Source of the DNA: Eledone cirrhosa
Taxonomy: Eukaryota
Direction: 5' to 3'
Length of the DNA stretch: 64,000 nt
Assembly (NCBI GenBank): GCA_964016885.1
Contig: OZ024740.1
Span: forward strand, 36,084,001 to 36,148,000
Positions 1-64,000 of this stretch are shown here, piece after piece. The notes beneath the pieces were generated by a model. The model was not told the DNA's origin. It worked only from the letters and a program-made list of their open reading frames with translations, and ran no database searches. How positions within the stretch are numbered: the stretch's first letter is position 1; each line of letters opens with the position of its first letter. The translations under genes were made by a program, and so were the position numbers.

Positions 1-10
1 TTTTAGTTTT

Positions 11-41
<31 letters not shown>

Positions 42-207
42 TTTTTATTTTAACTTTAATTTTGTCCTTTAATATGAATGTATGTAAATTGCCATATTAT
101 TATATTATTATGATGGATGTCAACCCACTGTGGGTCAATATATACATATGTTTTTATATGTCTCTTGTGTTGAGAAGGAGATCAAGTATGTAAAAATCAC
201 TAAATAG

Positions 208-256
208 TTGCTCCGAAGAATCCAAACCTCGGTTTGGAGGAAACAATTGTAAGCAA
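208..256 (+). ncRNA. Minimal type I hammerhead ribozyme motif (core variant CCGAAGA), PLE-terminus type
   Basis: Stem I TTGCT/AGCAA; core CCGAAGA; stem II TCCAAAC/GTTTGGA; GAAA; palindromic stem III ACAATTGT; cleavage triplet GUA. Confidence 0.7.
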
Positions 257-460
257 ATAAATGATTTAAACTGAACTTTGATTCATGTAATTTCTATATA
301 ACTGCTCTGTAAAACAACTGATGTTATTACATTAAGCTATTTATCTTACTGGTAATAAGATAGTAATGAATTACTGTCTTTCACTATTTAGGGTTTAAAA
401 TAAAATATATATGACTATATAAGGTTTTATTATATATATAACCATAAATAGTATCCTTAA

Positions 461-568
<108 letters not shown>

Positions 569-666
569 GTGACTGTGAGTGTATGTGTGTGTTGGAGTAT
601 ATGGTAGATATCTCCTGCGAGTTTAATACCATTAGTTTTAAATATTCCATAATTAAAAGCAACTGA

Positions 667-856
667 TATTGATTGGCAGCATCGGTAGAGGGTCGGACGC
701 CATGCTTTGACGCATAGAGTTACGGCCCTTGCCATTCTAAGTTCAAATCCCGCCAATGTTAACTTTGCCTTTCATCCTTACGGAGTCGATAAAATAAAGT
801 ACCAGTAATACACTGGGTAATTGCTGGCCTTGTGCCAAAAGTAGAAACAATTATTA
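667..856 (+). mobile_element. tRNA-derived SINE with Meta/MESC-type central domain
   Basis: A-box-like TGGCAGCATCGG, B-box GTTCAAATCC, central CTTTGCCTTTCATCCTTACGGAGTCGATAAAATAAAGTACCAG, tail GGCCTTGTGCCAAAAGTAGAAACAATTATT; about 10 related copies in the window. Confidence 0.85.
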
Positions 857-1524
857 ATAAAGTTTCTTCAAACTCGAGACCAAAATAGAAATCAGAAATA
901 TCAAAATATAAAAAGGGTGGAGAATTTTAATGAAAAAAATTGTTAGAGAAAATCAGAAACACAATTTTATTGAAATTTGTCAAAATTCGTTTTGAATTCA
1001 ACAAAATATAATTTTAAATCCTCAATTTATAACTTTTTAAGACTAAGAAATTGTTTCATTTGAAAAATGTCAAAGAATTATATGGAAATTTTTTATGGGG
1101 CTAAAATCATTCTTCTATTTTGTTTTAATTAACACATTTTATTTCTTTTCGTTGAAATTGTGGATCGTTTCATAATATCTTTCTCAATGAATATCTTTCT
1201 AATATTGTTATGAATAGTCAATCAGACAAATATTTGCATCAATTTTACAAATAAACAAATTCTGGAGGTTATATTTTAGTTATTTAAGTTTCATTGTCAA
1301 ACAGACATCAACTTACATTCATCACAGCTAAAACATTTGACACCAGCCGTTTTAAATCTGCTGGTATGGTTTTATAGTAGAATCTGCAGGAATTTTAATG
1401 ATGATCCCTCGATTTATAAGTCTCTATGCATTTATGAACGAAATTAATTCTTAAATGGAATATGGCATCTCATCACCTTTTAATATTTAAAACTAATTGA
1501 AAGAAACATGCTTAAATCCATAAC

Positions 1525-1905
1525 CTACAAATACATCACTGCCAAGAGCACGACCGCGAACCTGCCGGAGAATGATCGGTATTTGGAGAGTTTGGCCTCC
1601 TCAGTCCGACGTGCAGCAGAACCTGGGTTAGTCACAGACTGCACCAGGTTGCGGCTGGAGAAAGTGTCGTTGCAAGTGACATCCCAGACAAGGGGTTTGC
1701 CACCGCGGAACGGGAAGATGGTCATACCGTCTGGCCTTTTGCCATCCCCTCGGTCCAGCCCCACCGGCTCGAACTGGTAGGGGAAGCCTGCAACGTCCAA
1801 GCCATGCTTAATGACCTCGTTGAAGGCAGCATGGCGTGGAAGGCGGCCGGCACTGTGGCGACAGGAAAGCGGATGGAGTCCGAAAGAGTCCACGGTGGAT
1901 CCACA
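1525..1905 (-). mobile_element. Fragment of an RLE-type (CRE-like) non-LTR retrotransposon, C-terminal knuckle and restriction-like endonuclease
   Basis: ORF 1525-1893: GLHPLSC..RH..FN..I..EPVGL.RGDGKRPDG.T..PF..GKPLVWDVTC.DT..AA..E..K..KY; GC-rich island in AT-rich DNA. Confidence 0.8.
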
Positions 1906-2003
1906 GCGACATTTATGTGGCTCGCACTAAAATGTTTAAGTTCATTATTCACACAATTAAATACCAAGAAATATTTTTTGAAAGAAAAGGAAAATGAGAA
2001 AAC

Positions 2004-2658
2004 GTGTAATGTGGTAAATAACATGTAATGTGGTAAATAACATGTAATGTGGTAAATAACATGTAATGTAGTAAATAACATGAAATGTGGTAAATAACAT
2101 GTAATGTAGTAAATAACATGTAGTGTAGTAAATAACATGTAATGTGGTGAATAACATGTATGTGATAAATAACATGTAATGTAGTAAATAACATGTAATG
2201 TGGTAAATAACATGTAATGTGGTAAATAACATGTAATGTAGTAAATAACATGTAGTGTAGTAAATAACATGTAATGTGGTAAATAACATGCTGTGTAGTA
2301 AATAACATGTAATGTAGTAAATAACATGTAATGTGGTAAATAACATGTAGTGTAGTAAATAACATGTAATGTGACAAATAACATGTAGTGTAGTAAATAA
2401 CAAGTAATGTAGTAAATAACATGTAATGTAGTAAATAACATGTAGTGAAGTAAATAACATGTAATGTGGTAAATAATATGTAGTGTAGTAAATAACATGT
2501 AATGTAGTAAATAATATGTAATGTAGTAAATAACATGTAATGTGGTAAATAACATGTAGTGTAATAGATAACATGCAATATAGTAAATAACGTGTGGTGT
2601 AGTAAATAACAAGTACTGTATTAAATAACATGTAGTGTGGTAAATAACATGTAATGTA
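2004..2658. repeat. 19-bp minisatellite (GTAATGTRGTAAATAACAT)n, about 34 copies
   Basis: Direct periodicity; it explains the spurious ORFs at 1722-2706. Confidence 0.95.
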
Positions 2659-2790
2659 GAAATGCTTTGTAGTATTTGTTCCGGCTTCTCTCCTCTCTGA
2701 GTTCAAATCCTGCCAAGGTCAACTTTGCCCTTCGCCATTTAGAGGTCAATAATAAAAAAAGGCCCAGTCAAGTACTGAGGTGGATTCTTC
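2659..2790 (+). mobile_element. Degenerate Meta/MESC-type SINE
   Basis: GAGTTCAAATCCTGCCAAGGTCAACTTTGCC.. matches the other copies; followed by (CT)n at 2812-2887. Confidence 0.6.
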
Positions 2791-2807
2791 CTCTATATCT
2801 CTTTTTC

Positions 2808-2889
<82 letters not shown>

Positions 2890-3146
2890 CTTCCCTGGAA
2901 GAAATCTGCTGTGTGCTGACCTGGAGAGTTATGGGCTCCGCCAGGATTAAAGTACCCAAGAAACTTTGTATGTCAATTGGCGCCCCTACGACTCCCCCAA
3001 GAGTTAGGAAACCATGCCTTCATTATCTATATTACATAGTATATATCATAAATATCATATGGCATATATTATCTAGATCATTTTGTATGTATTACTTATA
3101 ATATCTATAATATATAGTATATACTATGTATATCATATAGTATATA

Positions 3147-3324
3147 GGGCGGTGGATTGGCAGTATAGTTACGTCCCTTTACGGCATAGTTACGTCACTT
3201 TATGGTCAGAGTTCAAATCCCGCCGAGGTTAACTTGGCCTTTCATCCTTACGGGGTCGATAAAATAAAGTACCAGTAATTCACTGGAATAATTGCTGGCC
3301 TTGTGCCAAAAGTAGAAACAATTA
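3147..3324 (+). mobile_element. Meta/MESC-type tRNA SINE
   Basis: High similarity to 667-856. Confidence 0.85.
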
Positions 3325-3502
3325 TAGAGTATATATTATCGATATTATATAGAATATATTGCCTACACTATATACTTAGGGAATACTATCTATGTTATAT
3401 TGTATATATTACCGTGAGTATATCTTTTAATGGGTGTTAATTTTTAACGTATCGTCAGTATTTATACGCGAAATGGTGGAATACAAACGAAATATTCTAA
3501 CT

Positions 3503-3691
3503 AATAATTGTTTCTACTTTTGGCACAAGGCCAGCAATTATCCCAGTGTATTACTGGTACTTTATTTTATCGACCCTGTAAGGATGAAAGGCAAAGTTAA
3601 CCTCGGCGGTATTTGAATTCAGATCATAAAGGGAGCCAACTCTATGCTTCAAAGCATGGCGTCCGACCCTCTACCGATATCGCCAATCCAT
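3503..3691 (-). mobile_element. Meta/MESC-type tRNA SINE, inverted relative to 3147-3324
   Basis: Reverse complement matches 667-856. Confidence 0.85.
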
Positions 3692-3744
3692 ATTCTAACT
3701 AATAATGCTAAAGGAAAACAAGAATGCCGTCGATATATATATAT

Positions 3745-3827
3745 AGTTTTAATATAGATGAGATTCTACAGGACTAGAACTGTTTCATTCTTTAGAAATC
3801 ATTTAGAATCTCATCTATATTAAAACT
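3745..3827 (-). mobile_element. Fold-back PLE terminus remnant with decayed hammerhead
   Basis: 24-bp inverted repeat around a minus-strand ..ATGATTTCTAAAGAATGAAACAGTTCTAGTCCTGTAGAATC; same family as 17904-17952 and 35355-35475. Confidence 0.55.
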
Positions 3828-3893
3828 TTTATACTCTGCAATGTATTGAGTACCTTACTTACTGTGGTTACCTCCGATTCAACCCGGAATAAC

Positions 3894-3958
<65 letters not shown>

Positions 3959-3960
<2 letters not shown>

Positions 3961-4727
3961 AAATTAAGATAGATTAAATGAATTTAATCTAAATCGAAAT
4001 TGTGGGTGTCATGCCATATCGCCTGGAAATAAGCTCAAAGATAGGTCCGAGCATTTTATAATAACTAGAAATTGATTAACATATATATATACATGAATAA
4101 TCACAGGAGATAATTTTTATAAGCGTGTAACCACGCATGGCTAGTGGGTAACAAATAAATAAAGTTGACTACAACTTCAAAAATAGATACCTTTTAATAT
4201 GATTAATCTTCCCTGTATATATTCCATTAAAGAAATATATTTCACCAATTAATCAGATGGTAAGTCACGGAAAGTGGATCTTATTGGATTATCAACAAGG
4301 AAGAATAATGTCCAGCAATCCATGCTCACACAGCGAGTTCAAATCCACATCTGGCCGCTACCACGTGTTGTGTCTACACATCACAGCAGCTTCGTTTCAG
4401 TGGCGTGAATAGGTATTCGACAACTAGAAATAGCAGTCAAATTCCCTTCAACAGAAATAGCTCTACAATTAAGGAGCCGTATTTATATATCTATATCCAA
4501 AATTAAGATAAATTAAATGAATTTAATCTAAATCGAAATTGTGGGTGTCATGCCATAACGGCGTGCGCCATACATATCGCCTGGAAATAAGCTCAAAGAT
4601 AGGTCCGAGCATTTTATAATAACTAGAAATTGATTAACATATATATATATACATGAATAATCACAGGAGATAATTTTTACAAGCGTGTAACCACGCATGG
4701 CTAGTGGGTAACAAATAAATAAAGTTG
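3959..4727. mobile_element. Non-coding 539-bp unit plus a partial tandem copy, abutting (TA)n
   Basis: The unit start (3959 onward) is repeated at 4498-4727, where the second copy has a ~19-bp insertion; the unit ends AGCTCTACAATTAAGGAGC. Confidence 0.6.
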
Positions 4728-4970
4728 TTGTTTCTGAGTATGTTATTATTGTTGATGTGTGTGTTGTTGTTATTGTTGTTTGTGTCTGTGTGTCTGTTGT
4801 TGTTGGGATGTGTGTTGTATATGTGTGTGCGTATGTTGTTACTTTTGTTTTTGTTTTTGAGGCTCCAACGTAATTTTGTAAATGATTTTTCTATTTCTGA
4901 CAAACAACTAATCATATTTACCTTATTGAATGATCTAAACTTAGAAATATTATAGAACAGTGTAGCAAGA

Positions 4971-7130
4971 AGCATAATAGAATGGATGCCCAGCAACTGG
5001 GAGAAAAATCTGCAAATGGCTTGCGTAAGCTCATGCAGCGCTCGCGTAATGGAGAGATAGCATGCTTTCCAACAGACAAGTCTGGCAGAATGTCGGTTGA
5101 CAGTCTGCCAAACTACATCCAGACAATGCAACCCCACATCACTAACACAAGAGAAGTAACACCACAAGAGCATGAGGATAGAGAAAAAGCCCTCAATGCC
5201 CATATGGTGATGTGGACAAATATAATGCAGCCCAACAAAAGGACTGCCAACAACTTCCAGGCCTGGAACAATGACGTGCCAGCGTTGTATGGGCTTCGAA
5301 AAGACCATAAAACGGGCAGTAACCCTGTCACGGGACCACCAACACGGCCAGTCTGTGGAGCTAACATTGCTAGTAACTACAGACTGTCCTACTTCCTCTC
5401 CCTGATCATACGCCCCATCATTGAAATGTCCCCAGATGTATGTGACAGCACGGAGGACCTCCTCGGCAGAATCGGCGAGAGTAACCGATCTAGGGACCTA
5501 ACAAACTGCATAATAGGTAGTATGGATGTTGTGTCCCTGTATCCATCTATTGACGTGGATTTTGCTGTCGAGAAATGCGTAGAAATGATCAATGAGAGCA
5601 ATGTTGAGTTCCGTGGGATTGATACCAGTGAGCTGGGACTCCTACTTAAACTTGCCTATAGTAATAATTACCTTGACACATACGACCTTAGCAGCCTGTG
5701 CCCTACAAGACCAGCAAGAGGCAGACCACCTACCATTACCTCAATGGCCAAGAAAACCCACAGAGATAGATGGAATGGGTGGACCAGAGCCATACGGACC
5801 CCCCAAAACCACGATGAACTAAAGAAAATGATTGCACATGCGGTGGGCGCCAGCATAAAATTAACCCTTAAGGAACATATGTTCAAATTTAATGGAAAAA
5901 AATATGCCCAAGAGGAAGTGGCAGCCATTGGGGTTAGCATTGCAGGCGACATAGCTAACTTATTCATGGTATGGTGGGACAGTAGACTTAAACTTAAACT
6001 TAAAGAACAATTAGACGACCCCTTAACCCTGATAATGTACTCCCGCTACGTTGATGATATAAACATCGTAGTTAAAACACCCCCACTAGAGAACAGTCAG
6101 GAATTAGAGAAAAACACAATGGAAAGCATCCAGCAAATAGCTAACTCCATCCCCCAGAGTATTAGAGTTACTATAGACTACCCAAGTAAACACCCCAACC
6201 ATCGATTACCTGTACTAGACACAGAGTTCTGGTTAGATACCATTAATAACAAAAAACAAATCCTCCATGACTTCCAAATATCTGATCCACCGAAACTCAG
6301 CTGTTTCGGACCATACCAAAATCAACATACTGATTGCGGATTTGGTACGGGTGATGAGAAACGTGTCCCGCATGTGCAACCCCGAAGAACTAGAGAGACA
6401 CATACAACACTTCATCCACCGTATGCAGTTCTCTGGTTACAATCAGAGAGATAAAATCAGAGTGTACAGAGGAGCCAGAACCAAATGGGAAAAAATGGTA
6501 AATAATGACACAAATGGGACCTGCCCCTTGTATAAGAGCAAATTTTGGAATAGAATAGAAAGAACTAGGAATAAGGTTAATAGAATAAACTCATGGTATG
6601 ATAGCAATAAATACTAGAGTGTAATGTTCATCAATACAACCCCTAGAGGTGAATTAGCTTACAAATTTAGAAGGGCCTTAGATAAACATAAACTCAATAT
6701 TAAGATAGTAGAAAGACCAGGTACCTCCATAAAAACACTTATTAGCAAGACATACCCTTTTCAAAGACCCCCATATTTAGATAAGAAATGTATAACCTGT
6801 AAATTAAGCCCCCATATTAACTGTAAAACTAGAAATGTAGTATATAGCATCAGATGTACTGAAGGACAATGTATTGATAAAAATATAGTGTACATAGGTG
6901 AGCCAGCTCGTAGTATAGAGGAACGGATAAATGAACACTGGCGAGACCTTCAAGATAGTAAAGAATCATCTGTTCTCTACCAACATGCTAAAATAGAACA
7001 TAAGGGTAAATTAGAGAACATAGAAATAAAAATAGAATCTACACACAGAAAAGACGCAATGTTTAGACAAATCACAGAGGCAATAAACATAAAAGAATTA
7101 CAACCAAAATTAAATAGAAAACATGATTAG
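4971..7130 (+). pseudogene. Disrupted PLE RT-GIY-YIG polyprotein
   Basis: ORF pieces 4982-6454, 6267-6617 and 6624-7130; a frameshifting deletion near 6266 removes THYAKP (present in family C); in-frame TAG at 6615-6617. Confidence 0.88.
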
Positions 7131-7358
7131 AACAGCAACATCACAACTTACAATTAAGGACAAAATGAAAACACACACGCACATAGAACAAACAACCAAC
7201 CCGTAACATGTAAATAAACAAATAAATAAACGAATATAAACACACACAGACACCCGGATGTGGCGCATGCGCAGACTGAGCACACAACGCACACACAAAA
7301 ACAAGATGGCGTAGGACAGAACAAAGGAGAGGCACAAAAACAAAGAAAAGAATCCCCA

Positions 7359-7401
7359 GTAACTGATGAGGTCACAGAATGTGTGACGAAAGAACTTTGA
7401 C
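7359..7401 (+). ncRNA. Hammerhead-like motif in the family A pseudo-LTR
   Basis: CTGATGA, stem II GTCACA/TGTGAC, GAAA; stems I and III are weak. Confidence 0.55.
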
Positions 7402-7629
7402 AATATATAAACAACCATCTGGTTGTGGAACCAACCAACCAACCGGAAATTTATAAATTCCTAAATTTATAAATTTATTATAATAAATTGAAGTGAAAGC
7501 ACACTGGTGCGTGTGTTTCTTATTGGCAACATGACCCTCCCGAAGTATCACTCCACCACCACCACCACAAAACACAACTCCATACTTCATCAACACCGAC
7601 AAAACATACCTCCACTCCCCAACCAACAA

Positions 7630-8395
7630 TAGTGTGTGTGTCTGTGTGTAAGTATTTTACTCATACGGGCGTTTTAAGTGTGCGTGCGTGTACGCAAATT
7701 TATCTGTATGTGTGTGTATGTGAACACATGTATATACATATGTCTATGTGTGTGTATATATATATCTGTATATATATATATATGTGTATGTGTATGCATA
7801 TGTGTATGTGTGTGTATATATGTATGTGTATGTATGTGTGTGTATGTGTACGCCTACATATATGTATATGGGTAAATCTGACTGTATGTGTAGGTGAGCT
7901 CATATATGTGCATGTATGTGTATATGTGCGTGTATGTGTGTGTTGTCGGTACATGTGTGTGTATATATATATATATGTGTGTATATATATGTGTGAATAT
8001 ACGTGTGTGCGAGTGTGTATGTGTATATATTGCATACATGAGTGTGAGTCCGTGTGCCCATACCCATGTGTATGTATGTGTATGTATATATGTAAAACAC
8101 CTTCTACATCGCCTCTCACCTTCCCCCCATCTCTGTCGTTCGCCACCCCCACCGATACTCCCCCACTCTCCATATTCGTGCCCGCATGCGCGCATGCACA
8201 TACATGTGTGTACATATACATATGGCTGTGTGTGAGCGTATGCCGATATGTGTGGGCAAGGATGTGCGTATGTGTCTTATGTTGTGTGTGTTTATACAAC
8301 AATATATGTGCACATATATACATATATACATATATGCGTATACGTATATACAAGGTATCTGTCAGACGAAGAGCGTCTAACTATGTATCTATGTA
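7630..8395. repeat. Degenerate (TG/TA)n simple-sequence tract
   Basis: Direct inspection. Confidence 0.85.
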
Positions 8396-9148
8396 AGGAC
8401 CTGACGCCACCAATACATCCACCACACCACCAAAAACGCCGCTACCATAGACAAAGGCACCACTACCACACCCCCACCCACATGCCAACCCATCTACTGA
8501 CAATCCACTAACCTCACACCACAGCCCATCCCACTAAATAACCTTAACCACCGCCATATCTTCACATCCACCCCCACATTCTCTACACGCCAAGGCCAAC
8601 CCACCACCACCACACCACAGCCCACCTCATCCACAGACCCTCACCAACATCTCACCATCACACCCACCCCATATACACTACAGGCCAGTACATCGCCTTG
8701 ATCCTTCTCACCAATCAAAACATCTCATTTTGTTAAACTCTTGAAACTCTGACTTTACCACATAGCATGTATTTCATTTTCTTATAGCATTTTAAGAGGG
8801 TCCGTCGAGCTGCCGATTATTGAGTCGGGTAGGATCGATGTAGATCGAACCTTGAGCTGATCAGTGGCGAAACGCGCGTCACCTATCAATAAATGCAATG
8901 AAGGAATAATCAATCGTCCTTTTTATCCTTTCTATATATATTCTCTGCTCTTTACTTCTGCTACGGTTTTTATTTTGCTGATTCTACGTTCTGTACTCTT
9001 GTATATTTATTTTTTTTCTCCCTTACCCCACCCCCTTATATTTCACCTTTTCCTATGTCCCCCCCCCCCCCCATATATTCTTTTTGCCTTGCCCTTCACA
9101 TACCTATGTGTATGTGTATGTGTATGTATATTTGTGTATATATATATA

Positions 9149-9212
<64 letters not shown>

Positions 9213-10440
9213 AAAGTTTTATTTAAAATTGTTGGGTTACAACAAGTAAATATTTTATAACTGATATAAAGCACTCAACAAGTTTTGGAGTAGATATACG
9301 ATATTAAACAAATGGAAACTATATTTATAAAACCATATTTATTTCATTATACATATTTCGGGGATATCATATTAAAAATATGGCATGCCTTCTTCAGATA
9401 AAATACAATATATAAACAGTTTTATAAATAATTTTGACGTACCATAAATATTGATCAACTTTTATGTAAGAAGTTGGTTTGGTAGTGAAATGTTTATAAA
9501 TATTTAGTGTTAAGCACAGTTAAAAAGAAAGACGGAGAAAAAGAAGAGATGTATGTAAAGAAAAACAGAGAGAAATAGAGAGAGATAGGGGAGAGAGAAA
9601 TAGTGAGGAGGTGAAAAAAGAGAGGCAGCTGAGGCAACAGATGAATAATAATAATTCATCATACAAATTGAGAGATTTAGGAGGGAGGGAGTACTGTACT
9701 TATTTAGTTATAGTGTTAAGGAGACGGAGAGAAATAAAAAATGAAGAGAAAACAGAGAGAGAGAGAAAGATAGAGGTGGGGGGAAAAAGAGGTAGACCAA
9801 ATAATAATAATTATTATATATGGGGAGGTGAGAGAAATAGGAGAGAAGTAAGAGAGAAAACAAGAGAGAAACTGGAGAGGTAAAGTTAAAATAACCGATA
9901 CTTAGACTTCATCACATATAAAGAGGGAGGAGAAGAAAGAACTATATCTAGAGAGAGGGATGATAGATTTACATCTTTACGTTATGTCCTATCAATTTGA
10001 ATTATCAATTCATATGAATTGGGTATTATAATGTAAATATCAATATTCATGAATGACACATAGATATATAATGTGGGAAAAATAATGACCATATGTTTAG
10101 TTTAAAATTCTGAGGTCGATGTACCAAAAACTGAGATAAAACTTCAAAAAATACGGAAATAAATAAGTATATATGTACTTTCCGGAAAAGGAAAGAAAGA
10201 GAAAAAGAGAAGGTCATCTCAAGTTCTAGTTGATACTATATACATACCCATGATCATACGTGATCAACTCTGTAATTTCTTGTTTCACAGAAAAAAAATG
10301 TTTCCCTTGTGTTATAAAAGATTTTACTATATATATATATATACATAAAAAATATATATTAATACTCCTGCCCTCACATACATGATTATCGTTCATGTAT
10401 AGAATATTATGCATATCTGTAACATATCCAGAGCTATACC

Positions 10441-10484
<44 letters not shown>

Positions 10485-10569
10485 CACACATATATGTGTA
10501 CATGGACAGATAAAGTAAGCAGATAAAATAAAATATACTCTGTAATCATTCCATATTCATATTAATACA

Positions 10570-10825
10570 TATGGCTTTTGTACAGAGACAACCAGATATT
10601 AATATATCAGCACAGAGATATCAAAACGTTAAAAATATTTTCATCACTCCCTAGAGTATCTAGGGCCGTAAAAAACACAGTATGCACCCCATATCAACCA
10701 CAGAAATCTACCCTTCCAATTTATCTGACAATATATTGCCAAGTTCATTAGAAGCAATCAGAATCAAAAAGCAAACAAAAAACCAAAAATTATTCAACAA
10801 AACTTATTTAGCAGAAATCATTTAA
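10570..10825 (+). pseudogene. Highly decayed GIY-YIG-like endonuclease remnant
   Basis: Across frames: ETTR, YQHRDIK, PHINH, SLEAIRIKK..LFNK, resembling a PLE endonuclease C-terminus. Confidence 0.35.
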
Positions 10826-11047
10826 AAGATTTAGGAGACCCTGTTGTTCTACAGATGCTCTTATATTTAGTATAGAAGTTTATCTAGCGTAAAATTTATT
10901 CAATAGATTGGGAGCATCTACATTTTAGGGTAGTTTAATTACATCATTAGTATATATTTATGAAGAAGGTTTAAAAGAAAATGTTGAAGGAATCGAAAGA
11001 TTTATCGTCAGGTTTCATACATTAATTAAATATCTTAACTAATTATA

Positions 11048-12947
11048 CTACATTTTAAATTTATATTTATATTTAAACGTTGAGTTCAATCTATGTCTGC
11101 AGCAACTGAATAAATTGCTCCTTAAATTAAGGGAATTTTTAGATTTTAATATAAAGAATATCTCCTCCACACAGAGGTCACATGTCTCAGATGAGGAATT
11201 AAAAGGAATCCCTCTTGAGACAATATTCCAAAACATCGAATACCCAACGTTATCATGTTTAAGTTGCCAGAGTAAGCCTGATAGTGAAGTTGAAGATTTC
11301 TTGTTTGGATCTGTGAAAGAATTCTTATGATTATTGTAGCGAAGTTTAAATTCTGTCGAGGTGGAACCAACATAGTTAAAAGAATTTAAGTTAGTTTTAA
11401 CATTACAATTGTATATTATATTTTTAACTAAGCAATTGTTATTTAACGGACATTTAGATTTATTTCTACAGTTACAGTTGTTTAATTGAATATTGTTTTG
11501 GCTATTATCGGTATTTTGGCTAGGTTTTAGATTCCTATTATTTATTCTGTTAATATTTTGTGCTAAATTTTTGGTGGACGAGTAAGTTAATTTTATAGTG
11601 TGTCTATTAAAAATTGAGTGATATTTATGTGTTCTAGGGAAGCGTTTGTCAAGAGCATTAAAAAATAGTTTAGCAATGTGGGTTTTAATATTTAGTGAGA
11701 AAGTGGGGGGGGGGGGCAAACCATATTATATTTCTAGTTCTATTTCTTTTCTGGCTTTTGGAATTATTGTAATGTTTTCTATTATAGTTGTTAAAGTTGT
11801 TACCGTAATTAAAATTGTTATTATTTTGGTTAGTTTGCCTATTATTATCGATGTACTTAATTTTATCACTATATCCTGCTCTAGCTAACGCTTCATTGTA
11901 ATACTGCGCTTTTTCGTCGAAAATATTTTTATTAGATGAAATTCTTGAGATACGTTCTTGAACAGAGTTCACTATAGTATTTTTAACAGATCTGGGGTGA
12001 TTAGAGTTAAAATTGACATAATTCAAGTTTTAATTTAGTTTGTGAAATGGATAGTGAAGACATGTGTTGAGATTTAGTGTTACATCTAGGAAATTGACTA
12101 TTCTATGATTATTCTCTATTTCTATTTTTTAGATTAAGGTAATTAAAAAATTGTATAATTTTTTTTCTTTTTCTATTTAGTTCAGAGTTATTATTTTCAA
12201 TAAGTAAAAGCATGTCATCACGATATAATCCTCCGGTTACACCAGGTATTTTTCTATGCAGCGAATTAATTATAAATAGGCCCACAAGGTGATCCCATAG
12301 TAATGTCGAAATTATTATCTCTATCTGCCCTAGTCCATAGTTGGTTATTAAATTCTATCAATGTTTTCCTTGCCGATAATATAATGTGCATTTCATTGCT
12401 AGTTAGGTCTGTATGTTTGAATGCGTAATTTAGTGTCTTATTCAGTAGATTAGGGGTAATAGATGAATAGTAGTTAGCAATATCTAGTTGAATAAATTTA
12501 TTATTATTGTTATATTTAATTTCTTTAAACCACTCAATAACCTCACCAGTCTCCTTCCATAAGTTTAAGTTAGGTAAATTATGTAAGTTTTTAATTTGCT
12601 GTATCACCCTGTCTAGAATGTTTTTGCTAAGTTTACCCAGGTCAGATTTTGATGGTGCAATCAATCTGTCTGGCAAATCATTTTCAAAATTTCTTTTGTG
12701 ATCTTTCATATTGATCTTGGGTTTCCTAGGCAAGAAGGGTTGTGTTTTGTTCTCAATGTCCAACTCATGCATTATACAAGATGCCTCAACATTCATTTTT
12801 TCCAGTTCGTCCTTTATCAAAGTGGAAGGCACGCCACCTGATTCTTCTTATAAAAGAGTCTGATTTTTCTATTAATTGTTTAATAAAGTCTTTGTTCTTA
12901 GGTAGAGGTATGTCTTTTAGAGAAGAAGATATCTTAAAGAATTCCAT
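11048..12947 (-). pseudogene. Disrupted PLE RT-GIY-YIG ORF (family B)
   Basis: Starts MEFFKISSSLKDIPLP..LIEKSDSFIRRIRWRAF at 12947; KDHK, DIANYYSSI, FDITMGS, GLYRDD (12214-12225), SNHP, IIWFAPP, CNCR..CPL..C, YVGST, CDLC, CCRH; several deletions and frameshifts. Confidence 0.88.
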
Positions 12948-13530
12948 TTTTTTCAGTTATAATATAAAGCGCTCAACAGTATTGGAGCAAAAATATATGC
13001 AAAAGTTTTATTTAAAATTGTTGGGTTACAACAAGTAAATATTTTATAACTGATATAAAGCACTCAACAAGTTTTGGAGTAGATATACGATATTAAACAA
13101 AAGGAAACTATATTTATAAAACCATATTTATTTCATTATACATATTTCGGGGATACCATATTAAAAATATGGCATGCCTTCTTCAGATAAAATACAATAT
13201 ATAAACAGTTTTATAAATAATGTTGACGTACCATAAATATTGATCAACTTTTATGTAAGAAGTTGGTTTGGTAGTGAAATGTTTATAAATATTTAGTGTT
13301 AAGCACAGTTAAAAAGAAAGACGGAGAAAAAGAAGAGATGTATGTAAAGAAAAACAGAGAGAAATAGAGAGAGATAGGGGAGAGAGAAATAGTGAGGAGG
13401 TGAAAAAAGAGAGGCAGCTGAGGCAACAGATGAATAATAATAATTCATCATAAAACCAACTTCTTACATAAAAGTTGATCAATATTTATGGTACGTCAAA
13501 ATTATTTATAAAACTGTTTATATATTGTAT

Positions 13531-13586
13531 TTTATCTGAAGAAGGCATGCCATATTTTTAATATGGTATCCCCGAAATATGTATAA
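13531..13586 (+). ncRNA. Hammerhead-like motif of the family B pLTR (also on the minus strand near 9346-9402 and 13135-13191)
   Basis: CTGAAGA, long stem II ATGCCATATT/AATATGGTAT, GAAA; cleavage-site register is not fully canonical. Confidence 0.5.
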
Positions 13587-13633
13587 TGAAATAAATATGG
13601 TTTTATAAATATAGTTTCCATTTGTTTACTATG

Positions 13634-13726
<93 letters not shown>

Positions 13727-13731
13727 ATATG

Positions 13732-13764
<33 letters not shown>

Positions 13765-13819
13765 TTGTGTGTGTATATGTATGTATATGTGGATAGACCA
13801 GGTTTTTTTTTGTTTTTTT

Positions 13820-13878
13820 TTCATTCTGAAGATTGAAGGAAAACATTTTTTGCTTTTAAGAAACCACTGGTGAATGGA
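13820..13878 (+). ncRNA. Type I hammerhead motif, decayed copy (GUG at the cleavage site)
   Basis: TTCATT-CTGAAGA-stem II-GAAACCACTGGT-G-AATGGA; paralog of 16530-16587. Confidence 0.6.
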
Positions 13879-14005
13879 ATAATTGCCTTATGTTGCTTTA
13901 TTACTTTACTACTATATATATGTATATGTAAGGTTCATATGAATTATCTAAGACTGAGTTTTACACACACACACATGTATGTGTGTGTGTATGTGTATGT
14001 ATATG

Positions 14006-14038
<33 letters not shown>

Positions 14039-14204
14039 GTGTATATATATATATGTGTATATATATATGTGTGTGTGTGTGTGTGTTTGTATTTGGTTGT
14101 GCGTGTTTATGATATGTACGTATTTGTATGTGTATAATTGTACAGCTATGTATGTATATGTGTGTGTATGTATACTTATATGTGTGTGTGTGTATGTTTA
14201 TATT

Positions 14205-14245
<41 letters not shown>

Positions 14246-14660
14246 ATATAATTACATATACATATGTGTGTGTATATATTGTATACGTGTGCGTCTTTGT
14301 GCATGTATGTGTATGTATGTGTTTATGTATTTGTATATGTATATTTATGTGGGAGAGTGTGTGTATGTATTTACTATTTCGTACGTATGTATACGTGCAT
14401 TTGTGTGTATTACTTACCACGCGTGTCTGTCCAGTTAGCTGCCTTCTGTATCGGTGTCAAACATTTTTAAAATATATATATATATTTTTTTCTTATATTT
14501 ATTTGCGTGTGTGAATATGTAGAGGAGTGCATTTATGTATGTGTATGTATGTACGTGTGTATATATGTATGATTGTGTGAATGTATGTATGTATATGTGT
14601 GTGTGTATGGCTATGTTTGTGTATGTGTATGCTTGTACACACATGTATATATATATATAT

Positions 14661-15719
14661 ACTATATTATAATTTGAGATTAAACTCTCAGTCGTTTACA
14701 ATAAATCAGCTCCAAGAAAGGGGCATTTCCGAGCAGTTAAATACATTAATATATATGATAAACACAAAACGTGTTTGCATTGTAACAGACAAAGTTAGCT
14801 ATTAATTAAATAAACTAATTAAAGTGAATACAATTTGTCTGTCTCGATATAAGTCAATAAAGACAAGCTTATATTGGCAAAGGCCGTGATTCCTGGACAA
14901 ATCTAAATTTCAAAATCCAAACCCGCTCCGTAGATGAATTTGAACTCCGAAACCTAAATATGTTTCGCAACGATGGTACAAGAATTGAAAAATAAAGAGA
15001 ATCGAAATGGAATTGAAATAAAAAGAGAAATATTCAAATCTTCTGTGCTTATCAACAGGAACCCAGTAAAATTAGTACATTTCACCATCAAAAATTTTGC
15101 AGGTCTGACTACACGTGTGTCTAGCCAGGCCAAACTAGCCGTCCCGCATTCCCGGTGCTAGATATAACAGCCGTTTATGCGGGATTAAAGATCAGCTCTA
15201 CAGTTAAGGAGCAATATACTATATTATAATTTGAGATTAAACTCTCAGTCGTTTACAATAAATCAGCTCCAAGAAAGGGGCATTTCCGAGCAGTTAAATA
15301 CATTAATATATATGATAAACACAAAACGTGTTTGCATTGTAACAGACAAAGTTAGCTATTAATTAAATAAACTAATTAAAGTGAATACAATTTGTCTGTC
15401 TCGATATAAGTCAATAAAGACAAGCTTATATTGGCAAAGGCCGTGATTCCTGGACAAATCTAAATTTCAAAATCCAAACCCGCTCCGTAGATGAATTTGA
15501 ACTCCGAAACCTAAATATGTTTCGCAACGATGGTACAAGAATTGAAAAATAGGTTTCGGAGTTCAAATTCATCTACGGAGCGGGTTTGGATTTTGAAATT
15601 TAGATTTGTCCAGGAATCACGGCCTTTGCCAATATAAGCTTGTCTTTATTGACTTATATCGAGACAGACAAATTGTATTCACTTTAATTAGTTTATTTCA
15701 TTAATAGCTAACTTTGTCT
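14661..15719. mobile_element. Non-coding 557-bp unit with a partial tandem copy and an inverted copy, inside (TA)n
   Basis: Unit 14661-15217; exact partial repeat 15218-15551; 15551-15719 is the reverse complement of about 14786-14956; the unit ends AGCTCTACAGTTAAGGAGC. Confidence 0.7.
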
Positions 15720-15884
15720 ATATATATATATATATATGTATATGTGTATATATATATATGTGTGTGTGTATATATATATATATGTGTATATATATGTGTG
15801 TGTGTGTGTGTGTATGTATAAGTGTACGTATGTGTGTATGTGTATGTATGTGTATGTGTATATATATGTATGTATATATGTGTG

Positions 15885-15915
<31 letters not shown>

Positions 15916-15916
15916 C

Positions 15917-16316
15917 CGGGAGAGATGACCCCTTAGCCTTTGTCAAGGCAGAATTCTAGGAGAAGGAAAACTCTGATATAACACCTGCAACCCTGATGGT
16001 ATCCAATGATGTTGACTTGTTCTTCTTTTTGGTAAATATCATCTTGGTTAAGAGAGTGGGACTGGCTTTATGCAGTGCCTTTGCTCACTATAAAAGCTTC
16101 ACGGCACAGGCATTGCTTTATGTCTGGAGATCTCTCTGCACTTGTCGTCACATGGGCCCAGCACTATGTGTCAATAATTGTCACAAGTGTAGTGTTAGTA
16201 CCAGAGTTTTCAAGTCGCTGGCTGGACTAAAAAGTCACACTCGTTCAGCGCATCGGTAGGAGTTCTCCTACATGGATATAAAGTAGTGGCCGTACTCGAA
16301 AACGAGTTGGCAGCCA

Positions 16317-16318
<2 letters not shown>
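15917..16318 (+). mobile_element. Short bipartite RTE-derived non-autonomous element
   Basis: RTE 5'UTR-like CTAGGAGAAGGAAAACTCTGA joined to a zinc-finger-like C-terminus (HKCSVSTRVFKSLAGLKSHTRSAH*) and a short 3'UTR; flanked by (TA)n. Confidence 0.5.
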
Positions 16319-16384
<66 letters not shown>

Positions 16385-16529
16385 ATGTATGCTTTTGTGT
16401 TTTTGTGTGTGTGTTTGCATGTGTAGTTTTATTTTATTTTTCCTTTCCTTCTTCCTTCTCCAGCCTCACTTTCATATAGATTGGATTTTTGTTTTTAAAA
16501 TCCAAATTCAATAAACAGAGCAGGATTTT

Positions 16530-16587
16530 TTCATTCTGAGGATTGAAAGCAAAATCTTTTGCTTTTAAGAAACCACTGGTAAATGGA
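16530..16587 (+). ncRNA. Type I hammerhead ribozyme with an intact canonical core
   Basis: Stem I TTCATT/AATGGA; CTGAGGA; stem II TTGAAAGCAAAA/TTTTGCTTTTAA; GAAA; stem III ACC/GGT; GUA triplet. Confidence 0.8.
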
Positions 16588-16789
16588 ATAATTGCCTTAT
16601 GTTGTTTATTACATAATAATATATATATATATATATATATAAACGGAAACAATGAAACAAAATTTCATTTCCAAACTTAGTACGGCTGTTACTTAAATAT
16701 GAGTATGTACACGTACATACATATATGTATACAGACGTACAGTAGTATGTATATATATATACATACATGCACACACATATATATATGTA

Positions 16790-17001
16790 TGTATGGATTC
16801 ACCGAACATTTATTATAATGCTCGAATCTGGCAGGAAGGTATACGCTGGTGACGATAGCTAATAAGCTTGAAACTAGTACAGCGTTCCTTTGTCAGCGTT
16901 GAACAAACGAGCAACGATGGTTGCTGGACACTACGGCTTAATACGGGATGTTTGTTTACAAACACACCGAGCATTATAATAAATGTCCGGTGAATCCATA
17001 C
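16790..17001 (+). mobile_element. Mini fold-back element (about 35-bp terminal inverted repeats) containing a hammerhead motif at 16843-16885
   Basis: Inverted repeats 16790-16824 / 16967-17001; ACGCTG-GTGACGA-TAGCTAATAAGCTT-GAAACTAGT-A-CAGCGT. Confidence 0.7.
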
Positions 17002-17113
17002 GTACATATATATATGTGTGCATGTATGTATATATATATGCATACTACTGTACGTCTGTATACATATATGTATGTACGTGTACATACTAATATATATATA
17101 TATATATATATAC

Positions 17114-17169
<56 letters not shown>

Positions 17170-17261
17170 TATATATATATATATGTGTGTGTGTGTGTAT
17201 ATATATATTATATATATATATATATGTGTGTGTGTGTATATATATATTATATATATATATA

Positions 17262-17292
<31 letters not shown>

Positions 17293-17330
17293 TATATATA
17301 TATATATGTGTGTGTGTGTGTATATATATA

Positions 17331-17579
17331 TAGTGGTAGAACACTGGAAGGTAATATCCGTAGTGGTAGAGCACTCAGTCCATGGGACGAGTTAGGTAGA
17401 AGTGGTTACACAACAGTTAGTTCACCATACCGAGAACAATTGTTTCACCTTAGCGGATTCTCAGCTCGTAATGGACATGGTTATATCATATACCGTATAA
17501 CCTTGTCCATTACGAGCTGAGGATCCGCTAAGGTGAAACAATTGTTCTCGGTATGGTGAACTAACTGTTGTGTAACCAC

Positions 17580-17584
<5 letters not shown>
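17331..17584 (+). mobile_element. PLE terminus forming a 188-bp palindrome with a hammerhead in each arm
   Basis: Palindrome 17397-17584; plus-strand CGAG-CTGAGGA-TCCGCTAAGGT-GAAACAATTGT-T-CTCG at 17513-17550; minus arm has CTGAGAA. Confidence 0.8.
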
Positions 17585-17645
<61 letters not shown>

Positions 17646-17759
17646 TACTGCTTCAAAACAACGGTCATTTTAAGGGCCACCCATACTCTCATGATAGTGA
17701 CTTCCGATGTTTTTATAGATTTGCAATTTTGACCCGGCTCTCTAGTGTCTGATTTAGAC

Positions 17760-17955
17760 AACAAACACCTACAGGTGCGTGTGTTTATTATCAGCATGAC
17801 CCTCCCAAACTATATTGTAATATGCAAAATTAAATACTGCGATGACCTATTCTCATAGATTGTTTTTGGCTTTGTTACCACAATATTTATTTTTGGGAAG
17901 CCAGATTCCTGATGATTTCTAAAGAATGAACCAATTCGAGTCCTGTAGAATTAAA
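17760..17955 (+). mobile_element. PLE pseudo-LTR remnants
   Basis: GGTGCGTGTGTTT..ATGACCCTCCC motif shared with PLE families A and C; decayed hammerhead at 17904-17952. Confidence 0.5.
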
Positions 17956-18257
17956 TCCGAAATCAACAAAATCCGCTTGTAGTATATACAAGTTAAGTTT
18001 CTGGAAGATCGAACAGTGGATTTACTTTCTCAACAGGTTTTCGTTCTGACACAAATCCGGTTGTGATGGCACATGTTACTCCAAAGGGAGCTAAACCCAG
18101 TTTGTGGCGGTCAAAATCAAATTATGAGCAATGGAAAAAGTTCCATACACAAACTCAATTAAGCACGCAACCAGATCGTTATTAAACAAACATAAATAAT
18201 TAACCAATCAATGGAATTGTCAAATTAAATTAATCAATTAATCATTAGGTCTAGGAG

Positions 18258-18335
<78 letters not shown>

Positions 18336-18339
18336 TGTA

Positions 18340-18490
18340 TGTCGAGGGGGAATAAAGTTCCCGAGATCCATGTACGAGTTCTCTCTGTACGAGGTCTCTG
18401 TCCCTCATTATCGCTGCCATGTCCTGCGTTTTCAACAGACCAGTGTCTGTCCTTAGAGCATCAATAATCTCGGTCTTCCTCTTCCAGTGT
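18340..18490 (-). mobile_element. Possible RTE LINE 3' end fragment
   Basis: Minus-strand IDALRTDTGL..MAAIMRDR resembles RTE C-termini. Confidence 0.35.
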
Positions 18491-18582
18491 GTCCATGTAT
18501 GTATGTATTCTATAATTAGATTAAATCTATACATCTATACATATCAAATATATATTGATTATGTTACTCAACAAAGAAAGTT

Positions 18583-18862
18583 CATAGATTTCACGATACT
18601 TGAGAGATTTATTGAATAGATTTTAAACATAAATTTCATGGGAGTTGTAAGAATCCCTGGTAATGCATAGATTTCATGGTTCTTGGAGGAATCACTAGAT
18701 ATACATAGATTTCACGGTACTTTAAAGAATCCCTGGGTACACATGGATTTCAGGAGTTGAGAGAATCACTGAATATATATAGATTTCTCGGTACATAAGG
18801 GACACATTAGGTATTCATAGATTTTACGGGAGATGAGAGAATCACTAAATATACATTGATTA
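18583..18862. repeat. Diverged ~38-bp tandem repeat, about 7-8 copies
   Basis: Recurrent CATAGATTTCA...GAGAATCACT. Confidence 0.75.
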
Positions 18863-18942
18863 TGAGTTAATCATTAAACACAATATTGTACACACTTAGG
18901 CGTGAAAAAATGCAATTACGTAATTATTTCTGATTAGTTTAT

Positions 18943-19131
18943 AATATTTGTTTCTACTTTTGCACAAGGCCAGCAATAACCCAGTGCATTACTGGTACTT
19001 TATTTTATCGACCCCGTAAGGATGAAAGGCAAAGTGAACCTCGGCGGGATTTGAACTCAGACCATAAAGGGACGTAACTATGCTGGAAAGCATGGCATCC
19101 GACTCTCTACCGATACTGTCAATCCGACCCC
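18943..19131 (-). mobile_element. Meta/MESC-type tRNA SINE
   Basis: Reverse complement of the 3147-3324 family. Confidence 0.85.
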
Positions 19132-19132
19132 G

Positions 19133-19322
19133 TATAATAATGAAAACTATTGTATACAGTGCTCAGGTGCACTACTACTCATCAAAGGTGCATGTATAGT
19201 ACTTAGAATAATGTACAAAATGTCAGGAAAGTGAACAATATGTGAGTATATAACAGTGTATGATATACACACAGATACATTCGTGCATGTGTGTCAGGGG
19301 GAATATCAGGTGTAGTGTTGAT
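19133..19322 (-). mobile_element. CR1-like LINE 3'UTR fragment
   Basis: Reverse complement of 31640-31822, including the (ATT)n tail. Confidence 0.7.
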
Positions 19323-19764
19323 AATCATTACATTAAATATATCAACACTAAATTAACTGTTGCTTTTTGGGCGTCTCTGGGTGATATTTGTATGTGTGTG
19401 TGTGTATGTGAGTCTGTGTCTGTTTGTGTGTGTGTGTGTGTCTGTTAGTCTGCGTCTGTATGTGTCTGTTTGTGTGTGTATGTGTCTATGAGTCTGTGTC
19501 TGTATGTGTCTGTTTGTGTGTGTGTGTCTGTGAGTCTGTGTCTGTATGTGTCTGTTTTTGTGTGTGTCTGTGAGTCTGTGTCTGTATATGTCTGTTTGAG
19601 TGTGTGTGTGTTTGTGAGTCTGTGTCTGTATGTGTCTGTTTGTGTGTGTGTTGTTTTATTTTATGGGTATTTTTACAGTATACTAATGTACAGTATTGAC
19701 ATGAGTATTTCATGGAAGGTTATGCTTTCGAGGAGACCAGAGTTATTCCCCGTGATAATTAAAA

Positions 19765-19990
19765 TAATTGTTTCTGATTTAGGCATAGTCAGCAAATTTG
19801 GGGAGGGGAAGGTCGATTAAATCGACTCCAGTGTGTGACTGGTACTTTATTTTGTCGACCCCGTAAGGATGAAAGGTAAAGCTAAAGTCGGCGAATTGAT
19901 TGTGAATCAAACTCCCTAACTGCTAAGTCCCTAGAAAGGACGAAAGGCAATGTTAACTTTGTCAAGATTTATCCCAGAGCGCCGGAACAA
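19765..19990 (-). mobile_element. Meta/MESC-type SINE fragments
   Basis: CTGGTACTTTATTTTGTCGACCCCGTAAGGATGAAAGG, plus a second decayed piece. Confidence 0.6.
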
Positions 19991-20014
19991 ATAGGGAGGT
20001 ATTTTTAATCCGAC

Positions 20015-20225
20015 ACCTTACTCCGACAGGTTTGCGGTTGTACCCTTGGCAGTGGTGTCCTCGGCCCTAGGGCTACCTCCCTACACACCACCATAGGCGC
20101 TGAGCAGGCCAGCCGCAGGTGTGAGCCGCGCGAGTTGGAATGGCTTTTCCAGCGCGTCTCCCTTGCCGTCTTCCGGGGAAACAACTTCTCCATTCTGTCC
20201 GCCGGGGCTGTGGGGAGGCCACCAA
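20015..20225 (+). mobile_element. CRE-like LINE extreme C-terminal fragment
   Basis: Translates GVLGPRATSL..IG...RRCEPRELEWLFQRVSLAVFRGNNFSIL. Confidence 0.7.
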
Positions 20226-20405
20226 TATGATTGACTGACTTGTCATTTTATCAGTCAGATACACGTATATATATATACTGATTAATTTAAAAAAAAATAA
20301 AGTTAGTTATTGTTTAGAAAAAAGAATTAAAATAAAAAAAAACAACTGTCAAAATTTAATACTGTATTTCTAATTATAATTTTCATTTTCACTGCAAATA
20401 AAAGA

Positions 20406-20832
20406 TACTCTTGGGTTCCAAATAATAGGAAGGTGGTGTAAGTGTGTGTGTGTGGGGGGGGGGGGGGGGGGAAATAAGCGCAGGATTTGGAATAAAAGGA
20501 GGGCAAGCGGGGAGGGTGGAAAATCAGTAATTTTTTTAGGTTGTCTCCGTTGATTTTTTTTTTAAACCAGAATTAGTGGTTTAGTTTACATATTGAGATC
20601 CCAGCCCGACATGTGGGATTTCTTGTAATGTTCTTTTTTGTCATGTATAATGGGGTTTTTTAATGTCTAAAGAAAATTAATTGTCGCAGGAATACTACCA
20701 CTCAAATGAAATTTCACTGGAGATAGATAAGCAAAATTTAAGAAGCGATGTGGTGGAATAAGCGCGGTGGTGGAAAAAAATCTGAGAAATTAAATAAGCG
20801 AGGGTGGGGCGATTATTCGAGACATGAGAATA
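20406..20832. mobile_element. Possible decayed non-autonomous TIR DNA transposon
   Basis: Imperfect terminal inverted repeats TACTCT..AATAAT / ATTATT..AGAATA and three internal AATAAGCG repeats. Confidence 0.35.
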
Positions 20833-21119
20833 CTTTTAAAACCATACAAGGTTTAATTTTAAAGGGTAATAACTCTTTAAAATGTGTGCAAAAGTTACTT
20901 TCCATGAATGTCTTATTGATCGTTTTACTGTTGACAATTATCTCAGTTTTACACTTCTAGTTTATAACTAAATAACTGTCCCTCCCTCTCTTTCTCTCTA
21001 TCCCTTTCCTTCGTTGTTTAATTCTCTTTTTTTTATATTCTCTTCTTTCTCTTTCTTTCTTTGTTTCATTTAGATAACTAAATAGTGTTAAGTCACAAAC
21101 TATCATCAAACAACAATGG

Positions 21120-21645
21120 AATGGCTGTTGTGCAATATCGAATCGCTCTAGATTGGGCAGCTTTCAACAAGAACAAGGAAGTACTAACATCAAAACAAGT
21201 TTCCTATCATTTGAAGACTAAGATCTTTGATATTTACATCCTACCAGTTGTGTTATATGGTCTTGACTGTGTTAATTGGACGACTTCAGAAGCTCTCTAC
21301 ATTCCAGAACCACATCATGAGACTTATGACTGGCAAGCGGCTCAGCGACCGTATCTGTATCAGTGAGCTGCTCAACATTACCAAACTTAGACTAATTACA
21401 TCAATTGTCAATTTAAGAGTACTCAAACTATACGGCCATATAAAATGATCAACTCGTGGTGTTAGTAAGTTATGCCTGGAAGGAAGGTTGGCTGGTAAGA
21501 GAAGCAGAGGCCGGCAGCCAAAACGATGGTTTGACAATGTCAACTTATGGACTGGACTTGATCTTTGCTCTTTGAACTCTGATACTGGTGATCGAACTTT
21601 GTGGAGAGAGATATCATATGTTAATGTGCAGTCTGCAACTGGCAG
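21120..21645 (+). mobile_element. RTE-clade LINE 3' coding fragment
   Basis: WAAF..K.KIF..YILPVVLYG..W; KLSTFQN..R; LYGHIK; LEGRL.GKRSRGRQPKRWFDNV..WTGL. Confidence 0.8.
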
Positions 21646-21714
21646 AGTTTAGCGTCACAAGAAGAACTTTAAGTTTATAACTAGATGGACAGCTCGCTGA
21701 TAGGTCTGTGGTTA

Positions 21715-21895
21715 AGACTGTGGCAGTGGAGACTTTCGACATTCTTGGCCGCAGGAGCACATCCCTGCTCACTGCTATCGGAGTGGTGTTGGCTGCACGC
21801 ACGTGCGAGCCCCAAGAAGGTGGAGTGGCTGTTCCAGTCCGTCTCCATCTCCATCATCATCCTCGTCCAGGTCACGTGGTGGGTGACATATTAGG
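21715..21895 (+). mobile_element. CRE-like LINE C-terminal fragment
   Basis: VAVETF.ILG.RS..LL.AIG..LAARTCEP..VEWLFQ.VSI.II; homologous to 20015-20225. Confidence 0.65.
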
Positions 21896-21924
21896 GTAGG
21901 TGGCAGTCTTAAGACGACTGGGTT

Positions 21925-22112
21925 AATAATTGTTTCTTCTTTAGGCACAAGGCCAGCAATTTGGGGGGAGGGGAAATTCGATTAAATTGACCCCAGTGCA
22001 TTACTAGTACTTTACTTTATTGACTCCGTAAGGATGAAAGGCAAAGCTAACCTCGGCGGGATTTGAACTCAAAACGTAATGGGACATAACTCTATGCTGC
22101 AAAGCATGGTGT
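21925..22112 (-). mobile_element. Meta/MESC-type tRNA SINE, 5' truncated
   Basis: Reverse-complement match to the family. Confidence 0.8.
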
Positions 22113-22384
22113 CTTGACACATATACACACAAAACCATACACATATACACACACACGCACATACACACACACATACACACACACATACACACACTCATAC
22201 GCACAAATATTAACTAGTTTTTAAAACGCCAGAGTTGTAAACTGTAAGAATTAGAAAAAGAAGTCTGTCTGTTCTGTTATATACAGTAGACCAAGGTTTC
22301 CCAAACCTTTTCAAACATGGAACCCTTATTAACTCAGAAACTGTTGGGAGGATACCAAAGTCTAATACTTTTATAAGAGTGACT

Positions 22385-22635
22385 TATGCATATCCAACAC
22401 TAGTTCTTAGTCTGTTTAGGCATCTCCACACTGCATAGTTTGTATCTACCCCACGGGGGCAGTGCCTCACTAGCCTTTAGTTCCATTGCTGTTACAGATG
22501 GGAGGTTGTTAAGTTTTTCTTCCCAGCGAGTGACTCTTTCACTATTTATGCTTGATGTTCCAAGGGGCGTGTCGCTCTTTAGGAAACTTTTCCTGGATTT
22601 AAGGCGGCTTTTGGCTGGCACATGGCCGAACTTAA
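22385..22635 (-). mobile_element. Ingi/Vingi-like LINE fragment
   Basis: H..PAKSRLKSRKSFL..W..LPP, then after a frameshift WRCLNRLRTSVG. Confidence 0.55.
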
Positions 22636-22774
22636 CATTATAACCACCACAAGCAACAGTAGAGATTCAAGGTGGTGAAAATACACTCTTGACAGTCGCA
22701 ATGTGTCTGAACACGGAAGAGCTGAACTCTCACTGTCATCGCCTCCATCTCTCTGTATAGTGAGCAAATGGGGT

Positions 22775-22860
22775 CCCACGTGCTGGCCGCCCGACAGCCC
22801 CGGCGGACAGAATGGAGAAGGCGTTTCCCCCGGATGATGGTAATGGAGATGCGCTGTATT
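22775..22860 (-). mobile_element. CRE-like LINE terminal fragment
   Basis: Reverse complement similar to 20150-20225 (QRISITIIRG..FSILSAGAVGRP). Confidence 0.6.
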
Positions 22861-23177
22861 TTTAAGGTAGCTGAATCTAGTCCTGTGCTGGACCGAAAAT
22901 TATTTTTCTTTGTAAGTGAAAACTGGCCATACGTTGTTATAATGTTCACTTCACAATGGATGTGGTCTCTGATACACACTCTCTGCGTTACAATTGTGGT
23001 ATGTGTTTTCTACTATAATCTCCGATTGTCTCATGTTTTCTGTGTGAATTGGGGTAGACACAAACCGTGTTGAACACCTCTTTTCTGGGCTGTACGTGAT
23101 AAGTTAATTTTTCTCATTGGTTTCGGGTATTCACCAAAATATACAGGTGGTGATCTATTTAAACCTTTAAAATATTG

Positions 23178-23590
23178 CTTCTTCTTCTTCTTCTTCTTCT
23201 TCTTCTTCTTCTTCTTCTTCTTCTTCTTCTTCTTTTCCTTCTTTTCCTTCTTCTTCGTCTTTTCCTTCTTCTTTTTCTTCTTTTTTCCTCTTCTTTTTCT
23301 TCTTCTCCTTGTTTCTTCTTTTTTCTTCTTATACTTCTTTTTTCTTCTTCTTCTTAAACTTCTTATATTTCTTCTTCTTTTTATTATTATACATCTTCTT
23401 CTTCCTCTTCTTCTTCTTCCACTTGTTCATCACCCACATATTTCTGAGAAGGTCGTGGAGACAGTCATCAAACACACCTCTCCCAGTTTGCCCTGTCAAA
23501 AGCAATTCTTTCCAAATGATCCAGTTGTTTCCCCAAGTAAGATGGATGTTATCCAACCATCTTATTCGGGGTCTCCTGTCGCTCATATTA
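23178..23590 (-). mobile_element. RTE-like 3' end with an expanded (AAG)n tail
   Basis: RRPRIRWLDNI on the minus strand, followed by the (CTT)n tract at 23178-23420. Confidence 0.5.
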
Positions 23591-23904
23591 AACTATCAAC
23601 TAAATAATTTAGAATCGACCTACAGACAGTCTTTAGATTTATATACAATATACCCTGTTCATCTTTATATTTACATGTAATCTTTAATCAATTTAAATTT
23701 CAGAGTTATTTCCCTTGCTTTCCTCGGAAAGAAATTTTTGTTAACGCTAATGTGTTTACTTTTTTTTTTTTCTTTCAGTTTATATTGAAAGACAAAATTC
23801 ATTAGAGTTAACAAAAATATAATTTCAATTAATATAGTTTTCTGCTCACTATTGGGTATATTTGCATGCACTTTGTTATATAATTAGGTAATCAGGTAAA
23901 CAAT

Positions 23905-24045
23905 TAGCAAAGGTATTAGACTGTCAGGTAGAATGCTTTGTGGTATTTGTTCCGGCTTTCTGCATTAAGTTGAAATCCCGATGAGACCAATTATTTTTTC
24001 ATCATTGCAGGGTTGATAAACTTAGTAGCAGTCCAGAGCAGGGAA
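23905..24045 (+). mobile_element. Degenerate Meta/MESC-type SINE
   Basis: GTAGAATGCTTTGTGGTATTTGTTCCGG..GTTGAAATCCCG..TTTCATC..GGTTGATAAA; similar to 2659-2790. Confidence 0.5.
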
Positions 24046-24062
24046 TTGTCAGATTTTTATAA

Positions 24063-24308
24063 CACCACATGTGAATCATAATTAATATAGCACCAAATGT
24101 GAGTCATAATTGATATAGCACCAGATGTGAGTCATAATTGATATAGCACCAGATGTGAGTCATAATTGATATAGCACCAGATGTGAGTCATAATTGATAT
24201 AGCACCAGATGTGAGTCATAATTGATATAGCACCAGATGTGAGTCATAATTGATATAGCACCAGATGTGAGTCATAATTAATATAGCACCAGATGTGAGT
24301 CATAATTA
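24063..24308. repeat. 28-bp minisatellite, about 9 copies, containing TGAGTCA
   Basis: Unit CACCAGATGTGAGTCATAATTGATATAG. Confidence 0.95.
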
Positions 24309-24329
24309 TCTTCAATTTTAACAATATAC

Positions 24330-25517
24330 TGCATCTAATTAATTAGTAAGACTTCACATCACATTCTATTTAAATGACATGTTGCATCTAATTAATTTGT
24401 AAGACTTTGCATCTAATTAATTAATAAGACTTCACATCACCTATTTTAATAACCTATTACATCTAAGTAATTAATAAGACTTCACATTACCTATTTTAAT
24501 AACCTATTACATCTAACTAATTAATAAGTCTTCCCATTACCTATTTTAATAACCTATTACATCTAACTAATTAATAAGACTTCCCATTACCTATTTTAAT
24601 AACCTATTACATCTAACTAATTAATAAACTTCACATTACCTATTTTAATAACCTATTACATCTAACTAATTAATAAGTCTTCCCATTACCTATTTTAATA
24701 ACCTATTACATCTAACTAATTAATAAGACTTCACATTACCTATTTTAATAACCTATTACATCTAACTAATTAATAAGACTTCCCATTACCTATTTTAATA
24801 ACCTATTACATCTAACTAATTAATAAGACTTCACATTACCTATTTTAATAACCTATTACATCTAACTAATTAATAAGACTTCACATTACCTATTTTAATA
24901 ACCTATTACATCTAACTAATTAATAAGACTTCCCATTACCTATTTTAATAACCTATTACATCTAACTAATTAATAAGACTTCACATTACCTATTTTAATA
25001 ACCTATTACATCTAACTAATTAATAAGACTTCACATTACCTATTTTAATAACCTATTACATCTAACTAATTAATCAGACTTCACATTACCTATTTTAATA
25101 ACCTATTACATCTAACTAATTAATAAGACTTCCCATTACCTATTTTAATAACCTATTACATCTAACTAATTAATCAGACTTCACATTACCTATTTTAATA
25201 ACCTATTACATCTAACTAATTAATAAGACTTCCCATTACCTATTTTAATAACCTATTACATCTAACTAATTAATAAGTCTTCCCATTACCTATTTTAATA
25301 ACCTATTACATCTAACTAATTAATAAGTCTTCCCATTACCTATTTTAATAACCTATTACATCTAACTAATTAATAAGACTTCACATTACCTATTTTAATA
25401 ACCTATTACATCTAACTAATTAATAAGACTTCCCATTACCTATTTTGATAACCTATTACATCTAACTAATTAATAAGTCTTCCCATTACCTATTTTAATA
25501 ACCTATTACATCTAATT
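24330..25517. repeat. 50-bp minisatellite, about 22 copies plus decayed leading copies
   Basis: Unit TAATAAGACTTCMCATTACCTATTTTAATAACCTATTACATCTAACTAAT. Confidence 0.95.
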
Positions 25518-25623
25518 AGTAAGTCACCATCTATTTTAGAATAGAGTTCATCCTTGTGATTTCCAAAAATGTTTACATGGACTCTTAAGATTTTGCTACG
25601 CATCTTTCTCATCATTATTCTAC

Positions 25624-25810
25624 AGATTGGCAGTATTGGTATTGCATCAGACACCATGTTTTGCAGCATAGAGTTATGGCTCTTTACATTCGAGATTCAA
25701 ATCCTGTCGAGGTTAGCTTTGCCTTTCATCCTTATTGGGTCAATAAAATAAAACACCAGTAATGCACTGGGGTAATTGCTGGCATTGTGCCAAAAGTAGA
25801 AACAATTATT
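25624..25810 (+). mobile_element. Meta/MESC-type tRNA SINE
   Basis: Matches 667-856. Confidence 0.8.
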
Positions 25811-26279
25811 CTACTCTCCTTCAACAATTTTTTAATCTGCAGTGCAACAAATTTACCTTCTTTAATCTTGGCATCATTTACATGGGGAATTCTCAAGTAT
25901 TTGAATCCACTTTATGCTATATTCATTGTTTTAATAAAGTTTTACCAAAGTCCAAGCTGGATGTGCAAAAGAAGAAAGAATATTTTCTAAAAGTCAAAGT
26001 TAACAGTTCAAAATATGGTTGTTGTCTAGTCAACGCTTTTGATCATAATAGTTCTGTCGCTACTGTTCTACTCACATATAAAACAACAACAACAGTACTT
26101 GCTGTACTGTTCTAGCTACAATCCTACTGGTCTAGTGACAACCATAGCATAACCTTCAGATCTCCACAGATATTCCAAATATACACCCCAACCCCACTCC
26201 ATCTTCCCACTCCCACCAACACCACGCTTTCTCTATAAAGTTATGTTGATACCACAACATCCAGTCCTAAGTAATAAGG

Positions 26280-26530
26280 TCATGTAGGTGTCACGACAAA
26301 AAAACACAGTCCAAACTGTAATGTGGCTGTGTAGGTAACATGCTAAAAAGTTCCCAGTCCACACTGTAAATGTGGTTGGTGTTAGGAAGGGCATCCAGCC
26401 ATAGAAAACCTGCCAGATAGTCCTATATGAGCGAGACACAGTCACCCGACCAATCTTGCCACAAGTGGGACAATTCCCGTCTAACCCATACTAGCGTGGA
26501 AGATAGACATTAAACGACGATGATGATGAT
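26280..26530 (+). mobile_element. RTE LINE 3'UTR fragment
   Basis: Homologous to 57795-58050 (GGTTGGTGTTAGGAAGGGCATCCAGC..(GAT)n). Confidence 0.8.
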
Positions 26531-27532
26531 TTCTGATATTGAACCTTTCTAAAACCAAATCCCTATTGCCGTCATCCACGTTATGTGCATGACAAAGTGT
26601 CTCAATTACCTAATTAAAATCTCTATAAAACATAAGTTCTGCAGGATAACAAATCATCTGAGTTATATATAAACAAGAAGTATTACACACTGTTTACACT
26701 GTGATGTTTATAAGCAGGTTGTCTTAGAGTCTTAGAGTCACTCTACGTAGGCACTAAGATCATATCTAAAGAGATTTAAGCATGAAGACCTTCTGCTGCC
26801 CAGCTCTCCTGTGTTAACTTGCAGTCTATTACCAGTATTATCAGAACGTTTGCCCCAGTGCAATAAATTGTACTAATTTTACATTATAGTTATATTATCT
26901 ATCTATCTATCTCTGTATCTATCTATTTATCTATCTATCTATCCTGACTCCCAGATAACTCTTGAATGCTACCAGTAGCATTATAACCCAGTAAAACCTG
27001 TGTGCACCAAACCTGCTTGGTGAAGAGGGTGATCTTTTTAACACTGTGGAATGAAAAATGAAACTTGTCAAAAGGTACAGTCAACGGCCATCCAATAATG
27101 TGTATATATGTTGGTACATATACAATTTTAAAGAATCCAACCATGGGGTGGCGGTGTGACAGGCGATGTGACATCAGCAGAGGAAATAGAATTAAGTCAA
27201 TGATGGTTCATACTAGATGCTGAGTGGAAGAATGTCGTGTTAGGATCAAAAGATTTCATTAAGTGAAAGATTGCAGCATTCTTTGACAAGTAGTGTCAGA
27301 TACATGTATCAATACACAATTGGAACTCATTAATTGTATTAATATAATGTATTATGATATACTAAATGGTGGGAAAATCAGCTTAGCCAGGCAGGAAATA
27401 TTTGATTTCTTATTTAGATTTAGCAAACAGTAACAATATTAAATACTAGAAATTTCTCCATACACATCAGCATATGTGTATATGTGTGTGCGTGTGTATA
27501 TGTGCATATGCATACATTTATATGTATGAGTA

Positions 27533-29747
27533 TGTAGTGACCTACATTCCGCGGGCTCACATACATTCTCTGTGCGTGATTTGGCTCAGCTCAGCCAATC
27601 AACGCCAGTAGAAGAGGATGTATCCCTACGCGCCCGGAGGGAGAGATTCCCCGCGAAGATTTGAAGAATCTCTCTCTCGCACGGAACTTCGAATCAGCAA
27701 CACGTACAACATGTGACGGTGAGATTTTGCACTTTGGCCTGTCGGCTTTCCTTGGGCCTGGCACAATGGCACATTCCCTTTTGTAACTCATTTTATGTGT
27801 AACTTCAACCATACAAGTTAACAAACATTATTTGTGCTACAACAAAAATAAACATACATTTCATCTCTAATTTCTGCTGTTGACATCATTATTATGTTAC
27901 TCGTGTCTCAATAACATTTATATACTACGCTGCTAAAAGTGGTGACCCCGACGTGATGAATATTTTTAGTTCAAAATATTCCTTTTGAAATAAGATTAAA
28001 ATTGGCAGTGTATGTATAAAAAAAAAAAATTTACGCCACGAGGAAATTTCAAAACGGCTACCACCAAGTTACAGCCATCAGCAGCAACACATGGCTAACT
28101 ATTAACCAACACCAGGGAATGGCGATGTGGCAGCTTGTAACTTTACCGATGCAACCACCATACCTTCTGTCTCGTTACCACAAGGACTCGAGAAATTAAG
28201 ACATCAGTCTTCTCACCACTATGGCGTCAGACGTGGCTGCCATATTGGTGACTCTAGGTTCTTCAACGTTCGACTTCGACTCTACAGAAGATTCATTGTG
28301 ACTTTGCTTTAACAACAACAACAACTCTACTAGCTCCCTAGTAAGAGCGATCCCAAAGAAATTTCAAAGAAAAGAAACAATTCTTTCTTTCTTCCTTTTT
28401 TTTTCAGGCATTTATCTTGGACATTTTTTTTTTTAAATTGTATTATATGGAAATTCATTTTTTTTCTATCATTGTATATATGACTGCATCATTTTCTTTA
28501 TCATTGTATATATGACTGCACCCACACATTTATTTGCTGTTTTACATGTCTGCATATGCACACATTTCTTTGTCACCAACCAACATGCTGTTCTTAGTAT
28601 ATGTTCTTCAAACGTAATATTCTGCGAGATCCCTTTTCACCTGGTTGAGATGCCGTCACATGCTAGCGATTCATAGAGCTTAATTCACCTGGATTCAAAC
28701 AGGCACCACAACACGAGAATGCTAATTGCAGCTGAACTCAAACAGTTTCGCATCTCGTTGCACACTCATCGTCCATAGCAACCTCCATCTTGTTACCTTA
28801 CCCGACTCACTGGGAAAACAACAAATAGAACTGGACTTGTCTGCATTTCCACCACTTCTGTGGATTCGCCGGAATTATGAAATTTACACTGCAACTACTA
28901 CCCACCTACAGATTCAACTTGCTTTTTTCTTTTCAAAGCAACCAGCCATTTTCTCCTGGCTGCCCAGCACTTTCGGCAATACATCTGGGAGGCAGACATT
29001 TTCTCCCCTACCCATGATCTTCTTGCCAGCACTGGTAAACTACCATAATAGCTTCATCCACAGCTACTGGTACAACACTTACCATTAACATTTAATGCAA
29101 GAACAGCAACTTCGCCCATGTCAGACTTTATCCGTTTTCTGTTAGACCTTTGGTGGTCACGTATAAACTACAAAACAGTTAGTCATTTGACACAGCGGCT
29201 CAACACGGCCCTTAGCACCTCATTTTTTTTCTTGCATGCATCCTTCTGCTCAATTATTTTTTCATTGATGTGCTCTTTCAGCATTTTTTCTTGCTGATTC
29301 AATAATCTGTATCGTCTTTCGTCTAGAGGGGGAGTATTGTAGTGACCTACATTCCGCGGGCTCACATACATTCTCTGTGCGTGATTTGGCTCAGCTCAGC
29401 CAATCAACGCCAGTAGAAGAGGATGTATCCCTACGCGCCCGGAGGGAGAGATTCCCCGCGAAGATTTGAAGAATCTCTCTCTCTCGCACCCGGAACTTCG
29501 AATCAGCAACACGTACAATATGTGACGGTGAGATTTTGCACTTTGGCCTGTCGGCTTTCCTTGGGCCTGGCACAATGGCGCATTCCCTTTTGTAACCTCA
29601 TTTTATGTGTAACTTCAACCATACAAGTTAACAAACATTATTTGTGCTACAACAAAAATAAACATAGATTTCATCTCTAATTTTTGCTGTTGACATCATT
29701 ATTATGTTACTCGTGTCTCAATAACATTTATATACTACGCTGCTAAA
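27533..29747 (+). mobile_element. Non-autonomous Gypsy-type LTR retrotransposon (2.2 kb)
   Basis: Near-identical LTRs 27533-27937 and 29338-29747; 4-bp TSD AGTA (27529-27532, 29748-29751); PBS; PPT AGAGGGGGAG; no long internal ORF. Confidence 0.9.
27940..27957 (+). other. Primer binding site complementary to the tRNA-Trp 3' end
   Basis: TGGTGACCCCGACGTGAT, 2 nt after the 5' LTR. Confidence 0.85.
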
Positions 29748-30076
29748 AGTATATAAATATAAAGGTGCAAACACAGACACGCTTCGCCTTCATTCCTTTT
29801 ACACGCACATACATTCATGCAGGCAGCAGAAGTAAAGAGAGGGGAGTAGTATGAGGTAGTCAAACTACTCCTCTCTTTTTACATGTTGTGACAGAATCGC
29901 AGAAATTTATAAATACACTATGATATACTAAGTGGTGGGAAAATGAGCTTAGCCGGGCAGGAAACATTTGATTCCTTATTCATATTCAGCAAACAATAGC
30001 AATATTAAATATATCAGTAGTGTAGTAAATGCGTATTCCTCAAGGTGTAATTATTGACAACTGAAAGTTATTTTAA

Positions 30077-30314
30077 CCCTTTTGATACCAAACCACCTGA
30101 AACAAGCCCTGTTTCTAGGATATAAAACTGATTGTTTTAAAGTGTATTTATTTATCTTAAAACCTTACATAAATTTATGTAAACATTTTTATGTTAAAAA
30201 TACTAGCTAATAAATGAAAAAGTTGGTTATATATGATCCAAATTCTGAGTTATTTTCAAAATTATTTGAAAATCATAAGCAGTATCTATTATTAGAAATA
30301 TGGACATGAAAGGG
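30077..30314. mobile_element. piggyBac-type MITE
   Basis: TTAA-CCCTTT..AAAGGG-TTAA. Confidence 0.65.
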
Positions 30315-30835
30315 TTAAAGTTGATGTATAGATAAAAAGGATATCTTTAAATACTTGAGTACATAGATGGTTGTTGTGTACATTATTATTGAGTACGTAC
30401 ATAGTAATTGAATACATACACAGTTGTTCAGTTCATACATAGTTTTCAGTGCATACATAGTTGTTGTTCAGAGTTAATTACCTATGTGTGTGTTTGTGTG
30501 TATGTTCATGTCAGTCTGTGTATGTTTGTCTTTGTGTGTGTATGTGTATGCGCATGTCAGTCTGTGTATGTCTGTCTTTGTGTGTGTGCATGTGTGTATG
30601 TCCGTGTGTATATGTGTATGTAAAACTACTGTACTGTTTAGATGTTTATCAAGTACCTTAACTATTATTTTTATAGAAATATATAAAATAAGTAAGCTTA
30701 TTCGGTTAAGTTTACAAAAATAAACAGCACGGTAAATATAAACACATTAATTAAGTAAACAACAAAATTATGTTTATAATATAATAATATTTTTAATTTA
30801 AAAAATTGCACTATTTAATATTTTGTATATAAAAT

Positions 30836-31030
30836 TTAAAGATTTTGATTGTTAAGTAAATCAAAGTAAACATCCCTGTTCTCCTCTAATTCAGTATGTG
30901 TTCCTATTTCATGTACCTTGCCATCAACTATGACAGCTATTTTGTCAGCATTCTTAATTGTTGAAAGTCTATGGGCAACAACTAAACAGGTACGGCCTTC
31001 TCTGGCTTTATCAAGAGCTTCTTGAACAGT
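30836..31030 (-). CDS. ABCB1: ABCB1/P-glycoprotein-like ABC transporter, terminal coding exon (NBD2 H-loop)
   Basis: AG acceptor at 31031-31032; 195 nt encoding [64 protein letters not shown]; the symbol denotes the family, not proven orthology. Confidence 0.93.
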
Positions 31031-31146
31031 CTGGAATGGATTACAAATAGAAATAAGAAAATTACTTTCTGTAAAATCTGAAAATATATTCTCAAATTAT
31101 TGATTGACAAAAAGAATACAAGTAAACAACTAGAATAGATTTAAAA

Positions 31147-31357
31147 CCCTTTAGAATTTAAACCAGCCATATCCGGCAAGAATTCTCTCACCTCTTTATG
31201 TTCAAACCGGTCACTCATACCTATGTGAAGGTATTGATCTCAAAATAAATAATATCAAAATCTCATAGATTCGATACTATGTGAGATATTATGTGATATA
31301 AAGCCTTTACTGTGAAAATACAATAGTAAATATAGAGTAACAGTGAATGCTAAAGGG
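31147..31357. mobile_element. piggyBac-type MITE, inverted relative to 34625-34856
   Basis: CCCTTTAG..CTAAAGGG-TTAA; internal CCAGCCATATCC is the reverse complement of the motif in the 34625 copy. Confidence 0.7.
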
Positions 31358-31384
31358 TTAAACACCAAAATTACTTATATTAGA

Positions 31385-31822
31385 AGTTATTCACCAATGA
31401 TATAATCATAAATGATTTAAATTGAAAATATTGATTATTAAATATCTTTCCAACAACCCTGAGCACCATTTTTAATTCCATGTGTCTAACACCCGTGGAC
31501 ATGTCTACAAAATCAGAAAACACTACAGCTCCCATGACTTTCAGAAACATTTTTTCATTCTGAAGTTGCTGAAGCAGGGAACAAACTACCTGCATCAGTT
31601 GTTAGCTGTCCTTTAAAACTTCCATGTTTCCCGAAATTTGCCAACACTACACCTGATATTCCCCCTCCATACACACTCATGCATGTCTGTGTGTCTATCA
31701 TGACTCATACACTGTCCACTTTCCTGACATTTGTACATTATTCTATGTACTATACATGCAACTTTGATGAGTTGTAGTGCACCTGAGCATTGTACACAAT
31801 AATTTTCATTATTATTATTATT
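31385..31822 (+). mobile_element. CR1-like LINE 3' end
   Basis: SNTRGHVYKIRK..KHFF..NKLPASVVS..FK, followed by a 3'UTR and (ATT)n tail. Confidence 0.75.
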
Positions 31823-32330
31823 AATTCTAAAATTCTTAAAGACCTAATATATTCATAATTGCATACATGGTTCCGTAATTCATGTGGGAGTCGTAGAGGC
31901 ACTGTATTGATATACAGCATTTCTAGGGCCTTTTTAAACTTGGCAGATGTCGTCTCCTCTCCAGGTCTGAATACAGCAGATTTCTTCCAGAGAAATATAT
32001 AGAGTGAGAGAATAGAAGTTGAGGAAGAATCAACCCCAATATTTGACTGGTACTTTCATAATTAAGGTAGCCTTAATTATAAACACACAGAAACCACCAA
32101 TGAACAATAGAACAGTTCAACATGTAGGAGAGTGGCTTTTATGACTGCTCCATACATGCACAATCCACACATACAACATAGGAAAGATCAGGTAGAGGAG
32201 GATACATCTTTTTCGTTTTCATTTGAAAAGGTTTTTACAATTAAATATTATGATAAAATATAGTGGGTAAAAAGAAATATTTTCTTTTGTTTATTTGTCA
32301 TTTTTTACCACAATATCCACCTTTATATAT

Positions 32331-32673
32331 ATCATCATCATCATCATCAATTTTTACGTCCGCTTTTCCCTACTTGCAAGGGTGGGATGGGAACTGATTC
32401 TGGCTTGATTTCTACAGCTGGATGTCCTTCCTAACACCAACCTCATTTACAGTGAGTGCTGGGTGCTTTTTTCTGTGGCGCCTACACGACCACTTTGCAA
32501 TGGAATGATATGGACCCCAGTCTCTATCATCTCATTTCTACAGCTGAGTAAACTGGAGCAATGTGAAATAAAGTGTCTTGCTCAAAGAAACAACACATCA
32601 CCCTGTCTGACAATTGAACTCACAACCTTTCGATTGCAAAGCCAATGCTCTAACCACTAAGCCATGTGCCTCC
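32331..32673 (-). mobile_element. tRNA-CORE SINE with RTE-derived tail
   Basis: tRNA head, CORE-like TTGAGCAAGACACTTTATTTC, tail shared with the RTE 3'UTR, (GAT)n. Confidence 0.85.
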
Positions 32674-32727
<54 letters not shown>

Positions 32728-33068
32728 CACATGGCTTAGTGATTAGAGCATTGGCCTTGTAATCGAAAGGTTGTGAGTTCAATTCTCAGACCGGATGATG
32801 TGTTGTTTCCTTGAGCAAGACACTTTATTTCGCATTGCTCCAGTTTACTCAGCTGTGGCAATGAGATGATAATGACTGGGGTCCATATCATTGCACTGTA
32901 GAGTGGACATGGAGGTGCCACTGCAAAAAAGCACCCAGCCCACACTGTAAATGAGGTTGGTGTTAGGAAGGGCATCCAGCTGTAGAAATCAAGCCAGAAT
33001 CAGTTCCCATCCCTCCCTTGCAAGCAGGGAAAAGCGAACGTAAAATGAAATGATGATGAAATGATGAT
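32728..33068 (+). mobile_element. tRNA-CORE SINE with RTE-derived tail
   Basis: Inverted, head-to-head partner of 32331-32673. Confidence 0.85.
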
Positions 33069-33185
33069 ATATATATATATATATATATGAGATGTCAATA
33101 TGAATGGACCTGTTATTTTTATCTAAAGACATTTTTTCCAATTCAAACCTGCCCGTCCCCTCTATCCATCTTATTTCTCATTCTT

Positions 33186-33221
33186 TCTTCTGATGAAGGA
33201 CTAGTGTCTGAAACGTTAAGA
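33186..33221 (+). ncRNA. Minimal type I hammerhead ribozyme with canonical core
   Basis: TCTT-CTGATGA-AGGACTAGTGTCT-GAAACGT-T-AAGA; palindromic stem III. Confidence 0.8.
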
Positions 33222-33299
33222 CCCTCTTCCTGATATATCAAGCATTAACCTAATATATCCGTTCCATATACTGTACCGATTGAGTTGTTATTTCTGTTT

Positions 33300-33360
<61 letters not shown>

Positions 33361-33375
33361 TACATGTATATATAT

Positions 33376-33502
33376 AGTGGTTATATCCGCAGTAGTAGAG
33401 CACTCATTTAAGTGTTATCTCATTTAAAACGAGCTGATGATCCGTTTGAGGTGAAACAAATTGTTCTCGGAAATGGTTATTAACTGTTGTGGAACTACTT
33501 AC
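33376..33502 (+). mobile_element. PLE terminus with hammerhead (33430-33469), same family as 17331-17584
   Basis: CGAG-CTGATGA-TCCGTTTGAGGT-GAAACAAATTGT-T-CTCG; shared upstream ATATCCG.AGT.GTAGAGCACTC; flanked by (TA)n. Confidence 0.75.
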
Positions 33503-34624
33503 ATATATATATATAAGATAAAAATATAGAAAAAAATACACAAAGAGGTATGTGTTCAATTATAGGGGATAGAATACCTCCAGAATGAAAAATATATTGT
33601 CTACGAAAGGAATGGAGAATACATATCAATTAAAAGAATAAATTAAAATGTACAAACCATCCGATAATAACTATTACCTGGACATGCTCTATAGCATGTT
33701 TCGCCACAAATAAAGTGTAAATTGATACAGTTGATAGCTTATCAACAGGTGGACCAACAATATGGTCCACACTTCTAAATATATATCAGATAATTAGTAT
33801 ATACACATGGTGGAAAGAGAAAACGTGCTGTTTTTAGAGGTCTTTTGGTCCATTCACACCATGGACTATATAGCACGCGTGTTTTCTCTTTCCACCATGT
33901 TTGACGCTCTACCGATACTGCCAATCCATTGCCCTTATGTAATAATGGCAATGAAATTCTGTTATGCAAATCATTCTCCTAAACTCTCTTCTTTGTGAAA
34001 TATGACTACTGACCCCTTTGGTCAATAATATTGAGTGGTGACTAGCAACAGAGAAGTATATCAGCTAGTTAGAAGGTGGTAGTGGTGAATATGGGTAGGT
34101 CCAACATCAACCCTTGTTACACAAGGTGAGTATAAGAATGAAGTGGGTGGTAATGATAACAGGTGTGATAAACAGTGCTGGTGAATGGAAAATCAAGTGT
34201 CCTCCTATGGTATCATAAGGTAGATAAGGGGGTAGAGAGTGGACTAATAGATACACATGGTTTATCAAGGGTTTTGTGAAGCAAAACGCCCAAAGAACCA
34301 TCACAATAAAATTTATTTTAAGGGTCATTTTGCCATACTTGCAAAGATGCATATTCCTGTATGTTTTTTTAAAAAGATATGTCTTACATTTCAAATTACC
34401 TAAAACCGCTATGTAATGCTCTATGAATTATGTATTGCACATATCAAAGATATTTTCTCCAACTTTTGGAAACATTATAACTTGATTTTAGAAGATGTCT
34501 TGCATTTCCTCTGTAAACTAATTTGATGTTCAATGTACATGTTTTATTGGAAGGAAGGCGCTTCATTTGAAGAGAACACAACTGTAAAATATGATAAGGA
34601 AGATGTCATTCATTCCAATTTTAA

Positions 34625-34856
34625 CCCTTTAGCATTCATATTACTCTATATTTACTATTATATTTTCACAGTAAAGGCTTTATCTCACATAATATCTCGC
34701 ATATTATTTCACATAATATTGAATCTATGAAATTTTGATATTATTTATTTTGAGAACAATAGCTTAACATCAGTATGAGGGGCTGGTTACAGCCGGTTTC
34801 AACAGAAAAAGGTGAGAGAATTTTGGCTGGATATGGCTGGTTTGAATGTTAAAGGG
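34625..34856. mobile_element. piggyBac-type MITE
   Basis: TTAA on both sides; 14-bp TIR CCCTTTAGCATTCA / TGAATGTTAAAGGG (1 mismatch). Confidence 0.8.
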
Positions 34857-34931
34857 TTAAAACAAAACTCTACAATGAATTGTAACTATTTGTAAGAAGT
34901 GTGCAGATGAAAACAAATAAGAAAAGAGCTA

Positions 34932-35096
<165 letters not shown>

Positions 35097-35216
35097 CTAA
35101 AGATGAAATATTGAAATTAACAAATTTAAAGATATATAATTCGTAAAGCAATGAGCAATTCCTTTTCATTGACTTTTCGTTATTATCATAATGCTTCGTG
35201 AGTGTGTCTGTGTGTG

Positions 35217-35291
<75 letters not shown>

Positions 35292-35354
35292 TGGGTTCAA
35301 TTGGGGGTAACCACTGTAAGGTACCTGAATACACAGTAGTATATATAAAATATT

Positions 35355-35466
35355 TAATATAGAAATGGCTTCTACAGGACTAGAACTGTTTTATTCGAAG
35401 GAAATCATCAGGAAAGCTCTGATGATTTCCTTCGAATGAAACAGTTCTAGTCCTGTAGAAGCCATT

Positions 35467-35475
<9 letters not shown>
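35355..35475. mobile_element. Palindromic PLE terminus with hammerhead cores on both strands
   Basis: About 57-bp inverted arms; plus-strand CTGATGATTTCCTTCGAATGAAACAGTTCTAGTCCTGTAGAA. Confidence 0.75.
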
Positions 35476-35552
<77 letters not shown>

Positions 35553-35558
<6 letters not shown>

Positions 35559-35697
35559 GTTTGTACTTTAGGCACAAGGCCAGCAATTACCCAGTGCATT
35601 ACTGGTACTTTATTTTATCGACCACGTAAGGATGAAATAAAGTACCAGTAATGTACTGGGTAATTGTTGGCCTTGTGCCTAAAGTAGAAACAATTAT
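35553..35697. mobile_element. Fold-back fusion of two Meta/MESC SINE 3' halves
   Basis: A minus-strand tail is joined directly to a plus-strand tail, giving about 60-bp inverted arms. Confidence 0.8.
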
Positions 35698-35751
35698 ATG
35701 TAATTACAAACACACAGAGATACAAAAACAATTAATTGTTTCTACTTTTGA

Positions 35752-36011
35752 AACAGACAGACAGACAGACACTACCACAGTACTTTATCTAGAGAGACAG
35801 AGAGAGAGAGACACTACCACAGTACTTTATCTAGAGAGAGAGAGACACACACTACCACAGTACTTTATCTAGAGAGAGAGAGAGACAGACAGACACTGCC
35901 ACAGTACTTTATCTAGAGAGACAGAGAGAGAGACAGACACTACCACAGTACTTTATCTAGAGAGAGAGAGAGAGACAGAGAGACAGACATACACTACCAC
36001 AGTACTTTATC

Positions 36012-36050
<39 letters not shown>

Positions 36051-36450
36051 TACCACAGTACTTTAGATAGATAGAGAGAGAGAGAGACAGACACTACGAC
36101 AGTACTTTATCTAGAGGGAGACAGACAGACAGATACTACCACAGTACTTTATCTTGAGAAAGTGAGAGAGAGAGACACAGGCAGACACTACCACAGTACG
36201 TTATCTAGAGAGAGAGAGAGAGAGAGAGAGAGTTTCACTACCACCGTACTTTATCTAGAGAGAGAAGAGAGAGACAGACAATCACTACTACAGTACTTTA
36301 TCTAGAGAGAGAGAGACACAGACAGACACTACCACAGTACCTTAACTAGAGAGAGAGAGAGAGAGACACACAGACAGACACTACCACAGTACTTTATCTA
36401 GAGAAAGTGAGAGAGAGAGACACAGGCAGATACTACCACAGTACTTTATC

Positions 36451-36485
<35 letters not shown>

Positions 36486-36679
36486 ACTACCACCGTACTT
36501 TATCTAGAGAGAGAGAGAGACAGACTGACACTACCACAGTTCTTTATCTAGAGAGAGAGAGAGACAGACAGACACTACCACAGTACTTTATCTAGAGAGA
36601 AATACAGTCATACACTACCACAGTACTTTATCTAGAGAGACAGAGAGAGACAGACAGACACTACCACAGTACTTTTTCT

Positions 36680-36710
<31 letters not shown>

Positions 36711-36728
36711 TTACCACAGTACTTTATT

Positions 36729-36776
<48 letters not shown>

Positions 36777-36852
36777 CGACCACAATACTTTATCTAGAGA
36801 GAGAGAGAGAGAGAGAGACAGACATACACTACCACGGTACTTCATTTAGAGT

Positions 36853-36883
<31 letters not shown>

Positions 36884-36915
36884 TGAGAGACAAACACTAC
36901 CACAGTACTTTATCT

Positions 36916-36946
<31 letters not shown>

Positions 36947-37199
36947 GAGAGAGAGAGACAGGCAGAAACTACCACAGTACTTTATCTAGAGAGAGAGAGA
37001 GAGAGAGACACTACCACAGTACTTTATCTAGAGAGAGAGAGAGACAGACAGACACTACCACAGTACTTTATCTAGAGAGAGAGACAAACAGACACTACGA
37101 CAGTACTTTATCTGGAGAGAGAGAGAGAGAGAGACAGACAGACAATACCACAGTACATTATCTAGAGAGAGAGAGAGACACTACCGCAGTACTTTATCT

Positions 37200-37251
<52 letters not shown>

Positions 37252-37696
37252 TACCACAGTACTTTATCTAGAGAGAGAGAGAGACACACTACCACAGTAC
37301 TTTATCTAGAGAGAGAGAGAGACAGACAGACACTGCCACAGTACTTTATCTAGAGAGACAGAGAGAGAGACAGACACTACCACAGTACTTTATCTAGAGA
37401 GAGAGAGAGAGACAGAGAGACAGACATACACTACCACAGTACTTTATCTAGAGAGAGAGAGAGAGAGAGAGAGAGTTTTCACTACCACCGTACTTTATCT
37501 AGAGAGAGAAGAGAGAGACAGACAATCACTACTACAGTACTTTATCTAGAGAGAGAGAGACACAGACAGACACTACCACAGTACCTTAACTAGAGAGAGA
37601 GAGAGAGAGAGACACACAGACAGACACTACCACAGTACTTTATCTAGAGAAAGTGAGAGAGAGAGACACAGGCAGATACTACCACAGTACTTTATC

Positions 37697-37737
<41 letters not shown>

Positions 37738-37931
37738 ACTACCACCGTACTTTATCTAGAGAGAGAGAGAGACAGACTGACACTACCACAGTTCTTTATC
37801 TAGAGAGAGAGAGAGACAGACAGACACTACCACAGTACTTTATCTAGAGAGAAATACAGTCATACACTACCACAGTACTTTATCTAGAGAGACAGAGAGA
37901 GACAGACATACACTACCACAGTACTTTATCT

Positions 37932-37962
<31 letters not shown>

Positions 37963-37980
37963 TTACCACAGTACATTATT

Positions 37981-38026
<46 letters not shown>

Positions 38027-38167
38027 CGACCACAATACTTTATCTAGAGAGAGAGAGAGACAGACAGACAGACATACACTACCACGGTACTTCATTTAGA
38101 GTGAGAGAGAGAGAGGGAGAAAGAGAGAGAGAGTGAGAGACAAACACTACCACAGTACTTTATCTAA

Positions 38168-38206
<39 letters not shown>

Positions 38207-38278
38207 CTACCACAGTACTTTATCTAGAGAAGGAGAGAGAGAGACAAACAGACACTACGACAGTACTTTATCTGGAGA

Positions 38279-38313
<35 letters not shown>

Positions 38314-38355
38314 TGAGAGAGAGTGAGAGACAAACACTACCACAGTACTTTATCT

Positions 38356-38386
<31 letters not shown>

Positions 38387-38645
38387 GAGAGAGAGAGACA
38401 GGCAGAAACTACCACAGTACTTTATCTAGAGAGAGAGAGAGAGAGAGAGAGACACTACCACAGTACTTTATCTAGAGAGAGAGAGAGAGAGACAGACAGA
38501 CACTACCACAGTACTTTATCTAGAGAGAGAGACAAACAGACACTACGACAGTACTTTATCTGCAGAGAGAGAGAGAGAGAGAGACAGACAATACCACAGT
38601 ACATTATCTAGAGAGAGAGAGAGACACTACCGCAGTACTTTATCT

Positions 38646-38700
<55 letters not shown>

Positions 38701-38848
38701 CTACCACAGTATTTTATCTAGAGAAGGAGAGAGAGAGACAAACAGACACTACGACAGTACTTTATCTGGAGAGAGATAGAGAGATAGAGTGAGAGAGAGA
38801 GAGAGAGTGAGAGAGAGAGACAGACAGACACGACCACAATACTTTATC

Positions 38849-38884
<36 letters not shown>

Positions 38885-38977
38885 TACACTACCACAGTAC
38901 TTCATTTAGAGTGAGAGAGAGAGAGAGAGAGGAAAGCGAGAGAGAGTGTGAGACAAACACTACCACAGAACTTTATC

Positions 38978-39028
<51 letters not shown>

Positions 39029-39365
39029 TACCACAGTACATTATCTAGAGAGAGAGAGAGAGACAGACAGAAACGACCACAATACTTTATCTAGACAGAG
39101 AGAGAGAGTGAGAGAGAGAGAGATAGAGAGAGAGAGAGACTGACACTACCACAGTACTTTATCTATTGAGGGAGAGAGGGACACTACCACAGTACTTCAT
39201 TTAGAGTGAGAGAGAGAGACAGGCAGACACTACCACAGTACATAATCTAGAGAGTGAGACAAACTGACACTACCACAGTACTTTATCTAGAGAGAGAGAC
39301 ACTACCGCAGTACTTTATCTAAAGAGAGAGAGAGAGACAGACATACACTATCACACTACTTTATC

Positions 39366-39404
<39 letters not shown>

Positions 39405-40084
39405 ACTACCACAGTACTTTAGATAGATAGAGAGAGAGAGAGACAGAAGGACAGACACTACCACAGTACTTTATCTAAAGAGAGAGAGAGAGAGAGAGTC
39501 AGACAGACAGACACTACCACAGTACTTTATCTAGAGAGACAGAGAGAGAGAGACACTACCACAGTACTTTATCTAGAGAGAGAGAGAGACACACTACCAC
39601 AGTACTTTATCTAGAGAGAGAGAGAGAGACAGACAGACACTGCCACAGTACTTTATCTGACAGAGAGAGAGACAGACACTACAACAGTACTTTATCTAGA
39701 GAGAGAGAGAGAGAGAGACAGACATACACTACCACAGTACTTTATCTAGAGAGAGAGAGAGAGAGAGAGACACTACCACAGTACTTTAGATAGATAGAGA
39801 GAGAGAGAGACAGACACTACGACAGTACTTTATCTAGAGGGAGACAGACAGACAGATACTACCACAGTACTTTATCTAGAGAAAGTGAGAGAGAGAGACA
39901 CAGGCAGATACTACCACAGTACTTTATCTAGAGAGAGAGAGAGAGAGAGAGAGTTTCACTACCACAGTACCTTAACTAGAGAGAGAGAGAGAGGGAGACA
40001 CACAGACAGACACTACCACAGTACTTTATCTAGAGAAAGTGAGAGAGAGAGACACCAGGCAGATACTACCACAGTACTTTATCT

Positions 40085-40115
<31 letters not shown>

Positions 40116-40302
40116 TTACCACAGTACTTTATTTAGAGAGAGAGAGAGAGAGACAGACAGACACGACCACAATACTTTATCTAGAGAGAGAGAGAGAGAG
40201 AGAGACAGACATACACTACCACGGTACTTCATTTAGAGTGAGAGAGAGAGAGAGAGAAAGATAGAGAGAGTGAGAGACAAACACTACCACAGTACTTTAT
40301 CT

Positions 40303-40333
<31 letters not shown>

Positions 40334-40518
40334 GAGAGAGAGAGAGAGAGACAGGCAGAAACTACCACAGTACTTTATCTAGAGAGAGAGAGAGAGAGAG
40401 ACACTACCACAGTACTTTATCTAGAGAGAGAGAGAGAGAGACAGACAGACACTACACACTACCACAGTACTTTATCTAGAGAGAGAGACAAACAGACACT
40501 ACGACAGTACTTTATCTG

Positions 40519-40550
<32 letters not shown>

Positions 40551-40606
40551 ATACACAGTACATTATCTAGAGAGAGAGAGAGACACTACCGCAGTACTTT
40601 ATCTAA

Positions 40607-40673
<67 letters not shown>

Positions 40674-40707
40674 CAAACAGACACTACGACATTACTTTAT
40701 CTGGAGA

Positions 40708-40746
<39 letters not shown>

Positions 40747-40788
40747 TGAGAGAGAGAGACAGAACAGACACGACCACAATACTTTATC

Positions 40789-40824
<36 letters not shown>

Positions 40825-40854
40825 CATACACTACCACAGTACTTCATTTAGAGT

Positions 40855-40891
<37 letters not shown>

Positions 40892-40922
40892 TGTGAGACA
40901 AACACTACACAGAACTTTATCT

Positions 40923-40959
<37 letters not shown>

Positions 40960-41242
40960 CACTACCACAGTAAATTATCTAGAGAGAGAGAGAGAGACAG
41001 ACAGAAACGACCACAATACTTTATCTAGAGAGAGAGAGAGAGTGAGAGAGAGAGAGATAGAGAGAGAGAGAGACTGACACTACCACAGTACTTTATCTAG
41101 AGAGAGAGAGAGAGACAGACAGACACTGCCTACAGTACTTTATCTAGAGAGACAGAGAGAGAGACAGACACTACAAACAGTACTTTATCTAGAGAGAGAG
41201 AGAAAGAGAGAGGACAGACATACACTACCACAGTACTTTATC

Positions 41243-41287
<45 letters not shown>

Positions 41288-41782
41288 TACCACAGTACTT
41301 TAGATAGATAGAGAGAGAGAGAGACAGACACTACGACATTACTTTATCTAGAGGAGACAGACGGGACAGATACTACCACAGTACTTTATCTAGAGAAAGT
41401 GAGAGAGAGAGACACAGGCAGATACTACCACAGTACTTTATCTAGAGAGAGAGAGAGAGAGAGAGAGTTTCACTACCACAGTACCTTAACTAGAGAGAGA
41501 GAGGGAGACACACAGACAGACCCTACCACAGTACTTTATCTAGAGAAAGTGAGAGTGAGAGACACAGGCAGATACTACCACAGTACATTATCTAGAGAGA
41601 GAGAGAGAGACAGACTGACACTACCACATTTCTTTATCTAGAGAGAGAGAGAGAGAGACAGACAGACACTACCACAGTACTTTTATCTAGAGAGAAATAC
41701 AGTCATACACTACCACAGTACTTTATCTAGAGAGACAGAGACAGACAGACTGACATTACCACAGTACTTTATTTAGAGAGAG

Positions 41783-41832
<50 letters not shown>

Positions 41833-41851
41833 CGACCACAATACTTTATCT

Positions 41852-41882
<31 letters not shown>

Positions 41883-41980
41883 TACAACACCACGGTACTT
41901 CATTTAGAGTGAGAGAGAGAGAGAGAAAGAGAGAGAGAGTGAGAGACAAACACTACCACAGTACTTTATCTAGAGAGAGA

Positions 41981-42011
<31 letters not shown>

Positions 42012-42103
42012 TGTGAGAGAGAGAGAGAGAGACAGGCAGAAACTACCACAGTACTTTATCTAGAGAGAGAGAGAGAGGGAGACACTACCACAGTACATTA
42101 TCT

Positions 42104-42136
<33 letters not shown>

Positions 42137-42375
42137 CTACCACAGTACTTTATCTAGAGAGAGAGAGAGAGAGTGGACACTACCACAGTACTTTATCTAG
42201 AGAGAGAGAGAGAGAGACAGACAGGACACTACCACAGTACTTTATCTAGAGAGAGAGACAAACAGACACTACGACAGTACTTTATCTGGAGAGAGAGAGA
42301 GAGATGAGACAGACAGACAATACCACAGTACATTATCTAGAGAGAGAGAGAGGACACTACCGCAGTACTTTATCT

Positions 42376-42434
<59 letters not shown>

Positions 42435-42506
42435 CTACCACAGTACTTTATCTAGAGAAGGAGAGAGAGAGACAAACAGACACTACGACATTACTTTATC
42501 TGGAGA

Positions 42507-42556
<50 letters not shown>

Positions 42557-42662
42557 GAGAGAGAGACAGACAGACACGACCACAATACTTTATCTAGAGA
42601 GAGAGAGAGAGAGAGAGAGTGAGACAGACATACACTACCACAGTACTTCATTAGAGTGAGGA

Positions 42663-42696
<34 letters not shown>

Positions 42697-43108
42697 TGTG
42701 AGACAAACACTACCACAGAACTTTATCTAGAGAGAGAGAAAGAAGAGAGAGATGAGAGAGAGAGAGACACTACCACAGTACATTATCTAGAGAGAGAGAG
42801 AGAGACAGACAGAAACGATCACAATACTTTATCTAGAGAGAGAGAGAGAGTGAGAGAGAAGAGATAGAGAGAGAGAGAGACTGACACTACCACAGTACTT
42901 TATCTATTGAGGGAGAGAGGGACACTACCACAGTACTTCATTTAGAGTGAGAGAGAGAGACAGGCAGACACTACCACAGTACATAATCTAGAGAGTGAGA
43001 CAAACTGACACTACCACAGTACTTTATCTAGAGAGAGAGAGACACTACCGCAGTACTTTATCTAAAGAGAGAGAGAGAGACAGACAGACACTATCACACT
43101 ACTTTATC

Positions 43109-43178
<70 letters not shown>

Positions 43179-43654
43179 ACTACCACAGTACTTTAGATAG
43201 ATAGAGAGAGAGAGAGACAGAAGGACAGACACTACCACAGTACTTTATCTCGAGAGACAGAGAGAGAGAGACACTACCACAGTACTTTATCTAGAGAGAG
43301 AGAGAGAGACACACTACCACAGTACTTTATCTAGAGAGAGAGAGAGAGACCGACAGACACTGCCACAGTACTTTATCTAGAGAGACAGAGAGAGAGACAG
43401 ACACTACAACAGTACTTTATTAGAGAGAGTGAGAGAGAGAGAGAGACAGACATACACTACCACAGTACTTTATCTAGAGAGAGAGAGAGAGAGAGACACT
43501 ACCACAGTACTTAATAGATAGAGAGAGAGAGAGAGACAGACACTACGACAGTACTTTATCTAGAGGGAGACAGACAGACAGATACTACCACAGTACTTTA
43601 TCTAGAGAAAGTGAGAGAGACAGACACAGGCAGATACTACCACAGTACTTTATC

Positions 43655-43689
<35 letters not shown>

Positions 43690-43999
43690 ACTACCACAGT
43701 ACCTTAACTAGAGAGAGAGAGAGAGGGAGACACACAGACAGACACTACCACAGTACTTTATCTAGAGAAAGTGAGAGAGAGAGATACAGGTCAGATACTA
43801 CCACAGTACTTTATCTAGAGAGAGAGTGAGAGAGACAGACTGACACTACCACAGTTCTTTATCTAGAGAGAGAGAGAGAGACAGACAGACACTACCACAG
43901 TACTTTATCTAGAGAGAATACAGTCATTACACTACCACAGTACTTTATCTAGAGAGACAGAGACAGACAGACTGACATTACCACAGTACTTTATTTATT

Positions 44000-44036
<37 letters not shown>

Positions 44037-44055
44037 CGACCACAATACTTTATCT

Positions 44056-44088
<33 letters not shown>

Positions 44089-44116
44089 TACACTACCACG
44101 GTACTTCATTTAGAGT

Positions 44117-44147
<31 letters not shown>

Positions 44148-44168
44148 TGAGAGACAAACACTACCACA
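35752..44168. repeat. Satellite of CACTACCACAGTACTTTATCTA + variable (GA)n/GACA units, with higher-order repeats
   Basis: Direct inspection; variant markers recur at about 3.75 kb; runs into the gap. Confidence 0.95.
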
Positions 44169-44368
44169 NNNNNNNNNNNNNNNNNNNNNNNNNNNNNNNN
44201 NNNNNNNNNNNNNNNNNNNNNNNNNNNNNNNNNNNNNNNNNNNNNNNNNNNNNNNNNNNNNNNNNNNNNNNNNNNNNNNNNNNNNNNNNNNNNNNNNNNN
44301 NNNNNNNNNNNNNNNNNNNNNNNNNNNNNNNNNNNNNNNNNNNNNNNNNNNNNNNNNNNNNNNNNNNN
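44169..44368. other. Assembly gap (200 N)
   Basis: Run of N. Confidence 1.
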
Positions 44369-44388
44369 AAAGCTGCGGACCAACCCTC

Positions 44389-47300
44389 ACAAGTCTACAA
44401 TCAACCATACGATTTAAAATCGATAAAGGAAGATTCGGGCCAAACAGATAAAAAATATCAATAAAACAATACGTCAATAATTTAAATGAATGTAAAATCA
44501 TACCCGGACCCACTAGAAAGGTGTTAAATCTAGCTTCATGGGTTTCTGTAAATCCTTAGACAGTACTCTATCAGCTCACATATAAATATAAAAGCCTACT
44601 AGAATAAGTGGAATGGAGTTTACGTTGTCAACGAGTTTTATCCTGGCGGCAAAGGAGTCAACTAGCGGTGAAAAACGCACATGGCATTAGACAAGGGAGA
44701 TGACCCCTATATCCGCGAAAATAATTCGAGTGAATGTGGAAATACACATATCGAATTAGAGTGCTCAATAGACATGTTAAAATAAAACAAAAGCTATTCA
44801 TCACTCAATAGAATCGACAAAATATGAGCAATAAAATTAACTGGTGGATAGCTATGTCCAGAGCTAAATATATTAGAAAGATCGAGTATCGAAAAATCGG
44901 CGCACGAGTTAACGAAAAACGAAATCCGATATGAGCGGCAGAGGGCTCAATAATTCAGATGAATCAGAGCTATAACTATCGTTAAAATACCGTCACATAT
45001 AGAACAAGTCTACAATCAACCATACGATTTAAAATCGATAAAGGAAGATTCGGGCCAAACAGATAAAAAATATCAATAAAACAATACGTCAATAATTTAA
45101 ATGAATGTAAAATCATACCCGGACCCACTAGAAAGGTGTTAAATCTAGCTTCATGGGTTTCTGTAAATCCTTAGACAGTACTCTATCAGCTCACATATAA
45201 ATATAAAAGCCTACTAGAATAAGTGGAATGGAGTTTACGTTGTCAACGAGTTTTATCCTGGCGGCAAAGGAGTCAACTAGCGGTGAAAAACGCACATGGC
45301 ATTAGACAAGGGAGATGACCCCTATATCCGCGAAAATAATTCGAGTGAATGTGGAAATACACATATCGAATTAGAGTGCTCAATAGACATGTTAAAATAA
45401 AACAAAAGCTATTCATCACTCAATAGAATCGACAAAATATGAGCAATAAAATTAACTGGTGGATAGCTATGTCCAGAGCTAAATATATTAGAAAGATCGA
45501 GTATCGAAAAATCGGCGCACGAGTTAACGAAAAACGAAATCCGATATGAGCGGCAGAGGGCTCAATAATTCAGATGAATCAGAGCTATAACTATCGTTAA
45601 AATACCGTCACATATAGAACAAGTCTACAATCAACCATACGATTTAAAATCGATAAAGGAAGATTCGGGCCAAACAGATAAAAAATATCAATAAAACAAT
45701 ACGTCAATAATTTAAATGAATGTAAAATCATACCCGGACCCACTAGAAAGGTGTTAAATCTAGCTTCATGGGTTTCTGTAAATCCTTAGACAGTACTCTA
45801 TCAGCTCACATATAAATATAAAAGCCTACTAGAATAAGTGGAATGGAGTTTACGTTGTCAACGAGTTTTATCCTGGCGGCAAAGGAGTCAACTAGCGGTG
45901 AAAAACGCACATGGCATTAGACAAGGGAGATGACCCCTATATCCGCGAAAATAATTCGAGTGAATGTGGAAATACACATATCGAATTAGAGTGCTCAATA
46001 GACATGTTAAAATAAAACAAAAGCTATTCATCACTCAATAGAATCGACAAAATATGAGCAATAAAATTAACTGGTGGATAGCTATGTCCAGAGCTAAATA
46101 TATTAGAAAGATCGAGTATCGAAAAATCGGCGCACGAGTTAACGAAAAACGAAATCCGATATGAGCGGCAGAGGGCTCAATAATTCAGATGAATCAGAGC
46201 TATAACTATCGTTAAAATACCGTCACATATAGAACAAGTCTACAATCAACCATACGATTTAAAATCGATAAAGGAAGATTCGGGCCAAACAGATAAAAAA
46301 TATCAATAAAACAATACGTCAATAATTTAAATGAATGTAAAATCATACCCGGACCCACTAGAAAGGTGTTAAATCTAGCTTCATGGGTTTCTGTAAATCC
46401 TTAGACAGTACTCTATCAGCTCACATATAAATATAAAAGCCTACTAGAATAAGTGGAATGGAGTTTACGTTGTCAACGAGTTTTATCCTGGCGGCAAAGG
46501 AGTCAACTAGCGGTGAAAAACGCACATGGCATTAGACAAGGGAGATGACCCCTATATCCGCGAAAATAATTCGAGTGAATGTGGAAATACACATATCGAA
46601 TTAGAGTGCTCAATAGACATGTTAAAATAAAACAAAAGCTATTCATCACTCAATAGAATCGACAAAATATGAGCAATAAAATTAACTGGTGGATAGCTAT
46701 GTCCAGAGCTAAATATATTAGAAAGATCGAGTATCGAAAAATCGGCGCACGAGTTAACGAAAAACGAAATCCGATATGAGCGGCAGAGGGCTCAATAATT
46801 CAGATGAATCAGAGCTATAACTATCGTTAAAATACCGTCACATATAGAACAAGTCTACAATCAACCATACGATTTAAAATCGATAAAGGAAGATTCGGGC
46901 CAAACAGATAAAAAATATCAATAAAACAATACGTCAATAATTTAAATGAATGTAAAATCATACCCGGACCCACTAGAAAGGTGTTAAATCTAGCTTCATG
47001 GGTTTCTGTAAATCCTTAGACAGTACTCTATCAGCTCACATATAAATATAAAAGCCTACTAGAATAAGTGGAATGGAGTTTACGTTGTCAACGAGTTTTA
47101 TCCTGGCGGCAAAGGAGTCAACTAGCGGTGAAAAACGCACATGGCATTAGACAAGGGAGATGACCCCTATATCCGCGAAAATAATTCGAGTGAATGTGGA
47201 AATACACATATCGAATTAGAGTGCTCAATAGACATGTTAAAATAAAACAAAAGCTATTCATCACTCAATAGAATCGACAAAATATGAGCAATAAAATTAA

Positions 47301-48665
47301 CTGGTGGATAGCTATGTCCAGAGCTAAATATATTAGAAAGATCGAGTATCGAAAAATCGGCGCACGAGTTAACGAAAAACGAAATCCGATATGAGCGGCA
47401 GAGGGCTCAATAATTCAGATGAATCAGAGCTATAACTATCGTTAAAATACCGTCACATATAGAACAAGTCTACAATCAACCATACGATTTAAAATCGATA
47501 AAGGAAGATTCGGGCCAAACAGATAAAAAATATCAATAAAACAATACGTCAATAATTTAAATGAATGTAAAATCATACCCGGACCCACTAGAAAGGTGTT
47601 AAATCTAGCTTCATGGGTTTCTGTAAATCCTTAGACAGTACTCTATCAGCTCACATATAAATATAAAAGCCTACTAGAATAAGTGGAATGGAGTTTACGT
47701 TGTCAACGAGTTTTATCCTGGCGGCAAAGGAGTCAACTAGCGGTGAAAAACGCACATGGCATTAGACAAGGGAGATGACCCCTATATCCGCGAAAATAAT
47801 TCGAGTGAATGTGGAAATACACATATCGAATTAGAGTGCTCAATAGACATGTTAAAATAAAACAAAAGCTATTCATCACTCAATAGAATCGACAAAATAT
47901 GAGCAATAAAATTAACTGGTGGATAGCTATGTCCAGAGCTAAATATATTAGAAAGATCGAGTATCGAAAAATCGGCGCACGAGTTAACGAAAAACGAAAT
48001 CCGATATGAGCGGCAGAGGGCTCAATAATTCAGATGAATCAGAGCTATAACTATCGTTAAAATACCGTCACATATAGAACAAGTCTACAATCAACCATAC
48101 GATTTAAAATCGATAAAGGAAGATTCGGGCCAAACAGATAAAAAATATCAATAAAACAATACGTCATAATTTAAATGAATGTAAAATCATACCCGGACCC
48201 ACTAGAAAGGTGTTAAATCTAGCTTCATGGGTTTCTGTAAATCCTTAGACAGTACTCTATCAGCTCACATATAAATATAAAAGCCTACTAGAATAAGTGG
48301 AATGGAGTTTACGTTGTCAACGAGTTTTATCCTGGCGGCAAAGGAGTCAACTAGCGGTGAAAAACGCACATGGCATTAGACAAGGGAGATGACCCCTATA
48401 TCCGCGAAAATAATTCGAGTGAATGTGGAAATACACATATCGAATTAGAGTGCTCAATAGACATGTTAAAATAAAACAAAAGCTATTCATCACTCAATAG
48501 AATCGACAAAATATGAGCAATAAAATTAACTGGTGGATAGCTATGTCCAGAGCTAAATATATTAGAAAGATCGAGTATCGAAAAATCGGCGCACGAGTTA
48601 ACGAAAAACGAAATCCGATATGAGCGGCAGAGGGCTCAATAATTCAGATGAATCAGAGCTATAAC

Positions 48666-48668
<3 letters not shown>
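44389..48668. repeat. Tandem array of about 7 near-identical 615-bp non-coding units
   Basis: AAGTCTACAATCAACC at 44391, 45006, 45621, 46236, 46851, 47466 and 48081; only a 1-nt deletion noticed, in the last unit. Confidence 0.97.
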
Positions 48669-52572
<3,904 letters not shown>

Positions 52573-52709
52573 AGTGTAATTTTCTACACAAAACGAAGGT
52601 TATAGAGAAAATTGGGGTTGGTAATGGCACATGGAATATCTAAGAGACAGAATACTTTTTTGTGAAAAAACATAATTTTTATAAGGTAAGGAAATAATAA
52701 AGGGTATAA

Positions 52710-52757
52710 AAAATGACCGGTTTCGATGGGTCTGCAAAAGCCATCTTTTCAAATGTT
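52710..52757 (-). ncRNA. Hammerhead motif with U3-A8 core variant
   Basis: Minus strand: AACAT-TTGAAAA-GATGG..CCATC-GAAACCGGT-C-ATTTT. Confidence 0.6.
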
Positions 52758-52987
52758 GATTAATATTAAGAAAAATTAATAATACGAAGAGTTAAAATTT
52801 GAGACTTGAAAATTCAAGTATAAAATTCATTGTGGGATTTCATAGCAGTTTTCATCTAGGTAGCAACAACAGGTTGACTGCTGTGTCCCTTTCTGGTAGT
52901 GAATGAGAAGTTATTTGGGGTGTGGGTTATTTTATAAAGGTCAGATTTAGCAATAGCCAGCTGCTGGTCAGTGAGGGGGTGGAAGCA

Positions 52988-53148
52988 ATATACACACACA
53001 TACCTTCATCCACACATACACACACATACATATATATATATATTATATATATATATATACATATACACACATACATACACACAGACATACATATACATAC
53101 ACACATACACACACACACACATATATATACACATACACACACACACAC

Positions 53149-53190
<42 letters not shown>

Positions 53191-53221
53191 TATATATACA
53201 TACACATACATCCAGATACAC

Positions 53222-53319
<98 letters not shown>

Positions 53320-53445
53320 CACCCACACATACATACACACATATATATATATACATACACACATACAAACATACACACACACACACACACACATATATAT
53401 ACACACATACACACACATATATATATACACACATATATATATATT

Positions 53446-53490
<45 letters not shown>

Positions 53491-53501
53491 CATATATATA
53501 C

Positions 53502-53559
<58 letters not shown>

Positions 53560-53596
53560 TATACATACATATATATATATATACATATATATATAT
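52988..53596. repeat. (CA/TA)n simple-sequence tract
   Basis: Direct inspection. Confidence 0.9.
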
Positions 53597-53712
53597 GGCG
53601 TGTAACTGAGTGGTTAGCGAATTGGATTCACAATGTTGAGGTTGTGAGTTCGATTCCTGGACCGGGCGATGCGTTATGTCCTTGAGCAAGACACTTTATT
53701 TCACGTTGCTCC
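53597..53712 (+). mobile_element. tRNA-CORE SINE, 5' half
   Basis: A box TAACTGAGTGG, B box GTTCGATTCC, CORE-like GTCCTTGAGCAAGACACTTTATTTCACGTTGCTCC. Confidence 0.8.
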
Positions 53713-53811
53713 TTCTACCTGGAGTTGCGACCGATAGATAGTACTAGCAACTGGAAAGACCAACGGAAACATTGTTCCCTCGGTCCGATTTGACGAAAGT
53801 CGATCGATCCT

Positions 53812-62614
<8,803 letters not shown>

Positions 62615-62834
62615 GCCTGCCCGCCCAGCCAGTGGGATGGTGTTATCTTATGCCTAAAACAGCACGACGTGCTGTGGCCAACGGCGCCGATTGGCGCGCG
62701 ACAGACTGGTCGGTCAAGGTGATCAAGGTGATATATATATATATGTATATATATAACCCTATCAGCTGGTATATATATAACCCTATCAGCTGGTATATAC
62801 AACCTTATCAGCTGGTATATATAGCCATATCAGC

Positions 62835-62871
<37 letters not shown>

Positions 62872-62877
62872 TATCAG

Positions 62878-62916
<39 letters not shown>

Positions 62917-62917
<1 letters not shown>

Positions 62918-63606
62918 TAAAACCTGTCTATAGAATCAATCAGATATTAAAATATATACTATTTCTTCTTCTAGTCAGCATAATTAACCATATACATAAT
63001 CAAATCCAGCAAGCTTTAAGAGTAAATTTTCTAACGGGGAAATCTCCGACAAACAATTGATCGCAGCTAGTTCGCGTTAACTCCGTTCCATTATTTATCA
63101 AACACTTCGGCAGCATGCAGAATCCGATCAAATATATCGTCAACCGCACGTAATTAGTAGTAAAATTAAACTTAGAAGAAATACGCACATACCGTAATTA
63201 TATCTCTACCATGGTTTCTTCCTTGTTTAGGACATCCAAATAATATGGACTTGCCCAGAGTCAGGTTATCATCAGGAGATAAACTCAGAAATAGACATTT
63301 AATTTCTCAGACCGACCCCGCCAAATTTAGATTCAAAAATGGCTAAGATCGCTATGTAGCTGTGTACCAGCCAGAGAGAAAGAGTGTGATTGGTCGCTTA
63401 CGGCGGGTAGGCATGCTGCTAGAAAGCGCAGCCATATATCGCCAAATTTAATCTCAACCGATAGGGAGATTATTAAATATAGAGGTTATCACATACATAA
63501 AATTAAATTAAATTAAATCAAGGATACATATATGTGTTGCAACTGTTCACTTTTAAGCTCAATGAAGAATTAATAAGTTAAAATCAATAAATCAGAGCAT
63601 TATATC
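62917..63606. other. About 690-bp non-coding insert in (TA)n, possibly related to the 539/557/615-bp units
   Basis: GCTAGAAAGCGCAGCC block and terminal GCTCAAT..ATCAGAGC; A-rich plus strand; TA-flanked. Confidence 0.4.
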
Positions 63607-63619
63607 ATAATAACCTCTC

Positions 63620-64000
<381 letters not shown>

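What the first reader, a model, noticed from the sequence alone, without database searches (positions are those of the whole stretch)
14661..15719. Candidate new class of PLE-mobilised non-coding elements without a canonical hammerhead
Seen: a 557-bp unit, an exact partial tandem copy and an inverted terminal piece, all inside (TA)n. This matches the geometry of the coding PLE at 9205-13628, but the unit has no ORF and no CUGANGA/GAAA core that I could find. The 539-bp unit at 3959-4727 differs over most of its length, yet shares three ordered blocks at its right end: CTA(C)CACGTGT(TGT)GTCTA, CTAGAWATARCAGYC and AGCTCTACARTTAAGGAGC. Established: PLEs produce partial-tandem and inverted termini, and non-autonomous retrozymes use self-cleaving RNAs. 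Inference: these are non-autonomous PLE parasites, and the conserved blocks may be an unrecognised structured RNA (ribozyme or RT-recognition signal) or an internal promoter.
Basis: partly seen in the sequence, partly recalled or inferred. Interest (0 to 1): 0.75.

Follow-up and report, generated by a model that had tools for sequence, protein, structure and literature searches.

The report
Hammerhead retrozymes hijacking Hydra retrotransposons
These two short non-coding repeats, each with hundreds of copies, carry a predicted self-cutting hammerhead RNA with an already published swap in its core, plus two small hairpins shared with Hydra-type Penelope jumping genes, whose enzyme likely copies them into TA repeats starting just before each hairpin.

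Summary
The geometry is real. Units A (557 bp) and B (539 bp here) are closed, ORF-less, dispersed families read on the window's minus strand. The 'no hammerhead' premise fails: each unit holds a predicted type I hammerhead with the known U3-A8 core (UUGAnAA) and long helices. A sister subfamily of B has the canonical CUGAAGA at the same place. Block 1 is a bulged hairpin (GCUC..UN-GAGC) that occurs twice per unit, and also in the coding element at 9204-13632 and most Hydra-clade Penelope-like elements examined. Insertion ends sit just 5' of either hairpin. Of 75 two-armed insertions with both ends at fixed sites, 74 pair one end of each type. Truncated 5' ends cluster just behind the predicted cleavage site. 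One A-to-G hyper-edited copy fixes the RNA strand and argues against two rounds on one monomer circle. Verdict: Hydra-mobilised, retrozyme-like parasites, a new variant of a known kind. The hairpins likely recruit the reverse transcriptase (untested). This scan reported the twin hairpins and similar U3-A8 retrozyme families before, on other DNA of this genome.

The parts
14661..15217 (-). Unit A, one full 557-nt period (sense strand = minus)
   Evidence: family copies 94-100% identical among 40 scored of 1567 first-look candidates
15218..15551 (-). 5'-truncated upstream tandem copy of unit A (holds GAAA and cleavage site but not the core heptamer)
   Evidence: 0 mismatches in 334 nt
15552..15719 (+). 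Inverted arm of the insertion (= unit 14787-14954), ending about 50 nt short of the usual second end
15195..15212 (-).
14709..14734 (-). Hairpin 2 of A (second copy 15266-15291); end 2 lies 6-9 nt 5' of it
14661..14737 (-). 77-nt 'tail' between end 2 and end 1, present on one arm only
14888..15063 (-). Predicted type I hammerhead of A: stem I 15063-15056/14895-14888, core UUGAUAA 15055-15049, GAAA 14966-14963, long helix III, predicted cut after GUC at 14896
15153..15173 (-). Block 2: small hairpin, loop UUUC in the family majority (UAUC in this copy); role unknown
15112..15117 (.). Block 3 core CACGTG (E-box-like, label recalled); role unknown
3959..4727 (-). Family B insertion: unit 3959-4497 plus partial copy 4498-4727; hairpin 1 4477-4460, hairpin 2 4052-4033 (copy 4610-4591), block-2 hairpin 4439-4418, CACGTG 4367-4362
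4207..4304 (-). Predicted type I hammerhead of B: core UUGAUAA 4295-4289, U.U first pair of stem II, GAAA 4243-4240, 9-bp stem III, predicted cut after AUA at 4216
   Evidence: canonical-core subfamily
9204..13632 (-). Broken coding Hydra-clade PLE (family P): hairpin 1 12988-12971, hairpin 2 13080-13062 and 9291-9273, canonical hammerhead core CUGAAGA at 13186 and 9397

Best explanation
Units A and B are ORF-less repeats that carry a predicted U3-A8 hammerhead and two bulged hairpins shared with Hydra-clade Penelope-like elements, and they are likely copied into (TA)n by a Hydra reverse transcriptase-endonuclease that likely starts just 5' of each hairpin. Inferred steps: (1) read-through transcription of a tandem copy gives a minus-strand RNA that crosses the unit junction; (2) the hammerhead cuts some transcripts and so sets 5' ends; (3) the borrowed protein, perhaps as a dimer, binds hairpin 1 and hairpin 2 and nicks both strands of a TA repeat; (4) each nick primes at a UA-rich patch inside the RNA, one at end 1 and the other at end 2; (5) the two cDNAs are joined head to head, giving a tandem arm with the tail and an inverted arm without it.
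For: Shown: two fixed 3' ends per family, each 1-20 nt 5' of a hairpin, in A, B and coding P and in a few copies of coding Q. In 165 merged loci, two-armed insertions with both ends at fixed sites are end1+end2 in 39 of 39 (A) and 35 of 36 (B); end2+end2 never occurs. TATATA lies within 30 nt outside 226 of 238 fixed ends. Hairpin pattern: 1600 genome matches, 0 for the reversed control. Of 78 metagenome Hydra-like loci, 35 had enough upstream DNA; 23 had two or more matches (21 with two separate hairpins) against 0.6 in shuffles. In 46 distinct hairpins the inner stem pairs only with a 2-nt bulge: 46/46 (C-G 34, U-A 12), 28/41, 19/20. Hammerhead: GAAA in 57/57 A and 74/78 B segments; N7 varies in B (UUGAUAA 35, UUGACAA 20, UUGAAAA 12) while fixed core sites deviate 2.7%; an A subfamily changes U.U to G-C in stem III (9 of 57); subfamily B' has the C3-G8 core (144 exact genome matches; 29 of 29 scored). 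5' ends: B 11 in the 10 nt after the predicted cut vs 2 before; A 13 vs 2 in 25 nt. RNA strand: L041 has 29/164 A>G vs 2/205 T>C; two A>G are shared by both of its arms and by none of 159 other segments. From papers: internal RT initiation at two sites defines the PLE tail, and both strands are nicked and extended (PMC11167929); U3-A8 is natural and active in vitro, U10.1-U11.1 natural (PMC3088659).
Against: No activity is shown. The hammerhead fold is not the predicted minimum: 2.6 kcal/mol above it in A (stem II pair probability 0) and 6.0 in B; 10 of 57 A segments carry a U4C change. A and B share no detectable sequence with P beyond the hairpin, so the partner family is not identified; their hairpins are followed by U, not the AC/GC of 50 strict metagenome hairpins. 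26 of 264 outward 3' ends lie at neither site, and the window's own inverted arm is one of them. The 5'-end peaks lie 4-22 nt behind the cut and near palindromes that could attract junctions; in B the excess fades at 25-40 nt windows. The permutation test ignores relatedness, and its first pair partly reflects the two hairpin classes. G-U vs A-C counts (4 vs 2) do not separate RNA from single-stranded DNA. In the anole Poseidon element the start site is not homologous to the target and the hammerhead is dispensable in vitro. Part of the locus sample was chosen for full-length matches. Only one hyper-edited insertion was found.
Confidence: 0.72

Rival explanations
1. Classical retrozyme route: the hammerhead makes a 557-nt monomer circle and the RT rolls round it more than once, giving the partial tandem copy.
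For: One predicted hammerhead per unit; stable circular fold on the sense strand (z -3.9 for A, -7.2 for B, 25 shuffles each); exact partial copy in the window; up to four full units in one insertion; circRNAs shown for other animal retrozymes (PMC7229834). A circle would place hairpin 1 behind end 1 without read-through.
Against: In L041 the two passes over the same 76 A sites differ: 25 A>G in the upstream copy, 0 in the downstream copy. The edited stretch is almost exactly one cut-to-cut monomer. This fits a longer linear or multimeric template, or a jump between two molecules, not two rounds on one monomer. One insertion only. The excess of 5' ends behind the cut site also points to linear templates.
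Confidence: 0.25
2. The hairpins act as DNA (cruciform or single-strand) sites for the GIY-YIG endonuclease that trims an integration intermediate, not as RNA signals for the RT.
For: The outer stem GCTC/GAGC hardly varies, as for a sequence-read site; the Drosophila Penelope tail was needed for endonuclease recognition of plasmid DNA (as cited in PMC11167929); Craig et al. ascribed tails to EN-mediated resolution.
Against: The inner stem covaries with a fixed one-sided 2-nt bulge; hairpin 2 of A and B begins with a G-U pair on the RNA strand; for Poseidon the two ends were mapped to RT start sites in RNA.
Confidence: 0.12
3. The blocks form a new self-cleaving ribozyme that cuts just 5' of the hairpin (hatchet- or HDV-like) and so makes the 3' ends.
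For: All six fixed ends in A, B and P lie just 5' of a hairpin.
Against: The hairpin is only 16-28 nt in the metagenome loci and has no shared partner elements in coding copies; the distance to the end varies from 1 to 20 nt; a hammerhead is already present; Rfam gave no ribozyme match.
Confidence: 0.05
4. The units are ordinary truncated pLTRs of a coding PLE, or DNA rolling-circle (Helentron-type) elements.
For: 22 of 165 loci have Hydra ORF pieces in the flanks; one B' locus (L338, 1 of 30) has one about 800 nt upstream in the same sense. Tandem multimers and AT-rich targets are also seen in Helentron derivatives (recalled).
Against: Head-to-tail full periods of 557/559 nt with no ORF (two or more full units in 14 of 79 A and 8 of 92 B insertions); none of the 22 ORF pieces lies within 1000 nt upstream in the same sense; variable 5' truncation, inversion and one-stranded A>G editing point to an RNA intermediate.
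Confidence: 0.04

Closest known systems
Animal non-LTR retrozymes (Cervera and de la Pena 2020, PMC7229834, passages seen; Li, Clavereau and Pollet 2026, bioRxiv 10.64898/2026.07.22.740005, part 1 of 5 and passages seen)
   Same: ORF-less, low-GC repeat with one type I hammerhead per unit, in monomers and short tandems; proposed dependence on PLEs.
   Different: Unit 557-559 nt vs 150-450 bp; U3-A8 core with very long helices II/III; mostly dispersed two-armed insertions in (TA)n with two fixed ends; carries the Hydra twin hairpins. Circular RNA not shown here and contradicted for one insertion.
Hydra clade of Penelope-like elements (Craig et al. 2021, PMC8557442; sections 3 and 11, passages, supplement parts 52-53 and table rows seen)
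   Same: (TA)n target, partial tandem plus inverted arm, one-sided tail, hammerhead upstream of the ends. The same hairpins can be read by eye in the published Hydra-2_Amil, Hydra-1_Ajap and Hydra-2_Ajap consensus sequences (a looser form in Hydra-1_Crog).
   Different: A and B have no ORF; the hammerhead lies about 160 nt before end 2 instead of about 50; the paper's main text does not mention hairpins or stem-loops; it reports non-autonomous partners only for Chlamys.
Poseidon element PAc of Anolis (Frangieh et al. 2024, PMC11167929; parts 1-2 of 4 read)
   Same: Two internal RT start sites whose spacing is the tail; both target strands nicked and extended; protein predicted to be a dimer.
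   Different: PAc starts in one AC-rich stem-loop inside the ORF with no homology to the target; here each start has its own conserved hairpin 3' of it and a TA microhomology, and the two starts are split one per arm.
U3-A8 hammerheads of Cercyon PLEs and prokaryotic sequences (PMC4209133, passages; PMC3088659, section 8 and passages)
   Same: Same compensated core swap; U.U at the base of stem II as in B.
   Different: Those PLE motifs are minimal and thought to work as dimers; A and B have long, stable helices III that could fold as monomers.

Membership tests
Type I hammerhead ribozyme | Core C3UGAnG8A (canonical) | tested here: not met
   A and B read UUGAnAA; met only in subfamily B'
Type I hammerhead ribozyme | Compensated 3-8 pair (U3-A8 accepted variant) | tested here: met
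   A: TTGATAA 41 and TCGATAA 10 of 57; B: 67 of 78 UUGAnAA; variant documented in PMC3088659, PMC4209133
Type I hammerhead ribozyme | GAAA, NUH triplet and stems I-III in type I order | tested here: met
   stem II is weak (3 bp in A; U.U then 4-5 bp in B)
Type I hammerhead ribozyme | Tertiary contact between loops 1 and 2 | not tested
   not examined
Type I hammerhead ribozyme | Self-cleavage | not testable with these tools
   indirect only: 5' ends cluster behind the predicted site
Animal non-LTR retrozyme | No ORF, no LTR/PBS/PPT, GC below 45% | tested here: met
   (GC 0.35 and 0.34); PBS/PPT not searched separately
Animal non-LTR retrozyme | Unit of 150-450 bp | tested here: not met
   557 and 559 nt
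Animal non-LTR retrozyme | [quoted passage not shown] | tested here: inconclusive
   two or more full units in 14 of 79 A and 8 of 92 B insertions (some on opposite arms); the window copies hold one complete ribozyme each
Animal non-LTR retrozyme | Expressed as circular RNA | not testable with these tools
   no RNA run listed; L041 argues against a monomer circle as template of that insertion
Hydra-clade PLE (for coding P and Q, the candidate helpers) | RWK and DKT motifs, CxCX5C linker, C-terminal endonuclease without CCHH | tested here: met
   read in ORFs of L112 (RWR, DKT, CNCRNKSKC) and L235 (RWK, DKT, CSCRKPDEC) against section 11; Pfam gave no hit
Hydra-clade PLE (for coding P and Q, the candidate helpers) | Canonical hammerhead and (TA)n insertion | tested here: met
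   P CUGAAGA..GAAA, Q CUGAGGA..GAAA; ends
Hydra-clade PLE (for coding P and Q, the candidate helpers) | Placement in an RT tree with published Hydra families | not tested
pLTR of a coding PLE | ORF directly upstream in the same sense | tested here: not met
   0 of 165 A/B loci (only two Hydra proteins used as queries)
Hatchet ribozyme | Match to RF02678 | tested here: inconclusive
   0 in window and genome, but the control genomes gave none either
Known SINE or Helentron entries | Match to a Dfam/Repbase entry | not testable with these tools
   libraries not held; ARAGORN not run

The most novel reading that the evidence does not exclude
Hydra-clade Penelope-like elements use a duplicated, bulged RNA hairpin as a two-site landing pad: two RT-endonuclease subunits each bind one hairpin of the same RNA and prime opposite target strands, and units A and B are minimal parasites that kept only this pad plus a slow U3-A8 hammerhead, copied from multimeric linear RNA rather than a monomer circle. 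That would give the first defined cis-signal for a telomerase-related retrotransposon RT with a microsatellite target and a 560-nt natural substrate for it.
Probability: 0.45. Interest if true: 0.72.

Novelty: new variant of a known kind. Interest (0 to 1): 0.52.

Why it matters
How Penelope-like elements pick their RNA, why their tail sits on one end only, and how animal retrozymes get copied are open questions. These families make them testable: a 560-nt non-coding substrate, a young helper family with intact 714-aa ORFs in the same genome, two mapped start sites, a conserved hairpin to mutate, and natural C3-G8 and U3-A8 versions of one ribozyme. The elements themselves are of a known kind, and the claim of a ribozyme-free new class does not hold.

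Tried and rejected
Rfam on the window: 0 at gathering score; E-value scans gave only miRNA models on the inverted repeat and chance hits; Rfam's hammerhead models miss these ribozymes, probably because of the long insertions (inference). Hatchet resemblance (recalled): no match, control uninformative. Scrambled hammerhead (type SGC; PMC10085705, outline and section 13 seen): not needed, a type I order fits. I first took CTGATTA at 4256 (B), CTGTTGA at 15058 (A) and CTGACGA at 11011 (P) for degenerate cores; the real ones are 4295, 15055 and 13186/9397. One new ribozyme from the three blocks: A vs B after hairpin 1 aligns no better than shuffles (z 1.1, 46 of 300); a B profile scores A above 999 and 1000 of 1000 shuffles, mostly through block 2; block 2 shows only one-sided changes, 0 two-sided, not above shuffles; no consensus structure around CACGTG. 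First metagenome scan with one protein: nothing. Expression: no RNA holder listed; three contig runs of one sample showed no joints or ends; neither bears on expression. A pattern for more edited copies found only L041. Print searches that found no description of the Hydra hairpins or of these families: (open-access library only; Repbase/Dfam entries, subscription papers and the bioRxiv supplements of Li et al. were not seen). Dropped before counts: L002, L032, L253, L254, L288 (near-identical duplicate of the window region), overlapping loci merged, L138 and L198 as near-duplicates, 13 of 63 hairpin matches failing the strict sequence rule.

Full report
Observation. The unit 14661-15217, the exact 334-nt tandem copy and the inverted piece are as described. 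The window lies in a 3.0-Gb animal genome; the nearest named proteins to its coding PLE come from Argonauta, so a cephalopod is likely (inference). A and B are dispersed families: 1567 and 2573 first-look candidates, 40 scored each; exact internal patterns occur 375 and 476 times, with 0 for reversed controls. In the coding element at 9204-13632 the partial copy and the inverted piece lie at the 5' side of a minus-strand ORF, so A and B read on the minus strand and the shared blocks open the unit.

Not a pLTR. The units close head to tail with a period of 557 (A) or about 559 nt (B), hold no ATG frame over 62 aa and match no PLE protein. In 165 merged loci, 22 have Hydra ORF pieces nearby, none within 1000 nt upstream in the same sense. 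One of 30 B' loci has one about 800 nt upstream.

The hairpin. A fuzzy search for block 1 found three sites in the window: A, B and the start of the coding element's body. It is a hairpin GCUC/GAGC with a two-base bulge on the 3' side and a further stem. Each family has a second one 60-100 nt before its 3' end. The coding element and a second, younger family Q with many intact 714-aa frames meet the sequence criteria of the Hydra clade. Of 78 related metagenome loci, 35 had the ORF start and enough upstream DNA; 23 gave two or more hairpin matches (21 with two separate hairpins), 9 one and 3 none, against 0.6, 4.7 and 29.7 in shuffles. In 46 distinct hairpins chosen by sequence alone, the inner pairs form only with a bulge of two: 46/46, 28/41, 19/20, permutation p 0.0002 each; other bulge sizes gave nothing (relatedness not controlled). 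The hairpins are visible in published Hydra consensus sequences but the paper's text does not mention them. The two other coding PLE families in the window have canonical hammerhead cores and no such hairpin at their ends.

The ends. Copies end at two fixed places, each in a TA microhomology 1-20 nt 5' of a hairpin. Among two-armed insertions with both ends at fixed sites, 39 of 39 in A and 35 of 36 in B combine one end 1 with one end 2; the exception (L048) has a doubtful second end; end 2 twice was never seen. Nineteen further two-armed insertions have at least one end elsewhere, and 26 of 264 outward ends lie at neither site. This matches the two internal start sites shown in vitro for a Poseidon element, whose spacing is the tail (PMC11167929), and adds that the two sites are split one per arm.

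The hammerhead. There is no CUGAnGA in A or B, but each has one type I hammerhead with UUGAUAA: in A with 82 and 67 nt in helices II and III and a GUC site at 14896, in B with a U.U first pair, a 9-bp stem III and an AUA site at 4216; 0 of 400 shuffles gave a hit (descriptor written after the fact). Across copies, position 7 varies in B while the fixed core does not, stems are kept by one-sided changes, and an A subfamily turns a U.U into G-C in stem III. Subfamily B' has CUGAAGA at the same place (144 exact matches; 29 scored), so both sides of the 3-8 pair change together. U3-A8 is known from Cercyon PLEs (PMC4209133) and described as active in vitro (PMC3088659). Against activity: the fold is 2.6 and 6.0 kcal/mol above the predicted minimum, and 10 of 57 A segments carry U4C. 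For activity in vivo: truncated 5' ends cluster behind the predicted cut, 11 vs 2 in 10 nt in B and 13 vs 2 in 25 nt in A (of 134 and 111 ends), though palindromes nearby may contribute. I recognised the variant core after seeing an earlier scan note on a U3-A8 hammerhead.

One edited copy. L041 (family B) has 29 of 164 A>G against 2 of 205 T>C on the sense strand, the mark of an edited RNA template (inference; lead). The edited stretch runs from about 8 nt behind one predicted cut site to the next. At 76 shared A sites the upstream copy has 25 changes and the downstream copy none, which does not fit two rounds on one monomer circle. Two A>G changes are shared by both arms and by none of 159 other segments, as expected if both arms came from one RNA, or from a parent with private variants. 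It is a single case.

Blocks 2 and 3. Block 2 is a small hairpin with a UUUC/UUUA loop in both families, with one-sided changes only. Of block 3 only CACGTG is family-wide; it may be a promoter element (inference, untested). A and B are colinear from hairpin 1 to the hammerhead core but barely alignable, so an old common origin is possible, not shown.

Verdict. Non-autonomous, retrozyme-like parasites of Hydra-clade PLEs. They work like animal non-LTR retrozymes but exceed the described size and are not shown to form circles, so I file them as a variant. The helper family, the role of the hairpins and cleavage are inferred. Earlier notes of this scan reported the twin hairpins and other U3-A8 families with two fixed ends in this genome; no note matched A or B by sequence. 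I had found the hairpins and ends before reading those notes.

Noticed in passing
window 44390-48700 (-): A 615-bp tandem array of about seven units, each with the same bulged hairpin (e.g. 48659, 44970), a second long-looped one and a hammerhead-like CTGATAGA..GAAAC with an extra base in the core: probably a third non-coding Hydra parasite.
   Followed up: partly
window 63598 (-): Another hairpin of the same build; its element was not examined.
   Followed up: no
G000:C1:35.17-35.18 Mb (L002, L032, L075, L092): The window's A, B and P insertions recur about 0.9 Mb away, inverted and 99-100% identical: a recent segmental duplication or an assembly duplicate.
   Followed up: no
window 13630-14374, 16319-16621, 8941-9209: Pieces of Hydra family Q (76-91% identical to L236) flank unit A and element P; A sits in or beside the TA/TG-rich 3' region of an older Q-like copy.
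   Followed up: partly
L235-L250: Young Hydra family Q: all 16 fetched copies have an open 714-718-aa frame; its hairpin 1 carries a long inserted loop.
   Followed up: partly
window 4934-7400, 50001-51500, 59515-61000: Other coding PLEs (clade not tested) with canonical cores at 7363 and 51232 and no bulged hairpin at their ends.
   Followed up: partly
L088, L324, L326 and other B' copies: A perfect ATTTGCAT (octamer motif, label recalled) lies about 20 nt behind CACGTG in subfamily B' and is degenerate in B and A; possible promoter elements.
   Followed up: no
family A copies such as L007, L017, L022, L029, L030: A subfamily with core UCGAUAA (U4C on top of U3-A8), 10 of 57 segments, still spreading.
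   Followed up: no
window 12813-12815 (-): The window's P copy lacks about 306 nt present in the other scored copies.
   Followed up: no
L116: A Q copy is inserted inside a P copy.
   Followed up: no
window 55814-57751 (-); 35700-44000: A 645-aa LINE-type RT frame; and a long AG-rich satellite with the unit core ACTACCACAGTACTTTATCT.
   Followed up: no

Follow-up and report, generated by a model that had tools for sequence, protein, structure and literature searches.

The window analyzed here, a 64,000-nt stretch of the Eledone cirrhosa genome, contains a head-to-tail array of almost identical units beside a (TA)n tract, which raises the question of how such a series arose and from what template. 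We favor, with a probability of about 0.6, a reading in which the array is an insertion of a non-coding element copied by a Neptune-type reverse transcriptase (RT) that re-read a monomer-length, probably circular RNA.

The array and its surroundings

The array comprised 6.96 units with a period of 615 bp, of which six were identical and the seventh, with one A deleted, was cut at unit base 591, in keeping with the near-identity described in an earlier note made from the sequence alone. The units had also been called non-coding, CpG-retaining, and A-rich on the plus strand, and all three descriptions held: the longest open reading frame (ORF) in the array was at most 62 amino acids, 26 CpG were counted by eye in the unit where ~20 were expected, and the 615 bp consisted of 250 A, 145 T, and 220 G or C (i.e., less than 50% GC). 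The features of the array and its borders were as follows:

44389..48668, minus strand: array of 6.96 units; the strand is that of the inferred RNA sense; probably represents only the distal portion of a longer insertion
44868..45482, minus strand: one unit in its natural phase; 44868 (+615n) is the fixed end of the family and the putative start of reverse transcription
44945..44970, minus strand: GCTC..GAGC hairpin of every unit, located 77-102 nt from the fixed end; motif type as in Neptune-type elements
44850..44865, minus strand: weak AGCT..AGCT stem just past the unit junction, at the site of the second RCTC..GAGY hairpin in Neptune elements and in the 539- and 557-bp units
45116..45164, minus strand: conserved motif RCAGAAACCC..GGGUCCGGGUA, a candidate RNA processing site with a predicted cut at 45122/45121
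48669..49890, no strand: (TA)n/(TATG)n tract bordering the array on its distal side, where ends vary
44369..44388, minus strand: 20 bp matching a LINE-like RT gene (sequence match)
44169..44368, no strand: 200-N assembly gap, preceded by a ~44-bp AG-rich satellite

Both ends that had previously been ascribed to the element required revision. The left end had been regarded as the element's own, but all 20 of the other arrays located by BLAST start elsewhere, and the 20 bp in question, found also in two copies of a LINE-like RT gene, are a LINE piece following the 200-N gap. The GCTC..GAGC hairpin, present at 44945+615n and for the last time at 48634 before the (TA)n, had been taken for the right end; distal ends, however, fall throughout the unit, that in the window being one among several TA-like stop sites, and it is with the opposite, fixed end that the hairpin is associated.

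A further array of the same haplotype has a proper fixed end and comprises 16.4 units before it breaks off at a 200-N gap ~104 kb upstream, and this gap adjoins the same AG-rich satellite as the window gap, in mirror orientation. In the window, the satellite extends over ~35700-44168 and consists of CACTACCACAGTACTTTATCT plus variable (AG)n. The contig between the two 200-N gaps (C1 36,023,743-36,128,168; L093; window 1-44168) looks inverted in the scaffold because satellite and array ends match only when it is flipped. With the contig flipped, the satellite ends meet each other, as do the array ends, so that the window array is likely the far seven units of an insertion of 23 or more units, perhaps interrupted by a LINE. 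Since the array touches a gap and the neighboring contig looks inverted, its copy number is uncertain. Other repeats in the window included minisatellites at 2001-2663 (19 bp), 24058-24307 (28 bp), and 24410-25515 (50 bp), as well as a 5′-truncated LINE between TA tracts (55320-58050) that ends in (TGA)n and that we take, by its look, to be RTE-like.

A dispersed family with one fixed end

When the 3.0-Gb assembly was searched by BLAST with the unit, 21 array loci were recovered from ten contigs. Besides that in the window, all 20 arrays had a single start site, at the base corresponding to window phase 44868 and directly after TA-type repeats, and their distal ends varied in position. Because most of the loci sampled thereafter were picked via the fixed end or the youngest subfamily, only these 20 test the fixed end without bias. 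The search for dispersed monomers and multimers that the earlier note had proposed yielded, by exact-pattern counts, at least 742 fixed ends and 1422 internal junctions (controls 0), with one junction phase and (TA)n flanks; the youngest subfamily had 100 fixed ends. The concern that the unit might occur only at this locus, or only in large satellite blocks, is thereby removed.

Insertions ranged from 0.1 to more than 25 units in length. Among 94 ends sampled on chromosome 1, 34 belonged to insertions of less than one unit, 26 to those of 1-2, 21 of 2-5, 3 of 5-10, and 10 of at least 10 units. Copies were 88-100% identical to the window unit, while sister families had ~70-85% identity and units of ~600-630 bp, the 629-bp sister family being known from partial units. 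Retrieved sequence closed 178 of the 184 sampled insertions, and a TA run was present at the far end of 110 of these 178. An inverted arm was seen in one insertion of the 184 (L038), which extended 1.5 units from the fixed end and then 1.4 units in inverted orientation, joined through 3-nt microhomology. Additionally, members directly adjoined other TA-targeting elements in L106 and in L041 (beyond 7533, reverse strand), which suggests nested insertion of such elements at each other's TA-like ends.

The unit junction and TA end were also present in contigs of other public runs, and 60 young arrays carried 25 haplotypes, 20 of them seen once and one common to 21 arrays. The family is thus a real, young, mobile, dispersed non-coding element with one fixed end in (TA)n. 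An assembly artefact or ordinary satellite could be suspected from the gap and the seemingly inverted contig beside the window array, but is extremely improbable given the number of dispersed ends, the closure of nearly all sampled insertions, the locus-specific haplotypes, and the recurrence of the junction in independent runs. Rather than the few large blocks with arbitrary ends of a satellite, the family has dispersed insertions with one fixed and one variable end, and the earlier dismissal of an old satellite is supported.

Copying errors and the nature of the template

Variation within arrays was interpreted as in Roll-Seq, where changes in the template appear in all copies and RT errors in one (PMC11331410). 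In 86 arrays of at least two units (367 kb), we found 101 singleton and 20 recurrent events. The singleton rate of young arrays, 1.7e-4, was near the in vitro RT substitution rates of 0.6-2.2e-4 (PMC11331410), and singletons had a strand bias, with 20 A>G versus 3 T>C (p=0.017). Moreover, 14 variants were each confined, among the sampled arrays, to a single one with three or more units and were present in every unit there, which requires a monomer bottleneck followed by re-expansion. This bears on the possibility that the RT copies read-through transcripts of tandem arrays a single time, beginning internally, and that unequal exchange or gene conversion homogenizes or lengthens the arrays. Internal initiation and a multi-copy mRNA have been proposed from in vitro data (PMC11167929), and the haplotype common to 21 of the 60 young arrays is compatible with it; single-pass copying, however, cannot place a new variant in all 10-22 units of one array, and we consider it quite unlikely.

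The re-reading of one template is further indicated by mixed read-outs of the same site. The units of L046 read C,C,C,C,A,C,C,C,A+G,A,C,A,A, those of L031 T,G,A,A, of L184 T,A,A+G,A, of L179 del,A,A,del, and of L170 T,A,A; L180 was likewise mixed, and in L097 nineteen T (reference) units were followed by A,T,A,A,A,A. A second allele, or an error no more than 2 nt away, was present at 5 of 19 recurrent sites, against ~0.16 expected (6 of 20 before one homopolymer case was dropped). Changes from T or C to A made up 7 of 13 recurrent substitutions versus 7 of 82 singletons (p=3e-4 after exclusion of a complex indel that covered two sites), at sites that differed between arrays and were each opposite a minus-strand purine. 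All six polarized cases of this kind lay toward the far end, and the pattern was seen again in newly sampled loci; counter-cases to distal polarity were L064 and L071-612 (proximal) and L124 (mixed). Four within-array alleles occurred in two arrays each, on different backgrounds; rare alleles of this type were read from the assembly, such that assembly error is possible. Under single-pass read-through, blocks like ...GG or CC.. could be local duplications, but duplication copies one allele and yields neither three read-outs per site, the T/C-to-A bias, nor distal polarity. Abasic or m1A sites are known to cause mixed misincorporation and deletion during reverse transcription (PMC9958784). Collectively, the patterns suggest that in such arrays a single damaged molecule was copied over and over, beginning at the fixed end. 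A literature search (few subscription journals; without Repbase or Dfam) returned neither a description of the 615-bp family nor one of re-read damage in genomic arrays.

Rolling-circle DNA transposition also yields a fixed start, a variable stop, and multimers, and A is typically inserted opposite damaged purines in abasic DNA. Both the form of the family and its T/C-to-A changes would therefore fit a single-stranded DNA circle that arose by rolling-circle replication (Helitron/Replitron-like or eccDNA) and was inserted at TA. A signature of A-to-I editing did not reach significance (5 T>C versus 3 A>G sites, p=0.15) and so does not favor RNA over single-stranded DNA. Against such a DNA circle, the hairpin placement, target, and tandem-plus-fold-back form are common to RT-encoding Neptune elements, and array ends lacked the TC..CTRR that, with a terminal hairpin, characterizes Helitron ends; we regard it as improbable, below single-pass read-through. 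The recent rolling-circle multimer of the earlier note is supported by dispersal, fixed end, within-array homogeneity, and error patterns, while an RNA rather than DNA template and its covalent circularity are what we infer.

Links to Neptune-type elements and a candidate processing site

The window itself contains a likely helper type and two related non-coding units:

9213..13627, minus strand: broken Neptune-type Penelope-like element, with a 3789-bp unit, 454 bp of a second, and a fold-back; shows the likely type of helper
9356-9397, minus strand: hammerhead core of this element (minimal core)
9273-9291 and 12971-12988, minus strand: its RCTC..GAGY hairpins, near both unit ends
14662..15718, minus strand: 557-bp non-coding unit, 1.6 copies plus fold-back, with both hairpins and without the hammerhead core
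3960..4727, minus strand: 539-bp non-coding unit, 1.4 copies, with both hairpins and without the hammerhead core

The Neptune-type element encodes an RT, a CNCRNKSKCPLNNNC linker, and a GIY-YIG-like end on the minus strand, and shares the form of the 615-bp insertions, with its fixed (TA)n end at 9213. It was classed as Neptune because the linker motif is as in PMC8557442; Pfam recognized none of the three pieces. A second Neptune-type family (L051), with 46-71% protein identity, also had a hammerhead core and hairpins near both unit ends. In both families (window 9213-13002; L051), one hairpin lies 57-63 nt before the (TA)n and the other at the unit start. The 615-, 557-, and 539-bp units kept the 3′ hairpin and lacked the hammerhead, so the stems that the earlier note had seen on other units were recovered for the 539- and 557-bp units, whereas a ~690-bp unit was absent from window self-matches. 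The 557-bp unit had 16 exact junctions, none in series, and hence no long multimers.

Paired RCTC..GAGY sequences preceded (AT)n in 152 of 1598 windows compared to 206 of 12503 background windows, a roughly six-fold enrichment among family copies that are not independent. A non-pairing control was not enriched (31 of 1598), and a smaller, underpowered test on 38 windows showed no enrichment of the hairpin. Its placement, shared with Neptune-type elements, implies that the RNA corresponds to the minus strand of the window. The Penelope link rests on architecture and this short hairpin, and among 31 Penelope 3′ regions in sampled loci there was no coding element sharing the end sequence of the 615-bp unit. 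Neptune-type Penelope elements, which the earlier note had not named, are the likely helper. Naiad was rejected for this role, as inspection by eye of two Naiad consensus sequences from Octopus revealed neither the unit's end nor its hairpin in their final ~600 nt.

Other Penelope-like sequences were observed as well. A second family in the window (49892-51530, 59406-60987, and 4934-7130) had RT then GIY-YIG, and hammerhead cores like CTGACGA..GAAA. Its first two copies, 9514 bp apart, were 99.7% identical with near-identical TA tracts before both, possibly reflecting a local duplication or assembly repeat. Three Neptune unit junctions ~1.05 kb apart at C4 319,064,651-319,066,799 probably reflect a trimer formed by a Neptune element with an internal deletion. 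Flanks of L031-L213 contained ~50 hairpin types ending 40-90 nt before (TA)n, in several families with hammerheads and in others without.

The positions at which arrays stop are also pertinent to the template. Ends at the unit junction were as rare as in most bins (4 of 160; hazard 0.022), while unit positions 231-254 received 17 of the 64 first-round ends, 5 of the 32 second-round ends, and 5 of the 82 from later rounds, where a uniform spread predicts 3.9%. These stops fall directly before the RCAGAAACCC..GGGUCCGGGUA motif, which is kept across three diverged families. They fit run-off at a linear 5′ end with circles reading through; alternatively, they could represent a short sub-lineage truncated there. 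The same element and helper might instead employ a linear RNA slightly longer than one unit, with strand transfer between redundant ends and no covalent circle. Such transfer would account equally well for array-wide private variants and re-read damage, would require neither ribozyme nor ligase, and would make the surplus first-round stops the apparent linear 5′ end. However, stops at 231-254 were near background in later rounds (~3 of the 82 expected if uniform), and more than 20 consecutive transfers would need to be scarless; we consider this route unlikely, albeit less so than the other alternatives, and favor a covalent RNA circle as the template with moderate confidence. Good confidence attaches to the broader statement, covering both the circle and strand-transfer forms, that the family is a retroelement that is non-autonomous and depends on Neptune, and that its arrays arose as one template was read again and again.

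Within the conserved motif, ACCC can pair with GGGU around an inner stem, and the pairs are nearly invariant (compensatory change in 0 of 6). It resembles one half of a hammerhead, GAAA-stem III-GUC, but CUGANGA is missing. By eye, no hammerhead, hairpin, or HDV register fits the CAGAAACCC motif. The conserved CAGAAACCC..GGGUCC, beside which the first-round stops cluster, is a candidate RNA processing site. CUGANGA..GAAA with stem II was absent from the 615-bp unit, and none of the hammerhead core variants listed in PMC4209133 was seen. Across 206 segments there was one loose hammerhead match, in a copy of a sister family (L240-L269) with a conserved CUGAUGA half-core, after which come a stem and, in most copies, GAGA in place of GAAA. 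A relic hammerhead at this CUGAUGA was rejected, since the sequence (24 of 26 copies) lacks GAAA and fitting stems. Rfam returned only microsatellite noise for 44300-64000 and no match for the unit and three sister loci; in a control it also missed the minimal Neptune hammerhead, which makes this negative weak. Back-splicing was discarded for want of a YAG|GTR site on the minus strand, and no cis ribozyme that would explain circle formation was found in the unit. Folding z-scores were -2.8 (linear) and -3.1 (circular) for the minus strand and -0.9 and -1.4 for the plus strand, which is suggestive only.

Proposed mechanism and known systems

We propose that the minus strand of the unit would be transcribed and the RNA cut near the CAGAAACCC..GGGUCC motif and then closed. 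A Neptune-type RT may bind the RCTC..GAGY hairpin region, prime at a cut in (TA)n, begin at the fixed point, and synthesize the plus strand. The monomer-length, probably circular RNA would be re-read many times, with linear RNAs running off ~250 nt in and circles yielding 2 to more than 25 units, before the far end joins TA-like sequence. A bolder and tentative extension, which we think possible rather than probable, is that Neptune retrotransposons are parasitized by a clade of circular RNAs lacking hammerheads, whose cutting and closure occur at an undescribed ribozyme or processing motif (RCAGAAACCC..GGGUC/CGGGUA), and that the arrays are single-molecule germ-line records of rolling-circle reverse transcription, including template damage during copying.

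Rolling-circle reverse transcription has been proposed for retrozymes. For Penelope elements, an opposing model of linear multi-copy mRNA was put forward by the authors of in vitro work on the Penelope RT Poseidon, which starts internally and does not need hammerhead cleavage (PMC11167929); in vivo proof is absent from the literature found. The 615-bp arrays provide sequence evidence for the re-reading of one template, and point to the strand, start site, and predicted RNA junction. Circle formation without a hammerhead would imply some other RNA-cutting activity, and elements of this sort would escape hammerhead-based searches. The shared RCTC..GAGY hairpin, in turn, may be the signal that Neptune proteins recognize.

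A type I hammerhead is the defining feature of retrozymes, which reach 62-mers and for which a circRNA template and a Penelope helper have been proposed (PMC7229834; bioRxiv 10.64898/2026.07.22.740005). Like the 615-bp family, animal non-LTR retrozymes are non-coding, low in GC, and dispersed as dimers to long multimers, but they have the type I hammerhead and units of 150-450 bp, whereas the 615-bp family lacks the core, its circRNA is putative, and by definition it is not a retrozyme. Chlamydomonas has non-autonomous elements that are multicopy and lack hammerheads (PMC8557442). Among them, Chlamys MRC1 is likewise non-autonomous, head-to-tail multicopy, and targeted to microsatellites, in a mostly hammerhead-free clade; it differs in belonging to green algae and in having N-terminal-EN helpers, (C)n/(CA)n targets, and 3′ similarity to the helper (PMC8557442), while the 615-bp family is animal, targets (TA)n, and has only the hairpin in common with Neptune-type elements. 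An active Chlamys pair has been described (PMC9977147). The Neptune clade shares the (TA)n target, fixed 3′ side, 5′ truncation, and partial tandems (PMC8557442), and Neptune copies of the same genome share the RCTC..GAGY hairpins; in contrast to Neptune, the 615-bp family has no ORF or hammerhead, forms far longer multimers, and rarely has inverted arms. Octopus Naiad, too, has a (TA)n target and no canonical hammerhead (PMC8557442), and differs in end and hairpin. Penelope-like elements may further be marked by inverted 5′ copies and a 30-40 bp tail, pointing to two start sites; in the 615-bp family, one of 184 insertions had an inverted arm and the 20 BLAST-located arrays had one start site. 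With a fixed 3′ side, variable 5′ truncation, partial and multiple tandems, and a microsatellite target, as in non-autonomous Penelope-like elements, the 615-bp family is most likely a form of this known kind.
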